The notes beneath the pieces are model-generated. The model did not search any database. It worked only from the letters and a program-made list of their open reading frames with translations, and was not told the origin of the DNA. This document shows positions 1 to 60,937 of a stretch of DNA of 60,937 bases, piece after piece. Position 1 is the first letter of the stretch. Each line of letters opens with the position of its first letter. The position numbers and the translations under genes were made by a program. Source of the DNA: a virus (Duplodnaviria > Caudoviricetes); the IMG/VR virus record IMGVR_UViG_3300035670_000217, positions 1 through 60,937 of that record; one strand, 5' to 3'.

Positions 1-127
1 GCAAGGACGTAGGCCCCGCCTACATAACCGGGACCCTACGATTTTATCAGCCCTACGGCGTGAGCAGCGGCATCCTGTGCCGCGCATGCAAGTTGAAGTT
101 CCTGACCCGTTACCTCAATGAACTCCG
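1..127. repeat. 127-bp direct repeat, copy 1 (identical to 60703-60829); probable circularisation/assembly overlap
   Basis: GCAAGGACGTAGG...CAATGAACTCCG matches 60703-60829 base for base; the copies diverge at the next base. Confidence 0.95.
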
Positions 128-150
128 CCGCCAAGCCGAGGAGGCCTCCA

Positions 151-378
151 ATGACCAAGGTCGCTGACCCATGCCCGCGCTGCGGAGAGCGCGTGGTGTG
201 GATTGTCAACGATGTCCCTGGGCTCTACATGCAATGCGACCGCTGCAAGGCGATGGGGCCTATCGCCCCCACGTCACCAATGGCCAGGGAGGCGTGGCAG
301 AGATGGCGGGGGATGGAGATGGCTCGACAGGAAAAGGAGGGCGGGAATGGCCAAGCCGACCCCGGTCACGCCGGCTGA
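151..378 (+). CDS. Lar-like restriction-alleviation zinc-ribbon protein (putative)
   Basis: GAGGAGG RBS; CPRCG...CDRCKAMGP...AREAW pattern typical of the Lar family. Confidence 0.6.
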   Translation: MTKVADPCPRCGERVVWIVNDVPGLYMQCDRCKAMGPIAPTSPMAREAWQRWRGMEMARQEKEGGNGQADPGHAG

Positions 379-838
379 CCGTGTGCTGGTTTCCGAGCTA
401 CTCGAGCGCGGAATGTCGATGCGCGAGATTGCCGAGAAGCTGGGCTACACCCACGGGCAGGTGAGGGGCGCCGTCGAGCGTTACCGGCTTAGGAAGACGC
501 CGGCCCCGCTGGGCACGCCCAAGTTCAACCCCGAGAAGAAGGCTCGGCTGCTGGCTATGGCCAAGCAGATGGTGATGGAGGGCAAGACCCTGCCCGAGAT
601 CGCCGAGGAGATCGAGCGGGTCAGCGGCAAGAAGATCGCCAGCAACACGGTCAGGGAGTGGCTGCCGGACCACCTGACCCCCAAGGTGCGCGAGAACGCC
701 ATCGCCGCCATCGCCCGACATAGCCGCGCCAGGGGCGCCAAGCAGCGAAGTCGGCGCAAGGCCCTGGAGGAGGAGAATCGCCGCCTTCGTGACGAGGTGA
801 GGATCTTGAGGGCGAAGCTGGCGAGGTCTCAGGCGTGA
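347..838 (+). CDS. HTH DNA-binding protein with two HTH-like segments
   Basis: AAGGAGG RBS; GMSMREIAEKLGYT and GKTLPEIAEEI motifs; C-terminal coiled coil. Confidence 0.7.
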   Translation: MAKPTPVTPADRVLVSELLERGMSMREIAEKLGYTHGQVRGAVERYRLRKTPAPLGTPKFNPEKKARLLAMAKQMVMEGKTLPEIAEEIERVSGKKIASNTVREWLPDHLTPKVRENAIAAIARHSRARGAKQRSRRKALEEENRRLRDEVRILRAKLARSQA

Positions 839-1104
839 CCACCAAGTACCGGATCACCTTCGCCGATGGTAAGCAGGCGACCATGCTGGACCCTGGTGGC
901 GCCGAGATCGAGGCGGTCAGGGCCAGCGTCGAGGCCAGGTTCGGCAGGGACAGGATCAAGCACATCGAGAGGACGGACCAACATGACATCAGCGAATCGC
1001 CGGGCGCGGCGAATGAACCGCAAGGAGCTGGACACCATCATGAGTCGGGCGGCCAAGCGCCTCAAGGTGATGGTGTGGCGCGGCTGGATCACCCGGGACG
1101 GTGA
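835..1104 (+). CDS. hypothetical phage protein
   Basis: GTGA coupling with the upstream stop; 3' part overlaps the next gene, so the end is uncertain. Confidence 0.5.
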   Translation: MTTKYRITFADGKQATMLDPGGAEIEAVRASVEARFGRDRIKHIERTDQHDISESPGAANEPQGAGHHHESGGQAPQGDGVARLDHPGR

Positions 1105-1411
1105 CCGGATTGACCACTTCGGGCTCTGGAAGCACCACCCCTTCACCAAGCCGGGCGACAAGGACGGGCTCGAGAGCTATGCCGAGTGCGCCCCCTTCCT
1201 CTGGACCATCGAGGCGCGCATCGAGTGCGAGCGCCAGGTCGGCGACAAGCTCGAGCGCTACGCCCCCGACGCCCTGGAGGCCTTGCCAAGCCAGGTGATG
1301 ACCTGGGAGGAGATGAAGGTCTGCGCCCTGGATCTCATGGCCGATCTCGAGCGCCAGGTGAACAGCCGGCACATCATCGACCGCCATTTCGTGATTCGCC
1401 CGAGGACGTAA
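983..1411 (+). CDS. hypothetical phage protein
   Basis: GAGGA RBS; GC3-rich codon usage. Confidence 0.7.
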   Translation: MTSANRRARRMNRKELDTIMSRAAKRLKVMVWRGWITRDGDRIDHFGLWKHHPFTKPGDKDGLESYAECAPFLWTIEARIECERQVGDKLERYAPDALEALPSQVMTWEEMKVCALDLMADLERQVNSRHIIDRHFVIRPRT

Positions 1412-1413
1412 CC

Positions 1414-1734
1414 ATGATGATGACCCACCCCACCACCGGCGAGGCCATCGAGGCGAGCGAACTGGCCAAAGAGGTCGGCATCAAGGCGGCGACCCTCGAG
1501 CGGCGCTGGTACAACGGGGATCGCGGCGAGCGCCTGGTGCGCCCCGTTAATCCCAAGCTGGCCAAGCTGCGCGCCATGACCGAGGAGGAGAAGGCCAAGC
1601 TGCGCGCGATGGCCGAGAAGGTCGAGCATCGCCAGCGCGACCGGGTGCGCCAGACGCCGGAGTGGGCCATGCTGACGGCGCCACGCCTGGGCGACTACGC
1701 CCACCACTACGCCCAACTGAGGAACTCGAGATGA
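1414..1734 (+). CDS. putative DNA-binding protein
   Basis: GAGGA RBS; HTH-like ASELAKEVGIKAATLERRW motif. Confidence 0.65.
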   Translation: MMMTHPTTGEAIEASELAKEVGIKAATLERRWYNGDRGERLVRPVNPKLAKLRAMTEEEKAKLRAMAEKVEHRQRDRVRQTPEWAMLTAPRLGDYAHHYAQLRNSR

Positions 1735-2180
1735 CCGACACCCACCACCATGCCGCCCTGCAACGCGCCGGCAGCGCCCTGGGGCTGGAGGCCGGCGATG
1801 ACCTGCACAAGAAGGTCGTGCCGGCGATCAACGCGCTCAAGGCCCACAATCAGGTGCTGCGCGCCCTATGCGCTCACGCCCTCGCCAAGTCGGACCATGA
1901 CGACATGGAGGGCATGATCGAGGCGATGAAGCTGGCGATCAGGCTGACGCCGGAGGAGGTGCTGGCCAACCTGGAAGCCGAGTTCGACGAGCTCACCCGG
2001 CGCCAGGCCACGCCGACCATGGAGATGATCATCCAGGCGGTGCATGACGAGGCCGGGCGCTGCGATGGCGAGCTCACCAGTCCGATCTTCATCCGCGTGG
2101 ACCCGCACGACTACGACGCGCTGTGCGACGAGGAGGCGGCCCGGGAGGCGACTACTCAGAAGCGCGAGTCGTCAGAATGA
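1731..2180 (+). CDS. hypothetical phage protein
   Basis: ATGA coupling; codon usage; converges on the lysis cassette. Confidence 0.7.
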   Translation: MTDTHHHAALQRAGSALGLEAGDDLHKKVVPAINALKAHNQVLRALCAHALAKSDHDDMEGMIEAMKLAIRLTPEEVLANLEAEFDELTRRQATPTMEMIIQAVHDEAGRCDGELTSPIFIRVDPHDYDALCDEEAAREATTQKRESSE

Positions 2181-2412
2181 TCGCCTCAAGGCGCTCGACG
2201 TGGGCCTGTAGGCGGGCGTCGCGCTCGACCAACCCCTGGTAGGCGGCATCGCTCAGGCACTGTAGGTCGCCGGCCTGGAGGGTCGGCAGGGTCGGCCGGT
2301 CGGGAAGCGGCAGCTCGACCGGCCGGTACTCAGTGGTCGTCGCGCATCCCGCGCTCGAAGTGATCGCGGCGACCATCGCGAGCGCGATCCACGGCCTTTT
2401 CCACCTCGACAT
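2152..2412 (-). CDS. o-spanin (Rz1-like lipoprotein)
   Basis: Signal peptide with lipobox SSAGC; Pro-rich mature part; overlaps the i-spanin 3' end in another frame. Confidence 0.8.
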   Translation of the reverse strand: MSRWKRPWIALAMVAAITSSAGCATTTEYRPVELPLPDRPTLPTLQAGDLQCLSDAAYQGLVERDARLQAHVERLEAIILTTRASE

Positions 2413-2620
2413 CACCTTTCTCCCTTGCGGTTTCGCTGGCCTTGTCCGCCTCCTGGCGCGCCTCGATGCTGGCCTCGGCGCTGTCGGCCCGGCGCGCCTG
2501 GCGCTGGGCCTTCTGCTCGGCGCGGTCCTTCTGGCGGCGGGTGACCTCAAGCATCACCCCGAGCACGGCCAGCAGGGCGCCCAGGGCGGCCGACAGCCAC
2601 TTCCACAGCCTACCCATCAT
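2330..2620 (-). CDS. i-spanin (Rz-like)
   Basis: N-terminal TM helix (WLSAALGALLAVLGVML) then coiled coil; downstream of the endolysin. Confidence 0.8.
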   Translation of the reverse strand: MMGRLWKWLSAALGALLAVLGVMLEVTRRQKDRAEQKAQRQARRADSAEASIEARQEADKASETAREKGDVEVEKAVDRARDGRRDHFERGMRDDH

Positions 2621-2825
2621 CACGCCCCGGCAGCTTCTGCTTGAGCACCCTGACCACGCCCACGCCAAGGGCGCACACGGTCGATGCCGCGGCGAACGCC
2701 CCGTCGGGCAGGGTCGACTCCCATAGCGGGAGGGACGCCTCCAAGGCGGCGAAGACGGCGGAGATAACTGCCAGGCGCACCGACCATAGCCGGTGCCACT
2801 GCTTGGCATCATCGGTCAGCTTCAT
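2610..2825 (-). CDS. small 2-TM holin-like membrane protein
   Basis: WHRLWSVRL motif, two hydrophobic segments, basic C-terminus; lies in the lysis cassette. Confidence 0.6.
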   Translation of the reverse strand: MKLTDDAKQWHRLWSVRLAVISAVFAALEASLPLWESTLPDGAFAAASTVCALGVGVVRVLKQKLPGRDDG

Positions 2826-3619
2826 GGGCTTGCCTCCAGGGCGGCGCTATGGCGGTCGTAGGCCGCCTGCATCCGCTTGTCATAGGCATTCTTGGCGAAT
2901 GCCGGCCCGTTGTAAAGCCTCGCCACGGTGGGCCAGTCCAGGCGCTGTAGGGCGCGGTGCAGGCCGGGCTCGGCCTTGATGAAGCGCACGAAGGCATCGA
3001 GCTGCCGGCCCTCGCTCTCGCGCATGGCATCCATGAAGGCGCTGGCGCTGGTGTAGCCGAGGCGCTCCCAGTGGAAGCCCATGATCTGGAACAGGCCCCA
3101 GCTCGCGCTCTCGATGGCGGCGTCCGGGTGGATGCTCCAGGCCAGGCCGATGCGCGGCCACTCGCGGGCGTTGCCCTGGTAGCCGCCGGCGGCGGTGTTG
3201 ACGACATCCGGGTAGGCCAACTGCCAGGGCGCCGGGTTGATGCCGTGGTGGACCAGGCGCCGGCGCATGATGTGGCGCTCGAACAGGATGACCACCCGCT
3301 CGTCGGGCAGGAAACCGCTGCCGCGACTCTCGACTTCGTTGATGGCCATCACCGCGGCCAGCTCGACACCGAGATCCTGGGCAGCTTTCTCCAGGTCCGC
3401 CTGGCGAAGCAGCTTGCCAGTGTCCTTGGCGGCCAGGGCAGCCAGGGTCTTGGGGCCGGCAATTCCGTCGGCCACCAGCCCCGCCTGACGCTGGAAGGCG
3501 CGCAGTGCGGCATCGGTGGCGGGACCGAAGATGCCGTCGGCGGTCAGCTTGGCGCCGTGCTCATTCAGGGCGCGCTGTAGCGCCGCGACGTTTTCCCCGC
3601 GATCCGGGATGCGCATCAT
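2822..3619 (-). CDS. endolysin: peptidoglycan-binding domain plus N-acetylmuramidase (DUF3380-type)
   Basis: DGIFGPAT/DGIAGPKT PG-binding motifs; VESRGSGF, ILFERH, SASWGLFQIMGF, YNGP motifs. Confidence 0.92.
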   Translation of the reverse strand: MMRIPDRGENVAALQRALNEHGAKLTADGIFGPATDAALRAFQRQAGLVADGIAGPKTLAALAAKDTGKLLRQADLEKAAQDLGVELAAVMAINEVESRGSGFLPDERVVILFERHIMRRRLVHHGINPAPWQLAYPDVVNTAAGGYQGNAREWPRIGLAWSIHPDAAIESASWGLFQIMGFHWERLGYTSASAFMDAMRESEGRQLDAFVRFIKAEPGLHRALQRLDWPTVARLYNGPAFAKNAYDKRMQAAYDRHSAALEASP

Positions 3620-3897
3620 CGAAGATTCCTCCTAGCGGATAGCATTTTGACGTGGAAGATGATGTTCAGTAGCACCACGAGATCAAACAGGTGCCAGGCG
3701 TTGGCGGTGATTGAGGCGTAGGGAGACTGCTGGGCCATGTAGTGCGAATTGATCATCAGCAGGTAGACCACAAGCACCAGGCTATCGCCGACGATCGGCT
3801 CGGCGCAGCGCCGGGGTGGCATGGCCTTGAGGGCGTAGATCACCATCACCAGGCCGATGACGGCGATCACCATGTTGACGTAGCCGAAAAAGCTCAT
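3616..3897 (-). CDS. 3-TM membrane protein of the lysis cassette (holin or accessory)
   Basis: GGAGG RBS; three hydrophobic segments; coupled to both neighbours. Confidence 0.65.
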   Translation of the reverse strand: MSFFGYVNMVIAVIGLVMVIYALKAMPPRRCAEPIVGDSLVLVVYLLMINSHYMAQQSPYASITANAWHLFDLVVLLNIIFHVKMLSARRNLR

Positions 3898-4268
3898 TTG
3901 CCTCCCCTCCAGACCGAGAGGATCGCGCGCAGCGAGCCCGCTGGGTCTTCTTTGAATCGGCGACCGAGGTTCAGCAGGCCGAGGAACAGGTGATCCGCTT
4001 GCAATACCACCAGGCCGAGAATGACCCCCTTGGTGCCCGCGCCGAGCGTTTCGTCGGGAATATCGGAGAGGTAGAGGTTCATGAGGCCGCCGACCAGGAC
4101 GGCCACCGACATGTGCCTGACCCAATCCCGCCAGCTCGCCTTGGCCTCCGACCACATCATCTTGACGAACACGACGCCGACGATGATGACCCAGAAAGCG
4201 CCGTACTCGGCCACAAGCCTCTTGAGGTCATCCATTCCGCGCCGCTCCTTTGTTTCTGAGTCGGGCAT
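3894..4268 (-). CDS. putative holin (possible dual start at 4268 and 4235)
   Basis: Three TM segments, basic C-terminus, first gene of the lysis cassette; two Met codons each with an SD. Confidence 0.65.
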   Translation of the reverse strand: MPDSETKERRGMDDLKRLVAEYGAFWVIIVGVVFVKMMWSEAKASWRDWVRHMSVAVLVGGLMNLYLSDIPDETLGAGTKGVILGLVVLQADHLFLGLLNLGRRFKEDPAGSLRAILSVWRGGK

Positions 4269-4274
4269 AACGGC

Positions 4275-4445
4275 TCCATACTGGTGAAGCACCACCCCTG
4301 TGTATCTCCCCAGCTCTCTGGCTGGTTGAAGGGACTACCCATCAGGGTAGTCGAGGTGGGCGGAACAACCCGATTACGCGCCGCCCTCGCGCCGAGAGGA
4401 AGACCATCGCCGCACCGGATCGGGTGCCAGCCACGACGATAGCCT
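4275..4445 (-). ncRNA. structured leader or candidate ncRNA upstream of the lysis cassette
   Basis: Several adjacent hairpins, e.g. GACTACCC-TGAT-GGGTAGTC at 4333-4352, behind an extended -10-like TGGTACTAT. Confidence 0.35.
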
Positions 4446-4456
4446 GATAGTACCAC

Positions 4457-7400
4457 CTACCTGCCGCGGGTTCCTTCGTAGATCGGCAGCACGTTGTAGT
4501 TCTCCAGGAACTGTTCGTCGCGCTCCCAGCGATCCCGCGGGCGGGACTCGATCACCGCGTCGACGCCATCCAGCATCCGATTGAGGCGGCTGTTGATCAT
4601 CTGCGGCGTGATCTCGATCTCATTGCCCGGGTTGCGCTCGTTGTAGGCGTCGAGCTTGGCCCACTCGGCGTCGATCCTGGCCTCGAGCTGGGCTGCGCGC
4701 TCGGGGTTCTGGTTGCGAATCGCGTCGGCCTCGACCCGCGCCAGGCGGTTGGCGAAGCGCGACCGCACCCCGGACTGGCGGCTCATGTCGCGCCCGCTGC
4801 GGTAGAGGTAGTCCTGCACGTCGGAGACGATCGTCGGCTGGACGCCGAAGGACTTCCACCACAGCGCCGATGTCGGGATCTGGTCCGGGCGAAGCAGCAG
4901 GTCGCCTCGGGAGGTATAGGCCCCCTCGGTGCGCCAGCCCTGGGCAATGACCGGGTTCTTGATGAAGTTGGGCATCAGCTCGGCGACGGCGCCGACGCGA
5001 TCGCCGGCTTTCTCGCGCCGCCAGGCCCGCTGGGGACGGCCCACCAGGAGATCCGCCGGGATGCCCAGCGCGTCCTGCACGGAGCTGGTCCCGGGCAGGA
5101 TGTTCTGGAGGCCGATGCGGCGGCTCATGTCTATGCCCAGCGGGTAGAGCCCGCCCTTGTCAGCCACCTCGGCGATCCATTGCCGGCCGGTCTTCTCGAA
5201 GATCCACTCGCGAAGATTGTGACGCACGTCCTCGTCCTCGTCCGTGATCCACCTCCAGAGATCCTCGTAGAGCTGGCGAAGGTGATCGAGCCCGGGCGCG
5301 CCCCACACCCCGGAGAGCGCCACGATCGCCGCCACCGAGGCCGCTGCCATCATCTTGCCGTCGCGACCATGGAGGGAGGCCCAGCGATACCAGGCCTGCA
5401 GCGAGTTCAGCACGAAGGACATGAACTGGAAGATCGGCGCGCCGTGGCTGCGCAGCATCTTCGAGCGGTTGGCCTTGCCCATCATGAACTGCGACTCGTT
5501 GACGATGAACGTCGCGAAGTTCTCGGGGCTCCAGTGCTGGCCGAGCATAGTGTGCTTGGCCAGGGCATTCTTCGCGAACACCTGATTGGCCTTGGCCTGG
5601 ACGCCCTTCGCCTTGGCCATCCGCACCGCGGCGATGAAGGTTACCAGGCGGTTCATCCGCTCGACGTAGGTGTAGCTGGCGGCCACGAAGTCGATGGTGC
5701 GCTCGAGCTTGGCGGCGGCACTGCCGTCGCGGCGCCCAGAAAAGCCCATTACCTCGTGGGTGAACTGCGGCGCGAACATGCCGTCGTCCCACGCGGCCTG
5801 CACCTCGGCGCGCACGTCCGCCGGCGCATCGGCGGGGTCGAACATCTGCAGCATCATGTCCGCGGAGCCGCGCAGCCCGCCGCGCTTCCAGCCTTCGCGG
5901 GCCTGGTCGATGAAGCTGGTCATGGCCAGCGCGTCCTTGTAGGCGCGCGCCACCTCTGCCGCCGCCCTGGCCTGGCCGCCGGCCTGGGACAGGATCGGCA
6001 TGGTCATGATCGGCACCTGGGTCGCGTTGAGCGCCGCGGTGGAGACGTTGCCGGCGATGTAGAACAGGAAGCCGGTCTGGCGCAACACCGCATACTCCTC
6101 GGCAGGGTCGTTCACATAGCGCTGGTAGTCGTGGGCATACCGGCGCAGGCGCTCGCCCTTCACCCCGGAGATGGCGTCCTGCCAATCCTTCTGGTGGTGA
6201 CGGCGCGACAGGTAGCCGGCCATGCTGGCCATGTAGTCGGCGATCGATCGCTCGAAGTCGTCGGTGTAGCCGGGCACGTTGTCTGACTGGAAGAAGTGGC
6301 GACGGAAGCCGCGGCCCTGCATGGCCTGGGCAAACTCGTCGCGCACGCGGTCCCACGTCTCGTTGTCCAGGTGCGCCAGGTCGGCCAGGGAGTCCAGGTC
6401 AGCCAGGTTGATCTGGTTTTCCTCGCGGGCTCGCTGGGTGTCCAGCACCGAGATGGTGCGGTTGGCACCACCCCAGCGCTCCTTGACCTCAGCCAGGCGA
6501 CGGCGAACCTCGGGGATGGCGGCCTCGGCCTTGGCGCCGCTCTTGCTGGCCTTCCACAGCGCCAGGCGATCGCGGTAGCCGGTGATCTCCACCTTCTCGC
6601 TGTAGACGGTGCGGGTGGTCTCACGCTGCAGCGCCTTGCGCTGGCCCTGGTTGATCTGCCAGCCACCCTCCAGCTCGTTGTAGGTGGCGCCGATCTGGCC
6701 CATGAAGCCGGCCATGTCGTCGGGCACCCCGCGGGCGATCCAGCCGCCTTGCGGATTCTTGACGTACTGGATGTCGGTCAGCGTCTCGCGCACGGTGATC
6801 GCGAAGCGCCCGTAGCGGGACAGCGGGACGTAGCCGGCACGCTTGGCCTGCTCGATCTCCTCGGCCATCTGCGCCATGTTGCGCAGCCGCTCCTGCTGGG
6901 CCTGGGGCATGTCGTCGGTGATCGAGTCGAGCATAGCGCCCGCCGGATCGGTCAGGCCGGTGAACTCGGCCAGGCCCATGTCCAGCAAGGTCTGGTCACG
7001 GAACAGGTCGAGGGCATCGTCGAACATCTCGCGGAGCTGGGCGTAGGCCTCGCGCTCCACCTTGGACAGCTTGATCACCTCGCCCCGCTTGCTGAGGGCC
7101 GTGTTGAGCGGCTCCCGGCGACGCACCGGGTTGCCTGCGGCGTCGTGGACCACCACGGTCTTGAAGCCCGGGTTCTTGATGCCGGCGCGGAGTTGGAAGT
7201 CCGTGTAGCTCTCGTTGAGCAGGCGGCCCAGCTCGAGCACGCGGTTGACCCTGGCGCGGCCTTCGCCGGTCAGCTCCTTGTAGGCCCGGAACTTCGGGTA
7301 CATCTCGGCGATGATCTGGTCCCGGAACTGGTTCTGGCGCATCGCGGTGGTGAAGACCGGGGTGAACTGCTCCTCCATGCTGGCGATGGTGTAGGGGTGA

Positions 7401-10400
7401 TGGGTCCAGTAGGTGATCCGCCCGATGTCCCGGGTCACGCCGCTATCGAAGTCGGCGACGAAGGACTCAGGCTTGACCGACAGGGCGCGCTGGGCCTCGG
7501 CCACGGCGCGCCGCACCTCCTGGCGCCGCACGTCCTCGGGGACCGGGTTGCCCTCGGCGTCGACCATGCCGCCCTCGTCCGCCCGGGCGGTCACGGCCAG
7601 GGCCGGGCTGGCGGCCATCTCGCCGTTGCGCAGGGCGGCAGCGGCCAGGGCGCGGAGCTGTGCCGGGCTCACCTGGCCGAGTTGGATGCCGAAGGTGCGC
7701 ATCGCCCACGCCTTCACGCGGCCCACCATGTCGTTGACCCACGCCTTGAGGGTGCGCGGCGCAGCCTCGTAGGCCTCGATGGCGTAGGCGCCGAACTCCT
7801 CGATGCGGCGCTGCTCGCCCATGGCGTCGCCGGCGGCCTCGGCGGCCTCGATGCGCTGGCGGGCGGCGGCGAAGAAGTCACCGGCGGCCCCGGGGCTGCG
7901 GCTGTACTGGCGGTACAGGGCGGCCAGGCGGCCCTGCAGCTCGTTCCAGGCCTTGGTGCCGATCAGCGGGCGCGCGCCGGCATGGAAGGCCTCGTGCAGC
8001 AGGGCCGGCAGGATCGTCTCTGGCGTCAGGTTGCGGGCGACCAGGGTGATGGTGCCGTCTGCATCCACGTAGGCCTGGGTGCCGCGCGGCAGGTTGGCCG
8101 GAACGTGGTTGAGCACCTGGATCTTGCCGCTGGCGATCATGGCGTCGGCGGCCTCGCCCAGCTCTGACTGCATCAGGCGCTGGACCACCTCGGCATCACC
8201 CATCCGCGGCGTCCGCTCACGGTTGGCGGCCACCGATCTGGCGGTCGCGGAACGCATCTGCGCGCGGGCCGCTGCCGGCTCCTGGATCGCGCCGGTTACC
8301 TCCAACTGCCCTTCAACCAGCTCGCCGCGCAGCACGACCGGGCGGTTGTCGCGGTCGCGCACCGCCTCCAGGGCGATGAAGCCATCCTGGTTGGAGACCG
8401 CGCCGGTGGTGGTGTAGGCCTCGCCGTCGACCTCGTAGGTGCGCACGCCGGTCGATTCGCGGTTCTCGAAGTTGCCGAGCTTGCGATTGCGCTCGGCAGC
8501 GATATAGCGGTTCTCCCGCTCACCCCGGGCAGTGTCGGCGTGGTACTCGGCGAAGGCCACCTGGATCGCGTACCACTGCTGAAGCTCGGCCAGCTCGTTG
8601 ACGCGACTCTCGTCGACGCTCTGCTCGGCGACCTCGGCCTCACGCGGCTGGCGGCGCTCCAGCTCGGCCAGGTACTGGCGCTGGCTGTCGAGAGCGAGGG
8701 CCAGCTCGCGGGTCAGGTGGGCGGGCTCCAGGGCGGCACGGAAGCTGCTGGAATCCTCGGGCTTGGCCGCGGTGTGGCCGACGCTGAAATGACGTTCGCC
8801 GGTGGCCTCCAGGTAGAGGTTGGTGTTGATCACGTCCTTGCCGTAGCCAGGCGCGCGCTCCAGGGTCAGGTTGATGGTGCCGAGCTTCACGCTGACCCGC
8901 TTGGACATGTCCTTGGGTCCGGCGGCCACGTCGGCTAGGGCCTTCTGCCACAGCCGGGCGTAGGCCGACTTCTCCACCACCTCCTTGCTGAAGATATGCG
9001 GGCGGCTCGGGCGGGCAGGCAGTGGCGGCAGCTTGGTGTCACCGCGGGCAACGGCCTTCTCGCGCTTGGCCTCGGCCAGTGGCAGCTTGGCCTGGTAGTC
9101 GGCATAGGCCTCCTCGAAGGCGGCCATCGCCTCGGCCATGGCGGCGTCATGCTCGGCCACGCTGGCGGTCTCGCCGGCAAAGGAGAGATCGCCCAGCGCC
9201 TGGGGCTCCAGGCCAGCAATGGTCGCCTCGAGCTTGGCCTTGCGCTCGGGGTAGTCGCGCAGGAAGCGCTTGGCGTTATCGACGGAGATGGCGCGGCCAC
9301 TGGTCTCGGCGCGCGCCTCGGTGAGATCCCGCTCGGCCTCGAGCTTGAGGCGGAACACCGGGTTGCCGGTGGACGAGGCCATGAACTCGGCATACTGGTC
9401 GGCATCGCCTTCCGCCTCGCTCATGCTGTCGAGGCCGCCGATGCGGAACTGCTCGATGGCGCCAGCCTTGCGCTCCAGGATCTGCCACATCACGGTGTCG
9501 CTGGTGCCGTTGGTCGAGTAGGCGTGGATCTCCACCTCGAAGCCGTCGGGGTCGCGCTCGTAGAGCTTGTTGCCCTGGCGAATGATGCGGCCCTCGCGCT
9601 GCTCCACGTCAGAGGGGCGCCACGGGGCGTCCAGGTGGTGCAGGGCGACCAGGCGCTCCTGGACGTTGGTGCCGGCCCCCATCTTCGGGGTAGAGCCGAT
9701 CAGCACGCGCACCGCGCCGGCGTTGACCCGGGCGAACAGGCGCTGCTTCTTCTCGGGGGTGTTGTAGTCGTGGATGAACGCGATCTCCCCGGCGGGGATG
9801 CCCATCTCGATCAGCACTTCGCGCAGGTCGTCGTAGACCGAGAAGCCGGTGTCGGCGGTCTGCATCTCGACCTCGAACTCCTGGGCCTGGGCGAAGAACG
9901 CCTCGATCTTCTCCAGCTTGTCGCCGGCCAGGGCCGGGTCGGCCATCACGTCCTCGGAGAGCGCCACGGTCTGCTTCCACTGCTCCATGAACGGCAGGTC
10001 GCGCATGGCCTTCATGCGGGCGCGCGCCACCTTGTCGTTGAACAGCAGAGTCAGGGCGTCGCGGACGATCTTGCGCGCGTTCTTGCCGGCCTGCTTGGCC
10101 GGGGTGGACAGGTCGCTGAACACGAGCTGGGTGCCGCGGTCGTCGCTCCAGCGGTCGTAGATGTCCTTGATGCGCCGAGCCGAGCGCATCACCTTGCCGT
10201 TGTCGTCGCGCGCCGCCTGGGGGTCCACGGTGCGGATGTCGAGGGACATCTTGCGCGCATCGGAGAGCACCCACAGCGGGTTGTCGATCTTGGCGTACTC
10301 GGGATCTTGCTTGTTGGCCTCGATTCCCTGCATCCGAGCCACGAGGTAGTCCATGAACTCGGCCTGCTGCGGGGTGATCGCCGAGGTATCGAGCTGGCGG

Positions 10401-13400
10401 CCTCCGGCAGCCACCTTGGGCACCGGGAACTCGGTGCGCTCGTTGGCGCCCGTCTCGGCGTTGCTCTGGGCCTTCTCCTCGGCGTAGAGCCGCTTCAGGT
10501 CGTCCATGGTGATCACGTCGGCGAACTGGCGGTAGAGCTGCGACAGCGACTCCAGGTTCGACAGGCCAGCCAGCACGCGCCGCGGCTTGATCTTCTGGGT
10601 GGCGGTGTACTCCATCCGCGTCTCGGTGACGGCGTAGGCGCCGGCCCAAGCGTCGTAGTGATCCAGACCGCGCGCCTGCAGCTCAGGCGTGGCCAGGTAG
10701 CTCATGACGGTATACAGCTCGACCAGGGAGTTGGAGACCGGGGTACCGGTGGCGAAGGCCACGCCGCCCTGGCGCTCCTGGATGCCGCGGACCTTCACAT
10801 AGAGGTCGAAGGCGCGCTGCGAGCCCTTGGGGTCGTTCATACCGACCACGCGCTCGGAGCTGGTGGCGTACTCGAGGTTCTTGAACTCGTGCGCCTCGTC
10901 GACGGCCAGGTAATCGACGCCCATATCCTCCAGGGTGATGCCGATGTCATCCCGGGAGCGCTCGGCCAGCTTCTTCAGGCGGTCGTCGTAGCTGTCCAGC
11001 TTGTTCTGCATCTGGCGCATGGTGCGCTTGCTCTCGCCGGCCAGGCGGGCGTCCTCCATGGCCTGCTCGAGGAGCTTCTTGCGCTCCCGGATCACGTTCT
11101 GGGTATCCGATTCGCCGGGCTCGATGAAGCCGAACGAGGAGTGGCCCACGATCACCGCGTCGTAGTCGCCGGTGGCGATCCTGGCGAACAGCCGGCGGCG
11201 GTTCTTCTTGGTGAAGTCGTCCGGGGTGGCCGCCAGGATGTTGGCGCCGGGGTAGAGCTGGTAGAAGTCGCTGGCCCACTGCACCACGAGATGGTTGGGC
11301 ACCACGACCATCGGCTTGCGGGACAGGCCGAGGCGCTTGCGCTCCATGATCCCGGTGATCAGGGTAAAGGTTTTGCCGGCGCCGACGACATGATCGGTCA
11401 GCACGGCCTGGCTCTGGATCATCCGCCAGGCGGCGTTCTTCTGGTGGCGGCGCAGCTTGACCGCCGGGCTCTGGCCCACGGTCTTGAGGTACTTCTCGCC
11501 GTCCCACGTCCGCTCCCGGTGGGTGTTCATCTTGCGGTTGAAGGCGTCGACCACCTGGGCCTGGCGCTGGGCGTCGGAGTAGGCCCACTCGCCGAACACC
11601 TTGGCCATCCGCTCGGCCAGGGCCGTGACCCGGGTGCTGGCGGCCTTATCGACGTAGCGCTCGTCGCCCCTGCCGCGCCACACGGTCAGGCTCTTGCCCG
11701 AGGTGGCGGCGTTGAACAGGGTAATGATGTCCGCGTCGGGATCGTTGAACTGCACCCCGAGGTCGGTCAGCTCGCCGGTGACGCCACGCCCCTTGATCAT
11801 GCCCACGGTGTCGATGATGTTGACGGTGGCGCCGCGCACGCCCAGCGCCTCAAGGAAGCCCTCGAAGATATCGGTGGGCATCCAGGTGCCGCGCATGGAG
11901 GGGGTGATGCGCTCGGCGGTCAGCGGGGCAGGCTGCACCGCCTCCAGGGCGCGAGCATTGGCCTCCAGGCCCAGCGCCAGGGCCTCGTCGAGCTTGCGCT
12001 TCACGTTGCCCGAGAGGTACGCCTCGGCGTGCTCGTAGGCCTCGATGGCAGGGTCGTAGAAGATCGCCGGGGCGTCGCCAGTGGAGAGATCCTCGATCAG
12101 CGCCTTGATCGGCTGGCCGGTGAGGTCGGACATGTAGGCCAGGTCCAGCTTGCCGCGCTCGGAGAGCGAGATGGTCAGGGCGTCGCGAGGCGAGTCGGCG
12201 CTGGTGATCTCCCGGTAGGGGTAGGCCACGCGCTGACTCATGATCGCCGCCTTCTTGGCCGACGACTTCTTCGGCTTCACGCCCATCACCTTGGCTTCGG
12301 CAGGCTTGATGGCCGGCTGGTAACCGGACTCCAGGCCCACCTCAACGCCGATATCGCCAGCCAGCAGCTTGATGTTGTCCGGGTCGGAGATCAGGCCATG
12401 ACTGGCCACGAAGGCGTCGTAAGCCTGGTTCAGCTCCTGGCGCAGGGTGTCCATAGCCGGATCGTCCGACTTCTCGGCGCGGATCAGGGCCAGGGTCCGG
12501 TTGCGCAGGTCCATCAGCTTGCGCAGGGTGTCGTAGCCCTTGCGGCCAAGCTGCTTGCGGCCCAGCGTGGCCTCCATGGCGGCCAGGCCTTCGTCGAAGC
12601 GCCAGGCGAAGGTGGCGGGCTCGCTGATCGCCTCGCGGATGTCGAGGATCGCCTGCTCGGCCTTGGTCGGGCTGGCCTTGGGCTCGCCCTTGGCGTCCAG
12701 GGCCAGCTCGGCGACCTCCAGGAAGGCGGCCACCTGGGCGTCCGTCGGCATGGCGCCCTCGCTGTCGCGCAGCGCCTTGGCGGCATTGATCGCCTGTTCC
12801 CACTGGGCCGCCTGCTCGCGCCAGTAACTCTCCGGGGTGATCTCCTCGATCACCGCGTTGCCGCTGGGGTCGTCAAGGTCGCGGCGCAGCAGCCTACCCT
12901 CGGGGTCGAGCATCATGCCGCCCACGGGGAGGTCGCTCACGTTGAGCATCGCCGCCCCCACGTCCTTGTCGACGTTGGTCTCGGCCATGATGCCCTCGAG
13001 GTCGGCCCAGTCCTCGGCCAGGATGCGATCGACCTCGGCACCGATGTCGCGCCCGTCGCTCTCGACGGTGTACTCCTGGCCGTCGCCGCGGTACATGGAG
13101 CCGCCCATGCTGCTCTTGCCGAGGATGTGCTGGGGGTTCTCCTGGAAGTAGCGGTTGACCCGCATCTTCACACCATCGACCTCGATCTCGCCGTTCACGT
13201 CGAGCCAGGCGGCGTTGGCGTCGCCCACCTCGTCGGCGCGCAGCTTCTGCAGGAACACGATGTCGGTGGTGACCGAGGTGCCGGCGTTCTGCTCGAAGGC
13301 GTCATTGGGCAGCCGGATCGCACCGAGGAAGCGGAAGTGCTTGGCCAGGTAGTCGCGGGCCTCGGGGTTGGCGGTATCCAGGAAGCGATGGGTCACCACC

Positions 13401-16400
13401 ATCTGCATCACGCCGCCGGGCGCCAGGTGGTCGCCGGCCTTGCCGATGATGTAGTTGTGGATGCGCATCCCGTCGAGATGGCCGTGCTGCTTGCTCTTGT
13501 CGCGAATGCGCAGCTCGCCGAACGGCGGGTTGCCGATGGCCAGCCGGAACACGCCGTTGGCGAACGGGGCGTCCTGGAAGCCGGTGGCGGCCAGCACGTT
13601 GGCCTCGGGGTACAGCAGGCTCGCAATGGCGCCGGTCACGCTGTCCAGCTCGGCGGCGTGCCACTCGGTGGCGGCGGCGAGATCCGCCGGCTGCAGGCCG
13701 AGGAAGTTGCCGGTGCCGACGGTGGGCTCTAGGGCGCGGCCTCCGGTGAAGCCGAAGTGCCGGGCGGCGCGCCACATGGCGTCGACCACCCCCTTGGCGG
13801 TGTAGTGGGCATCCCGGGTGGAGCGGGCCGCGGCCTCGTACTCCTCGGGCGTCAGCAGGGCGCGCAGCTCGGCCTGGGCGCGGCCATACATGTCGGTGGC
13901 GCCGCGCTTCTTCACGTCGAACACCGACTTGAGCCCACCCCAGCCGACGTAGCGGGCCAGCACAGCCTGCTCTGCCGGGGTCGCGAAGCGTCCCTCGCTG
14001 ACGATCTCCTTCATCAGGCGGATCGCCTCGAGGTTGCCGCTGATCTTCTGGCCGGTGGTGCCCTCGCCGAGGCCCAGCTCGTCGGTGATGACGAAGTTGC
14101 CGGGGTTCTCGCCCTCTAGCTGGTGGGGCCGGTCCTCAGTGCGTCCATGGGGTTTATTGGCGGGCGATTTTCCGGCTCGGGGGTCAGAACGTCGTCCTCC
14201 GGCCCCGGGGGCGGCACCAGGGCCAGCGCCCTCGCCTCGGTCCACGCCGTCGGCTCGTCCAGACCGATCGCTATCAGGCTGTCCATCTCCGACCGTGTTA
14301 TCCGGGCGAGCGCCATCGACTGGCGCTGGATCTGCTCCGGGTTCAGCTTGCGCACCTGAGTGCGGTGCTGAGTCCACCAGTGATTCAGTATCTGGGTCTG
14401 TATCTGCTCCAGGGTCACGGGGCATCTCCTCTCGAGGAATCGGCGGCGCCACACCGGGGTCGCGACGATCAATCAGGTTGCTTTGCAGGTGGTCGGCCAG
14501 CGGGCCGATCTCGGCGTCGTTGATCGCCACCTGAGTATCGTCCTTGAGGAACTTCTTCGCACCCTTGACCTTGGCGCGCACCACCGCGACGAACAGCTCG
14601 CGGGGCATCCCTTCGGGACGGTGGAGGATCGTCTCGTAGGCGGTCACCGGCTCGTCGCCGAAGGCGCGGCTCTCGTAGCTGCGCGTCTCGATCTCCAGGT
14701 TGTAAGGGGCGCGGCGCTCCAGGATGAAGCCCTTGCCCTCCGGGACCACCACATAGACGCCCAGCAGGTCGTTGTCCTTGATGAACTTCTCGGCGACCCG
14801 CTCGGTTCGCCAGCGCTGCCGGCCCTCGGGGCGCAGCACCGAGTCGGTCGGGCGAGGCGCCGGCTGGTCACCGCGCTCGGGGCGAGGCTGTGACGGGGCA
14901 TCGGCGCGCTGGAGGTTCTGCTGCTGCACGTTGAGCTTGCGGTGCAGGAACTCGGCGCCCATCTCGATCTGCTCGGTGTACTCGTCGTCGGCCTGGGGGT
15001 CGGCGAGCTGCTCCTCCTTGAGGCGGCGACCCTCCAGGACATCCTGCTCGGTCAGCTCTGGCTTCCTGGCCAGCTCGCGCAGCTTGGCGATGCGTGCCGC
15101 CTGGCGGGCCTTGGGGCTGCCGCCCTCGGTGGCGGTGCTGGCGCCGGAAGTCATTCGCTCGAGATCCTGGCGCAGCTCGGCCAGTAGGGTCTCGATGTCG
15201 CGGATCTTCGACTCCAGGCGGGCATCGGTGACCATACCCTGCTCGTCGCGGATGGCAGCCAGCTCGGCCCAGTCCTCGCGCAGTTCTGTCATGCGCTCGC
15301 GGATGCCCTCGGGCGTGCTGGTGTCGTAGGTGCGGCTCTCGCCGACGCGGCGACCTTGCTGGGGCGGCGTCTCCGCAGGCGCGTCAGCTTCGGGCGCAGC
15401 CTCGGCGCTGGCGATGACCTCCTCGCTGACCACCGCGGAGGTGGGCGCGTCCTCCTCGGCAGCCGGCTCTGCCAGCATGGCCTCATGCTCGCGCTTGGCG
15501 GCGTCCACCGGGGTCATGCCTTCGGTGTCCAGGCCAGGGTAGTTGCGCGCACCCTCGTAGAAGGACAGCAGGTAGGGCTTAACCTCAGTCCCAAGGTCGT
15601 CGATCATCGCCTTGGCGTAGTCGGAGAAGCGGCGCACACCGGACTCGATGTAAGCGCCGGCGATGGTCATGCCGTCGACCAGCATCTCGGGGTCCAGGCC
15701 GGTGTTGATCTGGCCCAGCTTGGCCTTGAGGCGGGCGCGGGCGGCGGCCACCTTGTCTTCGGTGAAGATGGTGTTGCCGGCGAACTGGCCGACAGGCTCC
15801 TGTCGATCAATCGGCGATTCTTCGACACGTTCGGCGGACGTGTCCTCGGCGTCGACAGGTTGCCCCTTCACCTGAATGGGGTCTCCTGGCGACCAGCCTG
15901 CCGGCGCCTCCTGGGCGGCCATGTTGCGAAGTTGGCGCAGGCGTCTCTCGGCAGCCCGCAATTTGGCCACGTTCTCCTCGGTCTCGGGTTCTCGGCGCAG
16001 GCGCATGACGCGGCGCTTCTGTGTCGCGATCTTGGCGCTCACCGCATCCTGGTACTGGGGCGTGAAGTCCGCAGGCGTCGCGACCGGCGCGCTGCGCTCA
16101 ATGGCCCAGCCGCCGTAGATCTGCACCACGCGACCCTCGATGCGCCGGTTGCGCATGGCGTTCTGCGCCTTCTCGAAGCTCGCGAACGGGGTGTTGCGGG
16201 TGGTCAGGATCAGGTCGCGGTCAGGCGCGGCCGCCGGCGTCACCTCGGCAGTGCCCGGGGTGGCATCGGTGTCCTGGGCGACCACCTCACGGTTGTCGCG
16301 GGAGGGGGTGGGCTCCTCGATGGGCTGGCCCTGTTGCTCGCCGCGCAGCCGGTCCACACGGATGAAAGAACGGCCATCCTTACGGAAGGCGTAGGGGTCG

Positions 16401-19400
16401 ATCTCCTTGGCCTCGGCCAGCGGGATGTCGCGCAGGACGCCGGTCAGCTCCCTGCCCTTGCGGGTGGTGTGCCGAACCAGGGGCTCGCCGGTCGGCGCCG
16501 TCTCCTCCTGCTCGGACTGCTCCATGAAGGCCTCGCCGTCGACCATACGGGCCTCACGCTCGGCCTGGGCGCGCGCCAGCAGCTCGGCCATGTCGCTGCC
16601 GCGGGCCAGGGTTTCGCCGGTGGCGGCGTCCACCGCGGCGAACGAGACGGCATCACCGAACCCGCTCTCACGGAACTCGATGGCGGCATCCGGGGTGCGC
16701 CACAGACCAGGGGAGGAAGGGTCGCGCTGGAAGTCCGCCGGGGCGTCGGCGAGCGGAGCGCCGGCGCGGGCCTGGCGCTGAGTGTCGGACAGCTCGGCAT
16801 GACGAACCCGCGCAGCCTCCAGGAATCTCGAGCGCTCCGGGTTGATCTGCAGCGCGTTGTCGGCGGTCGCCTGATCGGAGAACTCGGCGGCGATCAGGTC
16901 TTCCACGTCCTGGGTGGTCTCGGCCTGCTTCAGGAAGTCGATGCGCTGCTGGACCCGCTGTACATAGTCCTCGGGCAGTCCTACCCCTTCGGCGGCGACA
17001 TCAGCAGGCTGATCCAGACCAGGGCTCTCACCGTCACCAGTAGCATCTGTCGCTTCACCAGCCTCCACCACCGCCATAGGAGGAAGACCGATAGCGCCAG
17101 GATCGCCAGTAGATCCAGGAGTCGATTCACGAGGAGCCTCCATCTCGGCCTGGGCGTCCATCTCTCGCCCGGCATCGGCCACCTGCCCACCGTCGCGCAC
17201 CACGGTCACGCCGTCGGCGTCGGTGTAGGTGTACATACTGCCGTCGTCGCCCAGCACGCGGATGCGGAATCCGCCCTGGCCGTCTTCGGTATAGCTCTCC
17301 ACGGTCCCGGCAATGTCGCCGGTGCGCGTCGCCACGCTGACCCGCTCGCCATGCACCGCTTCGACCATAGCCTCGGTCTGCGCCTCGCGCATGACGCCCT
17401 CGAGCGGGCCGGACGGGGCGCCCTCGGCGCTCTCGGTCAGGTGGCCGTCAAGGATGGCGTCGGGAGTGCGGGCCGCCACCACCTCCTTGAGGGTGGTCGG
17501 GTAGTTCCAGGGGTCCAGCGCACGGGCCGCCATGATGTCGGGCGTGACCAACGATCCGCCGGACGCCTCCAGGGGCGTCTGGTTGCGATTGCGGAGGGCG
17601 CCGGGCACCCCGCGGGCACCGCTGGCCAGGTTGATGCCGATCGCGATCAGCGCCGAGGAGGAGCCGCCGATCACCGCCTGGTACAGGGTGTCGTCCCACA
17701 GACCCTTCTCCTCGTTGTAGGACATCTCCACGAAGTTCTGGATCACCGCACCGGCGCCCTCGGCGACGAACTCGGCGCCGAATGACTCCAGGATGTGGCG
17801 GATCTGGCCGACGGCCTTGCCGCGCACGTTGGACGGAATGCGCTGCAGGAGCACCGCAACCGGCGCCACCTGCACGATGCCGCCCGGGATACCGGCCATG
17901 GCCACGCGCAGCGCCTCGTCCTCACTGAGGCCGTAGTCGATGGCCCGCTGGTAAGCCTCGGCAGCGCCGGCAGGGCCGGCCAGGGCGGACGCGCCGGCGA
18001 TCGAGGCGGCGGCCTGGATGGCGGCGGTCGAACCCTTGGTCATCAGGGTGGTCAGCCAGCCCGGGCCGAGGTAGACCAGCATGGAGCCCACGCCGGCGGC
18101 GATGTCGGTGGCCACCCCCTGGTACTCCGGGTCGGCCTGCCAGGACTCGGCGATCTCGCTGAGGTCGGCACCCATGCCGCGCAGCCATTCCGCTACCCGG
18201 TTGGGTTCGCGCTCGGCCCACGCCACCACGGCGTCATGGAACTCGCTCTCGCGCTTAACCATGTCGCGCGCCCACGGCTGGACGGCGCGCAGGATCTCCT
18301 CGTCGGAGCGCCCCGCTTGCTCCATCATCCGCAGCGTCTCGGCCATCCGCAACCGGGTGGTGTCGAGCCCCTTGGCGGCGTCGAGCATCTGGCGGTCGGC
18401 CTCGACGTTCTCGAGCTGCTGGAGGATCAGGCCGGAGCCCTCGATGGTGCCGGCGACCGCCGAGGCAGCGCCCGAGCCCCCGGACTTGCTCAGGTTCTCG
18501 ACCCAGCCCAGCAGGGTGCGCTCGGAGGACGGGCGCGGCGCGGCGCCGGTGTAGCCGTCGATGAAGTCGGGCTTGTCGAAGTCGCGGCCAAACTGCTGAG
18601 CGACCTCCTGGGGGTTCTCCCGGGCGCGACGGGCCTCGCCGGCGGCGTCAACACCGAGGATGCCAGATGGGCGCGGTTCACGGGGCGCACGCGGCTCCCC
18701 CTCACCGGCGCGGCGACTCAGCACCTCGCGCTCGCTGGCCGGGGTCTGCAGGAAGTCCTTGGCGGCACCGAGACCCTGGCGCACGAGATCCAGCACGGTG
18801 CCGGTGCCCATGGTGTTGGGGTCGTTGTACTTGGGAGCGGCGCCCGACAGGGCATCCACCTCGGGCGGGGCGTTCGGGTCGCGGGCCAGCTCGCGGATCT
18901 GCTCGAGACTCAGCTCGTCGGCGTCACCCTCGATGCGGGACCGGGCTTCCGGCCGCTCGCTGCGCCGGCGCTCGGGAGCCTGCTGCACGCGCTCCCACTC
19001 GGCGCGCAGGTGCTCCTGGGCCTGGTTGAAGGCGTCGGCGCGCCGCTGGTAGTCGTCACGCTGGCGCTCGAACTCGGCCAGGCGCTCGTTGAGGGAGCCG
19101 AGGTCGCGGTTGAAGGCCTCCACCTCCTCGGGGGTGGAGATCGACGCGCGGCGCTCCTCGAACTGGGCGACCAGGGTCTCGATCTCGCCGGCCTGAGCCT
19201 CCAGGGCGGTACGCGCCTCCTCACTGGGGCGGGCGAACTCGTCGAGGCGCTTCATCTCGGCCTCGATGGAGCCCAGCAGCTCGGTGCGCTCCTGGGTGGT
19301 GAGATCCTCGAACTCGCCGGCGGTGAACGGCTGCTCGCCCTCGGCGGCCACCTCGGCCTCGGCCATGGCCTCCTGGGGTGTGCGCAGACCCTCGGCCTGG

Positions 19401-19951
19401 TTGTAGATCTCTCGGGCCTTGCCGGTGACCACCTCGGCGTACTCGCGGGTCTTCGGCCCCCACATCGAACGGTTATCCCCTCCATGGTGGGCCATGATGG
19501 CCTCCTCCATGGAGTAGCCCTTGTCCAGTCGCTCGCGAAGCTGGCGGGCGGCGGCATCGACGGACTGGGCCGGGTCGAGCGGATTGATCCCTACGCGACG
19601 GGCGGTGTCGTCGATGTACTGCATCATGCCCTTGGCGCGCCCCCACTGGGTCGGCTGGCCGATCGCGTCAGGGCGGTAGCTCGACTCCTGCTGGGCCAGG
19701 GCCATCAGCACGTTGGCCGGCACGCCGTAGCGCGCCGATGCCTCCAGGAACAGCGGAGTGAATTGCTCGGGCGGCATCAGGTTGCCGCTGGGCGCCTGTC
19801 GGGGCGACAGGCTGGAGAGGTCAGGGCCGCCGGCCTGGCGACGGGCACCCCCCACCTGGGAGAGGTCAGGAAGCTCGAGGGCGCGACCGCGAATCTCGTC
19901 GGTCACCGAATCCAGCGGGTTGCGGAAAAAGGGGTTGTTCGCCACGAGCAT
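4457..19951 (-). CDS. giant virion-ejected polyvalent protein, DarB-like (lytic transglycosylase, DNA methyltransferase, SNF2-type helicase, zincin, PLxRFG domain)
   Basis: 5164-aa ORF; SLT motifs QQESS/AKGMMQ; MTase EPTVGTGNF and GNPPF (~13530); DHVVGAGKT (~11385), DEAH (~10900), GTNVQ/PWRP; HEAFH (~7990); YVPLSRYG (~6825). Confidence 0.92.
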   Translation of the reverse strand: MLVANNPFFRNPLDSVTDEIRGRALELPDLSQVGGARRQAGGPDLSSLSPRQAPSGNLMPPEQFTPLFLEASARYGVPANVLMALAQQESSYRPDAIGQPTQWGRAKGMMQYIDDTARRVGINPLDPAQSVDAAARQLRERLDKGYSMEEAIMAHHGGDNRSMWGPKTREYAEVVTGKAREIYNQAEGLRTPQEAMAEAEVAAEGEQPFTAGEFEDLTTQERTELLGSIEAEMKRLDEFARPSEEARTALEAQAGEIETLVAQFEERRASISTPEEVEAFNRDLGSLNERLAEFERQRDDYQRRADAFNQAQEHLRAEWERVQQAPERRRSERPEARSRIEGDADELSLEQIRELARDPNAPPEVDALSGAAPKYNDPNTMGTGTVLDLVRQGLGAAKDFLQTPASEREVLSRRAGEGEPRAPREPRPSGILGVDAAGEARRARENPQEVAQQFGRDFDKPDFIDGYTGAAPRPSSERTLLGWVENLSKSGGSGAASAVAGTIEGSGLILQQLENVEADRQMLDAAKGLDTTRLRMAETLRMMEQAGRSDEEILRAVQPWARDMVKRESEFHDAVVAWAEREPNRVAEWLRGMGADLSEIAESWQADPEYQGVATDIAAGVGSMLVYLGPGWLTTLMTKGSTAAIQAAASIAGASALAGPAGAAEAYQRAIDYGLSEDEALRVAMAGIPGGIVQVAPVAVLLQRIPSNVRGKAVGQIRHILESFGAEFVAEGAGAVIQNFVEMSYNEEKGLWDDTLYQAVIGGSSSALIAIGINLASGARGVPGALRNRNQTPLEASGGSLVTPDIMAARALDPWNYPTTLKEVVAARTPDAILDGHLTESAEGAPSGPLEGVMREAQTEAMVEAVHGERVSVATRTGDIAGTVESYTEDGQGGFRIRVLGDDGSMYTYTDADGVTVVRDGGQVADAGREMDAQAEMEAPRESTPGSTGDPGAIGLPPMAVVEAGEATDATGDGESPGLDQPADVAAEGVGLPEDYVQRVQQRIDFLKQAETTQDVEDLIAAEFSDQATADNALQINPERSRFLEAARVRHAELSDTQRQARAGAPLADAPADFQRDPSSPGLWRTPDAAIEFRESGFGDAVSFAAVDAATGETLARGSDMAELLARAQAEREARMVDGEAFMEQSEQEETAPTGEPLVRHTTRKGRELTGVLRDIPLAEAKEIDPYAFRKDGRSFIRVDRLRGEQQGQPIEEPTPSRDNREVVAQDTDATPGTAEVTPAAAPDRDLILTTRNTPFASFEKAQNAMRNRRIEGRVVQIYGGWAIERSAPVATPADFTPQYQDAVSAKIATQKRRVMRLRREPETEENVAKLRAAERRLRQLRNMAAQEAPAGWSPGDPIQVKGQPVDAEDTSAERVEESPIDRQEPVGQFAGNTIFTEDKVAAARARLKAKLGQINTGLDPEMLVDGMTIAGAYIESGVRRFSDYAKAMIDDLGTEVKPYLLSFYEGARNYPGLDTEGMTPVDAAKREHEAMLAEPAAEEDAPTSAVVSEEVIASAEAAPEADAPAETPPQQGRRVGESRTYDTSTPEGIRERMTELREDWAELAAIRDEQGMVTDARLESKIRDIETLLAELRQDLERMTSGASTATEGGSPKARQAARIAKLRELARKPELTEQDVLEGRRLKEEQLADPQADDEYTEQIEMGAEFLHRKLNVQQQNLQRADAPSQPRPERGDQPAPRPTDSVLRPEGRQRWRTERVAEKFIKDNDLLGVYVVVPEGKGFILERRAPYNLEIETRSYESRAFGDEPVTAYETILHRPEGMPRELFVAVVRAKVKGAKKFLKDDTQVAINDAEIGPLADHLQSNLIDRRDPGVAPPIPREEMPRDPGADTDPDTESLVDSAPHSGAQAEPGADPAPVDGARPDNTVGDGQPDSDRSGRADGVDRGEGAGPGAAPGAGGRRSDPRAGKSPANKPHGRTEDRPHQLEGENPGNFVITDELGLGEGTTGQKISGNLEAIRLMKEIVSEGRFATPAEQAVLARYVGWGGLKSVFDVKKRGATDMYGRAQAELRALLTPEEYEAAARSTRDAHYTAKGVVDAMWRAARHFGFTGGRALEPTVGTGNFLGLQPADLAAATEWHAAELDSVTGAIASLLYPEANVLAATGFQDAPFANGVFRLAIGNPPFGELRIRDKSKQHGHLDGMRIHNYIIGKAGDHLAPGGVMQMVVTHRFLDTANPEARDYLAKHFRFLGAIRLPNDAFEQNAGTSVTTDIVFLQKLRADEVGDANAAWLDVNGEIEVDGVKMRVNRYFQENPQHILGKSSMGGSMYRGDGQEYTVESDGRDIGAEVDRILAEDWADLEGIMAETNVDKDVGAAMLNVSDLPVGGMMLDPEGRLLRRDLDDPSGNAVIEEITPESYWREQAAQWEQAINAAKALRDSEGAMPTDAQVAAFLEVAELALDAKGEPKASPTKAEQAILDIREAISEPATFAWRFDEGLAAMEATLGRKQLGRKGYDTLRKLMDLRNRTLALIRAEKSDDPAMDTLRQELNQAYDAFVASHGLISDPDNIKLLAGDIGVEVGLESGYQPAIKPAEAKVMGVKPKKSSAKKAAIMSQRVAYPYREITSADSPRDALTISLSERGKLDLAYMSDLTGQPIKALIEDLSTGDAPAIFYDPAIEAYEHAEAYLSGNVKRKLDEALALGLEANARALEAVQPAPLTAERITPSMRGTWMPTDIFEGFLEALGVRGATVNIIDTVGMIKGRGVTGELTDLGVQFNDPDADIITLFNAATSGKSLTVWRGRGDERYVDKAASTRVTALAERMAKVFGEWAYSDAQRQAQVVDAFNRKMNTHRERTWDGEKYLKTVGQSPAVKLRRHQKNAAWRMIQSQAVLTDHVVGAGKTFTLITGIMERKRLGLSRKPMVVVPNHLVVQWASDFYQLYPGANILAATPDDFTKKNRRRLFARIATGDYDAVIVGHSSFGFIEPGESDTQNVIRERKKLLEQAMEDARLAGESKRTMRQMQNKLDSYDDRLKKLAERSRDDIGITLEDMGVDYLAVDEAHEFKNLEYATSSERVVGMNDPKGSQRAFDLYVKVRGIQERQGGVAFATGTPVSNSLVELYTVMSYLATPELQARGLDHYDAWAGAYAVTETRMEYTATQKIKPRRVLAGLSNLESLSQLYRQFADVITMDDLKRLYAEEKAQSNAETGANERTEFPVPKVAAGGRQLDTSAITPQQAEFMDYLVARMQGIEANKQDPEYAKIDNPLWVLSDARKMSLDIRTVDPQAARDDNGKVMRSARRIKDIYDRWSDDRGTQLVFSDLSTPAKQAGKNARKIVRDALTLLFNDKVARARMKAMRDLPFMEQWKQTVALSEDVMADPALAGDKLEKIEAFFAQAQEFEVEMQTADTGFSVYDDLREVLIEMGIPAGEIAFIHDYNTPEKKQRLFARVNAGAVRVLIGSTPKMGAGTNVQERLVALHHLDAPWRPSDVEQREGRIIRQGNKLYERDPDGFEVEIHAYSTNGTSDTVMWQILERKAGAIEQFRIGGLDSMSEAEGDADQYAEFMASSTGNPVFRLKLEAERDLTEARAETSGRAISVDNAKRFLRDYPERKAKLEATIAGLEPQALGDLSFAGETASVAEHDAAMAEAMAAFEEAYADYQAKLPLAEAKREKAVARGDTKLPPLPARPSRPHIFSKEVVEKSAYARLWQKALADVAAGPKDMSKRVSVKLGTINLTLERAPGYGKDVINTNLYLEATGERHFSVGHTAAKPEDSSSFRAALEPAHLTRELALALDSQRQYLAELERRQPREAEVAEQSVDESRVNELAELQQWYAIQVAFAEYHADTARGERENRYIAAERNRKLGNFENRESTGVRTYEVDGEAYTTTGAVSNQDGFIALEAVRDRDNRPVVLRGELVEGQLEVTGAIQEPAAARAQMRSATARSVAANRERTPRMGDAEVVQRLMQSELGEAADAMIASGKIQVLNHVPANLPRGTQAYVDADGTITLVARNLTPETILPALLHEAFHAGARPLIGTKAWNELQGRLAALYRQYSRSPGAAGDFFAAARQRIEAAEAAGDAMGEQRRIEEFGAYAIEAYEAAPRTLKAWVNDMVGRVKAWAMRTFGIQLGQVSPAQLRALAAAALRNGEMAASPALAVTARADEGGMVDAEGNPVPEDVRRQEVRRAVAEAQRALSVKPESFVADFDSGVTRDIGRITYWTHHPYTIASMEEQFTPVFTTAMRQNQFRDQIIAEMYPKFRAYKELTGEGRARVNRVLELGRLLNESYTDFQLRAGIKNPGFKTVVVHDAAGNPVRRREPLNTALSKRGEVIKLSKVEREAYAQLREMFDDALDLFRDQTLLDMGLAEFTGLTDPAGAMLDSITDDMPQAQQERLRNMAQMAEEIEQAKRAGYVPLSRYGRFAITVRETLTDIQYVKNPQGGWIARGVPDDMAGFMGQIGATYNELEGGWQINQGQRKALQRETTRTVYSEKVEITGYRDRLALWKASKSGAKAEAAIPEVRRRLAEVKERWGGANRTISVLDTQRAREENQINLADLDSLADLAHLDNETWDRVRDEFAQAMQGRGFRRHFFQSDNVPGYTDDFERSIADYMASMAGYLSRRHHQKDWQDAISGVKGERLRRYAHDYQRYVNDPAEEYAVLRQTGFLFYIAGNVSTAALNATQVPIMTMPILSQAGGQARAAAEVARAYKDALAMTSFIDQAREGWKRGGLRGSADMMLQMFDPADAPADVRAEVQAAWDDGMFAPQFTHEVMGFSGRRDGSAAAKLERTIDFVAASYTYVERMNRLVTFIAAVRMAKAKGVQAKANQVFAKNALAKHTMLGQHWSPENFATFIVNESQFMMGKANRSKMLRSHGAPIFQFMSFVLNSLQAWYRWASLHGRDGKMMAAASVAAIVALSGVWGAPGLDHLRQLYEDLWRWITDEDEDVRHNLREWIFEKTGRQWIAEVADKGGLYPLGIDMSRRIGLQNILPGTSSVQDALGIPADLLVGRPQRAWRREKAGDRVGAVAELMPNFIKNPVIAQGWRTEGAYTSRGDLLLRPDQIPTSALWWKSFGVQPTIVSDVQDYLYRSGRDMSRQSGVRSRFANRLARVEADAIRNQNPERAAQLEARIDAEWAKLDAYNERNPGNEIEITPQMINSRLNRMLDGVDAVIESRPRDRWERDEQFLENYNVLPIYEGTRGR
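14116..14418 (-). CDS. nested (overprinted) 100-aa protein inside the DarB-like gene
   Basis: GAGGAG RBS 7 nt before GTG; helical protein-like sequence; host frame loses GC3 bias over this interval. Confidence 0.7.
   Translation of the reverse strand: MTLEQIQTQILNHWWTQHRTQVRKLNPEQIQRQSMALARITRSEMDSLIAIGLDEPTAWTEARALALVPPPGPEDDVLTPEPENRPPINPMDALRTGPTS
16981..17130 (-). CDS. nested (overprinted) 49-aa membrane peptide inside the DarB-like gene
   Basis: GGAGG 6 nt before GTG; VNRLLDLLAILALSVFLLWRWWRLVKRQMLLVTVRALVWISLLMSPPKG; host-frame third positions become T-rich. Confidence 0.6.
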   Translation of the reverse strand: MNRLLDLLAILALSVFLLWRWWRLVKRQMLLVTVRALVWISLLMSPPKG

Positions 19952-19977
19952 TCCTCACGTCATTTTCAGGCAGTCTA

Positions 19978-21144
19978 TCAGTTCATGTCGCTCCACGTCG
20001 GCTGGCCGGGCAGGCCGCCAGCCGCGGGATTGGGCGTCCTGGGAGCATCATCGTCCGCACCCCTCACCAACTCCACCATTTCGTTGATGCGCTGCTCCTG
20101 CTGCTCGGGCGTCAGGGCGCCGAATCGGCGGTCCCCGCTGAAGCTCTCGACGATGCGCAGGCGCAGGTCGCGATCGCTGATCTGCTGACGATTGGAGTCA
20201 GAGCCGATGATGCGCGGGATCATCGCCGCGATCTCGCTGTCGCTGTAGCCCCACTCGCGCAGCACAGCGGCGGCCTCGTTGGCCTTCTGGCGCAGCCCCT
20301 CGGTGTTCTCCATCTGGCGAAGCTGGGAGCGGTGGGTGTCCTGCTCCAGGCTCTGGCCGTGGCGCATCTGGTCGCGTTGCAGCTCGCGCTGGAACTTGAG
20401 GTCGTCCTGGGCAGCACTGGCCCGCGCGGCGGCGGCAGCCTCGGACTGGCGCATGGTGACCTCGAACGCCTGGGGTGGCGACAGCAGGCCGATGCCCATC
20501 TGGTAGAGATCTTCGGTGCCCTCGAAGGTCTGCTCGAACTCCTCGCCGTCGCGCTCGAAGACCATGGTGATGCTGCCGCCGTCATTGACGCGGTGCGATT
20601 TCACGGTCACCCCGTCATCCATGTAGCCGGGCGAGTTGTAGGCCTGAGCCAGGGAGTCGGCAAAGGCCTTGGTGTCGCCACGCTGGGCGGCGCGCAGGGC
20701 CGATGCCCAGTGCTCCATGCCGCGCCGGGTCTGGCTGTCAGAGATCCACTGGTTCCACGCCTCGGCCTTCTCGATGTTGCCCTGGGCCAGGAAGGTCTCA
20801 CCGATCTTGGGCGCCGCGTCGCGCATGAAGTAGTCCATCACCGAGCCCATGCCGCGCTCGGCCCGGCCACGGGCCTCCTCGGGACTGGCGAATTGCTTGC
20901 CGTCCACCTCGTAGCCGGTGGTCATCTCGCCCATGAAGCCCTGGGCGCCGTCGAGACCCTGCTGGCCGATCCTGGCACTGATGTCGCCCTCGCGGGCCTG
21001 TCGAGCGCTCTCGATGCCCTGCTTGGCCTGGCGGCGGATCTGGCCCTGGTCGCGGATCTGGGCAAGTTGCTGGCCGGTTTGCAGGCCAGTGTTGAGGCCC
21101 TGGGAGAAGGCCCCGAGGCCGATACCGAAGTTTGCGAAGCTCAT
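19978..21144 (-). CDS. internal virion / ejection protein
   Basis: Gly-rich N-terminus, Q/A-rich helical body; position just before the giant protein. Confidence 0.7.
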   Translation of the reverse strand: MSFANFGIGLGAFSQGLNTGLQTGQQLAQIRDQGQIRRQAKQGIESARQAREGDISARIGQQGLDGAQGFMGEMTTGYEVDGKQFASPEEARGRAERGMGSVMDYFMRDAAPKIGETFLAQGNIEKAEAWNQWISDSQTRRGMEHWASALRAAQRGDTKAFADSLAQAYNSPGYMDDGVTVKSHRVNDGGSITMVFERDGEEFEQTFEGTEDLYQMGIGLLSPPQAFEVTMRQSEAAAAARASAAQDDLKFQRELQRDQMRHGQSLEQDTHRSQLRQMENTEGLRQKANEAAAVLREWGYSDSEIAAMIPRIIGSDSNRQQISDRDLRLRIVESFSGDRRFGALTPEQQEQRINEMVELVRGADDDAPRTPNPAAGGLPGQPTWSDMN

Positions 21145-22574
21145 GCGGGTGCTCCTTCAAGATCGCTGGCCCGACGGTTGCCGGTGCCGATGTTCTCCAG
21201 CATGGCGCCCAGCTCCTGGATGGCCTTGGTGTGCAGCCCGAGCATGTCCTGGACCGGGATCGTCTTGCCGTCCCCCTGGCCGGTGGCCGCCTGAAAGTCC
21301 TCGGCGTAGGGGCCGATGTGGCTACCGCCGTCGCCCATGCCGGGCTTGTAGTCCCACGCCTCCACCGGCAGGCCGGCGATAGCCGCCAGGGCGCTGCCCT
21401 CGACGGGGCGCTTGTTGGTCTTGGCGTCCTTGGAGGACATCATGTAGAGCCCGGCGGCAGTGCCGGCCATGCTGCCGACGCCACCCCAGAAGCCGGCGCT
21501 CCCCTGGGCCGCGGCCTGTTGGTTGGCCGACCACGCCTGGAGCTGGTTGCTGTACTGCTGGTTGAGCGTCGAGGCCATGCCGGCCTGGCCCGCCATGGCG
21601 CCCTGGAAGCCCTGGCCCATGATGCCGACGCCCGCCATGGAGCTGCCGAATGCCTGCTGCTGGCCCGCCAGCACCGAGTTGCCGACATTGACCGCGGCGC
21701 CGGCGGCGCCAAGCCCGGAGCCCTGGGCGGCGCCGGCGGCCTGGCCGGAGGCGGCCCCGAGTCCGGCAGCGCCGAGCGCGGCGTTGTACTGGCCGGCAGC
21801 GAAGCCAGCGGAACTCATGGCCATGTTGGAGTTGAGGCCCTGCTGGCTAGCGGCCTGGGCCTGGGCGCCGAGCCCATACTGGGCGACGTTCTGGCGCATC
21901 CCGACGGCCTGGCCGCGGATGTTGTCGCGCGCCTGGTTCTGCGCCCCGGCGGCTGCCAGGGCGGTCTGCTGGGCGATGGCGTTGTCGATGGACTGGAAGC
22001 GACCGGAGGCCGGGTTGAGCCCCATGCTGGCCATCTGGCGCTGCTGGGCGAGCTGCTGGCCCGAGGCGCTGCTGATCACGTCGGCACGGGCCTGGGCGGC
22101 CTGCTCGGCAAGACGCTCGTCGCTGTCCCAGCCCATGGCGTCTTCGCGCATCCGGTCCTCGACCGGGCGGCTGGCCTCGCGCTGGCGCTCCACCTCGGCA
22201 CGGTCGGCGTCGGCGCGCTCCTGGGCGGTTCCTCGCTGCTCCAGCGCCCACTCCCGATCGGCCATGGAGGCATCGCGATCCTCGCGCGCCCAGCCCAGCA
22301 TCTCCTCCTGGAGGCCGAGAGAGCGCTCGCGGTCCTCGGTGGCCCACGCGCGATCCTGGTTGGCCCACTCGAGCATCTGCTCGTTGATGGCGAGCTGCTG
22401 ATTACCGATCTGCGTGGTCAGGGCGTCGATCTTCACCTGGCGATCGGCGGCATTGCTGGCCTCGACCTTGGCAAACTCGAGCCACTGCTGGCCCAGCTCA
22501 GCCTGCATGAGCGCCGCCTTGCCGATATTCTCGTCTGGCTTCGGTGCCGCCGGCGTGCTGCTTTTCTTACCCAT
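21141..22574 (-). CDS. DNA-pilot-like virion protein with C-terminal peptidase S74 intramolecular chaperone domain
   Basis: MGKKSSTPAAP start, Ala/Gln/Gly-rich body; SSKDAK...WDYK...HIGPYAED...AIQEL motif. Confidence 0.75.
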   Translation of the reverse strand: MGKKSSTPAAPKPDENIGKAALMQAELGQQWLEFAKVEASNAADRQVKIDALTTQIGNQQLAINEQMLEWANQDRAWATEDRERSLGLQEEMLGWAREDRDASMADREWALEQRGTAQERADADRAEVERQREASRPVEDRMREDAMGWDSDERLAEQAAQARADVISSASGQQLAQQRQMASMGLNPASGRFQSIDNAIAQQTALAAAGAQNQARDNIRGQAVGMRQNVAQYGLGAQAQAASQQGLNSNMAMSSAGFAAGQYNAALGAAGLGAASGQAAGAAQGSGLGAAGAAVNVGNSVLAGQQQAFGSSMAGVGIMGQGFQGAMAGQAGMASTLNQQYSNQLQAWSANQQAAAQGSAGFWGGVGSMAGTAAGLYMMSSKDAKTNKRPVEGSALAAIAGLPVEAWDYKPGMGDGGSHIGPYAEDFQAATGQGDGKTIPVQDMLGLHTKAIQELGAMLENIGTGNRRASDLEGAPA

Positions 22575-22992
22575 GTCGGGCCTCCTTCGGAATCCAAGGG
22601 CATCGCGCGCGCGTCATGCCCAGCACTATCATATCGCCTTCCGGCGTGGCGTCCTTGAGCCGACCCTCTACCTGGAAGCCTATGCCAAGATCGAGTTTCA
22701 GGGCGGCTCGATTCCCCTCCTCCACCAACGCGGTCACTCGACGCAGCCCGCACTGCAGGAAGGGGTAGGCGAACACCCTCACCAGGAAGCCCCGGGAGAG
22801 CCAGCGGCGGCTGCCGTCACTGGCCACGTGGATGCGGCAATCCCAATCGGTGAAGCCCTCGTAGACCACCGCGGCCACGATCCTGCCCTCCTGCTCGACC
22901 CCGATCGCCTGGGCGTCCTCGAAGAAGCTGCAGCCAAGGATGGGGGCGGCGAACGCCAGGAGGTCTTCGCGGCGCTCGTAGGTGGGCGTCAT
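22567..22992 (-). CDS. GNAT-family N-acetyltransferase
   Basis: FAYPF..RRVTALVEEGNRAALKL..LGIGFQVEGRL motif; usual podovirus position. Confidence 0.8.
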   Translation of the reverse strand: MTPTYERREDLLAFAAPILGCSFFEDAQAIGVEQEGRIVAAVVYEGFTDWDCRIHVASDGSRRWLSRGFLVRVFAYPFLQCGLRRVTALVEEGNRAALKLDLGIGFQVEGRLKDATPEGDMIVLGMTRARCPWIPKEARHG

Positions 22993-22993
22993 G

Positions 22994-23572
22994 TCACAGG
23001 CTCGCGTAGAAGGTGCAGGAGACGGAAAACCACGAGGCATTGCCTGTGTGGGTGATTACGTCGCCGTTTGGGCGCACGTCGAGGCGCGCCGCGCCGAGCC
23101 CATTGGTGCTCGGGAAGAATATCTGACGAATGCGTGGCCGAAAGCCGGGCGGCAGATTGAAGGCTGGGGTGTTCACGCCGATAGTGCCGTTGCGAATCAG
23201 CCCCTCGATCACCACCAGACCGCTGGCCAGCCGGCGGTAAGCGATCGGGCCATATTCGCCACCGTAGTCCTCCCAGCCGTTGATCAGGGTCGGCGTGCGC
23301 CAGCCGCTGTCGCGCTCGGCGATCTCGTTGAGCGCGTCGCGCACCTGCATCAGCGAGCCCCAGCGCACCGCGTGGTCGGCCTCGGCGCCACGGACCCCGA
23401 ACAACACCTCCAGGCGCTCCTTCATCAGGTCCATGTCCTGAAGCCGGCGCCCGAGGTACTGGTCGATCACCCGGGCCATGGCGCGCTGCGCCTCCTGATC
23501 CTGGGCGCCGCCAATGCTGCCACGCCTGGCTTGCTGGATCGCTGCCTCGGTTCGCTCGAATCCTCTCGCCAT
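22994..23572 (-). CDS. putative tail/baseplate protein with C-terminal beta domain
   Basis: LINGW...VVIEG...FNLPPGFRP motif found in phage tail-associated domains. Confidence 0.6.
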   Translation of the reverse strand: MARGFERTEAAIQQARRGSIGGAQDQEAQRAMARVIDQYLGRRLQDMDLMKERLEVLFGVRGAEADHAVRWGSLMQVRDALNEIAERDSGWRTPTLINGWEDYGGEYGPIAYRRLASGLVVIEGLIRNGTIGVNTPAFNLPPGFRPRIRQIFFPSTNGLGAARLDVRPNGDVITHTGNASWFSVSCTFYASL

Positions 23573-23573
23573 C

Positions 23574-25322
23574 TCAGACCCCCATCAGCTCGGCGCCGCT
23601 GGTCGCCAGCGTCACCTGTTCCACCGGCATGTCGCCGGTGACCTCGATCTCCCAGCGACTGGCCTTGAAGCCCGAGGGCAGGCGGGCCATCCGCCCGAAG
23701 CGCGACACCGTGGCCACCAGCTTCTCGTCGGCCCACACGTTGACCGCCACATCGCGAGCAATACTCGGCACGATCGGCAGGAGGTCGCCCCCGATCGGCG
23801 CCATGTTGATCGCCGCGCCATTGATCTCGCCGCCCAGCTCGTCGTCGCCGGCGTACCAGGTGTCTCGCTCCTCTTGCACCTCGTCGACCAGCTCCTCCAA
23901 GGCGCGCAGCTCGTCGTCGCTCATGTCCTGGCGCACCTCGAGGAGGAGGGCGCCAAAGTTGGTCGGGCGCGGCATGACGAAGGTCTTGCTGTGCCACACC
24001 TGCTGGGCATTGGGTCGGCCTGGGGCATCCCACTGGTACACCGAGCCGTTGTCCAGGTAGTAGAGCGCCCCGGTCTCGATGTCGTAGAAGAAGCTGCGCG
24101 TCTGGACCTCGGTACGGATGATGAACGGCTGCTGGCCGGTCAGGTCGAGGATGAAGGTGCCGCGCTGCTCCTGCTGGTTGCGATCGACGTAGACGAAGCT
24201 GGCGTAGTAGCGCCCGTCGTACTGGCCGGCAACGAGCTGGCCGGGGTTGATCTCCTGCCAGTCATCGCGACTGAACAGCGACTCGGTGACCACCCTGGCG
24301 CCGCCCTGACTGACCACCACTAGGCCGTCGTGCGAGGAGTAGACCACCGCATAGCCCATGTCGACGATGCTTTTGCGGCAAATGCACGGCAGGTTCAGCT
24401 CGAGCTTCTCCAGGATCATCGACTCGGGGCTAGTGCCACTGGCGACGTATGGGTTGCCGGTAGTCAGCACCGCCAGGCTGGTGCCGAACGCGCCCAGACC
24501 GACGATCGGGTAGTCCACCGTCAGGGTGTATATCTCGGGCCAGGCATGAGGCCGATAGGGCTCGGAGAAATACAGGGTCTTGCCGTCGAAGGCCGCCATC
24601 ATGCCGTTGGGCATGGCGGTCAGCCCCGAGAGCCCTGCCGGTGGCGGCGACCAGAAGGTTGACGGCACGGGCTCGAAGAAGTCGCCCACCGGGATGTTGT
24701 CGGTGAAGTTGCCGGTCCCGACCGCGCGCTCGGCGATGAAAAAGAGCTGTGTGCCGCCCTGGCCGGTCTGGCTGCGGTAGATCCGCTGGTGGGTGATGCC
24801 GCGCCCCGAGATTCCGGACTGGAAACCGGAGAGCGTGACCGTCTGCCCCGGGCGCCACTGCACCTCGTCGCTGATCGGCGAAGGCATCGACTCCTCGCCG
24901 AACTCGGTGACCAGGGTGTAGACGTAGAGCCGGGTCACGAGGTCGCCGGTGCCGGTGCCCGAGACGCTGGCCGACAGCTTGGTGGTCGGTCCGGGCAGCG
25001 CCAGGTCGTAGACATCGCCGTTGACGCGCATCTTGGGGGCGCCGTCGCCGGTGTAGTAGAGCCGATCCTGGGCCACCGGGCCGGGCGCGGCGTGGACCAG
25101 CGACGACCAGGCCAGCCAGTCGTTGTTGTGCCGGTAGATCGTCGCCGAGTCACCCTCGGGCGGGTCATCCAGGGTGACGATGCGGCGCGACAGTCGAATG
25201 GGCTCCAGGCCGCCATCGGTCAGCCGGGTGTTGGCGCAGAACTGCGCCGACATGTCCGGCAGCAGCCGCGGCAGCAGCTTAGGGATCTCGCCGGAAAACC
25301 CGATCAGCTTGAGGGTGGCCAT
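23574..25322 (-). CDS. tail nozzle / stabilisation (tail tubular B-like) protein
   Basis: 582 aa; FSGEIPKL..RLLP, YVYTLVT.FGEES, SEPYRPHAWP motifs. Confidence 0.75.
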   Translation of the reverse strand: MATLKLIGFSGEIPKLLPRLLPDMSAQFCANTRLTDGGLEPIRLSRRIVTLDDPPEGDSATIYRHNNDWLAWSSLVHAAPGPVAQDRLYYTGDGAPKMRVNGDVYDLALPGPTTKLSASVSGTGTGDLVTRLYVYTLVTEFGEESMPSPISDEVQWRPGQTVTLSGFQSGISGRGITHQRIYRSQTGQGGTQLFFIAERAVGTGNFTDNIPVGDFFEPVPSTFWSPPPAGLSGLTAMPNGMMAAFDGKTLYFSEPYRPHAWPEIYTLTVDYPIVGLGAFGTSLAVLTTGNPYVASGTSPESMILEKLELNLPCICRKSIVDMGYAVVYSSHDGLVVVSQGGARVVTESLFSRDDWQEINPGQLVAGQYDGRYYASFVYVDRNQQEQRGTFILDLTGQQPFIIRTEVQTRSFFYDIETGALYYLDNGSVYQWDAPGRPNAQQVWHSKTFVMPRPTNFGALLLEVRQDMSDDELRALEELVDEVQEERDTWYAGDDELGGEINGAAINMAPIGGDLLPIVPSIARDVAVNVWADEKLVATVSRFGRMARLPSGFKASRWEIEVTGDMPVEQVTLATSGAELMGV

Positions 25323-25331
25323 GACTGCTCC

Positions 25332-25823
25332 TTAGCGCTGGTCGGCGCCCACGAAGAAGGCGTCGATCTGCTCGTCGCTCAGGCCGAGGCCCTGCTTGCC
25401 GAGCGTGATCAGCCACTCGTTGTCGCGCTCGAAGTCCTGGGCATCGTCCCAGTAGATCTGCACCATGCGGCGCGTCATCTCGTCCTCGATGGCGTCGATC
25501 GCCGGCTGCACCATGTCCAGCAGGCCGGCCGCCAGGAGTTCCTGCTTGGCCTGGCGACGAGTGACCGAGGCCGGCACACCGCCCGCGATGCGCCCCTCGA
25601 CCTCCAGCCTGGCTTCGGCCTCGGTCAGGATCGCCTCGACCGTGGCGCGAAGCTCCTCGGGGAAGGGCTCGGGGCCATTGAAGGGGTCGCGCTCGACCCA
25701 CTCACGATCGCCGTCGATTTCGTAGTGGATAATGCCGGCGGCCGCCAGGGCGCTAACGTCCAGGCTCACCCCGAGGTCCTTGCGGGGGAACACCAGCCCT
25801 TCGGGCACAAGGATCTGCTTCAT
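25332..25823 (-). CDS. putative tail fibre assembly protein
   Basis: Follows the fibre gene; VTRRQAK..LL..GLL, W..A..FER, LS.EQIDAFF pattern. Confidence 0.6.
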   Translation of the reverse strand: MKQILVPEGLVFPRKDLGVSLDVSALAAAGIIHYEIDGDREWVERDPFNGPEPFPEELRATVEAILTEAEARLEVEGRIAGGVPASVTRRQAKQELLAAGLLDMVQPAIDAIEDEMTRRMVQIYWDDAQDFERDNEWLITLGKQGLGLSDEQIDAFFVGADQR

Positions 25824-25831
25824 GGGTCACC

Positions 25832-26893
25832 TCAGAGCTTCATGATGTAGGCAAGAGCGTAGTAGGGCGGGCGGTTCTCGTGAGAGTTACCGCTACCGGC
25901 GTTGCCCACGGTCATGGTGTGGGTATGGCCACCATCAGACGAGATACTGTGATTGTGGTCCGCCGCCGCGCTGGTGGTGAAGGTGTGGGTGTGCGCGCCA
26001 GCGGCGGTCACGCTCACGGTGTGGGTGTGGGCGCCGCCGCTGTTGATGCTCAGGGAGTGGGTGTGGGCACCGGCGCTACCTATACCAGATATAGCGTTAT
26101 CGCTGCCTCCATTGGCGTATATGGATGTTGTGGTACTCGTACTAAGACGACGACCGGAACTCCAGGTACTCGTACCAGCCGTGTAGCTGGATAGCCCATG
26201 CGTATGCGCCCCCGCACTGCTCGCAGTCCCCGAATGGGTGTGCGCCCCCGCCGATCCGGTGCTGGCAGTATGACCGTGAGACCCATCGCTCGCAGTGGTG
26301 CCGGTATGGCTGTGACCACCACCATTGCCGGTCGATCCGCCATGGGTATGCGCGCCCGCGCTGGCTGTCGTCGCCGTGTGGTTGTGCGTCGGCATTTGCG
26401 CCGCGGTCAGCGTCACGCTGTCGGCACCACCAGTTGCCCCAACGGCATACGTACTACCCGCGCCCACCACGAAACGATTACGCAGGTCAGGGGTTCCATT
26501 GGCGCCGTTACACAGTGCCCAGCCAGCAGGGATATTGGCGATGGAGCCGGACCACATCACGATCACGCCCTGGAACGTCTCGATCGCATCGGCCTTAAGT
26601 TGGGAGAGCGAGCCCGAGGTAATGCGCAGCTCGACGCGATCGCCGGGCGACCACTCGAGGGCCGTGGTCGCCTCCTGGGCGCGGGCCACGGTCAGCACGT
26701 CGCCGGAGCGCGCGGTGCAGCGCATGATCTCTACCGCGCCACTGGCCTTGATCGCGGTGATCGGGAACCAGTCGCCGCCGGACGGCGAGGGGAAGCGCGC
26801 CCCCTGGCCCGACTGCAGGCTGATCGTGGTCTGTGCCGGCGATACCGAGGAAGCCAGTCGCCCGGTCGCGTTGTTCGCAAAAAGTACGGCCAT
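25832..26893 (-). CDS. tail fibre with collar domain and His-x-His repeats
   Basis: IPAGWALCNG.NGTPDLRNRFVVGAG collar; many AGAHTH repeats; HENRPPYYALAYIMKL end. Confidence 0.88.
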   Translation of the reverse strand: MAVLFANNATGRLASSVSPAQTTISLQSGQGARFPSPSGGDWFPITAIKASGAVEIMRCTARSGDVLTVARAQEATTALEWSPGDRVELRITSGSLSQLKADAIETFQGVIVMWSGSIANIPAGWALCNGANGTPDLRNRFVVGAGSTYAVGATGGADSVTLTAAQMPTHNHTATTASAGAHTHGGSTGNGGGHSHTGTTASDGSHGHTASTGSAGAHTHSGTASSAGAHTHGLSSYTAGTSTWSSGRRLSTSTTTSIYANGGSDNAISGIGSAGAHTHSLSINSGGAHTHTVSVTAAGAHTHTFTTSAAADHNHSISSDGGHTHTMTVGNAGSGNSHENRPPYYALAYIMKL

Positions 26894-26903
26894 GGTGGAC
26901 CCC

Positions 26904-27197
26904 TCAACAGCTCATGACACGGACCCGGAAGCACACGGTCTTGATGCGCCCCTGGTCGGTGGTGATGGTGGTTTCGACGGTGTAGGAGGCGCCGGCGGTT
27001 CCGCCGTTGAGCCACACCTTGACCGCCTTCTGGTCGTTGAACACGCCGACCGACTCAACCTGGAGGGCTTCGTCGGGGCCGCCCACCACGGACGCCTCTG
27101 CCTCGATCAGAGTGTCCTCGTGGGTCAGCCACTCGGCGAAGCTCACGTCGTAGTCTAGGCGATCCTCAGCGCCCTTGCGGACGGTGCCAATTCTCAT
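26904..27197 (-). CDS. fibre-tail adaptor-like virion protein
   Basis: LDYDV.F..WL, VKVWL.GG..G..Y motifs; synteny. Confidence 0.65.
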   Translation of the reverse strand: MRIGTVRKGAEDRLDYDVSFAEWLTHEDTLIEAEASVVGGPDEALQVESVGVFNDQKAVKVWLNGGTAGASYTVETTITTDQGRIKTVCFRVRVMSC

Positions 27198-27865
27198 TCG
27201 CGAACCCTCTCCGGTTGAACCTCGATCTCGCGACTATCGCGATCTGGCTCGAACTCCCGCGACTCGTCGTAAACGCCCAGCGCGGCAAGCCTTTCTGGCG
27301 ACATCATAGCGCGGGATGGCGGCGGCTGCGCGTAGATGCCCGGGATTCTCGGTCTGGCCAGCGGCGAGACGATGCCGCCCGCCCGGATCACGCCGAGCCC
27401 CTCGTTGTACAGGTAGGTCCAGACATAGGGGGACAGGCGCGGCCTTACGCGCAGCTTGGCGATGCCGCCGGAGTCGACCCCGCCCGAGACGGTCACATCG
27501 CCGATCACGTCGATGCGGACCTCGGCCACTCCCTCGCTGGACGGGTTGAGGGTCAGCTCGCCCGGCAGCGCCAGACGGATCTCGGCCACGCCGTCACTCG
27601 ATGGGCTGATGGTCGGCGACGCCTGGCCAGACAGGCGAGCCCCGGCCACTCCCTCGCTGGACGGGTTGGCGGTGCCATCGCCCTCGGCGGTGATAATGAT
27701 CCCGGCAATCGCGGTGCTGGCGAAGATGTTGCCGCGAACCTGGGGATTGCCCTGCGCGTCGACACGAATCGTGGCGATCGTCTCTGGCAGGTAGACGGGT
27801 TCGGCTGGCGTCTCGTTGATCGCCAGCTCGTTGATCGGCGCGCCGTTGAGCGTGCCCTCGAACAT
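27194..27865 (-). CDS. virion structural protein with 20-aa repeats
   Basis: (N/S)PSS(E/D)GVA repeated three times at 60-bp spacing. Confidence 0.65.
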   Translation of the reverse strand: MFEGTLNGAPINELAINETPAEPVYLPETIATIRVDAQGNPQVRGNIFASTAIAGIIITAEGDGTANPSSEGVAGARLSGQASPTISPSSDGVAEIRLALPGELTLNPSSEGVAEVRIDVIGDVTVSGGVDSGGIAKLRVRPRLSPYVWTYLYNEGLGVIRAGGIVSPLARPRIPGIYAQPPPSRAMMSPERLAALGVYDESREFEPDRDSREIEVQPERVRE

Positions 27866-27869
27866 CCCC

Positions 27870-28289
27870 TTACTCCACCTTCACGCCGAGCTTGTCGGTG
27901 TCCGCCACGAATACCTGGCTGGGACCGATCGCGCGCGGCGTGGTGAGTTGGCCCGAGGTCAGGAAGGTGCCGGCAGCGCTGGCATCCCAGATACCGAAGT
28001 GGGTGATAGTCACATCACTGGCGCCATCGAACACCGGGAAGATCATCTGCTTCTGGTTCCAGGTGATGCCCTCGACATCCGGCGCCGACCAGGCGTTGGC
28101 CATGGTGTCGCCCTCGAGGGAGTCGCGACGCACGTAGCTGGGCCAGGCGGCCAGGGTCACCTCGTTGGCGCCGGTCTGCCCCGGGTCGGCGGTGTGCAGC
28201 GAGATCCACAGCTCGGCAGGGGCCGCGAACGGCTGGCCGCGCATCAGCGCGTTGATGATGTTCTCGACGGTATGGCGTGATGCGCTCAT
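27870..28289 (-). CDS. virion structural / tail-associated protein
   Basis: SLHTADPG..GANEV, ITHFGIWDA..AGTFL motifs. Confidence 0.7.
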   Translation of the reverse strand: MSASRHTVENIINALMRGQPFAAPAELWISLHTADPGQTGANEVTLAAWPSYVRRDSLEGDTMANAWSAPDVEGITWNQKQMIFPVFDGASDVTITHFGIWDASAAGTFLTSGQLTTPRAIGPSQVFVADTDKLGVKVE

Positions 28290-28300
28290 GGGCTACGTCC

Positions 28301-28912
28301 TCAGAAGAAATGGGGCTTGGTGCGCACCGGGGCGCCCTGCTGTCCCTTCATGTTGCTGTTGAACAGCTCGTCCAGGCGGCGCTGGAAGCGTGCCAGGTGG
28401 AACTCGGCGAGCCCCGGGTTGGCCCACTGCCCGGGAGTGGCGAACAGCTCGCCCAGCGCCCCGTCGGCGATCTCGCGCACATAGTGGGTCACCAGGAAGT
28501 CCGGCACCACCACGGCCTTGTCGGACGGCTGCAGCACCAGGCTGAGAGTCAGCAGGCCATCTCCGCCCGGAACCACCTTGACGGTATCGGGCGAGAGCTG
28601 GGTGATCCAGCGCCCCTCCGAGGCGTCCATGTCTCGCCAGCGCGGCACCTGCTCGTCGAGCCAGGCCAGCGACACCGGGCGGAGCTGGTTGCCATTGAAG
28701 CGCGCGCTCTCGATCTCGAAGATCGCCGCCGGGCCGATCGCCACCATGGGCTCGCACTCACCGGAGACGCGGAACTCGTCCTCGTCGCGCCACATCCGGG
28801 TGCGCTGGCAGAACTCGATGGCGGCCTGGCGGATGGCGTCATGGACCATTGGGCGGGGCACGCCCGGCACGCGCGGCAGGATGCGCGCCAGGAACTCGTC
28901 CATCGACTTCAT
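28301..28912 (-). CDS. head-tail adaptor protein
   Basis: AIRQAAIEFCQRTRMWR motif; synteny. Confidence 0.7.
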   Translation of the reverse strand: MKSMDEFLARILPRVPGVPRPMVHDAIRQAAIEFCQRTRMWRDEDEFRVSGECEPMVAIGPAAIFEIESARFNGNQLRPVSLAWLDEQVPRWRDMDASEGRWITQLSPDTVKVVPGGDGLLTLSLVLQPSDKAVVVPDFLVTHYVREIADGALGELFATPGQWANPGLAEFHLARFQRRLDELFNSNMKGQQGAPVRTKPHFF

Positions 28913-29532
28913 GCGTCACCTCCGGCGTTGGGCGAGACGGCCATGGAAGACTGGTTCTGCACGCCCAGCTCGTTCTCGAAGGCCTGGAAGAACACCATGC
29001 CGGCCTGGCCGTTGGCGAACTCGGAATCCTTGAGGAAGGCGCGATGGCAGACGAAGTTGACCACTGCGTTGATGTACTCGCGACCCAGCGCCAGCTCGTC
29101 GCCCTGGGCTACCTTGGGCGGCACGCGGGCCACCAGGGCCTCCACCTGAACTCCCTCGGCAGCCGGCGGGTAGACGTAGAAGGTCGTCCGCTTGCGGTCG
29201 TCGAAGGTGTAGTGGATCAGGCGGGTCACCGGCGGCATGTCGTACCAGCCCGGGGCCGAGGTCTCGAGCTGGTAGCGATCTGTCCGCTGGATGGCAGGGC
29301 CACCGGCGTTGCGCACCACGTCCATGACCTCGACGGCATCCGGGATGCGCTGCACCGCGCCGGCCGCCAGGGTCACGTCCTCGACGTGGGCTCCCGCCAT
29401 GGGCCGACGCACCACGATCGCGGCAGCGGCGTCGTTGATCCAGTCCACCAGCTCGCCGATCTCCCAGCGAACGTGGTCCTCGTCAAGCAACAGCTCGCCG
29501 CAACGGCGCAGGATGTCGGCCACGGGAATCAT
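28909..29532 (-). CDS. head-tail adaptor protein
   Basis: RW...ELVDWINDA, FYVYPP, RAFLKDSE motifs. Confidence 0.7.
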   Translation of the reverse strand: MIPVADILRRCGELLLDEDHVRWEIGELVDWINDAAAAIVVRRPMAGAHVEDVTLAAGAVQRIPDAVEVMDVVRNAGGPAIQRTDRYQLETSAPGWYDMPPVTRLIHYTFDDRKRTTFYVYPPAAEGVQVEALVARVPPKVAQGDELALGREYINAVVNFVCHRAFLKDSEFANGQAGMVFFQAFENELGVQNQSSMAVSPNAGGDA

Positions 29533-29885
29533 GCTTCACCAGCCTCCAGACGGTCCTGGATGGTCTCGGCCTTCATGCGCGGGTGAGGGGTCTTGCCGAA
29601 GGTCTCGGTGTACGCCTCGCGCAGGGCCTCCAGGTCGAGATCCTCGGCGGGGGCAAGGGCTTCCCCTTCGCCATCGACTACCGGCTCCTGGGCGGGCTCC
29701 TTGGCGGGCTCGGGCGCATCCTCGACCGCGGCGTAGGCGCCGATCGACAGCAGGCGCTCGATATGGGCGTCATTGGTGACCTCGGCGACGTGCAGGCCAT
29801 CACCGCGATCCTGGAAGTGGTAGCGCTCGCTCCCGAGGGTCACAAGGCTGCCACCGGGGCGCTTGATCTTGCAGCGAATCAGCAT
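29529..29885 (-). CDS. hypothetical virion-associated protein
   Basis: GAGGA RBS; LREAY.E.FGKTPH..MK C-terminal motif. Confidence 0.65.
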   Translation of the reverse strand: MLIRCKIKRPGGSLVTLGSERYHFQDRGDGLHVAEVTNDAHIERLLSIGAYAAVEDAPEPAKEPAQEPVVDGEGEALAPAEDLDLEALREAYTETFGKTPHPRMKAETIQDRLEAGEA

Positions 29886-29906
29886 GAGGGGTTCCTCTCT
29901 TGGAAG

Positions 29907-29930
29907 TAGGGCGGCCCGAGAGCCGCCCTA
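29907..29930 (-). terminator. GC-rich hairpin after the minor capsid gene
   Basis: TAGGGCGGC-CCGAGA-GCCGCCCTA inverted repeat; weak U-tract. Confidence 0.5.
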
Positions 29931-29952
29931 GTCGTTGCCGTTACCGATGGGC

Positions 29953-30381
29953 TCAGTGAACGCCAGCCGCGGCGTACTGCAGCAGCAGGACCACGGTGCC
30001 GGCGCCCGCCCCGGAGAGGGTCAGGCCGATAGCCACATCGGTCTCGCCGGCCTCCAGCAGGAACGCCTCGGGCGCCACGAGGCGGGACACTCCGGCCGCG
30101 GCGCCGCCGAACATCTCGGTGCCAACGGTGGAAACCTCGGTGACCTCACCGGGGGCGGCGTCGATCAGGCCGACATTGGCGGTGACGGCAGCCAGATCGG
30201 GAGCGATCAGGGTGGCGTCAACGACGCGGCAGTAGGCGGGCAGGATGCCCAGCTCCACCACGTCGCCGCCAGTCACCAGGCCGGCGTCGATGGTGTAGCG
30301 CACCGCGACGACGTTGCCGGCCTCGGCGGCATAGGGCGCCTGCAGGCGGCCTTTTGCATGCTCAGATTGGATCAGTGCCAT
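29953..30381 (-). CDS. minor capsid / decoration protein
   Basis: Follows the major capsid gene; beta-rich 142 aa. Confidence 0.65.
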   Translation of the reverse strand: MALIQSEHAKGRLQAPYAAEAGNVVAVRYTIDAGLVTGGDVVELGILPAYCRVVDATLIAPDLAAVTANVGLIDAAPGEVTEVSTVGTEMFGGAAAGVSRLVAPEAFLLEAGETDVAIGLTLSGAGAGTVVLLLQYAAAGVH

Positions 30382-30412
30382 TGGTCATTCTCCTCAGCGT
30401 GGAAGTCGATCA

Positions 30413-30433
30413 AGGGGCCGGCTAGCGGCCCCT
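30413..30433 (-). terminator. hairpin downstream of the major capsid gene
   Basis: AGGGGCC-GGCTAGC-GGCCCCT inverted repeat. Confidence 0.5.
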
Positions 30434-30443
30434 GCCGGCGTTA

Positions 30444-31550
30444 CTAGGCGATCGCGTTCGGATCGGCAGCCGCAGTGTCGAGCGACAGCACGCCGAAGTC
30501 CTGGTTGTTGAAGCGGGTCTTCTTGAAGCCGAAGATAGACCCGGCGGCCACGGTGGGCTCGTTGTCGTAGTCCTTCATCTTCTCCTTCCAGGACCAGCGC
30601 ATGCCGCCGCTGGTGCCGTAGGCCACAACACCAGCCTGGCGACCCATGAACAGCGCGCGGCCCGCATGGACATCACCGCCGGCGCCATAGTCGTTGAAGC
30701 GGATGGCGTTGCGGTGCTTGTGCAGGACCACGTTGTTGATCATGCCCAGACCACCCTTGAAGATCGGGTTGTTGCGACCTTCAGCCGCAGCCGCCGCCTT
30801 CTGGATGTCGAGCCAGCCCTGGCCGCCCTCGGACATGCGGAGGTCGTGGGCCTGGAACGGGGACATGACGGTGACGTAGTGATCCTCGCCGTCGATGGAC
30901 ACCGGCACCATGTTGGCAGACTCGGGATCTTGCGCCTGCAGCATGGTCGCCTTGACCTCGGCGCGCTCGATCAGCTCGCGCGACATCTTGTCGGCACTGG
31001 TCAGGGTGTCCTTGCTGGTGGCGCTGCCGCCATACAGCAGGTGACCGGCATCCGGGGCCTGCAGCGGGTTGCCGGCACGGCCAGCCCACGAGAGCGGGAA
31101 GTTGAAGTCCGGGTTGATGCCGCGGGCGCCAGACAGGTAGATGAACATCATCTCGTCCATGAACATGGACCAGTAATCGGACAGGCGATTCTTGGCAGTC
31201 TGGCGGAGGTTGATGCTGGTGCGCTTGCGGGTCATCTGGCCGCCGGCGGATACCGCGTGGCGGGTCTGGTCGATCATCACCTCGTCGGTGAAGAAGCGCA
31301 GTTGCTCCTCTTTGCCCTCGAGGCGAGCGTCGCCCTCGGTGGCCTGGCCGCGGAGCTGCACGGAGAGGTCGAAGGAGATGCGGTCACCAGGGGAAGTCTC
31401 CAGCTCGGTCTTGCGCTGGATCACGGCGTTGTCGCCATCGCCGATGAACTTCTTCTCGAAGTAGGACTTCTTCGCCTGGTCTACGGCCAGAGCCGCCGAC
31501 CACTTCTTCTGAGTCTTGGGATCGTTTTTCCCGAAAATAGTCTGTGCCAT
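30444..31550 (-). CDS. major capsid protein (N4-gp56 / DUF4043 type)
   Basis: 368 aa; GDRISFDLSVQL, LEGKEE.L.F, IDQTRHAV, NPIFKG.LG motifs; follows the scaffold. Confidence 0.9.
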   Translation of the reverse strand: MAQTIFGKNDPKTQKKWSAALAVDQAKKSYFEKKFIGDGDNAVIQRKTELETSPGDRISFDLSVQLRGQATEGDARLEGKEEQLRFFTDEVMIDQTRHAVSAGGQMTRKRTSINLRQTAKNRLSDYWSMFMDEMMFIYLSGARGINPDFNFPLSWAGRAGNPLQAPDAGHLLYGGSATSKDTLTSADKMSRELIERAEVKATMLQAQDPESANMVPVSIDGEDHYVTVMSPFQAHDLRMSEGGQGWLDIQKAAAAAEGRNNPIFKGGLGMINNVVLHKHRNAIRFNDYGAGGDVHAGRALFMGRQAGVVAYGTSGGMRWSWKEKMKDYDNEPTVAAGSIFGFKKTRFNNQDFGVLSLDTAAADPNAIA

Positions 31551-31615
31551 AGGAGTGGCCTCGCTGAATGTGAGTGTTCACGATTCGCTCGGCACTCCTG
31601 CGCCTTGCTGCGTGC

Positions 31616-31644
31616 ATTATCGAACAGTAATAGGCATTGCACAA
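31616..31644 (-). promoter_or_regulatory. sigma70-like promoter for the capsid gene
   Basis: TTGTGC-17 nt-GATAAT. Confidence 0.6.
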
Positions 31645-31657
31645 CCTCGCGGGCGGG

Positions 31658-31861
31658 TCAATACCGACGATCCACCCCGCCCAGTCCGGCCATAGCCGCG
31701 ATCTTGGCCGGGGCGCCATCCACCTTGCGGATGGGGATGCTCTTGTCGGCCTCAAACGACAAGCGAGCGATCTGGCCCGACTTCTCCTCCAGGGTCAGCA
31801 CGACACCATCGCCGATGGTAACGGACTCCCCCGGCCTGACCTCGAGCTTCAACACGCTCAT
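31658..31861 (-). CDS. CsrA/RsmA-like RNA-binding protein
   Basis: 67 aa; L.V.RPGESVTIGDGVVLT...SGQIARLSFEADKSIPIR resembles the CsrA fold signature. Confidence 0.7.
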   Translation of the reverse strand: MSVLKLEVRPGESVTIGDGVVLTLEEKSGQIARLSFEADKSIPIRKVDGAPAKIAAMAGLGGVDRRY

Positions 31862-31883
31862 GGAGCATCCCCCTCCTGGTGGG

Positions 31884-32861
31884 TTACTGGCTCAGGTATT
31901 CCTCGACGAGCCGCGGATTGGTGGCGGAAAGGCGCGCCAGCTCGGCCTCCAGCTCCAGGCCATCCAACTTGTCGAGCTTGGCGAAACGCCCACCCTCGTC
32001 TGCCGCCGTCATGTCGCTGGCCGGCACGTTGGCCAGGGTCGGCGGCACGTTGCGGCGCTCGGCCTTCTTGGCCTTCTTGGCGGGCTCCTGCTTGGGCTCC
32101 TCGATCGCCTCCTTCTTGCCCATAGGGATGTCGGCGGCGATGTTCTCGTGGGCCTTGGCCAGGATCTCGGCGCCGGTCATGCGCTGCGCCTCCTCGGTCT
32201 GGGCCAGGGTCTTTACCTCGATGTCCAGGAGGCGATACATCCGTTCGGACTGGCGGTAGTCCGGGTGGTCATCCAGGAAGCCGTTGACGGTATCGATCCA
32301 CTCCTGCTTGGCGCGGTTCTCCTCCATCTCACGGGCCAGGTTGGCCTTGAACACCTGCTGCTCCAGCTCCTGCTTGCTGGCCTGGGTCTCCTTGACGGCC
32401 TGACGGTACTCCTGGGTGGTCAGCTCGCCGTCGTCGAACTCGCTGTCGAGCTGGGTCAGCTTCTCGTCGAACTCGCGCAGCTTGTCCTCGTAGCCCTCCG
32501 GGAGGTCGGCGTTCAGCAGCGGGGCAGGCTGTTGGGGCTTCGCGGCAGGCGCCGGCGCGGGCTCCTCCTCGGGCTCCTCCTGGGCAGGCTCGTCCTCCGG
32601 CTTGTCGTCACCGGCCTTGGCGTCGTCCTCTCCAGCATCATCGCCCTCGGCAGGATCGCCCTCGCCATCGTCGTCATCAGCGCCAGCATCGCCGTCATCG
32701 GGCTCCTCCTCGTCTTCCTCCTCGTCTTCGTCATCGTCCCAAGGGTCGACGGGCTCCTCCTCGTTCTCGGCGTCGTACTCCGGGCCGAGTTCTTCCAGGG
32801 CGCGGCGCTCGTCCTCGGTCAGTAGGGCGAGTTCTTCCTCGGTCAATATGCTTCCAGCCAT
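31884..32861 (-). CDS. capsid scaffolding protein
   Basis: Very acidic N-terminus plus coiled coil; between portal and capsid. Confidence 0.75.
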   Translation of the reverse strand: MAGSILTEEELALLTEDERRALEELGPEYDAENEEEPVDPWDDDEDEEEDEEEPDDGDAGADDDDGEGDPAEGDDAGEDDAKAGDDKPEDEPAQEEPEEEPAPAPAAKPQQPAPLLNADLPEGYEDKLREFDEKLTQLDSEFDDGELTTQEYRQAVKETQASKQELEQQVFKANLAREMEENRAKQEWIDTVNGFLDDHPDYRQSERMYRLLDIEVKTLAQTEEAQRMTGAEILAKAHENIAADIPMGKKEAIEEPKQEPAKKAKKAERRNVPPTLANVPASDMTAADEGGRFAKLDKLDGLELEAELARLSATNPRLVEEYLSQ

Positions 32862-32863
32862 GA

Positions 32864-33151
32864 TCATTCCTCCGGGATTGTGACGGGTTGCGGCTGGGCC
32901 ACGGCGCGCACCAGGGCCATGAAGCCGCGTTCGATATCGGTCTTGGCCATGGCGTGCCAGCGCGGCGCCTCGGCGAAGTCCTGGCGGTCGCGCTCCTCAC
33001 GGCCACGGTTGCGGGCGACCTCCAGCTCGATCTTGACGCTGCCGACCAGGCTGAGGATCTCGGCCTCGGCGGCCTTGATGCGACGGATCAGGTCGATCTC
33101 GTCCTGGGTGAGATCCCGGTAGCCCGGGATCTTGCGGTGTTGGTTCTCCAT
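32864..33151 (-). CDS. acb2: Acb2-family anti-CBASS cyclic-oligonucleotide sponge
   Basis: MENQHRKIPGYRDLTQDEID...AEAPRWHAMAKTDIERGFMALVRAVAQP matches recalled Acb2 motifs (NQH..I.GYR.L...EI; RW....KT....G.M...RA.AQP). Confidence 0.85.
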   Translation of the reverse strand: MENQHRKIPGYRDLTQDEIDLIRRIKAAEAEILSLVGSVKIELEVARNRGREERDRQDFAEAPRWHAMAKTDIERGFMALVRAVAQPQPVTIPEE

Positions 33152-33165
33152 CCTGCCTCCTCTCG

Positions 33166-35430
33166 TTACATCGGCTGCTCAGGGGCGGGCGCCCCGAACT
33201 CCTGGGCTTGCGCCTGCAGGCCTTCCATCACGGCCCCGGCGCGCTGCTGCATCTCCTGCTCGGCGGCCGCCTGCTGCTCGGCGCGCATCTGGTCCTCGGC
33301 CTGGGCCTGCTGGCGGGCCTCGATCTCGGTGCGGGACAGGTAACCGGCCTCCCGCAGTAGCTTGTCGGCCACGCGCAGCACCTGGGGCGACAGCATGGCC
33401 ACCTGGGCGCTCTCCATGGCGGTCTTCTGGGTGTCGACGTTGGTCCCGGCGAGCTGGGCGGCAATGCGCTGGGCCTCGGCCTCGGTCTTGCCGGCCTTGG
33501 CGAGCTGCTCGCGGAGCTGGGCCTCGAGCATCTGCTGCTGCATCTGCTGCTGGTACTGCTGCTGCTCCATGGCCGCGATCTCCTCCGGGGTCAACTCGGT
33601 GGCGTCCGGGTCGCGCTGGCCGCTGATCTGGCGGATGCGCTTCACGATCTCGTCGCGGTTCGGCACGTCCATCGCCTCAACGATCAGGTCAAGCATGACG
33701 ATGGCGACCTCGGGCGGCATCCGGGTGACCATCTCCATGAGCTGATCGGCCTGGGCCTGGCGCATGGTGGCGCGCCACTCGTCCTCGGAGATCACGAAGT
33801 CGGCCTTGGTGCGGTGGATGTCGTGCTCGGGCAGGCCGTCGTTGACCTCAACGAAGTCGGCGCTGCCACGCTGGTTGGTGATGCGGAACACCTTGTGCTC
33901 GGTGAAATACTGCTCGACCAGGGAGAGCTGGTTCTCGCCCTGGATCTGCAGGGCCAGGCGCATGTTGTCGAACAGCTTGGCGGTGGACATCATGCCCTGC
34001 TGCTGACGGTTCTCGATGGCCCTGCCCGACTGGGCGTTGGTGGTGCGCCCCATCAGCTCGTCGGTGACGCCGGACACCTGCTGAATCATCGCAATGTTGC
34101 GGCCCATCATGTCCAGGTGGGATTGCTCCAGCCCGCGGTCGGCGTTGATCTCCAGCGCCTTGCCGGGGTTCTTGATGATGATCCCGTCCGGGCGGGCGAC
34201 CTCCTCGGCGTACTCCTGGAGGTCATCGACCGCGCCCTTGTCCATGATGGTCTTGTTGGTGGCCATGATGTACTGGGCCTTGGAGGCGCGCTTGTTGATG
34301 TCCTCCTGGATGTCGCGCAGGCCGCGGATCACACCGTAGGGCAGTCCATCGCGGTCACGGCGATAGCCCCAGATAGGCGTGAAGGGAAAGCGGTTGTGGC
34401 GGTAGGGTGACTCGCCGAGATAGCACATCCCCTTGGTGGTCATGATGGCGCAGTGCATCCGCATGTGGAGCTTCTCGGCCACCACGGAGCTGCCGGCCTC
34501 GACGCTGGCGGCCATGTCTGGGTTGCTGGGATCGAACACGTCGCCCGCGAAGTCGCCGGCCACGATCTTGGGCGCACGGGTGGGCCGGCGGAACCAGACT
34601 TCGATCAGGCGCACGCGGCGGCGGTGGTAGCCAGGGTCCGTCATGCCGTCCAGGCGCATATCCAGCGACATCTCGGCCTGGTCCATGGCTTCATCAGCGT
34701 CGCGCCCGATACCGTCGGTGCCGTAGGCGCTCTCGGCGCTGGCCGACTCCTCCAGCATCTGCTCGCGATCGGGGAACAGGGCGATCGCCACGTCCAGGTC
34801 GACCCACTTGGTGCGAGTCACATAGCGCGAGTCGCTGAGGTCCAGCTCGGTGCTGGCGCTGTCCCACATGACGTTGCGCCAGCTCTCGTAGCGGCTGTAT
34901 ACCGGCTCGCCGTCGTCGTCATCCTGCACGCCGTCCTCGACCCAGCCCACGCCGACCTTCACCGCGTCCTCGAAGGCACGGGAGCGGTGGAAGGGGGTGC
35001 GGTTCACGTCGGACAGGTACTTGAGTAGGGCGGTCTTCTGCTCGGCGGGCTTGGCGTCCTCCTTGCCGCGGGGCAGCACCTTGAAGTCGATGCGGCCGCG
35101 CTTCTCGGAGCCGATGATCCAGTTCACGCTCTGCGAGATCACGTTGTAGACCATCGGGGCCTGGCCACGCTCGCGCAGGATGGCGGCATCCTCGTCGGTC
35201 CACTGGATGTGGTCGTAGAAGTCGGCGTCGATCGCCATCTGCGCCCGGTTCTCGTACTGCCGGTCGATCTCCTGGCGGTAGTAGCTCAGGAGCTTGCGGT
35301 GCAGCTCCTCGTTCTCGGCGCTGTCCAGCTCATGCTCGGGCGCGTCGTCTTCCTCCTCCTCGAAGCCGGGGTATTCGCCGGTGTTCTGGGCGGGGTCAGG
35401 GCGCTTGATGTGGCGTTCATTCTCGAACAT
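33166..35430 (-). CDS. portal protein (P22-like podovirus type)
   Basis: 754 aa; QW, RGQAP.VYN, AVKVGVGW, PY.HNRFPFTP, G.PYGVIR.L.D.QEDINKR.SK, SG.AI motifs. Confidence 0.9.
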   Translation of the reverse strand: MFENERHIKRPDPAQNTGEYPGFEEEEDDAPEHELDSAENEELHRKLLSYYRQEIDRQYENRAQMAIDADFYDHIQWTDEDAAILRERGQAPMVYNVISQSVNWIIGSEKRGRIDFKVLPRGKEDAKPAEQKTALLKYLSDVNRTPFHRSRAFEDAVKVGVGWVEDGVQDDDDGEPVYSRYESWRNVMWDSASTELDLSDSRYVTRTKWVDLDVAIALFPDREQMLEESASAESAYGTDGIGRDADEAMDQAEMSLDMRLDGMTDPGYHRRRVRLIEVWFRRPTRAPKIVAGDFAGDVFDPSNPDMAASVEAGSSVVAEKLHMRMHCAIMTTKGMCYLGESPYRHNRFPFTPIWGYRRDRDGLPYGVIRGLRDIQEDINKRASKAQYIMATNKTIMDKGAVDDLQEYAEEVARPDGIIIKNPGKALEINADRGLEQSHLDMMGRNIAMIQQVSGVTDELMGRTTNAQSGRAIENRQQQGMMSTAKLFDNMRLALQIQGENQLSLVEQYFTEHKVFRITNQRGSADFVEVNDGLPEHDIHRTKADFVISEDEWRATMRQAQADQLMEMVTRMPPEVAIVMLDLIVEAMDVPNRDEIVKRIRQISGQRDPDATELTPEEIAAMEQQQYQQQMQQQMLEAQLREQLAKAGKTEAEAQRIAAQLAGTNVDTQKTAMESAQVAMLSPQVLRVADKLLREAGYLSRTEIEARQQAQAEDQMRAEQQAAAEQEMQQRAGAVMEGLQAQAQEFGAPAPEQPM

Positions 35431-35441
35431 GAGCGGGGCTC

Positions 35442-35861
35442 CTACTGGTGATCCAGGATCTCGACGGTGGTGCTGCGCCCACTCTCGTCGGTAATAGTGG
35501 CCTCGGCGCCGACCCGGGAGCCGAAGGAGGGGCGTTCCGGCAGGGCCACGAGATCGTCCAGGTGGTCGTAGATCGCGTCGGCGATCTTGCGCACATTGAA
35601 CATACTGTCGGTCCAGCCAAAGCCCTCGCAGAAGCGCATGGCGGCGCGCAGGAGGTATCGGGGGTTATCGTAGCGATAGGCGGCACTCAGGGCCACCACG
35701 GCGGGCTTGACGGTACCGACGGACTGCCGGCGAGCGGGGACGATGGCCAGGCACGGCTCGCTGTCGTCGATGCTTGGGCCGACCCAGGTGCCATAGACCA
35801 CGAGATCGCCGACGGGCTTGTACCAGGCATAGCGGGTGAGATCCAGAACGTGGCCGGTCAT
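35442..35861 (-). CDS. hypothetical protein between terminase and portal
   Basis: GGAG RBS; codon usage. Confidence 0.7.
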   Translation of the reverse strand: MTGHVLDLTRYAWYKPVGDLVVYGTWVGPSIDDSEPCLAIVPARRQSVGTVKPAVVALSAAYRYDNPRYLLRAAMRFCEGFGWTDSMFNVRKIADAIYDHLDDLVALPERPSFGSRVGAEATITDESGRSTTVEILDHQ

Positions 35862-35871
35862 ACGGGCTCCA

Positions 35872-36321
35872 TCAGCAGTCGGTCATAAGGGTAAGGTAGG
35901 AGGCGCGCAGGGCTCGCGCATCCTCGAGGGCGTTGTGCGGCAGCGCGGACGCGACCGCATCCAGGTCGCGACGTATCTCGATGGTCAGGGGCGGCGTATC
36001 GACGCGCAGCCCGGGGCCGGTGATCAGGGCGCGACAGAAGTGCTCGACATCCTCGGGCCAGTCGGCGATCAGGTGGATGGCCTCGAACTGAGCCAGGAAG
36101 CCAGCCAGGCGGCTCGCCAGCTCCATCGGTCCCGTGACTCCCTCGACCTCCTCGCCGACCACAGGCAGGACGTGGTAGCGCACCCACGGGTCGGCCTCCT
36201 CGAACAGCGGGATGCCGACATACAGCTCCTCGCCGGACATCGCCACCAGCGCCATGGTGATCAGCGAGCCCCGGTAGCCGTTCCACTCGCAGTCCACAAA
36301 GATCTCGGTCGCCTTGCTCAC
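35872..36321 (-). CDS. DEDDh 3'-5' exonuclease (Rv2179c/DUF5051-like)
   Basis: GTGA coupling with the terL stop; FVDCEW, DWPED, HNALEDAR motifs. Confidence 0.75.
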   Translation of the reverse strand: MSKATEIFVDCEWNGYRGSLITMALVAMSGEELYVGIPLFEEADPWVRYHVLPVVGEEVEGVTGPMELASRLAGFLAQFEAIHLIADWPEDVEHFCRALITGPGLRVDTPPLTIEIRRDLDAVASALPHNALEDARALRASYLTLMTDC

Positions 36322-38744
36322 ACGGTCCTCCAGGAGCCTCGGCGCTTGAGCCGCTGGGCTGAGTTGACGTTGATCAGGCCAGACGCATACGCCTGGGCCA
36401 GTTGTCGGAGGGCGTCGGCCGCCTCCGAATGTCCGCCAGTCTTGTCCGGCAGGTTGCCCCACGCGCCCTGCTGGGTGTTCCACTTGCGGCGGTACAACTC
36501 CAGGTGCTCGATGCCGGCCTTGGTCTTCTCCTCGTCGAACCAGAGCAGCGGGAACATGTCGCGGGTCTGCTGGATACCCCAGTTCACATCCTCGATCCGC
36601 GGCACGGTGACGAAGTTGGCCCCGGGCATCAGCTCCTCGAGCATCTGCTTGGGGCTCTTGTTCACGTTCTGGCCCTGGCGGATGTGGTCGGCATCGTGAG
36701 GCAGGTAATGGGTGTCCCAGACGAGGCCGCGGGCCTGGAGCCACTGCACCGCATGGCTGTAGGGCTCGCCCCATGCCTCGTAGAAGTCCACCAGGCGCCA
36801 CTCGTTGCCGATCTTCTGCACGACCCAGATCGCCGTGCCGTCGCTGTTGCCGATATCCCAGCAGGTGTAGCAGGGCACGCCGGGCTCCAGCGGCAGTCGG
36901 GGCAGGATGCGGCCCTGCTTGCGGGCGTTGGTGAACTGCTGGGCGTAGTAGGTGCCTCGCGTCGACTGGTGAAAGGCCTCTTCAGGGGTCGACGGGTACT
37001 CCTGGAACATCATCTCCTCGTCGCCGGAGAAGTCGCCGTCCCGGGTGGCGCAGTACCACGAGCGCTGCTCGTCGTCGATCACCACACCGAGCTTGGCCTC
37101 GAGCCCATCGAAGTAGTCGTGATCGCGCTTGGTGACCAGCACGGTGCCGGCGGGGGCCCGGTAGTTGGGCTCCTCGAACCAGGGGAAGAAGTGAAGCTTG
37201 TAGTCCTTGCGGGTCAGCGGCGTTCCCTGCTCCTGTAGCGCCTTGGCCCGCATGGTCATGTTGTAGAAGTGGCCCTCGCGACCCTCGGCGGTGGACTCGA
37301 TGAAGATCACGCCGTTGGCCGGCACGGTGGGAATGGAGCCGGTCACGACTTCCTGGGCGCGCTTGGGGAAGTCGGCGCAGATCTTGCCGAACTCGGAGAC
37401 ATGGAGGTACTGCAGAGTCCCGGAGCGCATGGAGGTCGACACCTGGATGCTCGATCCCGTGTGGGCGAACAGCAACTCGTCGGCGCTCTCCCGCTCCAGC
37501 GGCATGGCCCGTCGCACATGGTCGGGCAGGTTGTCGTAGGCGAACTTCACCTTGTCGCGGAACAGTTTTTTAGCGATGCCATCGGTCTGGGCGATCATGC
37601 CGGCCCGCACATTGGGCCGGAACAGGCAGGCGTCCAGGAACATGATGGCGATGAATGTGGTGTTGTGAGACACCAGGCCCTCGGCGATGTAGGTGCCGGT
37701 ACTGGTCTGGAGGTCAACCATTTCCTGCTCGCCGATGTACTCGATGCCGGTGACCTCGACCCACGCCACGCCAGCGCCACGCTTACCGGGCAGCTCGCGG
37801 CCCTCCCAGAAGCGCCGACCGATGAAGCGGCTTGGCCTGGTGGTCCCGATCAGGCGGAAGATATCGTCCATGCGGGTCAACGCCAGCCTCGGCACCGCTT
37901 CGCTGCCGTGTTTGCTCTCGCGCAGACCCTCGTCCTCCTCGATCCGGTAGGCGTATCCGCGTTCATCAAGGTAGCGGTGGGCGCGCGCCCACACGGGGCC
38001 GACCACCTGGCTCACGCTCAACTGGCAGCCGGCCCTATTGCCGTTGGAGATACTGCCTTCACCGTCCAGCATCCCGCCGAACCACCCATCTTGATAGTCG
38101 GGCTCGCCCCACGGGGTGGTGATGGATCTAACCTTGGTGCCGACAGTGATCTTGCCAACCACCTGATTGCCCTCACCGCTCAGGCTGCGCCACTTGGCAT
38201 CCGTGGCGGCCTTGCGAGTCAACCATGGGTGGCGGTCGGTGCAGATAACCTCTCGCCCGTCGCTCAGGGACACGCGGTAGGCGTGACGCATGACGCGCCC
38301 GGCATGCTCGACCGTGGCGGTGCGCATCTTGCGCGCCTTTCCTCGACCGCCAGGTGGATGCTCGTCGACCGACACCACCTCTTGGCCAGGCTGGATATCG
38401 CCGATCGGCACCCAGCGAAGGTCCGCAGTCAGGACTCGCGTAGAGGGGTCCAGGCACATCCCGAGCTGACGAGCCTTCAAAATTATATTGCGGTACCAGA
38501 ACGAGGCGATCAGGCGGCGCTGGGCGCGATTGGGCACGAAGGTGGCGACCAGGCCGGGGTCGCTGTCGTCCTCGCCGTCGCCCTTGATCAAAATCTTGTA
38601 GAGATGGCTGATTCGGTAGGCGGGCGAGCGCATGGCCAGGGTCATCTCGGCCTCGGTCTGAGCCTCGAAGGTATAGGGATCGGCCTTGAGGGCGGCGACG
38701 CGCTCCTCCGGCACTGCGGCGGTGATGTCCTGGGCGGCGCTCAC
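36318..38744 (-). CDS. terL: terminase large subunit (intein-containing)
   Basis: ILKARQLGM/TT Walker A, LHVSEFG Walker B, ESTAEG, FQEYPSTPEEAF, WDIG..D, ADALR motifs. Confidence 0.93.
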   Translation of the reverse strand: MSAAQDITAAVPEERVAALKADPYTFEAQTEAEMTLAMRSPAYRISHLYKILIKGDGEDDSDPGLVATFVPNRAQRRLIASFWYRNIILKARQLGMCLDPSTRVLTADLRWVPIGDIQPGQEVVSVDEHPPGGRGKARKMRTATVEHAGRVMRHAYRVSLSDGREVICTDRHPWLTRKAATDAKWRSLSGEGNQVVGKITVGTKVRSITTPWGEPDYQDGWFGGMLDGEGSISNGNRAGCQLSVSQVVGPVWARAHRYLDERGYAYRIEEDEGLRESKHGSEAVPRLALTRMDDIFRLIGTTRPSRFIGRRFWEGRELPGKRGAGVAWVEVTGIEYIGEQEMVDLQTSTGTYIAEGLVSHNTTFIAIMFLDACLFRPNVRAGMIAQTDGIAKKLFRDKVKFAYDNLPDHVRRAMPLERESADELLFAHTGSSIQVSTSMRSGTLQYLHVSEFGKICADFPKRAQEVVTGSIPTVPANGVIFIESTAEGREGHFYNMTMRAKALQEQGTPLTRKDYKLHFFPWFEEPNYRAPAGTVLVTKRDHDYFDGLEAKLGVVIDDEQRSWYCATRDGDFSGDEEMMFQEYPSTPEEAFHQSTRGTYYAQQFTNARKQGRILPRLPLEPGVPCYTCWDIGNSDGTAIWVVQKIGNEWRLVDFYEAWGEPYSHAVQWLQARGLVWDTHYLPHDADHIRQGQNVNKSPKQMLEELMPGANFVTVPRIEDVNWGIQQTRDMFPLLWFDEEKTKAGIEHLELYRRKWNTQQGAWGNLPDKTGGHSEAADALRQLAQAYASGLINVNSAQRLKRRGSWRTV
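37662..38456 (-). mobile_element. class 1 intein (265 aa) with LAGLIDADG-like domain in the TerL P-loop
   Basis: Starts CLDPSTRV; block B T.RHPW; GMLDGEG motif; ends VSHN followed by Thr. Confidence 0.92.
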
Positions 38745-38884
38745 TCCTCGGCTCCTCGCTTGTAGCGCCGGATCGCCCGGCGGTAGCGCCAGCGGTCGTA
38801 GACGTGATGGCCGGCGGCGACGATCAGGATAATGGCGACGATCAGGCTGGCGAGCCCATCGGCGAGTTGCCAGGCGGTGGTCAT
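38741..38884 (-). CDS. small membrane protein
   Basis: 47 aa with one TM and a basic tail; coupled to both neighbours. Confidence 0.55.
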   Translation of the reverse strand: MTTAWQLADGLASLIVAIILIVAAGHHVYDRWRYRRAIRRYKRGAEE

Positions 38885-39129
38885 CGTCTGGGCTCCATGT
38901 CGGCTACCTCGCTCTCCAGGGCGGCGAATGCCTGGCGCTCGGCCTGCTGGGCCTGCTTCCAGACCAATGTGGCCAGTGCTACGCGAAAAGCGCGGGTCAT
39001 GGTCCCGCGACCATTCTCGATTTCGCGTAGAGAGCGCTCCGATGTGCCGAGGAGGGTCGCCAGGCGTCCTCTGCTCCACCCCATCTCGCCCCGGATCTTA
39101 GCCACGTCAGCCTTGTTCATCGCTGCCAT
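38881..39129 (-). CDS. XRE-type HTH regulator
   Basis: IRGEMGWSRGRLATLLGTSERSLREIENG. Confidence 0.7.
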   Translation of the reverse strand: MAAMNKADVAKIRGEMGWSRGRLATLLGTSERSLREIENGRGTMTRAFRVALATLVWKQAQQAERQAFAALESEVADMEPRR

Positions 39130-39130
39130 C

Positions 39131-39394
39131 TCACGTTTTCGTTGATGCGCTCGTCGTGCGGTCGTCAATTATGACGGCGGATTCGGCGCTCTCCCGACAA
39201 TTGTGCGCGATCGGAGTCGCAGACGCCAGGATCTCGGCCACGGCCTCCGACCAGCGCTCACGGGAGTTGCACTCGCCTCCGACGGTGACGGCCACGCGGT
39301 AGCAGGCTGGGCAGAAGGTGCGCTCAGACCTCCCGTGGGCCGCCCTGACGGTCATCGGCTTGGCCTGGCACCAGGGGCAGGGAGGAACGCTCAT
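39131..39394 (-). CDS. small zinc-ribbon protein (Lar-like)
   Basis: CPWC...CPAC motif; coupled to terS. Confidence 0.5.
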   Translation of the reverse strand: MSVPPCPWCQAKPMTVRAAHGRSERTFCPACYRVAVTVGGECNSRERWSEAVAEILASATPIAHNCRESAESAVIIDDRTTSASTKT

Positions 39395-40170
39395 TCGCGC
39401 TCCTGGGGCTGCTCCTGGGGCGTCAGGGCCTGCTCGTCTCGCCTGCCGCCTGTCGCGATCGCCTTCACCAGGGCCGCCAGCGGGTCGTCCTCCTTGATGC
39501 CGAGGTTCAACTTGGCGTCCAGGATGCCGAGATGCTTGGCGACGTTCTCCAGTGCCTTGGCCTGATCCTGGGTCTTGACCTCCATACCCTCCTTGGTGGT
39601 CTTGATTCCGGCGTACAGGGCGCGCGCCTGGGGGCTAAGCCGGCGGGTGTCGGCCACAAACACGCCGGCCTCGCCCTCTCCGTCGCACTTCGGGCAGTCG
39701 GGATGCGGGTCGGCGCTGCGGAGATAGCCGTAACCTCCATCGTTGCTGGGCGCCTTGCGCGGCGTCTCGGCGGCCTCGGACTGGCGACAGGCTTCCTGCC
39801 ACTCCTCCTCGTCAATCCACTGATAGCGATGATCCTCGCCGTAGCAGTAGCGGCACGCGCGGCGCCGATGTTGCACCAGCTCGTTAACGTCGGCTGTGGC
39901 GATCTCCCACCAGCGTCTCACGACAGTTTCGGCGCTGATCTCCAGCTTCCGCGCTATCTCGGCCTGCCGCGCCCGAATATAGGCCTCAACCTTCGGATTC
40001 CTGACGAGTTCGCAGCCTGATCGGTATTGATCCTTCGCCTTTCCGCCAGCGCGCCGGTAAGCAGGTCCGGCCTTGCCATCGACCAGGTATTCGTCAGCGA
40101 CGCGGCGCTGCATGTCTGTCAGTTTGGCGCCAAGGGCTTCGGCTGTTTGAGAGGGATCTACGTCAGGCAT
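39391..40170 (-). CDS. terS: terminase small subunit
   Basis: LT.MQRR...EYL.D, CRYCYG, PHPDCPKCDGEG, ALYAGIK.TK.G, KALE...KHLG motifs. Confidence 0.85.
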   Translation of the reverse strand: MPDVDPSQTAEALGAKLTDMQRRVADEYLVDGKAGPAYRRAGGKAKDQYRSGCELVRNPKVEAYIRARQAEIARKLEISAETVVRRWWEIATADVNELVQHRRRACRYCYGEDHRYQWIDEEEWQEACRQSEAAETPRKAPSNDGGYGYLRSADPHPDCPKCDGEGEAGVFVADTRRLSPQARALYAGIKTTKEGMEVKTQDQAKALENVAKHLGILDAKLNLGIKEDDPLAALVKAIATGGRRDEQALTPQEQPQERE

Positions 40171-40231
40171 GATCCGCTCCTCCTTCAAGAGTGTGGGTTG
40201 CGGACAGTATCGCGGGGCGGGGCTTGAAAGG

Positions 40232-40262
40232 CAAAACGCCCGGGGCTGGTGGGCTCCGGGCG
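40232..40262 (-). terminator. rho-independent terminator ending the accessory operon; its tail overlaps a TTGCCT-17-GATACT promoter candidate for terS
   Basis: CGCCCGG...CCGGGCG stem followed by TTTT on the minus strand. Confidence 0.65.
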
Positions 40263-40337
40263 CGGTGTGGCGGGTGGTGGGTTAGTGGGTGTCGGCGTTA
40301 CCGGGGATGGTGCTCGTTATCGCTTTCATGGCGAGGC

Positions 40338-41120
40338 TCATGCGGGCACGCTGAGGCAGGCGATGTACCGATCTCGGGCGACTTCCGGGATCAACGTGAT
40401 GCGCAGGGACACGGCGGCGTCGGTCTCGTCGTCCATGCCGATGGTCCACTCACTGAGGTCGGCGACGGCCAGGCCGACCTCCTTGGCGAGATCAATCATG
40501 GCGGGGAGGACATGCTCCAGCAGCACGCGGTGGGCGGTCGCGGCTTGCTCTGGGGCGTCCAGGTCGAACATGACGCTGGTCAGCAGCGTGGCGGTTGCCT
40601 CCTCGGCCTTCATCCGCGGATCAGAGGCGGTGTGTTCCAGGGCGGCGGCGATCTTCTCGCGGATGGTCTGGGCGTTGTCGTCCCAGCGGACTTGTTTCAG
40701 GTCGGGCATGGCCTGGTCGCTCTCCAGCTCCTCGGGGTAGTACTGGGCGTTCTCCTCCAGGGTGGTCATGGGTTTGAGCACGGGGGTCAGGGTGCCGTTG
40801 AACATCTGCAGGCTGCCGACGTAGAGGTCTCGGCGCAGCACGTCTGGATCAATGGTGGCGTCGGCGGTGTCGCCTTCCTCGTCGATGGCGGTGACCAGGA
40901 TGCGACCGAACAGGATGTCGCCATGCCAGGGGGCGCTGGCCGCCTGGGTGCCTTCCTTGACGGTCAGGGCGCCGTTGTCGTCGACCCACGCTACATGGCC
41001 AGGGGCGGGGCTGCCGGCGGCGGTGATGACTTCGCAGCCAATGGCGTCATACATGGCGGCCAGGGTGTTGTCGATCTCGATGGCGTTGATGCCTTCGGCG
41101 GTGATCAGTAGTGCTTTCAT
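40338..41120 (-). CDS. DUF3846-like N-terminal domain plus unknown C-terminal domain
   Basis: LAAMYDAIGC..I, WVDDNG, ILFGRILV motifs; GAGGAAG RBS. Confidence 0.65.
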   Translation of the reverse strand: MKALLITAEGINAIEIDNTLAAMYDAIGCEVITAAGSPAPGHVAWVDDNGALTVKEGTQAASAPWHGDILFGRILVTAIDEEGDTADATIDPDVLRRDLYVGSLQMFNGTLTPVLKPMTTLEENAQYYPEELESDQAMPDLKQVRWDDNAQTIREKIAAALEHTASDPRMKAEEATATLLTSVMFDLDAPEQAATAHRVLLEHVLPAMIDLAKEVGLAVADLSEWTIGMDDETDAAVSLRITLIPEVARDRYIACLSVPA

Positions 41121-41145
41121 GGGTGCTTCCTCTCTCGGTGAGGGC

Positions 41146-41310
41146 TTAGGGCAGGTTGTGGGTGCGGCGCTGGCGCTTGAGCAGCTCGCGCTCCCACTTT
41201 TGGCCGGTGTACGGGTACTCCCGGCGGGGTCGAACATCGTTGCGGGTGGCCAGCCACATGCACAGGGCGATCGGGGTGGCGACCAAGATCCAATAGAACA
41301 GCCAGTTCAT
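41146..41310 (-). CDS. small membrane protein (54 aa)
   Basis: MNWLFYWILVATPIALCMWLATR...; ATGA coupling; absent from the supplied ORF track. Confidence 0.55.
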   Translation of the reverse strand: MNWLFYWILVATPIALCMWLATRNDVRPRREYPYTGQKWERELLKRQRRTHNLP

Positions 41311-41537
41311 GATGCCTTCCTCATGCCGGGGCAGCGCTCGTCGGCGATACCGCGGTAGTCGTGGTGTCCGTTGCGCTCGCTGGGCGGGATGCCTCGGGCG
41401 GCCTGGGCGTCATGGATTGCGACCATCTCGCAGTAGCGGCGCTCCTCGATCTGCTGGGCGTCGACATCGGCGGTGCCGACGTAGCCGAGGGCGGCGATGG
41501 TGGCGATTCCGGCGGTGATGGCGAGGGCTTTTCGCAT
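41307..41537 (-). CDS. small membrane-anchored phage protein
   Basis: GGAGG RBS; N-terminal TM; YCEMV...Y...C motif. Confidence 0.65.
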   Translation of the reverse strand: MRKALAITAGIATIAALGYVGTADVDAQQIEERRYCEMVAIHDAQAARGIPPSERNGHHDYRGIADERCPGMRKAS

Positions 41538-41592
41538 GGCTCTGACCTCCAATAATTCTAGCAGAATCGGGGGCTTGGCGCCCCCTTTGGGC

Positions 41593-42012
41593 TCAATTTT
41601 GGATGGCTTCTGCCACCTGTTGTTGGGTCAGGCCGGAAGCTCGGGCGCGGGCCTGGATGTGTATGTCCCGGGCGGTGGTCATCTCGACGAAGGCGGGGCG
41701 CAGCATGTCGTCGCTGATCCCGTCGCGGGTGTCGATATGCCAGCCATAGATGGCGATCTCGCGCAGATAGGCGGGCTCCTGCCAGAGCCCCGCCAGGTTC
41801 ACGTTGCGCGGGTGGTTCATGGCATCCACCAGGCGAGTCAGCAGCGCGCCCCTGGCCTCGATGATCGTGCCGTAGTGCTTGCTGGCCTCGCTGGCGATGG
41901 CGTTCAGCTCGCGGGCCTCGCCCATCCGTCCGCGTGTCTCGGCGTACTCGATCAAGGCTTGCCAGGCGCGATTGATCTGCGCGTGCTCGGCGGGCTCGTA
42001 GAGTCGACTCAT
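41593..42012 (-). CDS. hypothetical protein
   Basis: GGAGG RBS; ATGA coupling. Confidence 0.65.
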   Translation of the reverse strand: MSRLYEPAEHAQINRAWQALIEYAETRGRMGEARELNAIASEASKHYGTIIEARGALLTRLVDAMNHPRNVNLAGLWQEPAYLREIAIYGWHIDTRDGISDDMLRPAFVEMTTARDIHIQARARASGLTQQQVAEAIQN

Positions 42013-42233
42013 GACAGTACGCCTCCCATCTTCGCGGGGTCGCATCCGAGGTATTTCACGGCGGCCATGGCCTCCAGGCGGGCGTAGCGGCTGGGCTTGC
42101 CGCCCACGCTGACGATCAGCCTACCGCCACGGCTGTAGCGCCGCGCCAGGCGCGCCACGCAATTCAGGTAGCGGTCGTGGTTGGTGGTGGCCAGGCGCGA
42201 TGCCTGAGCCAGATAGCGGTCGTAATTGGTCAT
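42009..42233 (-). CDS. hypothetical basic protein
   Basis: GAGAGGAAG RBS; internal NYDRYL/NHDRYL repeat. Confidence 0.6.
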   Translation of the reverse strand: MTNYDRYLAQASRLATTNHDRYLNCVARLARRYSRGGRLIVSVGGKPSRYARLEAMAAVKYLGCDPAKMGGVLS

Positions 42234-42260
42234 GGGGGCTTCCTCTCTCTCCAGGAGTGA

Positions 42261-42470
42261 TCAGTAGCGCTCGTCGGGGCCGTGGTAGGTGGCGACCGAG
42301 GCGCGATCCATCAGCGTCTCGGCGCGCTCGCGGGCCTGGCCGGTGAGGCCTTCGCGGTCGTTGAGGTCCAGCAGCTCGGCCAGCTCGATGCACTCGCCCG
42401 GGGTCAGTTGGTGGCCAGGGAAGGCGCGGTCGATCTGGGCGCGGGCGATGGCGGCTTTGATGGTGTGCAT
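42261..42470 (-). CDS. hypothetical protein
   Basis: GGAG RBS; codon usage. Confidence 0.6.
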   Translation of the reverse strand: MHTIKAAIARAQIDRAFPGHQLTPGECIELAELLDLNDREGLTGQARERAETLMDRASVATYHGPDERY

Positions 42471-42472
42471 GA

Positions 42473-42694
42473 TCACTCCCCCACTCCGGTCATGATTTCG
42501 GCCTCCCGGGCCTCCCGCATTCTCTGGATATACGCCAGGCGGTAATGCTGCGCGGCGGCAGAGTTCAGCACTGCGAACCCGTGTAGGCCGGCGCGGCGGC
42601 CTCGCTTGGCGTGGAAAAGCGCTATCTTCGCGCGCTCCAGGTGCAGGGCGGCGCTGTCGAGGTATTGCTGGGAGGTGTATCGGGCGGTGGTCAT
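42473..42694 (-). CDS. hypothetical protein
   Basis: First gene after a strong promoter; GAGAGGAAG RBS. Confidence 0.6.
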   Translation of the reverse strand: MTTARYTSQQYLDSAALHLERAKIALFHAKRGRRAGLHGFAVLNSAAAQHYRLAYIQRMREAREAEIMTGVGE

Positions 42695-42735
42695 CGCTGC
42701 TTCCTCTCGTGTGGTGTTTCGGTGTTGCTGTCCAC

Positions 42736-42776
42736 ACTATAGCGGCTCACTCCTCATAGTGCAAGCTTTGCACTAT
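42736..42776 (-). promoter_or_regulatory. sigma70 promoter overlapped by a 21-bp palindromic operator
   Basis: TTGCAC-17-TATAGT; ATAGTGCAA-GCT-TTGCACTAT at 42756-42776. Confidence 0.85.
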
Positions 42777-43321
42777 TGGTAGACATCTAATCCTTTGGTC
42801 AAGGGGGTCTCGGCGCCCTGGCTGGCGTCCAAGGCCTCGCGCTCCAGGCTCTTGATGTTGAGGGCCAGGCAGCCGTCCTCCCTGGCGATCTGCACCAGGC
42901 TCGATAGGATCGGCGCCCCGTTATCGGCCAGGGCCTCCAGGTCGGCGCGGGTGACGTTGATCGTCAGGCTGTCGCGAGAGCCCTCGGCCATCTGCGCCTC
43001 GAGCCACTGGCGCTCCTCCTTCGGCAAATGGAGGATGTGGAGATCCTCGATGCTGCGCGGAAACGTCTTCTTGCGGGGCTCGTACTTCACGTTGACCAGC
43101 GGATGCCGGACCACCTCCCCTTGGCTGTTCGTCCCCATCCAACCCTTGAGCATGACGACGCGCGGCTTCATGCCATGCCTGGCCATCATCTCCTCGACGA
43201 GCGTGGCAGCCTCCTGTCCGGCGGCCTCGCTGTGACGATCGGCGTCGACGGCTTGCGCCAGCTCGACGCGAACAGGGGTTTCGCCCATCCAGGCGACGCA
43301 TACGGCTTTGTAGGTGATCAT
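42773..43321 (-). CDS. hypothetical protein
   Basis: ORF with RBS; codon usage. Confidence 0.65.
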   Translation of the reverse strand: MITYKAVCVAWMGETPVRVELAQAVDADRHSEAAGQEAATLVEEMMARHGMKPRVVMLKGWMGTNSQGEVVRHPLVNVKYEPRKKTFPRSIEDLHILHLPKEERQWLEAQMAEGSRDSLTINVTRADLEALADNGAPILSSLVQIAREDGCLALNIKSLEREALDASQGAETPLTKGLDVYQ

Positions 43322-43330
43322 GATGTTCCC

Positions 43331-43696
43331 TCAGATACGGATGATGTGCGGGTGGCCATTCTCTAACGCTTCCATCGCGAGGTCGCGCGACGAAGGCTCA
43401 AGGTCGCTGGCGTCGCTGGGTCGCGCTAGGTAGAACCACTGCGGCCCCTCTGCGCCATCGTAGTAGTCGTCGATCCACTTCTCGACCGCACGAGGGGTCG
43501 CCGGCAGGGTCTGGCAGCAGTCATCCCAGCGGCCCCCGTCGCAGTCGATGCCTCCATACACGACGACGATCTGGCCATGCTCCTGACGCTCGGCGATCCT
43601 GGCGGCGCGGGCGGCGCGCTCGGCCAGGCGGTCGTCGATGGTGGCGGAGTATTCCTTGCACATCTTGGTGAGTTTGCGGCGCAGACGCGGGTTCAT
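43331..43696 (-). CDS. hypothetical protein
   Basis: GGAGG RBS; ATGA coupling. Confidence 0.65.
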   Translation of the reverse strand: MNPRLRRKLTKMCKEYSATIDDRLAERAARAARIAERQEHGQIVVVYGGIDCDGGRWDDCCQTLPATPRAVEKWIDDYYDGAEGPQWFYLARPSDASDLEPSSRDLAMEALENGHPHIIRI

Positions 43697-44187
43697 GATG
43701 CGACCTCCTCGGTGTTGACGCGGATGACATCGGCCACGGTGATCCAGGTGGATTCATCGCGGATGCTGGCCATCTTGCTGGCGTAGATCCGGCGGCCGTC
43801 GACCTCCAGGGTGGCGTATTGGGTGTAGTAAGGGCCATGGAAGGCCTCGCCGATAAAGAACGTCGTCAGCGGGCCATTGCTGCGGATGCGCAGCGGCGGG
43901 AGGACGTTGAACGCCTGCTCCACCTGCTCCTCGGTGGCGCGCTGCAGCTCTCCCTTGGCCAGGATGTGCTCGCGCTCGAACGCCTCGAACTGGTCCCATG
44001 TCATCGTCACGACGGGCAGGGCGTCGGGCTCGTGAGTGCGATAGTAGCGGTCGGCAGCCTCGACGGCGCGCTTGATGGCGAAGGGGTCGCGCTCTAGGGT
44101 GTCGCCGTCCATTACGGTGTAGGCGCAGCAGTAGCGGGCATTGCTGGCGACGACCAGGCGGGCGTTGTTGTCGGTCAGATTCATCAT
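43693..44187 (-). CDS. hypothetical protein
   Basis: GAGAGGAAG RBS; first gene after a promoter. Confidence 0.65.
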   Translation of the reverse strand: MMNLTDNNARLVVASNARYCCAYTVMDGDTLERDPFAIKRAVEAADRYYRTHEPDALPVVTMTWDQFEAFEREHILAKGELQRATEEQVEQAFNVLPPLRIRSNGPLTTFFIGEAFHGPYYTQYATLEVDGRRIYASKMASIRDESTWITVADVIRVNTEEVAS

Positions 44188-44218
44188 GGCGGCTTCCTCT
44201 CGTTGGTGGCCTGAGTGA

Positions 44219-44247
44219 ACGATAGTGCAATATCTGCACTGTTGCAA
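44219..44247 (-). promoter_or_regulatory. sigma70 promoter with the operator in the spacer
   Basis: TTGCAA-17-TATCGT; ATAGTGCAA-TAT-CTGCACTGT at 44222-44242. Confidence 0.8.
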
Positions 44248-44253
44248 GCGAAG

Positions 44254-44278
44254 AAAAGGGGCTCTCAGTGAGCCCCTT
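44254..44278 (-). terminator. rho-independent terminator
   Basis: GGGGCTC-5 nt-GAGCCCC followed by TTTT on the minus strand. Confidence 0.75.
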
Positions 44279-44282
44279 GTGA

Positions 44283-45098
44283 TTACGAGTAGGTAAAGAT
44301 GCGCTCATTCTCGTCGAGCATCTGCTCCCACCGATCCACCGCGGAGCGGATGTCGCGCACCAGGTCGCGCTCGGTGCCTCCCTTGCTGGTGCCGCGAATC
44401 ACCTTCTTGAACACCTGCTCGCGCGGCCCTCCCCCGATCCCGTAGAAGTCGGACATGCGGTAGGGGTCCAGACGCACCTCGGCGTAGCCGCGTTGGCGGT
44501 CCACCTCGGTCAGGTCGATGCGCAGCACCATGCCGGCGTAGTGGGCGTCGGCGGCGGGCTCCACCATCCACTCCGGGGCGGCGACATCGGCCTTCTCCTC
44601 GAAGGCCTCCTCGATCTCCTCAGGCTCGCCGTGGTCCAGGCTGTCGATCATGGCGTCCTCGCGGGTGATCATGCTGCACGTCCAATCCCAGCCGGCGATC
44701 TCGGTGGAGCCCTGGGTGCGCCCCTCGAACAGCCAGGTGCCGGGGTGCTCGGCAACATCGGCGCCCCAGCCACCATCCTCGAGGGGGTTGGCGTACTCCA
44801 TGGTGCCGAAGATCCACATGCCATCACTGTTCTGCACCAGGATGCGGGCGCCGGCGGGCCAGTCCTCCGGGCGGTTCAGGCGTTCGCGGCGGGCCTGGCT
44901 CCACTCCTCGTGGGTGATGTAGTCGAAGACGGCGAAGCGCAGCACTACCTCGCCGCTACTGTCGGTACAGGACCACTCCACATCCTGGGAGGCGGTCGGG
45001 TGGTCGTCGTCCCGACTGGCGTACAGTGCCTCCTCGAGAGTGGTGGGCCACTGGGAGTGGTGGCGAACGAGGTAATCCAGGACGTCAGTACGGTTCAT
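44283..45098 (-). CDS. multi-domain hypothetical protein (C-terminus DUF3310-related, tentative)
   Basis: DPYR...YGI...EQVFKKVIR...RDI..AV.RW C-terminal motif. Confidence 0.6.
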   Translation of the reverse strand: MNRTDVLDYLVRHHSQWPTTLEEALYASRDDDHPTASQDVEWSCTDSSGEVVLRFAVFDYITHEEWSQARRERLNRPEDWPAGARILVQNSDGMWIFGTMEYANPLEDGGWGADVAEHPGTWLFEGRTQGSTEIAGWDWTCSMITREDAMIDSLDHGEPEEIEEAFEEKADVAAPEWMVEPAADAHYAGMVLRIDLTEVDRQRGYAEVRLDPYRMSDFYGIGGGPREQVFKKVIRGTSKGGTERDLVRDIRSAVDRWEQMLDENERIFTYS

Positions 45099-45333
45099 GT
45101 TGTCTCTCCAGGTATTCGGCCAGCAGCCGATCGCTGTCGGCCTCGGTCAGTTTGCGCTCGAGCCAGGGGGCGGGGCGGCCCCGGCGGTCCAGGATCGTGA
45201 ACTCGAACTCCTCGGGCTCGGGTGGGTCGGCGTCGCCATAGCCGGTGCCTGTGATTGCCATGGGGCGGTAGTCGGAGGCGTAGGTGACGCGGCAAATGGC
45301 AGGTATTCCTCTGATCCGAGTATGAAATTCCAT
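45085..45333 (-). CDS. conserved hypothetical phage protein
   Basis: GIP...V...EFEFTILDRRGRPAPWLERKLT motif. Confidence 0.7.
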   Translation of the reverse strand: MEFHTRIRGIPAICRVTYASDYRPMAITGTGYGDADPPEPEEFEFTILDRRGRPAPWLERKLTEADSDRLLAEYLERQHEPY

Positions 45334-45932
45334 CACGCGCACCTCTCGCGGTGAAACTCGGAAACCAGCATGCCATGATCGATGCAGAACCCATGCTCAG
45401 CCCGAAACTCAAGAGATGCCATCGCGGCCTCATCGATATGCTCGTACCGGCCAAGGAACTTGCACTTCTGACCAATCTTGCATTGCGCTTTCCACATGCC
45501 TCTTGCCTTGTCCCAAACGACACCGGGTATTCCCGTCGTGTTAGTGGAGCTAATCGACAGGTTACGGCTATTCAGGGAGCGAGATGATGCGCGCAAATTC
45601 ACCCACCGGTTGTCCGTTGCATCGCGATTCACATGATCGATCTCCTCGGGAAGAGGATCATTGGTCATCCAAATCCATGCCAGCTCATGTTCAGAGAAAG
45701 TTTTGCCATGGATTTTGATCTGACGGAATTGGTAGCCAAACCGGTTAGTCGATGTCGTTCCTGCCCGTTTCCCGAAAATCTTTAAATTGGTCGACTTCCA
45801 TATTCTTTCGCTCGTAAACCACCTCCTCCCACGCTCTTTCCATGTGAAGATGCCGGTATCAGGGTTGTAATCCAGGAGCTCTCGAACGGTTGCTTGACTG
45901 ATCCGAGGCATCCTTCTTGTCTTAGGTGTCAT
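45333..45932 (-). CDS. HNH homing endonuclease with AP2-like C-terminus
   Basis: LLDYNPDTGIFTW, IDHVNRDATDNRWVNLR, NTTG.PGV.W; lower GC than flanks. Confidence 0.88.
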   Translation of the reverse strand: MTPKTRRMPRISQATVRELLDYNPDTGIFTWKERGRRWFTSERIWKSTNLKIFGKRAGTTSTNRFGYQFRQIKIHGKTFSEHELAWIWMTNDPLPEEIDHVNRDATDNRWVNLRASSRSLNSRNLSISSTNTTGIPGVVWDKARGMWKAQCKIGQKCKFLGRYEHIDEAAMASLEFRAEHGFCIDHGMLVSEFHRERCA

Positions 45933-46000
45933 GCTGCTACCTCCTGCTTGCGGCTGGCGGGTGTGGGCCGGCACGGGGCGGACGGGACGGTCGTCGTTCA

Positions 46001-46543
46001 TCATGATGCCCCCTTCATGGCGACGTACTCGGCCACGGTGTCGCGGTTGTTGGCGTTCCAGTCGCTGAAGCCGTCCGGGAAGCGGGCGGCGAGCTTGGCG
46101 ATATTCAGCTCCTGGACGCGCTCCAGGGTGTGACCCTCGATCTCGGCGGCCCGGGCGGCGAGCGCCACCAGGCTGACCAGCAGGCCGGCGGTGCCCTCGC
46201 CGGGATCCTTGCCGTAGACCAGCCACTTCTTGGCGCGTCCGGCGATGATCGACGCCAGGCGCAGGGCGCGCTCGGCGCAGGCTAAGGTGGTCGGCGCCAG
46301 CGTCGCCCCGCCATCGGCCACGGCGGCGGCGTACTCCTCGAACGGGTCCGTCCCAAGGGTCTCGCCGGCCAGGGCGATGAACCAGCACAGGTCGCCGATC
46401 TCCTCGATGGCGTGCAGCGAGCCGTTGGTCAGCAGCAGCTCGTAGGACTCGTCGACCAGGCCAAGGGCGGCGTGGGCGAAGTTCATCGCCGGCGTGGGCA
46501 TCGCCTTGGCGGTGCGCATGGCCAGCATGATGTAGTCGCTCAT
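46001..46543 (-). CDS. MazG-like nucleotide pyrophosphohydrolase
   Basis: HAALGL.DE..E, EEIGDLCWF, NIAKL.ARFPDGF motifs. Confidence 0.82.
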   Translation of the reverse strand: MSDYIMLAMRTAKAMPTPAMNFAHAALGLVDESYELLLTNGSLHAIEEIGDLCWFIALAGETLGTDPFEEYAAAVADGGATLAPTTLACAERALRLASIIAGRAKKWLVYGKDPGEGTAGLLVSLVALAARAAEIEGHTLERVQELNIAKLAARFPDGFSDWNANNRDTVAEYVAMKGAS

Positions 46544-46737
46544 GGGGTCTTCCTCGCGTGAACGTGGCGATGGGAGGCGAGCGCCATATTGACGACCTTG
46601 GCCTCCGAGGGTCGAATGGCGAACTCGCCGGACAGCCGATAGAACAGCCCGCGGCGGCTGATACCGATCATCTCGGCCATCTCCTCGGGCTTCATCTTCA
46701 GCTCGGCCATAGCGTCGCGCAGCTCGTCCTTTGTCAT
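46540..46737 (-). CDS. small XRE/Cro-like HTH protein
   Basis: ELR.AM..L.M...EMAEMIGISRR...Y..SGE..I. Confidence 0.7.
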   Translation of the reverse strand: MTKDELRDAMAELKMKPEEMAEMIGISRRGLFYRLSGEFAIRPSEAKVVNMALASHRHVHARKTP

Positions 46738-46778
46738 GTTGGATCTCCGTGGTGGGCGCGACGGGCGCGCCCGATGGA

Positions 46779-47099
46779 TTACTCGGCGGGTGCCTCGAGG
46801 CTGAGTAGGCTGCTGATCCTCTCCTGCATGATCGCCACACGCCTGGCGGACTCGGCGCGCTCGCGCTCGATGGCGGCCTTGAGGCCATCAATCTGGGCAT
46901 TGACCAGCACTTCCTCGCTGGGGACTCTCACCTCGATGTCGCGCGCTTCCAGGTAGATGCGCACGTCGCCAGATTCCGTCGTCTCCACCTCGGGCTCGTC
47001 GTCGGGGCGGTAGTTGCGCGTGGCGATATGGTACTCGCCGCTCCAGGAATACTTGACCAGGTAGATGTGCAGCGTGGTCTTCAGGGTGCGGTTGCTCAT
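46779..47099 (-). CDS. hypothetical protein
   Basis: GAGGAAG RBS; C-terminal coiled coil. Confidence 0.65.
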   Translation of the reverse strand: MSNRTLKTTLHIYLVKYSWSGEYHIATRNYRPDDEPEVETTESGDVRIYLEARDIEVRVPSEEVLVNAQIDGLKAAIERERAESARRVAIMQERISSLLSLEAPAE

Positions 47100-47148
47100 G
47101 TCGGTCTTCCTCATGGTAGATGGGCGCCGTCTCGGGTGGCGCCATTAC

Positions 47149-47180
47149 ACCTTAGCGCATACGTGCAGACTTTGCACTAT
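47149..47180 (-). promoter_or_regulatory. third operator copy with a promoter candidate
   Basis: TACGTGCAG-ACT-TTGCACTAT at 47160-47180; GTGCAA-17-TAAGGT. Confidence 0.65.
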
Positions 47181-47189
47181 CCATGGCGC

Positions 47190-47226
47190 AAAAAAATTAC
47201 CCCCTTACGTGCGCAAAGGGGTATTT
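47190..47226 (-). terminator. rho-independent terminator after dnaB
   Basis: TACCCCTT...AAGGGGTA stem followed by a T-tract on the minus strand. Confidence 0.65.
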
Positions 47227-47236
47227 CCCAGGCTAT

Positions 47237-49639
47237 CTAGCCCCAGCGATCATCGGCATCCGGCGGCGGCTGGGCGTCGAGATAGCGACCGGCGGCGAGA
47301 GCTGCAAACTTTGCATGAGACAAGTTGGCGGCGACGCGGACGGTGGTGACGCTGCCCTCGCGGTTCTTGGCCACGCCGATCTCGGCAATGCCCTTGTCGG
47401 CGGTGTCCGGGTCGTACACCTCGTCGCGGTACAGGAACAGGATCACGTCGGCTTCCTGCTCGATGACGCTCGACTCCTTGAGGTCGGACATCATCGGGCG
47501 CTTGTTGGGTCGCTGCTCCAGGGCGCGGTTGAGCTGGGATAGCAGCACCACGGGGCAGTCGAACTCTTTCCCGACCGCGTTGAGCCCCTCGACGATCTCG
47601 CCGATCGCGCGGTCGTGACGAGCCCCATAGTCGCCCTCGGCGCGCATCTTCTGCAGGTAGTCGATCATCACCAGGCCGACGTGGCCATGCCGGTCGTGGA
47701 TCTCCTTCACTCGGGCGCGGACGTGGCTGACGGTCTGTGCCGGGCGGTCGTCGATGTAGAGCGGCGCATCCTTCAGCAGGTTCACGGCGTGGGTCAGGCG
47801 CGGCCAGTGCTCGTCCCGCATGTGGCCGGCGGGGTCTTTGATCGCCTGGATGGGGAGGTTGCCGACGTTCGCCAGTAGGCGCTCCAGGATCGCATCCTTG
47901 GGCATCTCCAGGCTGCCCATATATACCGGCGTGGGGATCGGCTTGAAGTCAGGGCCGATCCGCGACACCGCGGCCCCGGCGATCGTCACCAGGAACGAGG
48001 TGTTGTGGGTGACGATGAAGTCGTCCGTCACATACAGGTGATCAGGATGCGAGACGGCGATGCACTGCGCCTCCTCATCGCCGACATACTCCACGCTGGC
48101 GACATTGAGCCGCTTCTGCCGACCCTTCTTGTTCTCGATAACGCGGCGCGCCTTGCGCTCGAGGGTGATGGCGCCCCGGTAGCAAGGCAGGCAGATCGAG
48201 CAGGTGTAGTGCTCCCTGCCGTCGACCTTGTCACCCTCCGCGTTGCGGTAGCGCGGCGTCTTGGTGGCGATATTGCAGACGCCACCCAGCGACCTGACGA
48301 GATAGCGGACATCCTCGGCCAGCCCAGGGCTCGACGTGGAGTAGAGCACCGCACCGAACGTCTCCACCCATCCATCGTTGTCGATCAATCCCGCCAGCAG
48401 CGCCAGCCGATCCTGCCGCGACGCCTCCAGATAGGAGGTCGGGATTCGCTTCTCGAACGAGAGGCTGCCCCATAGGCCGATCTCCTTGAGCTTCTCGGCC
48501 AGGCGATTCTTGCCTGCCGTGCTGGGCAGGCTGTAAGTGCTCCGACCATCAAAGGTGGCGGATACCGCACCGCCCATGAGATCCAGCAGCTTGTCGACGT
48601 TCTCGCGGTCACCGGTGCTGATCCGCGGCGTGCTAGCGGTGGTGTTGCCGTTGGCGATCATCGCACCCACCACCCACGGCGGCAGAGGTAGGTCTTCGTC
48701 GCTGCCATGATCCCCCTGGTAGGCGTCGACCCACAACCGGTTCCGGTAGCGGGCCTTGCCCAGCATCTCGATCAGCTTCTCGGTCGACACCACACGAGGG
48801 GTCTGCCAGTCGCGGTAGTTGACTCGCCACAGGTGCTCGCCACAGGCCCGCGTGGAGCGCCCGTCAGAGAGCGTGACGCGGTAGATGGCCTTGCGCCCCT
48901 GCGGATAAACCCCGGTGACGAAAGAAGGCTTGCCATCCACGGACGCGAGTTCATCCCCTACCCGGACATCGCCCATGCGCACCCATCCGTGGCGCGCCAG
49001 CACCCTGGCATCCAGCGGCTGGGCTTTGCCCATGCTCGGGCGGGCGCCCACCACGGTCAGGCCACGGCGCAGCCCCATGATGGCCCGATCCAGGTCGCCG
49101 ATGCCGGTGGTCAGCCCCATCGCCTGCTCCTCGCCGTTGAAGCGGCGATCCAGGCGGTCGATCACCGGACCGAGGCTGGCGCCGGCGATCTCGAGGGTAT
49201 TGGCGCCGGCGCGCAGGCAGGCGTCGATCTTCGCCTTGCTGGTGCTCACCACCTCGTGCAGTGGGGTCTCCCGGCTGCGAGCCAGCTCTTCCAGCTCGAG
49301 GACGGTCTCAGCGATCGCGCGTCGCTGGGCCAGGTCAGCCACGACGTTGGCGTAGGTCATGGCGTGGTCGGCGTTCGGCACGGTGCGCGCGTAGTCGGCC
49401 AGGGCGGCGAGCCCGCCCACCTCCTCCAGCACCCCGGCGTGCTCCAGGCTCTCGGAGACGGTCACGATGTCCGCGGCCTGATCGCGACGAACGAGGGTCA
49501 CGATCGCGCTCCACACTGCGCGGTGGCTGGTGATCGCGAAATCCTCGGGGCGCACCACGGCGGCCACGTCGGGGACCACGGCGTTGTTGAGCATCACCGA
49601 GCCGATCAGCGCGGTCTCGGCGTCATGGCTGTAAAGCAT
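47237..49639 (-). CDS. dnaB: replicative DNA helicase DnaB (intein-containing)
   Basis: AE.ALIGSV, GARPSMGK/T, SLEMP, IDYLQ, LSQLNR.LEQR.NKRP..SDL.ES..IEQ.AD, KNREG motifs. Confidence 0.93.
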   Translation of the reverse strand: MLYSHDAETALIGSVMLNNAVVPDVAAVVRPEDFAITSHRAVWSAIVTLVRRDQAADIVTVSESLEHAGVLEEVGGLAALADYARTVPNADHAMTYANVVADLAQRRAIAETVLELEELARSRETPLHEVVSTSKAKIDACLRAGANTLEIAGASLGPVIDRLDRRFNGEEQAMGLTTGIGDLDRAIMGLRRGLTVVGARPSMGKAQPLDARVLARHGWVRMGDVRVGDELASVDGKPSFVTGVYPQGRKAIYRVTLSDGRSTRACGEHLWRVNYRDWQTPRVVSTEKLIEMLGKARYRNRLWVDAYQGDHGSDEDLPLPPWVVGAMIANGNTTASTPRISTGDRENVDKLLDLMGGAVSATFDGRSTYSLPSTAGKNRLAEKLKEIGLWGSLSFEKRIPTSYLEASRQDRLALLAGLIDNDGWVETFGAVLYSTSSPGLAEDVRYLVRSLGGVCNIATKTPRYRNAEGDKVDGREHYTCSICLPCYRGAITLERKARRVIENKKGRQKRLNVASVEYVGDEEAQCIAVSHPDHLYVTDDFIVTHNTSFLVTIAGAAVSRIGPDFKPIPTPVYMGSLEMPKDAILERLLANVGNLPIQAIKDPAGHMRDEHWPRLTHAVNLLKDAPLYIDDRPAQTVSHVRARVKEIHDRHGHVGLVMIDYLQKMRAEGDYGARHDRAIGEIVEGLNAVGKEFDCPVVLLSQLNRALEQRPNKRPMMSDLKESSVIEQEADVILFLYRDEVYDPDTADKGIAEIGVAKNREGSVTTVRVAANLSHAKFAALAAGRYLDAQPPPDADDRWG
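48002..49024 (-). mobile_element. Ala1 (class 3-type) intein, 341 aa, with LAGLIDADG endonuclease, in the DnaB P-loop
   Basis: Starts AQPLDA; EHLW, AQCI, IVTHN followed by Thr; GAMIANG and LAGLIDNDG motifs. Confidence 0.92.
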
Positions 49640-50403
49640 CAGGCACGTCCTCTGTGGCTATCCCAATCGAAGGTGACGGCGCGCGCGGTGTCGCGCAGAC
49701 GGTCCCATCCGCGGCTGTCGAACCACGTCTTGAGCTGGGAGAGCGTCAAGTTGGTCACCAGGACGGTGGCAGTCATGTCGTCGTAGCGCCGGCTCAGGAT
49801 CTGCGACAGGAAGGCCACGTCATGCTCGGTTCCGCTGCCCTCGCCGATCTCGTCGATCACCAGCAGGGCAGGGGCGACCAGCTCCTCCAGGATGTCGCGT
49901 TCCGTCTCCTCCCGGGTGGTGTACATGGCGCGCACGCGGCGGAACAGGTTGGCGGCGATCACATAGCGGGCCGGCAGCAAGCGCTCGCGGGTGACGTGGT
50001 GAACCAGGGCGCAGGCCAGGTGGGTCTTGCCGGTGCCAGTAGTGCCCTGCAGCAGCAGCCCATCGCCCTTCAGCAGGCCATCGCCGGTGGCGTAGTCCCA
50101 CACGCGCATGAAGGCCACGCCAGCCGGATCGCCAGGGGTCGCATCGTAGCTGTCAAAAACGCTCTGTGCGTGGCGACGAGGGATACCCGCTACCCTGGCC
50201 AGGGCCTCCCCGCTATCGCGGCTCCTGGCGGCCTCCTCGTCGGCGAGAGCGGCATTGTCCATGGCCATCACAGCCTCGCGGGCGCAGACGGGGCAGCCTG
50301 TCCACTTCGGTTCGCCAAGGGTGATCAGGATCGCCTCGTAGTCGCCGTGGGTGGCGCAGTGCTCCGGGCGGGTCTGCACCACGCCCATGCCTCTGGTCAT
50401 CAT
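49639..50403 (-). CDS. DnaC/IstB-like helicase loader ATPase
   Basis: C..HG, CPVC, GTTGTGKTHLA, LLVIDEIG, RY....T...TN motifs. Confidence 0.9.
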   Translation of the reverse strand: MMTRGMGVVQTRPEHCATHGDYEAILITLGEPKWTGCPVCAREAVMAMDNAALADEEAARSRDSGEALARVAGIPRRHAQSVFDSYDATPGDPAGVAFMRVWDYATGDGLLKGDGLLLQGTTGTGKTHLACALVHHVTRERLLPARYVIAANLFRRVRAMYTTREETERDILEELVAPALLVIDEIGEGSGTEHDVAFLSQILSRRYDDMTATVLVTNLTLSQLKTWFDSRGWDRLRDTARAVTFDWDSHRGRA

Positions 50404-51155
50404 CCGCGCGTCCTCCTCGGCTCAGGGGCTATGCGCCCGTCGCCAATCATCATCGGGTCGCCCTTGTGGTCCAGGCTGTTCAGGTCGTGCATCGGTCTGG
50501 CGGCTCGGGCAGGGGCCTGCTTGGCGAACTTGCTCGCGTTCCCGAGCCAGGTGTGCAGCGCACGCCCCCAGTCGACAAACATGCTCCCCTTGGCCAGATG
50601 GTAGTTGGTGAACTGCTCAAGCTCGTGGTCCAGGTCCAGGCCAAGCCGGTTCGCCTTCTCGCGGTGGGAGTCCTCTGGGGCGAAGTCGTCAGGCATGGCG
50701 TGCGAGCGCTTCTTCGCCTTCTTCGTCGCGGGCTCGCCGTCAGGCGGCAAAAGGGGTTGGTTATCTTCCTGGTTATCTTCCTGGTTATTACTTCCTGGTT
50801 TGTAGCTCACTGTGACCCCACCCCCCGGCTCACTGTGACCCCACCCTGGGTTCACTGTGACCCCACCCCCAGCTCCCTGTGACCCCACCTCTGTCAGATT
50901 GAGTCGGTACTGGTTCGGGAGGCTGACATCACCATTCTTCCTGCAGATGATCTCCAGGAAGCCGGCCTCCTCGAGCTTCTTGATGCACCGCTTGAGCGTG
51001 GCAATGCTCATGCCGCAGTCCCTGGCCAGGCGCTTGTGGCTGGGATCGCAGCGTCCGGTGTCGTGGTTGGTGCGGTTGGCGAGCATCATCAGGACCATCT
51101 TCTGGTTGCAGGGGAGATCCTGCTCGCAGGCCCATGTCATTGCCTGGAAACTCAT
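50400..51155 (-). CDS. replication initiator (lambda-O-like, N-terminal winged HTH)
   Basis: MSF.AM.WA, K.VL..LAN, C.PS..RLA..CGMS; internal iterons; upstream of dnaC and dnaB. Confidence 0.85.
   Translation of the reverse strand: MSFQAMTWACEQDLPCNQKMVLMMLANRTNHDTGRCDPSHKRLARDCGMSIATLKRCIKKLEEAGFLEIICRKNGDVSLPNQYRLNLTEVGSQGAGGGVTVNPGWGHSEPGGGVTVSYKPGSNNQEDNQEDNQPLLPPDGEPATKKAKKRSHAMPDDFAPEDSHREKANRLGLDLDHELEQFTNYHLAKGSMFVDWGRALHTWLGNASKFAKQAPARAARPMHDLNSLDHKGDPMMIGDGRIAPEPRRTRG
50757..50891. repeat. putative replication origin: four iterons plus AT-richer 12-bp repeats
   Basis: TC(A/C)CTGTGACCCCACC at 50807, 50830, 50852 and 50874; GGTTATCTTCCT repeats in 50759-50800. Confidence 0.85.
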
Positions 51156-51589
51156 GACACCACCCCCATAACACTCTTGGCCATGGAGATGCTCTTGAGA
51201 TAACCGGGGTCATGGAGAGACTCCTCGAACCAAAGGGGCCGAAACGGGCTTATAAAGCCTGGCGACAGGGCCTCCTCAACCATGTCCGTCAAGCTCTCCG
51301 ACTCGATCCCATAACCCCTGATCCATGTAACTATCTCAGCCAGAGGGGCGCGGAAGAACTCGCGGCGGTCGCTGACTCGTCTGTCAGCAAACGCCTGGTG
51401 CAGGCTGCTCTCAAGCTCCGCAGGGGAGTCAACCTCTGCGTAGTAGGCAACCTCGAAACTCTCAGGAACGCCGGTCGCCGAGGAAAGCTCCTCAGCCCTC
51501 TGGCGGGGAGAGCGAAGCGTCATGCCGATCTTGTAAATCCCGGGCATGCAGGGGTTGATCATCACATAGACGAATCCGTAGGTGAGCAT
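51152..51589 (-). CDS. T5orf172 / GIY-YIG family nuclease
   Basis: GFVYVM.N..MPGIYKIGMT...R..EL..ATGVP..F, REFF motifs. Confidence 0.85.
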   Translation of the reverse strand: MLTYGFVYVMINPCMPGIYKIGMTLRSPRQRAEELSSATGVPESFEVAYYAEVDSPAELESSLHQAFADRRVSDRREFFRAPLAEIVTWIRGYGIESESLTDMVEEALSPGFISPFRPLWFEESLHDPGYLKSISMAKSVMGVVS

Positions 51590-51733
51590 AACTACCTCCT
51601 TGGGTGTGGAGGCAGGTTGCGGTGCGCAAGGTGGGCCGGATATGATGTCCGGGCACCGTTTCCCTACGCTGCAACCTGCCCGACCCCTCCTAGCCCTGCC
51701 AGGCGATGATGGAGGGGTTTCTCGTTTCTGGGG

Positions 51734-52195
51734 CTACCACTCTAGCGTGAGCCGAGCACATTCGGCTATGCACATGGCGTCGGCCAGGCCGTCTTGCGGC
51801 ACCTTGCACTTGCCCGGGATCAGGTTCACCGCCGGATAGGCGCGCTGCACGAAGGCGATGGCGTCGGCCTTGTCCTTCTTCGTGCCCTTCAGCACCTTGG
51901 CTTTCCAGTCCTGGGGGCGCACCAGGCGCACCGAGTAGCCCATGACCTCCAGGGCGCCGGTGATCCTGCCGTGGTTGGTGCCCTGGGTGACGCCGGACTG
52001 CACCGACTGCCCGGGGCGGACGCCGAGGCGCTCGACCATGACGCACGCCACCTCGAGGGGTGGCGGCAAGGCGTCAACGAGCGCGCGCACGTCGACTTCC
52101 TTGCCTCGGTGCGGCAAGGGTATGGCCCACTGCTCCTCGCGGCTCAGGAGGGCCAGTCCGCCGGCTAGGCCGGGGTCGATTCCGCAGACAATCAT
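51734..52195 (-). CDS. RuvC-like Holliday junction resolvase
   Basis: GIDPGLAGG, V.PQDWK, DGLADA motifs. Confidence 0.82.
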   Translation of the reverse strand: MIVCGIDPGLAGGLALLSREEQWAIPLPHRGKEVDVRALVDALPPPLEVACVMVERLGVRPGQSVQSGVTQGTNHGRITGALEVMGYSVRLVRPQDWKAKVLKGTKKDKADAIAFVQRAYPAVNLIPGKCKVPQDGLADAMCIAECARLTLEW

Positions 52196-53175
52196 GCCTC
52201 CACCTCCTTGAGTTCGGGTTGCCGGGCGCCGTAGTAGTCGAGAATCCATTGGATGCGATCGGGCACTAGCGCGGCATACTCGGGGTTGAGTTCGCCCAGG
52301 ATGGCGTTGCGGCCGTGAGCCAGCGCCACGCCGGCTGTCGTGCCGCTACCGCCGAACGGATCGAGCACCGTGCCGCCCTCGGGGCAGCCGGCCAGTATGC
52401 AGGGCTGAATCAGGTCCGGCGGGAAGGTGGCGAAGTGAGCACCCTTGTAAGGCCGCGTGGTCACGGTCCAGACGGTGCGACGGTTGCGCATGCCGGTGCT
52501 CTTGCGACGGCCCAGGCCGCCGTTGCCATTGGTGCTTTTCTTGTCAGGGTGCTCAGCCGGGCCGCGCTGGCGGCCACACACCTCGGGCTCCTTCACCGCC
52601 TCGGCGTCGTAGTAATACTTGGGCGACTTGCTCAGCAGGAAGACATACTCATGGGACTTGGTGCAGCGGTCGCGCACGCTTTCCGGCATCGGGTTGGGCT
52701 TGTGCCAGATGATGTCCTGACGCAGATACCATCCGTCTTGCTGGAGGGCGAAGGCCACGCGCCAGGGGATGCCGAGAAGGTTTTTAGACGGCACGCCGGG
52801 GTTTATCTTGACCGCTTTCCCTTCGTTCCCTCGCGCGTACTTGTCCCCGGCCTTCGGCCCTTTGCCGCCGTTCGTGGTAAGCGTGCTTTTGGACGACGGG
52901 TTGTTCCCGACCCCGCCAACAGAATTAGCGTAGCTATCTCCGAGGTTGAGCCATACCGTGCCGTCGTCGCGCAGCACTCGGCGCACCTCGCGGAACACGC
53001 GCACCAGCGCCTCCACGAACTCGTCAGGCGTGGGCTCGGCGCCAAGCTGACCCTCCACGCCGTAGTCGCGCAGACCGAAGTAGGGCGGGCTGGTGACGCA
53101 GGTATGCACCGACTGCTCGGGCAGGGTCTTGAGCGTCTCCAGGCAGTCGCCATGGAGAATCTTGAAATCAGGCAT
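52192..53175 (-). CDS. DNA methyltransferase, beta class (N4C/N6A)
   Basis: TSPPY catalytic motif, DIIWHKPNPMPES, HFATFP, VLDPFGGSGTT. Confidence 0.92.
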   Translation of the reverse strand: MPDFKILHGDCLETLKTLPEQSVHTCVTSPPYFGLRDYGVEGQLGAEPTPDEFVEALVRVFREVRRVLRDDGTVWLNLGDSYANSVGGVGNNPSSKSTLTTNGGKGPKAGDKYARGNEGKAVKINPGVPSKNLLGIPWRVAFALQQDGWYLRQDIIWHKPNPMPESVRDRCTKSHEYVFLLSKSPKYYYDAEAVKEPEVCGRQRGPAEHPDKKSTNGNGGLGRRKSTGMRNRRTVWTVTTRPYKGAHFATFPPDLIQPCILAGCPEGGTVLDPFGGSGTTAGVALAHGRNAILGELNPEYAALVPDRIQWILDYYGARQPELKEVEA

Positions 53176-53177
53176 CC

Positions 53178-53378
53178 TTAATCTCCCTCTCGTTCGTGGT
53201 GGCGGTCGGCCAGCATCTCGTCAGCGACGGCGCGGGCCGCCTGGCAGAAGTCGTAATGCCTCAGCGAGTAGTCCCGGTGCGCCGCCTGGTCGCCGACCTC
53301 CATGGCCTGTTCTGCAGCATCCAGGGCCGCCTTCGCCCTCGCCAGCCGCACGCCGGCGGCGCTGGTGATCATGATCAT
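53178..53378 (-). CDS. hypothetical protein
   Basis: GGAGGA RBS; ATGA coupling. Confidence 0.55.
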   Translation of the reverse strand: MIMITSAAGVRLARAKAALDAAEQAMEVGDQAAHRDYSLRHYDFCQAARAVADEMLADRHHEREGD

Positions 53379-53722
53379 GGGGCAAAGTCCTCCAGGGTCA
53401 GGATGCCGCGCATCACCCGGTTGCGGATGGTGCGGGCCAGGGCGCGGCGCAGATACCACTCGCAATGCGCGTACTCGCCGGGCGGCCAGGCGCTGCTGGG
53501 GCCGTCCAGGACTCGATGACATTCACTGCAGGCATCTACGGCATTGGTGTCATCCACCTTCGAGCCGGTCCCCTTGTGCTCGCCAGGCAGGTGCGCCAGC
53601 ACGGTGGTCGCGGTGTCGTGAGTGCAGACGCCGAGGATCTCCAGCGTGCAGGGCTGCCCGGAGGCAGCCTTGCGGTACTTGCTGGAACGGATCTTGGCGG
53701 GGTTATGCTCCGGCGCCAGCAT
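53375..53722 (-). CDS. DUF1364/YbcO-like nuclease-domain protein
   Basis: RKAA.GQPCTL.I.GVC....TTVLAH...G...K..D....ACS.CH. Confidence 0.8.
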   Translation of the reverse strand: MLAPEHNPAKIRSSKYRKAASGQPCTLEILGVCTHDTATTVLAHLPGEHKGTGSKVDDTNAVDACSECHRVLDGPSSAWPPGEYAHCEWYLRRALARTIRNRVMRGILTLEDFAP

Positions 53723-54641
53723 CGTCGCCCTCCTGGTTCAGCTCGGCGCGGGTCGGGCGGCGGTATTCCATCATCTCGCACAGCGAGGCCACGATCAGGG
53801 CGGCGTGAGCGGTGTTCATGGCCGCTTCCTGGCGCCAGTGGTGCAGGTCGTCGTCGACATCCTCCTGGGGGATCTCGCGCTCCGGCCAGTCAAAGCGCCG
53901 GAAGCGGAACTTGTCGGTCAGGTGGAAGTAGGCGCCGGCCAGCGACAGCTCGATCTTCTCCACCTGGAAGCCCTGGCCCAGCAGGTCGCGCACCTCCTCG
54001 TTGGCGATATCGAAGTCCTTGTAGGTCACCTTCTCGATCGGCTCACCCTCGGCCTTGCGGGCCAGCGTCAGGTTGTTGCCGACCTCGAAGCGCACGAAGC
54101 CGTCAGGATCGCCGTTGATGTGATTCACCAGCCGCGGCTTGAGCCCCTTGGTCCGACTGGTGACGTGGATGGTCTGCGTCTTCACCGACTCGCAGGCATG
54201 GATCAGCTCGCCGATCACGGCCTGGGCCACGGAGTCGCTGGTAGTGTCGACGAACAGCAAGGCCTGCTCCTCGTGGTAGTAGGCGCGCACATAGCTGGTC
54301 TTGATCAGCGCCACCTCGAGGAGGCCGGCCAGCACGCTCTCCTTGATGTCGGCCTTCTCGACCCGATTCGGGCGGCGACCGCGGTTCTCCTCGAACGCCT
54401 CGATCTCCTTATCGACCTCGGAGTTCACGATCGACGCCGGCACCAGGCGCTCATCGATCCGGTAGCGCAGGGCATAGCCTGCGTCGGGCAGGGGCTCGAC
54501 CAGATTCTCCCCCTTCAAGGCGACGAAGCCGCCGTTCTTGCGCTCCATGGAGTGCAGCTCGCGCCACGGGCGCTGCTCCAGGTGGGGGGTGAGATCCGCG
54601 GCGGAAGGCAGGTCGGCGGCAAAGACAATCGCGTTTTTCAT
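53703..54641 (-). CDS. rdgC: recombination-associated protein RdgC
   Basis: KNAIVF, GFV, ERLVPASIVN, E...GR...EK..IKE, LFVDTTS motifs. Confidence 0.82.
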   Translation of the reverse strand: MKNAIVFAADLPSAADLTPHLEQRPWRELHSMERKNGGFVALKGENLVEPLPDAGYALRYRIDERLVPASIVNSEVDKEIEAFEENRGRRPNRVEKADIKESVLAGLLEVALIKTSYVRAYYHEEQALLFVDTTSDSVAQAVIGELIHACESVKTQTIHVTSRTKGLKPRLVNHINGDPDGFVRFEVGNNLTLARKAEGEPIEKVTYKDFDIANEEVRDLLGQGFQVEKIELSLAGAYFHLTDKFRFRRFDWPEREIPQEDVDDDLHHWRQEAAMNTAHAALIVASLCEMMEYRRPTRAELNQEGDDAGAGA

Positions 54642-54655
54642 GGTGGTGTTCCTCT

Positions 54656-55231
54656 CTAGGCGTTGGGCGCAGCGTGATAGTGCGCCAGTTCAAGGCCGTG
54701 GCCTTTGTGAAAGCCGTTTTCGGCTCGAAACTCGAGGACGGCCATGGCCGCCTCGTCGATCTCCTCGAACAGGCCGAGGTGAATAGCCTTTCTGTTCAGC
54801 GTCACGCCGGCCGCCCATTTCCCGGCACCCTTGTGCCAATGGACGCCGGTGACGCCGCTTCGGTTGTTGATATTCCTGGAGAGATTGTGCTGATTGGCCA
54901 GTGGCGTTGAGGAGGCTATGTTCACCCAGCGGTTGTCGGTGGCGTCACGGTTGTCGTGGTCGATATTTGCCGGGGGCTCCTCGCCAGTCATCCACATCCA
55001 GATGATGCGGTGCTCAAGGTGCTTCTTGTTAAAAACCGCAACCGACCTGCGCCTGTACCCGCTCTCACCTACAACCAGGCCACCTGCTCGCTTTCCAGCA
55101 AACCTGGAGTTCCAGGCAGAGCAGGCGTGTTGAGACGAGAACCACTTGAGCTCCCTTTCCCTCCAGGAGAGCACCCCTGTATCAGGGGCGTAGTCGAATA
55201 GCTCTCGGACGATCTCTGCGGTGATCTCCAT
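54656..55231 (-). CDS. HNH homing endonuclease with AP2-like C-terminus
   Basis: LFDYAPDTG, HRIIW, IDHDNRDATDNRWVN, NNRSGVTGVHW, HLGLF; lower GC than flanks. Confidence 0.88.
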   Translation of the reverse strand: MEITAEIVRELFDYAPDTGVLSWRERELKWFSSQHACSAWNSRFAGKRAGGLVVGESGYRRRSVAVFNKKHLEHRIIWMWMTGEEPPANIDHDNRDATDNRWVNIASSTPLANQHNLSRNINNRSGVTGVHWHKGAGKWAAGVTLNRKAIHLGLFEEIDEAAMAVLEFRAENGFHKGHGLELAHYHAAPNA

Positions 55232-55240
55232 GCCGACCTC

Positions 55241-55822
55241 CTACGAGTAATTGAGGAGTTGTTCCGCTGCCGCTTCCGCGGCCTCCGGACTCTCGAAGTG
55301 CTGCTCCAATACCAGCGACCAACAGACCCCAAAGACCGCCCGGTAAAGCTCCCGGAAGGTGGCTTCATCCATGCTGGCAAAGGACCACGAAACGGGCTCT
55401 CGGCGAGGCCCTGCTGGCGTCATCACCTCCCGGTAGAAGCCGGCCTTTACCGTGATGAACGCCCGGAACGCCTCGAAGCTCTTGTCGATATCGAGAGTGC
55501 TTCGCTTGGCATTCAGGGCCTGAAGGAACTCGGTGGCGAGCTGGCAGCACGCCTCCTCGCTGACGCCTCGGCTGATCATGTAGTCCGTCAGGCGGATGAC
55601 GGTCGCCTTCTCCACCTCGGTAACCAAGGTGTCGGGCTCCCACATATCGAAGGTCATCTTCAACATGCTGAACACGAGCCGATGAAACGCCTCGTTGCGC
55701 GGCACGACCACCCGAGCCTTGAGGGGCTTGCCCTCGGGTAGTCCGCGAATGGCGTCCAGGCTCTCGTTGTCGGCGGCCACCAGCATGTCGCCGCGACGCT
55801 CAAGGCGCAGGGTCTTGGCCAT
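55241..55822 (-). CDS. DUF1367-family protein
   Basis: PRN..FHR..F..L...FD.WEP, KSFEAFR...V.AGFY, SFASMDE..F..LY. Confidence 0.82.
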   Translation of the reverse strand: MAKTLRLERRGDMLVAADNESLDAIRGLPEGKPLKARVVVPRNEAFHRLVFSMLKMTFDMWEPDTLVTEVEKATVIRLTDYMISRGVSEEACCQLATEFLQALNAKRSTLDIDKSFEAFRAFITVKAGFYREVMTPAGPRREPVSWSFASMDEATFRELYRAVFGVCWSLVLEQHFESPEAAEAAAEQLLNYS

Positions 55823-56159
55823 CGTCGCCCTCCTCCTCGTCGAGTAGGTCGAGGAGATCCACCGGCCGCTTGAGGCCGAGGTTATCGTAGAGCCCGATGA
55901 TCGCGGCGGCCAGGGCGCGCTCGTTGGACGTGGCCTTGGCCACCTGGGCGCGGCGCGGGACCACGACCCACTCCAGGCCGGGCACGGTCTTGAGGTTCTC
56001 CAGGTTGGAGCGCGTCATCTCGATGCCGACGGCATCCTTGACGCTGGCCAGGATGGTCTTGGGTGACAGGCCGCGCAGGGCCTCCTGGTGCTGCTCCAGG
56101 TAGCGGCAGACCATCACCACCTCACTGGTCGACAGCATTCGCCGGGTGATCTTGCTCAT
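55800..56159 (-). CDS. hypothetical protein
   Basis: GAGGAGG RBS; codon usage. Confidence 0.65.
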   Translation of the reverse strand: MSKITRRMLSTSEVVMVCRYLEQHQEALRGLSPKTILASVKDAVGIEMTRSNLENLKTVPGLEWVVVPRRAQVAKATSNERALAAAIIGLYDNLGLKRPVDLLDLLDEEEGDDGQDPAP

Positions 56160-56188
56160 GGGGCCTCCTCTCGTCGCAAGCTATTGAA

Positions 56189-56704
56189 TTAGAAGGGGAT
56201 GGTGTCATCAAAGTCGTCGAAACCGCCCGGATCGGGCGCGCCGTAGTTCCCCTGCTGCTGAGGCTGCTGACCGCCCTGGTACAGGTTGCGCCCCTGCTGC
56301 CCTATGCTCTGCTGCTGGGGCTGCTGGCCGCCGTAGCCGCCCTGCTGCTGAGGCTGCTGACCGCCCTGGGGGCTATCCAGCATCTGCATGTCGCGGATCT
56401 TGATCTCGGTGCTGTAACGGTCGGTGCCATCCTGGGCCTGCCACTTGCGGGTGTGCAGGCTGCCCTCGATGTAGATGCGACTGCCCTTCTTCACATACTG
56501 CTGGATGATCTCAGCGAGCTTGTCGAAGGCGTTGCAGCGGTGCCACTCGGTCTTCTCCTGGCGCTCCCCACTCTGCTTGTCCTTCCAGGTTTCCGTGGTG
56601 GCCAGGCTGAGGTTGGCTACGGCCACTCCTGAAGGCAGGAACCGCACCTCGGGGTCTTGGCCCACGTTGCCGATCAAGATCACCTTGTTGACGCCTCTCG
56701 CCAT
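56189..56704 (-). CDS. ssb: single-stranded DNA-binding protein
   Basis: [24 protein letters not shown] motifs; Q/G linker; DDFDDTIPF tail. Confidence 0.97.
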
Positions 56705-56838
56705 GATGGTATTCCTCTATCGTTGATGATGGATGTGCTTGCCAAGGGGAGAATAGCCAGCATTATCCGATACCGCAAGAGCTGACTGGAATCCGGCGAT
56801 ACTCCTTGGTTATAGACACAACTGGACATTGGGAGACA

Positions 56839-56867
56839 TTGCACAGGGGTCTCGTTGGGTCTATGAT
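56839..56867 (+). promoter_or_regulatory. sigma70 promoter of the rightward recombination operon
   Basis: TTGCAC-17-TATGAT in the divergent intergenic region. Confidence 0.8.
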
Positions 56868-56963
56868 GTGTGACAGGTGGTAGCGCCGAGTGGCATCCAT
56901 CTACAACCAAGGCACAACCAGGAGCAACCATACCGCTCCATGACGCACCGAGAGGACTCACCC

Positions 56964-57968
56964 ATGATGGAATCCCTGAATCGCCAGTTCATCGACTTCA
57001 CCACTGAGGAGGCGTGGTTGGCTGACCGCGAGAAAGACCTCACCAGCACCGAGATCGCCGCCCTGTTCGGCGTCTCTCCCTACATGACCCACTACGAACT
57101 CTGGCACCGCAAGACCGGCCAGCTCGCCGTGGAGTTCGAGGGCAACGAGCGCACCAAGTGGGGCAACCGCCTGGAATCCGCCATCGCCCTGGGCGTGGCC
57201 GAGGATCTCGGCCTGGTGGTGGAGCCGTTCAAGGTCTACGCCCGCGTCGAGGATCGCCGCCTGGGCTCGTCGTTCGACTTCAAGATCACCGGCTTGGCCA
57301 AGGACTACACCGGCGAGGAGAACGACTACCGCGACCTGTTCCGCCGGCACGGCCCCGGGATCATGGAGGTCAAGAACGTCGACGGCCTGGTGTTCCGCCG
57401 GAGCTGGCTGCAGGACGGCGAGCTGGTCGAGGCGCCGCCGCACATCGAGCTGCAGGTGCAGCACCAGATGCTCGTATCCGGGCTCTCCTGGGCCTGCGTG
57501 GCGCCGCTGGTGGCCGGCAACACCCCGACCCCGTTCTATCGCGCCTACGACCCGAAGATCGGCGCCGCGATCATGAAGCGCGCAGAGGCCTTCTGGGCGA
57601 GCGTGGAGGAGGGCAAGGCCCCGACCCCAGAGTACGCCAAGGACGCCGACACCATCGCCACGCTGCTGCTGCAGGATGACGGCGAGAGCGTGGATCTCAC
57701 CGACAACGCCCGGTTCGCCGAGGTCTGCGCCGCCTACAAGGCGGCCAGCGCCGACGAGAAGGCCGCCATCGAGCGCAAGCGGGCCGCCAAGGGCGAGATC
57801 CTGGAGATCATGGGCACCGCTGCCACGGCCACCACCGAGGGCTTCAAGGTCAGCGCCAAGACGCGCAAGGGCAATCCGGGGAAGACCATCACGCCCGAGA
57901 TGGTCGGCGAGATCATCGGCGCCCGGAAGGCGACCCGCTATCCCACCATCACTCCAGTCAAGGGGTAA
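56964..57968 (+). CDS. YqaJ-like recombination exonuclease
   Basis: WL..R...LTSTEIAALFGVSPY, WG..LE, SSFD, EVKN, QVQHQM motifs. Confidence 0.9.
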   Translation: MMESLNRQFIDFTTEEAWLADREKDLTSTEIAALFGVSPYMTHYELWHRKTGQLAVEFEGNERTKWGNRLESAIALGVAEDLGLVVEPFKVYARVEDRRLGSSFDFKITGLAKDYTGEENDYRDLFRRHGPGIMEVKNVDGLVFRRSWLQDGELVEAPPHIELQVQHQMLVSGLSWACVAPLVAGNTPTPFYRAYDPKIGAAIMKRAEAFWASVEEGKAPTPEYAKDADTIATLLLQDDGESVDLTDNARFAEVCAAYKAASADEKAAIERKRAAKGEILEIMGTAATATTEGFKVSAKTRKGNPGKTITPEMVGEIIGARKATRYPTITPVKG

Positions 57969-57971
57969 GCC

Positions 57972-58850
57972 ATGAACGATCACACTCAGCACCAAGCGCC
58001 CGCCCAGCGCCCGCTGCCGCCGGCCCTGGCCTTCAAGCGCGACCTCGAGAAGTCGAACGACAAGTGGCGCAGCCTGCTTCCCGAGCATATCCGCCCGGAG
58101 AAGTTCGTTTCGGCGGCCATGTCGGCGATCAACCACAATCCCGATCTGCTGAATGCCGACAAGACCAGCCTGTTCAACGCCCTTAGCCAGTCGTGCCAGG
58201 ACGGCCTGCTGCCGGACAACCGCGAGGGCGCCCTGGTCATCCACAACACCAAGGTCAGCCGGCGCGGCGAGCCCGACATGTGGGTGGCCAAGGTGGCCTG
58301 GATGCCCATGGTCCGCGGCGTCCTCAAGAAGATCCGCCAGTCTGGCGAGGTCGCCACGATCACCCTGCAGGTGGTCTACCAGGGCGACGAGTTCGACTTC
58401 TGGGTGGACGACGAGGGCGAGCACCTCATGCACAAGCCGGCGTTCGACGCCGACCGCAGCGACGCCAACATCCGCCTGGCCTATGCCCTGGTGCGCATGA
58501 AGGACGGCGAGCTGCAGGTGGAGATCATCACCAAGGTCGAGCTGGAGAAGATTCGCAAGGCCAGCAAGACCGGCGCCAAGGGCTACGGCCCCTGGAAGGA
58601 CTGGTACGCGCAGATGGCGAAGAAGTCCGCCCTGCACCGCCTAGCGCCCAAGCTGCCGATCTCCTCGGAGCTGATCAACCTGATCCAGCGCGACGACGAG
58701 CTGTACGACTTCGACCAGCGCCAGGAACGCGACATCACGCCCAGCAAGCCCGAGCGTGGCCGTTCCTCGCGCCTGTCCCAACTGATCGACGACGAGGAGG
58801 AGAGCGATGCAAACGCAGACGCCGGAAGTGCCGTCCATGACGAGGGCTGA
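57972..58850 (+). CDS. recT: RecT-family single-strand annealing protein
   Basis: LP.HI..EKF, NPDLL.ADK.SL, GLLPD.REGA, VY.GDEF, GPW..W..QMAKKS.L.RL..KLP motifs. Confidence 0.9.
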   Translation: MNDHTQHQAPAQRPLPPALAFKRDLEKSNDKWRSLLPEHIRPEKFVSAAMSAINHNPDLLNADKTSLFNALSQSCQDGLLPDNREGALVIHNTKVSRRGEPDMWVAKVAWMPMVRGVLKKIRQSGEVATITLQVVYQGDEFDFWVDDEGEHLMHKPAFDADRSDANIRLAYALVRMKDGELQVEIITKVELEKIRKASKTGAKGYGPWKDWYAQMAKKSALHRLAPKLPISSELINLIQRDDELYDFDQRQERDITPSKPERGRSSRLSQLIDDEEESDANADAGSAVHDEG

Positions 58851-59001
58851 ACTGGCGCAGCGGTGGGGGGTGACCGAGCGCACCCTCGCCCGCTGGAAGC
58901 GCCTGGGGCGGGCTCTCCCGCCCGAGGCTCGGCACCTGGGCAAGCGCCCGGTGCGCTACCTGATCAGCGATGTTGAGGCCTTTGAGGCCAGCATCCGATA
59001 A
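58807..59001 (+). CDS. excisionase/AlpA-like HTH protein
   Basis: ELAQRWGVTERTLARW...G..P....G..VRY...DV..FE. Confidence 0.8.
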   Translation: MQTQTPEVPSMTRAELAQRWGVTERTLARWKRLGRALPPEARHLGKRPVRYLISDVEAFEASIR

Positions 59002-59026
59002 GCACCACCACCGAGAGGAAGACCGC

Positions 59027-60055
59027 ATGACCACCGAGACACTGAACGTCGAGATCATCCGCGACGAAGAAGGCGTGAAGATCACCGAGTACAGCCGCAC
59101 CCTGGCGGCGCTGGACGCCCTGGAGAAGAAGCACAAAGGGGTGGTGTTCGAGGTATCCACCACCGCCGGCATGAAGGAGGCCAAGGCCGCCAGGAAACAG
59201 TTGCGGGATCTGCGCGTGGCCCTGGAGAAGAAGCGCAAGGATCTCAAGGCGCCGGTCCTGGACTACACTCGCGCCCTGGACGGCCAGGCGAAGACGATCA
59301 CCGCCAGGATCGAGGCCCTGGAGAGCCCGATCGACGAGCAGGTGAAGGCCGAGGAACAGCGCAAGGCGCGCGAGAAGGCCGAGGCCGAGGCCGCCGAGCG
59401 TGCTCGCATCGACGCCCATCGCCAGGTGATCGAGGAGATGCGCAGTGCACCGCTGGCGATGATCGGCGAGGCATCCGACACCATCCGTCAGGCGTTCCAG
59501 TCTCTCCAGGCGACCGATCTCACCGGGCTCGAGGAGTTCCAGTCCGAGGCTGCACTGGTCAAGGACGAGGCGGCCGGCAAGCTGCACGAGCTGCTGAGAC
59601 AGACCATCGAGCGCGAGGAGGCTGTCGCCCGGGAAGCCGAGGACCGGCGCCAGCGCGAGGCGAAAGAGGCCGAGGAGAAGGCAGCCAGGTCCGCCGAGCT
59701 GGAGGAGCTGGAGGAGCTGCGGCGCTTCAAGGCGCAGCAGGAGGCCAAGGAACTCGAGGCGCGCAGGATCTCCGCCGCGGTGCCGGCCACCGACAGCGAG
59801 CCCAAGCCCGAGCCCGTCGCTGCGCCCGAGCCAGAGCCGGCCCCGCAAGAGGCGTACTTCGACGTCACCGTGGAATGGTCGGGCTACAGCCGAGGGCGCT
59901 CCCTCTACCGCGTGATGGCCGCCGACGCCAGCGAGGCCGCGGATCGTTGGGCCGAGGGCGAACTGGTCGAGCGCACCGTAGTCCGCGACGACACCGAGGG
60001 GGAGGTGTTCCTCGTGGAGCCCAGCGACGCACTGGCAGCGGCGGGAGGTGTGTGA
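59027..60055 (+). CDS. coiled-coil protein (DUF1351-like) with an extra C-terminal domain
   Basis: VST..GMKEAKAAR..LR..RVALEK.RKDLKAP...IE.LE.PIDEQ.K motif. Confidence 0.65.
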   Translation: MTTETLNVEIIRDEEGVKITEYSRTLAALDALEKKHKGVVFEVSTTAGMKEAKAARKQLRDLRVALEKKRKDLKAPVLDYTRALDGQAKTITARIEALESPIDEQVKAEEQRKAREKAEAEAAERARIDAHRQVIEEMRSAPLAMIGEASDTIRQAFQSLQATDLTGLEEFQSEAALVKDEAAGKLHELLRQTIEREEAVAREAEDRRQREAKEAEEKAARSAELEELEELRRFKAQQEAKELEARRISAAVPATDSEPKPEPVAAPEPEPAPQEAYFDVTVEWSGYSRGRSLYRVMAADASEAADRWAEGELVERTVVRDDTEGEVFLVEPSDALAAAGGV

Positions 60056-60597
60056 TGGCCCGTTATCAGCCAGGCAACTGCCCGGAGTGCAGAAGGCCGG
60101 TGGCCGCGAAGGCCGGGCATCCGCCGCCCAAGTGCCTCGACTGCGCGATGATCGGGATCGACCCACCGGCGCCGAGCGGCCACCGCACGACCCCTCAGGC
60201 CGCGCAAGGGGTGGCCGACAGGATGAAGGAGCTGGAGGCGCAGCGAGACGAGGCCATCGAGCAGCGCGACGCCCTGGCGGCGTCTGTGGAGCGGCTGAAC
60301 AACAAGCTGGGCGATATCAAGGATCAGCTCTACGGCCGAAACCTGCATGTTGCCGGTTGGCACCTGAACGGCGATCTAGAGCCGATGGATGCGTGGTTCA
60401 AGGACAACGATTGGGAGCCTGAATCAGAGCCCACAACCTCCCTCACCCGCCTCAAGGCCGAGTGGCAGGCGGAGGTGTTGGAGCGGTGCGCCAAAGGTGT
60501 CGCCGCATGTAAGCCGGGAGCCACCCCGAGGGGCATCAGTATTGCGATCAAGATGGAAGCTGAAGAACTCCGCCGCCAAGCCGAAGGAGGTGAGTGA
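60055..60597 (+). CDS. Ead/Ea22-like mosaic protein (N-terminal Zn ribbon plus coiled coil), tentative
   Basis: CPEC/CLDC, V.GWHLNG motifs; ends ELRRQAEGGE. Confidence 0.6.
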   Translation: MARYQPGNCPECRRPVAAKAGHPPPKCLDCAMIGIDPPAPSGHRTTPQAAQGVADRMKELEAQRDEAIEQRDALAASVERLNNKLGDIKDQLYGRNLHVAGWHLNGDLEPMDAWFKDNDWEPESEPTTSLTRLKAEWQAEVLERCAKGVAACKPGATPRGISIAIKMEAEELRRQAEGGE

Positions 60598-60854
60598 TGG
60601 GCGTTATTACGAGGACGATCAAGGATGCTACTTGTGACATCTGCATGGCTGAGTGCGGCGAGTATGACGGTGACATAGAAGTGCGCGTCAATAATGGCGA
60701 TGGCAAGGACGTAGGCCCCGCCTACATAACCGGGACCCTACGATTTTATCAGCCCTACGGCGTGAGCAGCGGCATCCTGTGCCGCGCATGCAAGTTGAAG
60801 TTCCTGACCCGTTACCTCAATGAACTCCGACGCCAGGCTGAGGAGGGGGAATGA
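60594..60854 (+). CDS. small zinc-binding protein
   Basis: CDIC...CRAC; lower GC; ends ELRRQAEEGE here, or ELRRQAEEASNDQGR if read through bases 1-167. Confidence 0.65.
   Translation: MMGVITRTIKDATCDICMAECGEYDGDIEVRVNNGDGKDVGPAYITGTLRFYQPYGVSSGILCRACKLKFLTRYLNELRRQAEEGE
60703..60829. repeat. 127-bp direct repeat, copy 2
   Basis: Identical to 1-127. Confidence 0.95.
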
Positions 60855-60937
60855 ACCGCGCCCAACGCCGGGCCGCCGAGAAGGCCCAGCGACACAACCG
60901 CGCCGCCGGAATGGGGCGCGCCGGGGTGGATCGCTAC
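60851..60937 (+). CDS. partial hypothetical gene (MNRAQRRAAEK...), truncated by the window end
   Basis: GAGGAGG RBS; ATGA coupling; NRAQRRA start common in phage proteins. Confidence 0.5.
   Translation, partial: MNRAQRRAAEKAQRHNRAAGMGRAGVDRY

Follow-up and report, generated by a model that had tools for sequence, protein, structure and literature searches.

A small open reading frame embedded in the pre-methylase linker of a DarB-like phage gene appears to be a conserved overlapping gene

DarB-like methylase-helicases rank with the largest and most widely distributed proteins that phages and plasmids encode, and they are thought to shield incoming DNA from restriction. In phage P1, the packaging of DarB needs small accessory proteins (Ulx, Hdf, DarA, DdrA and DdrB). 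Genes placed inside other genes are known from phage lambda, where the small gene Rz1 has its own start in the +1 frame inside the larger gene Rz and both products are made, Rz1 being a lipoprotein that binds Rz. Among small proteins of mobile elements, we know of no established function for TnpV (PF14198, 'Transposon-encoded protein TnpV'). An embedded class of spanins is mentioned in PMC9144972, and codon usage together with order and disorder serves to tell ancestral from novel overlapping frames (PMC3744397, PMC3494269). According to a survey of polyvalent proteins (Iyer et al., 2017, PMC5512222), their methylase is nearly always fused to a C-terminal SF2 helicase, with LPD36 at the N-terminal side; the words 'overlapping', 'frameshift' and 'TnpV' have 0 occurrences each in its main text. 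Among the abstracts and main-text passages covered, we found no paper that describes TnpV overlapping a methylase-helicase gene, and none that reports a second ORF within DarB-like genes.

The DNA analysed here (the window, 60,937 nt) is a phage record carrying a giant gene that belongs to the polyvalent proteins of phages and conjugative elements. It is a single continuous ORF (4457-19951, minus strand; 5164 aa) for a DarB-like polyvalent virion protein, with an SLT domain at residues 67-162 and, further on, a methylase followed by an SNF2/SF2 helicase in one polypeptide, the same dyad as in P1 DarB. In Pfam, the Eco57I-like N6-adenine methylase match is weak and sub-threshold (E 3.7e-4), and the helicase part matches SNF2-rel_dom (just under the cut-off), ResIII and Helicase_C. 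The giant protein is 42-46% identical to annotated DarB-like proteins. The start of the conserved methylase module (12902-14116, minus strand; host residues 1946-2350) gives the same 42-46% identity in tblastn against DarB-like proteins of phages and plasmids, and the methylase-helicase query as such matched 2,065 plasmid and 125 phage records. In front of this module lies a G/D/P/R/A-rich, presumably disordered linker (14119-14434, minus strand, in the host-frame reading; host residues ~1840-1945), which connects variable N-terminal modules with the methylase-helicase and has equivalents in phages Itty13, USP_25, LASTA, VvAW1 and Stean.

This linker also contains, co-directional with the giant ORF but in its +1 frame, a nested ORF of 303 nt (14116-14418), running in the minus-strand reading from a GTG (14418-14416) through 100 codons to a TAG (14118-14116), with the translation (M)TLEQIQTQILNHWWTQHRTQVRKLNPEQIQRQSMALARITRSEMDSLIAIGLDEPTAWTEARALALVPPP... 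Its frame is bounded by stops on both sides, and its codon position 3 coincides with host position 1. A Shine-Dalgarno sequence, GAGAGGAG (14426-14433, minus strand), stands upstream of the GTG, so that the ORF has the layout of an embedded gene: a longer ORF of the same strand encloses it in a different frame, and it has a start and a ribosome-binding site to itself. The reading of the sequence thus bears out the earlier note, which had proposed a hidden same-strand gene with exactly these signals: GAGGAG (14431-14426) is followed by the seven nucleotides ATGCCCC and the GTG. The nested stop also falls at the boundary of the methylase-proximal domain as that note had described; the next host codon begins LEGENPGNF, and the similarity of the giant protein to DarB-like methylase-helicases starts at host residues ~1928-1952, at or just before the nested stop.

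The heptamer GAGAGGA (14433-14427, minus strand), 8 nt before the nested GTG, is the typical Shine-Dalgarno word of this phage. It occurs 17 times in the window, and in 12 of the 17 cases a start codon lies 6-9 nt downstream and opens a frame of 73 aa or more. Along the giant ORF, the copy before the nested GTG is the only one in sense orientation. Since the word is not enriched in the window (17 observed against 11.6 +/- 3.1 expected), it is informative only through its placement ahead of starts. No promoter-like or terminator-like sites were found within 13800-15200. The RNA-library signal for the nested ORF consists of one assembled contig of 348 nt (14096-14434), which shows neither transcription nor start nor ends. 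Among the assembled contigs of sequencing runs, shares of 0.2-0.34 came from runs of varied habitats, values that are not readable as habitat.

The conserved core of the nested product comprises residues 1-75 and is followed by a proline-rich and acidic tail. Its AlphaFold model has three helices (3-17, 27-50 and 55-66) with a mean pLDDT of 71, and Foldseek returned no PDB match with E below 0.9. Searches of the peptide against PHROGs, Pfam (to E 0.1) and NCBIfam assigned no family. Taking these features with the evidence given below, we consider it probable (about 0.8) that the nested ORF, embedded in the pre-methylase linker, truly codes for protein; its product would be small, mostly acidic and built of three helices, a distant relative of TnpV. 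The arrangement of the ORF is of the Rz1 type in that it too is entirely enclosed by a longer ORF of the same strand and is read in the +1 frame. It differs from Rz1 in that the host-frame product is here a mere linker of a 5164-aa protein, and the small protein is predicted to be cytoplasmic and helical.

Codon usage changes sharply across the interval. Overall, the G+C contents of the giant ORF at codon positions 1/2/3 are 0.70/0.46/0.90, which is the genome norm, whereas from ~14460 to 14130 the host frame reads 0.80-0.90/0.57-0.78/0.38-0.60. This agrees with the earlier observation that the host frame abandons its G/C third positions there, GC3 falling from ~0.9 to 0.38-0.60 across the nested ORF. 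Over the same interval the nested frame has 0.66/0.48/0.85, values close to the genome norm, and hence it is the nested frame that carries the genome's codon signature. Within the 15.5-kb giant ORF, long runs of consecutive 120-nt segments with host GC3 below 0.72 are found at only two places, the nested interval and 17221-16922, together with one isolated segment at 15901-15782. The codon-signature switch, the Shine-Dalgarno sequence and the homologues are beyond chance. This codon usage makes it probable that the small ORF came first and that the linker was laid over it; the term 'overprinted', which had been applied to the small gene, therefore probably has its direction reversed, and the large gene seemingly overprinted the small one. 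As in viral overprinting, one frame has genome-like codons and a folded product and the other is atypical and disordered, but here the presumed novel frame is a module-fusing linker of a giant polyvalent protein and no new gene.

A search of 5.8 billion proteins with the nested peptide returned nine cluster representatives, all of 80-117 aa, three of the stand-alone ones being named Halomonas; the separate search of longer proteins (176-2000 aa) gave no match. Eight of the nine representatives are stand-alone, and the ninth (P0003) is a 95%-identical phage-type copy on a short contig. In the alignment of the family (A4), which the nested product joins over its full length and which has 23 invariant columns, the 75-aa core is 44-67% identical to the eight stand-alone proteins and 95% identical to P0003. 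Stand-alone genes with their own Shine-Dalgarno sequence were read in three cases (L002, L005/L011 and L006), and the nested GTG aligns with the ATG of the stand-alone homologues. Judged by these alignments, the nested peptide is a member of a real small-protein family.

With the nested peptide as query, tblastn gave 0 matches in the phage and plasmid collections, and scans of viral contigs with the peptide and both flanks gave no relative. The equivalent linkers were read directly at 12 distant DarB-like loci, hand-picked and non-random, from the top tblastn matches: phages Itty13, USP_25, LASTA, VvAW1, Stean and Atu_ph08, one Brucella replicon, and plasmids of Xanthomonas, P. syringae, P. 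aeruginosa, B. vietnamiensis and Xylella. In 11 of the 12, the pre-methylase linker is overlapped by a complete +1 ORF (101-117 aa) whose ATG stands behind an SD-like motif; the twelfth, Atu_ph08, has a partial ORF only, at the edge of the locus. A further sample of six loci, from a spread list of 30 rows, contained two with clear homologues (E 1e-19 and 3.4e-8), two whose linker has a +1 ORF of 113 aa or more at this position, unmatched by the A4-A6 profiles, and two without a nested ORF. Lacking the ORF are P1 DarB and two alphaproteobacterial plasmid genes. The elements that bear the arrangement have methylases only 35-45% identical.

The embedded ORFs are related to one another to different degrees. 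Searched with the A4 profile, a set of 444 ORFs yields the Itty13 ORF at E 7e-5, and with the A5 profile the nested ORF is the sole match (E 2.7e-4; next 2.8) among 564 six-frame ORFs of the window. By BLASTP the window ORF is 29.6% identical to a phage-type ORF over 71 collinear residues (E 5e-5). The hhalign comparison of the window ORF family with the other embedded ORFs is weak (probability 18%, P 0.0013), and phage-type ORFs are connected even more weakly to plasmid-type ones (E 0.054).

In the embedded copies, variability is highest at nested position 3 and lowest at nested position 2. Amino-acid identity is higher in the nested than in the host frame, both in five phage-type copies (0.47 vs 0.33) and in three plasmid-type copies (0.67 vs 0.39). 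The host frame has 0 stops in 10 of 10 copies, for which the chance P ranges from 0.32 to <0.0002 (summed log10 -17.5), and the third frame has 3-9 stops across the same ten. Both frames are thus maintained across relatives, the nested one better conserved and the host one open throughout, and from these comparisons the nested gene appears to be a conserved overlapping gene of which both frames are used. Selection on the nested frame, as earlier proposed, is upheld by the codon signature, the stand-alone homologues and the substitution patterns of the distant embedded copies. The suggested comparison of substitutions in both frames had a divided outcome, since the distant copies favour the nested frame and the window and its 97%-identical sister contig L003 do not discriminate, with 3 synonymous and 5 non-synonymous nucleotide changes in the nested frame and 4 and 5 in the host frame.

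The undecided outcome for this last pair counts in favour of a rival reading, in which the ORF would be a fossil passenger: a small Halomonas-type gene, captured into the variable region of the giant gene in a frame open by chance, whose DNA now serves as linker only and whose ORF is intact through recency. The window and the L002 copy share 84% DNA identity, which implies fairly recent common ancestry; an open host frame across the window's nested ORF has a chance P of 0.21-0.23 by synonymous resampling, unremarkable alone, and the stand-alone L006 likewise has its host-like frame open. We nevertheless regard the passenger explanation as improbable, given that the arrangement with its Shine-Dalgarno sequence and start is kept where the methylases have diverged as far as stated above, with the nested frame the better conserved. 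It is further opposed by a mosaic junction (14434/14435, minus strand): the similarity to the sister phage and to contigs of other runs starts at CGAGAGGAG (14434), and the modules upstream of it vary among relatives. In two sister phage genomes with differing upstream modules the similarity begins precisely at the Shine-Dalgarno sequence, which, like the start, is retained.

Part of the conservation could come from a DNA or RNA element inside the interval. A 33-nt stretch (14257-14289, minus strand; codons EMDSLIAIGLD) is near-invariant in nucleotides, synonymous sites included, in all five DNA copies, the proteins of which are 53-96% identical. However, it spans only 11 of the 75 core codons, and outside it the differences between copies concentrate at nested third positions, the pattern of a frame that codes for protein, which leaves such a constraint little room as an explanation. 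A +1 frameshift near 14430 seems to us equally far-fetched. It would yield a truncated N-terminal protein that stops at the TAG (14116) and ends in the helical domain, in keeping with two open frames and a nested stop at a module boundary. Against it, no obvious slippery run was noticed on reading the sequence by eye, in each of the embedded copies read completely there is an SD-like motif together with an ATG or GTG, the latter lining up with the stand-alone starts, and the host ORFs of the plasmids begin only ~45 codons upstream. Compensating assembly or sequencing frameshifts, or a fused gene pair whose true protein reads the nested frame in line, have nothing but the unusual codon signature in their favour and can be rejected, as the independent sister contig L003 and contigs of several other runs have the same sequence with both frames open, stops close the nested frame on either side, and the two-frame layout recurs in finished phage and plasmid records.

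If the nested ORF is a gene, its DNA would be read twice. Translation begun at the start of the giant ORF would cross the interval in frame 0, giving a flexible G/D/P/R linker, and a second set of ribosomes would initiate internally, at GAGAGGAG-GTG, to produce the 100-aa protein and terminate at the TAG by the methylase module. The small protein might assist the packaging or transfer of the methylase-helicase, as chaperone or adaptor, or might regulate it. Because the pairing is kept in distant phages and plasmids, a partnership with the methylase-helicase dyad is the role that suggests itself most readily, and judged from linkage alone we give it slightly less than even odds. An obligate partnership is made less likely by the stand-alone copies, which adjoin unrelated genes and in Halomonas genomes lie away from any DarB-like gene (in H. 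urumqiensis no DarB-like gene matched the query used), and by the P1 and alphaproteobacterial plasmid genes that lack the nested ORF.

A relationship to Ulx of P1, the analogy drawn in the earlier note, does not hold. The gene ulx lies downstream of darB, and P1 darB has neither the pre-methylase linker nor the nested ORF, its alternative frames being full of stops. Ulx, labelled 'Ulx-like anti-restriction' in the P1 record, gives negative bit scores with the A4 and A5 profiles and no match with A6; on these scores and on gene position we rejected the nested product as a relative of Ulx.

Like TnpV, the window ORF encodes a small, helical protein of ~100-120 aa on a mobile element, though it falls short of the TnpV gathering score (27 bits) and is linked to this family only through the phage-type ORFs. 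The embedded ORF in the methylase gene of a Listeria innocua plasmid, one of those unmatched by A4-A6 in the spread sample, matches the full TnpV profile with 27.4 bits against the cut-off of 27, and phage-type ORFs score below it over profile positions 22-83 (Stean 20.9, LASTA 18.0, Itty13 15.8). An Atlas search with the homologue P0006 gave a best feature score of 0.78 and a structure row with a TM of 0.61, in whose cluster 26% of the members bear TnpV; both serve as leads only.

A wider reading, which we hold tentatively and consider less probable than the partnership itself, would combine three elements. The linker would be an old dual-coding segment in many phages and conjugative or mobilizable plasmids of Gammaproteobacteria, Epsilonproteobacteria and Bacillota, with the TnpV-like frame ancestral and the big protein crossing it in the -1 frame, which would tether the methylase-helicase to its other modules; the small protein would be an undescribed obligate antirestriction cofactor, for instance an acidic protein that acts as chaperone or adaptor in packaging or transfer, or one that restrains the enzyme; and free copies would allow satellites and islands of Halomonas to exploit the machine or to counteract it.

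The expectation that standard gene callers would miss the ORF is correct in part, since PGAP leaves the small gene out in some records and in others annotates it while cutting the host gene short. If the hidden gene is conserved, annotations would be systematically wrong, with the small gene missing or the big gene truncated, and genetic studies of DarB-like loci would unknowingly have changed two genes together. A candidate cofactor of the antirestriction dyad would also become directly testable, and the locus would offer a clear case, from bacteria and phages, in which one piece of DNA encodes both an ordered protein and a disordered linker across great evolutionary distances.

With regard to the surroundings of the stand-alone copies, no common neighbour was found in L002 and L011, whose upstream membrane-protein genes are unlike (E >1). 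Around the L002 island a tRNA search found none and there were no convincing att repeats, only tandem iterons of 53-55 nt. In the stand-alone proteins P0004 and P0007, a C-terminal motif is similar to one in the giant ORF, with 14 of 25 residues identical, but only at E 0.6.

The window record (60,937 bp, 66% G+C, rated complete by CheckV) carries on its minus strand a single giant ORF of 5164 aa (19951 to 4457), in which domain searches recognised an N-terminal SLT lytic transglycosylase (Pfam) and a SNF2/ResIII helicase with Helicase_C, together with a weak, sub-threshold Pfam match to an Eco57I-like adenine methylase. Using tblastn, the methylase region was found to be 42-46% identical to giant proteins described as 'DarB-like antirestriction' or 'PLxRFG' in phages of about 60 kb, including Itty13, LASTA, SopranoGao, PEp14, Stean, Atu_ph08 and VvAW1, with further matches in methylase-helicase genes from 2,058 plasmid records. 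Inside this gene, in its +1 frame, lies a nested ORF of 100 codons (minus strand, GTG at 14418, TAG at 14118-14116), preceded by GAGAGGAG and then by ATGCCCC directly before the GTG. The host codons after the nested stop read LEGENPGNF, and similarity to other DarB-like proteins starts there. Each of these elements was found on reading the sequence at the coordinates where an earlier note had placed them, and the hidden gene under selection which that note proposed is borne out by its codon signature, by a stand-alone protein family and by the substitution pattern of embedded copies.

Over the entire giant ORF the G+C content at the three codon positions is 0.70/0.46/0.90. Between approximately 14460 and 14130 the third-position value of the host frame falls to 0.38-0.60 and the first-position value rises to 0.80-0.90, while the same interval read in the nested frame gives 0.66/0.48/0.85, the normal signature of the genome. 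Elsewhere in the 15.5-kb ORF just one long stretch, 17221-16922, shows this switch, to which an isolated 120-nt window at 15901-15782 can be added. The heptamer GAGAGGA is not enriched in the window (17 copies against 11.6 ± 3.1 expected), and its informative aspect is placement rather than count: 12 of the 17 copies have a start codon 6-9 nt downstream that opens an ORF of at least 73 aa, and along the giant ORF the heptamer occurs in sense orientation just once, ahead of the nested GTG. When the nested protein was re-encoded with the phage codon usage, an open host frame over this one ORF had a P of 0.21-0.23, not significant alone.

The nested peptide belongs to a real protein family. Among 5.8 billion proteins it has nine cluster representatives, all of 80-117 aa; eight are stand-alone and the ninth (P0003) is a copy 95% identical to the window peptide, and three carry Halomonas source names (H. 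salipaludis, H. urumqiensis and Halomonas sp.). In an alignment of 11 sequences, 75 residues form a conserved core, 23 columns of which are invariant, and the window GTG lines up with the ATG of the free genes. AlphaFold predicted three helices for the nested peptide (mean pLDDT 71), a model for which no significant PDB fold match was found. Five small-gene copies, with proteins that are just 53-96% identical outside it, share a 33-nt stretch including CGATCG (14257-14289, minus strand) that is near-invariant even at synonymous sites. The C-termini of the stand-alone proteins P0004 and P0007 read DFSKNRIFT.EMAEQARARLK..LGQ and resemble FAGNTIFTEDKVAAARARLKAKLGQ of the giant ORF (aa ~1385-1410; 14/25 identical, E 0.6), a likeness that may reflect a common module start or chance.

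Three stand-alone genes were read in their DNA context. The gene of the Halomonas salipaludis island (L002, 10377-15576) has its own Shine-Dalgarno (SD) motif and an AT-rich spacer upstream, and converges on a small-terminase gene (terS) whose DNA is 86% identical to the window's own (39430-40122, within 39391-40188, minus strand). Since it also has an integrase and tandem iterons of 53-55 nt, this island resembles a small satellite of this phage type. The second gene (L005/L011) has AbiEi, ParE and a low-GC membrane-protein gene as neighbours, and the third (L006) lies on a 1.15-kb contig.

In codon alignments of the embedded copies, the third nested position is the most variable and the second the least, with values at nested positions 1/2/3 of 0.40/0.33/0.48 for five phage-type copies and 0.28/0.19/0.50 for three plasmid-type copies. 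In mean pairwise amino-acid identity the nested frame exceeds the host frame, with 0.47 vs 0.33 (phage type) and 0.67 vs 0.39 (plasmid type). None of the ten copies tested has a stop in the host frame, with chance probabilities, after each nested protein was re-encoded with local codon usage, from 0.32 to <0.0002 (summed log10 -17.5, over lineages of incomplete independence); each copy has 3-9 stops in the third frame. Both frames thus appear to be under selection, and the pattern is the one that should be expected of a dual-coding region in which the sequence of the small protein matters and the big protein needs just a flexible tether free of interruptions. From the genome-typical codon usage of the small ORF and the existence of free-standing versions, we infer that the small ORF came first, with the linker as an overprint.

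The arrangement appears, from the sequences compared, to be conserved well beyond the window phage. Before the methylase, the Pseudomonas phages Itty13 and USP_25 display the same disordered linker, GC3 collapse and protein-like open +1 frame. In a non-random sample of 12 distant loci picked from the top of the match lists, 11 have a complete +1 ORF of 101-117 aa overlapping the linker, with an SD-like motif (AGGAG, GAGG, GGAG or AAGGA; in some loci weaker by one to two matching bases) whose end lies about 6-11 nt upstream of the ATG; in the twelfth, Atu_ph08, the stretch examined shows at its edge just the C-terminal portion of an ORF of this kind. Six further loci came from a 30-row list spaced evenly along the plasmid-match ranking, and their alignments all extend to the methylase N-terminus. 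Citrobacter (E 1e-19) and Campylobacter coli (29% G+C; E 3.4e-8) have clear homologues of the plasmid-type ORF, Alteromonas and Listeria innocua have +1 ORFs in the same place (113 and 121 codons) without a significant match to the profiles used, and in the R. rhizogenes and Roseomonas loci the N-termini are short and the ORF is missing. In P1 darB the linker and the nested ORF are both absent. For Xanthomonas, P. syringae and P. aeruginosa plasmids, PGAP calls the small ORF a hypothetical protein and shifts the start of the big gene downstream, although the host frame can be read without a stop from a conserved N-terminus (MAKKRQPADDLNQLSFDFEF or MPRRRQPHDQAQMGFDFAF) lying about 45 codons ahead of the small ORF; other records annotate the host gene from that upstream start. 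In three plasmids (L012-L014) the methylase-helicase gene is truncated in this way, making room for the small ORF, and the GenBank record of Itty13 (L009) has long antisense CDSs annotated across the giant ORF region. A Halomonas genome with a free small-gene copy (G121) also encodes a DarB-like methylase; read in the +1 frame, the linker of this methylase gene finishes with a tail resembling those of the phage-type embedded ORFs, the only part visible on the cut contig (L023, 1-120).

Regarding kinship, the Halomonas-family profile, searched against 444 six-frame ORFs, has a single match below the inclusion threshold, the Itty13 embedded ORF (E 7e-5), and the phage-type profile has the nested ORF as its sole match among the 564 six-frame ORFs of the window (E 2.7e-4; next best E 2.8). 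BLASTP aligned the window and Itty13 proteins end to end (29.6% identity over 71 residues, E 5e-5); the link to the phage-type ORFs is weaker by hhalign (P 0.0013, probability 18%), and the phage-type and plasmid-type profiles are weakly linked (E 0.054). In Pfam, the Listeria embedded ORF attains the TnpV gathering score over the full profile (27.4 bits vs 27), those of Stean, LASTA and Itty13 have sub-threshold TnpV matches, and the plasmid-type ORFs have marginal matches to DUF7422 (E 0.04-0.06). The window ORF has no Pfam match of its own; the evidence being transitive and modest, it may be termed TnpV-like, and membership of the TnpV family is not claimed.

In the 61-kb sister phage contig (L003) both frames are open. 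DNA similarity to the window resumes exactly at CGAGAGGAG (14434), the window having a 717-nt in-frame module (14435-15151, minus strand) that is missing from the sister, and GNAT-like and HExxH-like modules elsewhere in the sister (~4300-5990) are missing from the window; the region from SLT to methylase is a mosaic between the two. At this base contigs of other public runs break too, joined upstream to at least two more partners, which makes the block opening with the small gene's SD a recombination unit. The eight positions that differ within the nested ORF do not discriminate between the frames: read in the nested frame the changes are 3 synonymous and 5 non-synonymous, and in the host frame 4 and 5, the latter count taking in one extra synonymous change just downstream (14114).

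The embedded and family proteins are helical and mostly acidic (pI 4.5-6.8), and expression of the small ORF is predicted. Its constant position suggests co-expression with the methylase-helicase dyad and action on or beside it; natural guesses would be a chaperone or adaptor in packaging or transfer, or a regulator. Halomonas islands carry free copies, one of them next to a helper-like terS, and the query used gave no DarB-like match in H. urumqiensis, so the small protein may also act alone or against incoming elements. The earlier analogy to P1 Ulx did not hold, since ulx lies downstream of darB and is unrelated to the nested family in sequence, which rules it out as a model. Embedded +1 genes are known in phages, for example Rz1 inside Rz, a class mentioned in part of the literature (PMC9144972). 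Some of the plasmid copies of the small ORF are already in databases as hypothetical proteins, and TnpV itself is a family in Pfam. In a full-text literature search no account of an ORF that overlaps DarB-like genes came up, and in the main text of a survey of polyvalent proteins, supplements aside, neither 'overlapping' nor 'frameshift' occurs (PMC5512222). The finding would be an instance of a conserved dual-coding module, apparently undescribed so far.

Other short GC3-switch segments were observed. In USP_25 (L010) one lies within the giant ORF (6553-6673) and another upstream of its annotated start, over the neighbouring gene (4153-4573). In the window, a candidate second embedded ORF of 49 aa occupies 16981-17130 in the +1 frame of the giant ORF (minus strand; GGAGG, 6 nt, then GTG; stop TAG 16983-16981), where host GC3 falls to 0.35-0.5 and the host frame is an acidic G/D/P/E linker. 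It is open in the sister phage too, with a 3-nt indel and, by hand count from the alignment, changes that favour neither frame. Its product is hydrophobic, with two membrane-helix-like segments.

What the first reader, a model, noticed from the sequence alone, without database searches (positions are those of the whole stretch)
31548..31861. Phage CsrA-like gene plus a switchable capsid mRNA leader: candidate protein-triggered translational switch
Seen: behind a TTGTGC-17-GATAAT promoter, the ~60-nt capsid leader reads GCGCAGGAGTGCC-GAGCGAATCGTGAACACTCACATTCAGCGA-GGCCACTCCT-ATG. AGGAGTG (31593-31599) is perfectly complementary to CACTCCT (31551-31557), which abuts the ATG. Inner pairs CC/GG, GAAT/ATTC and GTGA/TCAC form a long stem covering the only SD (GAGG). 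A mutually exclusive hairpin, GCGC-AGGA-GTGC (31592-31603), presents GGA in a loop. Established: CsrA/RsmA proteins bind GGA in hairpin loops. The CsrA-like gene lies immediately upstream. Inference: binding of the phage or host CsrA-type protein opens the RBS, tying capsid translation to prior expression of the portal-scaffold-csrA operon.
Basis: partly seen in the sequence, partly recalled or inferred. Interest (0 to 1): 0.78.

Follow-up and report, generated by a model that had tools for sequence, protein, structure and literature searches.

The report
Phage CsrA-like protein and capsid-leader switch
A Bcep22-like phage carries a small CsrA-family RNA-binding gene next to a conserved two-state RNA leader that hides the capsid gene's start site, so the gene looks like a built-in translational controller of capsid synthesis and not a stray host-derived "moron".

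Summary
On the minus strand a 67-aa CsrA-family gene (31658-31861) precedes the major capsid gene (30444-31550). The ~60-nt leader folds into a long stem (P2, -28.3 kcal/mol, z -3.4) that pairs AGGAGUGCC with the spacer next to the AUG. A 12-nt box, GCGC-AGGA-GUGC (31592-31603), can form a rival hairpin (P1).

I fetched 112 related loci and 7 isolate phages (Bcep22, DC1, JC1, GP4, Skulduggery, Itty13, Parlo).
- The box GCGCA-N-GA-(N)-GUGC is nearly invariant.
- P2 is kept by compensatory changes. The inserted base pairs as CG 19, UA 9, GC 4, AU 4.
- P1 keeps pairing through rare double changes.
- The box tracks a phage csrA-like gene. 82 of 93 box loci have it upstream, and 8 of the other 11 have it elsewhere in the record or genome. 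13 loci lack both, which needs only two changes on the capsid tree.
- No Rfam family matches, and papers call the gene a "moron".

Best reading (0.45): the phage protein binds P1 and frees the start site, activating capsid translation. Binding and direction are untested. GGA is not the invariant; A-N-G-A is. This is a new variant of CsrA-type riboregulation.

The parts
33166..35430 (-). Portal protein gene (context: start of the portal / scaffold-like / csrA-like block)
   Evidence: Pfam P22_portal E 8e-192; phrog_156 E 8.6e-185
31884..32867 (-). Scaffold-like / virion-associated protein gene (phrog_8246), directly upstream of the csrA-like gene
   Evidence: phrog_8246 E 1.3e-60, no Pfam family. 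Same position as Bcep22 gp52 and JC1 gp46. The 'scaffold' role is inferred from position and acidic composition only.
31658..31861 (-). CsrA-family RNA-binding protein gene, 67 aa; proposed trans-acting factor
   Evidence: Pfam CsrA 28.0 bits, cut-off 27; phrog_8397 E 4.7e-18; family profile A1 against the PDB gives RsmE 2jpp E 4.5e-11 and CsrA 1y00 E 5.8e-7
31639..31644 (-). -35-like hexamer TTGTGC of the putative capsid promoter
   Evidence: Sequence. Below the strict scan threshold. A position-conserved TTGNNN-16..18-NANN[A/T]T element is matched in 33 of 83 related leaders.
31616..31621 (-). -10-like hexamer GATAAT, 17 nt after the -35-like hexamer and 12 nt before the box
31592..31603 (-). 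Conserved box GCGC-AGGA-GUGC: local hairpin P1 (4 bp, AGGA loop); proposed protein-binding site
   Evidence: Single exact match in the window. Per-position conservation in 83 unique leaders. P1 is the RNAalifold consensus of the MAFFT alignment A2; 99.1% of cells are paired and 2 of 4 pairs show double changes.
31591..31599 (-). 5' arm of the long stem P2 (AGGAGUGCC); overlaps the 3' half of P1, so the two structures exclude each other
   Evidence: MFE structure; covariation
31561..31590 (-). Interior of P2: inner hairpin (GAAU.GUGA / UCAC.AUUC) and internal loops
   Evidence: MFE structure. This part varies in length and sequence among relatives.
31559..31562 (-). Shine-Dalgarno GAGG, 8 nt before the AUG; its two 3' G's pair in P2
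31551..31560 (-). 3' arm of P2 (GG-C-CACUCCU), abutting the start codon
   Evidence: In relatives the best duplex reaches the start codon (+2 or beyond) in 72 of 83 leaders.
30444..31550 (-). Major capsid protein gene, the regulated target
   Evidence: Pfam Phage_capsid_3 E 8.3e-64; phrog_334 E 2.8e-124

Best explanation
The window is a complete Bcep22-like podophage genome. Its capsid mRNA starts at its own promoter a few nucleotides before a conserved box. The leader can adopt two exclusive folds. In the default fold, the 3' half of the box pairs with the spacer and start-codon region (P2), so ribosomes cannot load. In the alternative fold, the box forms a short hairpin (P1: stem GCGC/GUGC, loop A-N-G-A) of the type that CsrA/RsmE proteins clamp. 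The phage's own CsrA-family protein is encoded just upstream, at the end of the portal / scaffold-like block. It is proposed to bind and stabilise P1, which strips the anti-start arm from P2 and switches capsid translation on. What is shown: the two structures, their conservation and covariation, the family assignment of the protein, and the co-inheritance of box and gene. What is inferred: that this protein binds the box, that binding activates and does not repress, and that this ties capsid synthesis to prior expression of the portal / scaffold-like / csrA-like block.
For: (1) The structure is real. MFE is -28.3 kcal/mol and z is -3.38.
(2) The box is conserved across deep divergence. Capsid identity falls to about 40%, yet 93 of 107 evaluable loci carry a box 28-80 nt before the capsid ATG. 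Per-position counts in 83 unique leaders are G79 C82 G83 C83 A80 N G77 A80 (N) G83 U77 G82 C73.
(3) P2 covaries.
- Each leader's own 5' arm binds its own 3' arm at a mean of -17.1 kcal/mol, against -12.4 for foreign arms; 0 of 5000 permutations reach the observed mean.
- The variable base v1 pairs as GC 26, UA 23, AU 7, GU 3, and the inserted base as CG 19, UA 9, GC 4, AU 4, UG 2.
- On MAFFT alignment A7, 90.1% of cells are paired, against at most 50.4% when the 3' partner is slid; one pair shows CG 12, UA 7, AU 2, GC 2.
- On the model-fitted alignment A6, 86.2% of cells are paired and 4 of 9 pairs show double changes.
(4) P1 is supported. It is the RNAalifold consensus. Pairing is kept by GAGC..GUUC (L001/L002), ACGC..GUGU (L022, L116, L107), CCGC..GUGG (L045) and GCGC..GCGC. 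The GCGC half is invariant although P2 leaves its third base unpaired in 44 of 83 leaders.
(5) The box is linked to the protein.
- A csrA-like ORF lies less than 260 nt upstream in 74 box loci and 450-920 nt upstream in 8.
- Of the 11 box loci without one nearby, 8 have it elsewhere in the same record or genome, including 2 of 2 complete virus records.
- 13 loci lack both, and 0 of 2 complete box-less virus records hold the gene.
- On the capsid tree the 13 need only 2 changes and sit inside or beside box-bearing groups, which I read as two joint losses; the tree is unrooted, so this is an inference.
- Where capsid and csrA-like genes have been separated, the box stays with the capsid gene (L020/L123).
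(6) The energetics fit a switch. In this leader the P1-forced ensemble is only 4.4 kcal/mol above the free one, and start-region accessibility rises from 0.29 to 0.50. Across 83 leaders the median cost is 6.8 kcal/mol and accessibility rises from 0.26 to 0.52 (77 of 83 more open), which equals the 0.51 of 11 natural box-less capsid leaders.
(7) There is precedent. CsrA activates ymdA by destabilising an SD-sequestering hairpin (PMC7492729, abstract and outline). Mu Com activates mom translation (PMC6483171, search-listing abstract).
(8) Several hosts have no CsrA of their own (PMC7366521, passages; a single strong match per genome).
Against: No binding, probing or expression data exist.
- The loop is not strictly GGA (G 39, U 26, A 18 of 83), unlike canonical CsrA sites.
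- The window protein has K where the family consensus and RsmE have R (the R44 equivalent). The importance of that residue is recalled, not tested here.
- P1 is only 4 bp and almost invariant, so its covariation rests on a handful of events (3 double-changed cells).
- Co-occurrence rests on few independent events (2 changes on the tree).
- In some clades (Itty13, Parlo, L039-41) the 3' arm of P2 ends just upstream of the SD and does not cover the start; the best duplex stops before the AUG in 11 of 83 leaders.
- An unstructured U/C/A-rich loop could serve as a ribosome standby site and reduce the need for an activator.
- Classical CsrA action is repression.
- The shuffle controls ignore phylogeny.
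Confidence: 0.45

Rival explanations
1. Classical CsrA-type repression. The phage CsrA-like dimer bridges the box and the GGA/GAG-containing SD and blocks ribosome loading. This would limit or delay capsid synthesis, for example to balance capsid against portal and scaffold, or to silence leaky expression in lysogens.
For: Repression by competition with the ribosome is the usual CsrA mechanism (PMC7492729 abstract). Many SDs in the family contain GGA or GAG. L075 and L078 carry two tandem boxes, as expected for a dimer with two RNA sites. The co-occurrence evidence fits repression as well as activation.
Against: It does not explain why a strong start-occluding stem is maintained by compensatory changes. 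In the free RNA the loop nucleotides of the box are buried in P2, which disfavours binding unless P2 opens. Box-less relatives have open leaders (accessibility 0.51 against 0.26), so the box leaders are 'off' by default for the most abundant virion protein.
Confidence: 0.2
2. mRNA stabilisation. The 5'-proximal stem-loop, with or without the CsrA-like protein bound near the 5' end, protects the capsid mRNA from 5'-end-dependent decay. Translation proceeds by ribosome standby on the loop.
For: The box begins about 5-7 nt after the inferred transcription start: the -10-like element ends 10-17 nt before the box in 32 of 83 leaders. The loop often holds an unstructured U/C/A-rich stretch; T[TC]AAC occurs in 23 of 82 leaders against about 6 expected. 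Activation by inhibiting RNA degradation is a known CsrA mode (PMC7492729 abstract).
Against: A stabiliser needs no invariant 12-nt sequence. It needs no pairing that tracks the start codon (the duplex reaches +2 or beyond in 72 of 83 leaders), and it needs no alternative hairpin P1.
Confidence: 0.15
3. The leader is a conserved structured element that works without the CsrA-like protein. It could be recognised by a host factor (RNase III or RNase E, S1, another protein), or the box could act at the DNA level as an operator near the transcription start. The csrA-like gene would then be an unrelated passenger that happens to be syntenic.
For: Papers treat the gene as a 'moron' with host-directed roles (PMC9144972 and PMC10269572, passages; PMC8450108, passages). 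Co-occurrence could reflect shared ancestry, with only 2 changes on the tree.
Against: Both elements are retained together after being separated by rearrangement. Both are absent from two separate groups that sit inside or beside box-bearing groups. The box has the shape of a CsrA/RsmE site, a short stem with an A-N-G-A loop (the comparison with the SELEX site is recalled). RNA-level covariation argues against a purely DNA-level role. No second copy of the box or of its complement lies in the window that could act in trans.
Confidence: 0.15

Closest known systems
CsrA activation of E. coli ymdA translation (Renda et al. 2020, PMC7492729; abstract and outline seen)
   Same: A CsrA-family protein, a 5' leader with a hairpin that blocks ribosome binding, and protein sites placed so that binding would destabilise that hairpin.
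   Different: Here the protein is phage-encoded and sits next to its single cis target, which is a structural gene. The site is one invariant hairpin whose 3' half is itself the anti-start arm. The loop is A-N-G-A, not strictly GGA. The module also occurs in hosts reported to lack a Csr system. Nothing has been tested biochemically.
Canonical CsrA/RsmA/RsmE repression at GGA hairpins (RsmE-hcnA, PDB 2jpp; CsrA 1y00)
   Same: Protein family by sequence. The 12-nt box of this window is a short stem with an AGGA loop, like the high-affinity SELEX hairpin (recalled, not from a call).
   Different: The first G of GGA is not conserved. The site is buried in a competing long stem. The proposed outcome is activation. 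There is no sign of sponge sRNAs.
Phage Mu Com activating mom translation (PMC6483171, abstract in search listing)
   Same: A small phage protein binds its cognate mRNA and activates translation. That it does so by opening a start-occluding structure is recalled, not taken from the abstract.
   Different: Com is a zinc-finger protein, unrelated to CsrA. Its target is a DNA-modification gene, not the capsid gene.
Other phage csrA homologues (F116/RsmM type; E. coli phage PTXU04 gp28)
   Same: Phage-borne CsrA-family genes. Knock-down of PTXU04 gp28 reduces plaque size, so a phage CsrA can matter for lytic growth (PMC11879866, passages).
   Different: They belong to a different lineage and context. 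PTXU04 gp28 lies beside the holin and endolysin genes on the other strand, and its capsid gene follows its neighbour after 22 nt with no leader. The F116-like phage CF63a has no csrA next to its capsid gene.

Membership tests
CsrA/RsmA protein family (Pfam PF02599) | Sequence match above the curated family threshold | tested here: met
   28.0 bits against a cut-off of 27, E 2.2e-6, residues 4-44. PHROG 'CsrA-like regulator' E 4.7e-18. A profile of 52 family members hits RsmE 2jpp at E 4.5e-11 and CsrA 1y00 at E 5.8e-7.
CsrA/RsmA protein family (Pfam PF02599) | Small size (about 60-70 aa) with the conserved core in the first ~45 residues | tested here: met
   67 aa. Relatives are 55-91 aa, and nearly invariant G11, G17, K27 and G29 all lie in the N-terminal core.
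CsrA/RsmA protein family (Pfam PF02599) | Basic RNA-contact residue equivalent to R44 (importance recalled from the CsrA literature) | tested here: inconclusive
   The family consensus has R aligned to RsmE R44. The window protein reads I-R-K there, so it has K at that column with R one position before.
CsrA/RsmA protein family (Pfam PF02599) | Intertwined homodimer | not testable with these tools
   No usable result was obtained; see Tried and rejected.
CsrA/RsmA protein family (Pfam PF02599) | Binds GGA in a hairpin loop | not testable with these tools
   This needs a binding assay. The candidate site has an AGGA loop in this window, but only A-N-G-A is conserved (GGA in 39 of 83 leaders).
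CsrA-activated, SD-sequestering leader (ymdA type) | A leader structure that occludes the ribosome-binding region | tested here: met
   MFE and ensemble of this leader. Median start-region accessibility is 0.26 in 83 box leaders against 0.51 in 11 box-less relatives. The pairing covaries.
CsrA-activated, SD-sequestering leader (ymdA type) | Protein site overlaps one arm of that structure, so that binding excludes it | tested here: met
   The 3' half of the box is the 5' arm of P2, so P1 and P2 share GUGC. This holds at the sequence level only.
CsrA-activated, SD-sequestering leader (ymdA type) | Protein binding raises 30S binding and translation | not testable with these tools
   Requires EMSA, toeprint and reporter assays.
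Any described RNA family (Rfam 15) | Match to a curated covariance model | tested here: not met
   A permissive scan of window 30000-33500 returned 6 matches, all eukaryotic or archaeal families at 14.6-19.6 bits and far below their gathering scores. One (RMST_1, 31498-31546) lies inside the capsid ORF and none lies on the leader.

The most novel reading that the evidence does not exclude
The csrA-like gene of Bcep22-like phages is not a host-manipulating 'moron'. It would be half of a self-contained, portable translational switch: a phage CsrA-family activator plus a cognate A-N-G-A hairpin that doubles as the anti-start arm. The switch gates synthesis of the major capsid protein. In some alphaproteobacterial relatives a box also precedes a virion cell-wall hydrolase gene, so there it may control a small late regulon. 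It works even in hosts without a Csr system, and its relaxed loop specificity may insulate it from host CsrA where one exists.
Probability: 0.4. Interest if true: 0.8.

Novelty: new variant of a known kind. Interest (0 to 1): 0.7.

Why it matters
It would give a concrete function and a single defined RNA target to a phage gene family (phrog_8397). That family is currently annotated as a carbon-storage regulator and discussed as a "moron" or a host or immune manipulator. It would add a phage example of CsrA-type translational activation. It would define a new structured RNA motif that is absent from Rfam and is present in at least 83 distinct leaders from phages and prophages of alpha-, beta- and gammaproteobacteria. 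It would explain why the gene is fixed in the head-morphogenesis block, as order-of-assembly control of capsid protein supply. The short, well-delimited protein-RNA pair would be directly testable and could be reused as an orthogonal protein-responsive translational switch.

Tried and rejected
- Rfam: a permissive scan gave nothing on the leader.
- Strict promoter scan: no sigma-70-like site in 30300-33300. I kept the promoter only as a position-conserved, weaker element.
- Other boxes in the window: exact 13-nt degenerate matches at 9257 (+) and 38322 (-) lie inside coding sequence with no proper start downstream, so I rejected them as targets. The excess of one-mismatch matches (17 against 7.9 expected) remains unexplained.
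- A single MAFFT alignment of all leaders (A2) did not recover P2, because the register of the 3' arm relative to the ATG varies. I therefore used an alignment-free duplex analysis, a subset alignment (A7) and a covariance model (R1).
- R1 is narrow. It finds 28 leaders at E <= 0.06. At E <= 1 it adds reverse-strand hits on three of the same leaders and 2 hits elsewhere.
- F116-like phages and PTXU04 were checked as possible further examples and rejected, because their csrA is not next to the capsid gene and there is no leader.
- Homodimer prediction of the CsrA-like protein gave no verdict (score 0.36, mark 0.42, one control at 0.35). It is not used as evidence either way.
- Sequencing runs: no RNA holder was listed for window 30900-32400, so no reads were laid and the transcription start is not verified.
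- Gill et al. 2011 (PMC3187461) is not held, and it may comment on the CsrA-like gene. Supplementary files were not opened; Supplementary Table 7 of PMC7366521 and the supplementary discussion of PMC11879866 may bear on phage csrA.
- 'Not in print' rests on searches only.
- Rows dropped: L021, L052, L070, L105 and L106 were not evaluable (truncated). L102 was excluded from the duplex analyses because its start codon was mis-assigned, although its box is present. L014 was not searched at record level. L005 has no box by my pattern but has a diverged hairpin with an AUGAC loop and its own start-occluding stem.
Full report
WHAT IS THERE. The window is one virus record of 60,937 bases. On the minus strand the genes run in this order:
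- portal (33166-35430, P22_portal);
- a 95-aa Acb2/Tad1-hairpin protein (32864-33151);
- a scaffold-like protein of phrog_8246 (31884-32867);
- a 67-aa CsrA-family protein (31658-31861);
- after a 107-nt gap, the major capsid protein (30444-31550, Phage_capsid_3).

The nearest cultured relatives are the Bcep22-like podophages. Searching the phage collection with the CsrA-like protein found 48 records: Ralstonia 31, Burkholderia 10, Pseudomonas 5, Serratia 2. In the records I opened, the same gene is annotated 'CsrA-like regulator' or 'carbon storage regulator' and lies upstream of the capsid gene. It is immediately upstream in Bcep22, JC1, Skulduggery, Itty13 and Parlo. DC1 has a small annotated minus-strand ORF in the gap, and GP4 has one inserted gene.

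The 76-nt leader folds to -28.3 kcal/mol, against -18.97 +/- 2.76 for 200 shuffles (z -3.38, 0 of 200 as good). The fold is the stem described: AGGAGUGCC (31599-31591) pairs with GG-C-CACUCCU (31560-31551), and an inner hairpin sits inside. The box GCGCAGGAGUGC (31603-31592) can instead form a 4-bp hairpin with an AGGA loop. The strict promoter scan does not call TTGTGC-17-GATAAT. A TTGNNN-16..18-NANN[A/T]T element was matched in 33 of 83 unique related leaders, and in 32 of them it ends 10-17 nt before the box. The promoter is therefore plausible but unproven.

COMPARATIVE EVIDENCE. Using the capsid protein as query I fetched 80 loci from viral contigs (the best 80 of 138 relatives) and 32 from genomes. 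I added 7 isolate phages that carry both genes. Printing the 100 nt before each capsid ATG showed a nearly invariant box, GCGCA-N-GA-(N)-GUGC, 28-80 nt upstream.

Of the 112 loci, 93 have a box, 13 have none, 1 (L005) has only a diverged version, and 5 cannot be evaluated. In 83 unique leaders, including the window and the isolates, the per-position counts are G79 C82 G83 C83 A80, a variable base (G39, U26, A18), G77 A80, an optional inserted base in 43 leaders, then G83 U77 G82 C73. Everything else in the leader diverges. No Rfam family matches.

P2, THE LONG STEM.
- Alignment-free test: each leader's box arm binds its own start region at a mean of -17.1 kcal/mol, against -12.4 for the start regions of other leaders. 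None of 5000 permutations reached the observed mean.
- Base by base: the variable base pairs as GC 26, UA 23, AU 7, GU 3. The inserted base pairs as CG 19, UA 9, GC 4, AU 4, UG 2. The U/C position of GUGC pairs as UA 70, CG 6.
- The best duplex reaches the start codon (+2 or beyond) in 72 of 83 leaders and stops upstream of it in 11.
- On a MAFFT alignment of 25 thirteen-nt-box leaders that was not fitted to any structure, 90.1% of cells pair, against at most 50.4% when the 3' partner is slid. One pair shows CG 12, UA 7, AU 2, GC 2.
- A covariance model built from 16 leaders finds one hit in the window (31548-31605, E 1.6e-10) and 28 hits at E <= 0.06 among 98 sources, every one at a capsid leader. 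On that model-fitted alignment 86.2% of cells pair and 4 of 9 pairs show double changes.
- These shuffle controls ignore phylogeny, so the numbers overstate independence. The presence of all four Watson-Crick types at two positions is hard to explain otherwise.

P1, THE BOX HAIRPIN. RNAalifold on the 57-sequence MAFFT alignment returns P1 as the consensus structure. 99.1% of cells pair, and 2 of 4 pairs carry double changes (3 cells). The informative variants are:
- GAGC..GUUC (L001/L002, the window's closest relatives);
- ACGC..GUGU (L022, GP4, L107);
- CCGC..GUGG (L045);
- GCGC..GCGC;
- a subfamily that extends P1 to 7 bp, GGUGCGC-AAGA-GUGCGCC.
The 5' GCGC is invariant although P2 leaves its third base unpaired in 44 of 83 leaders, so P2 alone does not explain its conservation. 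P1 evidence is thinner than P2 evidence because the stem hardly varies.

LINK TO THE PROTEIN. An iterated profile search of all ORFs in the loci finds a CsrA-like ORF less than 260 nt upstream of the capsid gene in 74 box loci and 450-920 nt upstream in 8.

Eleven box loci have none within 2.5 kb. I searched 10 of them at record level.
- Virus records: 3 of 5 hold the gene elsewhere, including 2 of 2 complete records. The two misses are 7-kb and 14-kb fragments.
- Genomes: 5 of 5 hold one strong match.
In L020/L123 the portal / scaffold-like / csrA-like block is intact and the capsid gene, with its box, has moved elsewhere. So the box travels with the capsid gene and both elements are retained.

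Thirteen loci lack both elements. 0 of 5 of their virus records, and 0 of 2 complete ones, hold the gene. 2 of 5 whole genomes have a weak match on another contig, which is probably the host's own csrA; I did not check this. On a FastTree of 116 capsid proteins these 13 need only two changes: a 12-member group nested among box-bearing groups, and L110 beside box-bearing Moraxellaceae phages. I read this as two joint losses. That is suggestive, but it is only two events on an unrooted tree.

Burkholderia hosts are reported to lack chromosomal csrA (PMC7366521, passages). That makes the phage protein the only CsrA-family candidate in those hosts.

ENERGETICS. For this leader the free ensemble is -28.9 kcal/mol and the P1-forced ensemble is -24.5, a cost of 4.4 kcal/mol. 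Mean unpaired probability from SD to AUG rises from 0.29 to 0.50. Over 83 leaders the median cost is 6.8 kcal/mol. Accessibility rises from 0.26 to 0.52 and is higher in 77 of 83. Eleven box-less capsid leaders from related phages are weakly structured (median -10.5 against -26.0 kcal/mol over the same 82-nt span) and open (0.51; Mann-Whitney p 3e-5, rows not independent). The P1 state thus resembles an unregulated leader, and the gap between states is small compared with what I recall a nanomolar RNA-binding protein can supply.

MECHANISM AND RIVALS. The most economical reading is activation: the phage CsrA-like protein clamps P1, the anti-start arm is withdrawn, and ribosomes load. The precedents are CsrA-ymdA (PMC7492729, abstract) and, among phages, Com-mom (PMC6483171, search listing).

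Repression by bridging the box and the SD remains possible. Tandem boxes in L075/L078 fit a dimer. But repression does not explain why a start-occluding stem is kept by compensation.

A pure stabiliser or processing site does not explain the invariant box or P1. A DNA-level operator does not explain the RNA covariation.

In Itty13, Parlo and L039-41 the 3' arm of P2 ends just before the SD, so occlusion is not uniform across clades.

The timing idea, that capsid protein is made only after the upstream block is expressed, is inference.

KNOWN OR NEW. Papers that mention this gene call it a moron of unknown role (JC1: PMC9144972, passages; CSP3: PMC10269572, passages). Others list it among phage csrA alleles (PMC7366521) or propose host or CRISPR manipulation (PMC8450108). 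[quoted passage not shown] None of the searches found a description of the leader motif. Gill et al. 2011 was not available.

I file the protein as a CsrA-family member on sequence criteria. I file the system as a new variant of CsrA-type riboregulation: a phage-autonomous protein-target pair acting on the capsid gene, with an A-N-G-A loop in place of a strict GGA.

VERDICT. The leader is a genuine, widely conserved two-state RNA element tied to the phage CsrA-like gene. Binding and direction await experiment.

Noticed in passing
window 32864-33151 (-): A 95-aa ORF between the portal and scaffold-like genes matches the Pfam Acb2/Tad1 hairpin domain (E 5.7e-15, 55.7 bits against a cut-off of 27) and phrog_717. 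It is a candidate cyclic-nucleotide sponge (anti-CBASS or anti-Thoeris type) inside the head module.
   Followed up: no
L121 (minus strand, box about 2675), L126:2794, L128:2846 and 1686, L124:1693 and 3108: In alphaproteobacterial relatives, further box-plus-complement leaders precede other genes. In L121 and L126 the downstream gene is a SleB-like cell-wall hydrolase (Pfam Hydrolase_2, E 1.5e-7 and 2.5e-6). The L128:2846 gene resembles the L126 one by eye but gave no Pfam hit on its 79-aa fragment. The L124:1693 box lies just downstream of the relocated csrA-like gene. This suggests a small regulon in those phages; the window itself has only the capsid box.
   Followed up: partly
L075:2424-2506 and L078:268-350: Two tandem boxes (GCGCAUGAGCGC, then GCGCAUGAGUGC about 18 nt later) precede the capsid gene. 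This would suit a dimeric protein with two RNA-binding faces.
   Followed up: no
P2 loop of related leaders (for example L061, L067, L017, L025, L113): A U/C/A-rich stretch T[TC]AAC(N)TTT lies just upstream of the SD in 23 of 82 leaders, against about 6 expected from shuffles. It resembles the T7 gene 10 'epsilon' translational enhancer; that resemblance is recalled. It is clade-restricted and weak in the window itself.
   Followed up: partly
L116 (GP4) 1774-2061; also L011, L012, L016, L024, L026, L050, L101, L111: One extra small gene is inserted between the csrA-like gene and the capsid gene. The box stays immediately upstream of the capsid gene, not next to csrA.
   Followed up: partly
window, 17 sites: One-mismatch matches to the 13-nt degenerate box are about twice the shuffle expectation (17 against 7.9; 0 of 100 shuffles reach 17). 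The two exact matches I read (9257 and 38322) lie inside coding sequence, and the scan found no proper start after any other box-like hairpin. The excess may be a GC-rich codon-usage effect. It is unexplained.
   Followed up: partly
isolate phages L113-L119 and L039-L041: Loops are GGA-type in the Burkholderia and Ralstonia phages (Burkholderia is reported to lack chromosomal csrA; I have no such statement for Ralstonia). They are AAGAC in Itty13 (P. aeruginosa), Parlo (Serratia) and L039-41 (Klebsiella LASTA-like). Skulduggery has UGGAU. This may reflect insulation from host CsrA; the number of lineages is small and the idea is speculative.
   Followed up: no
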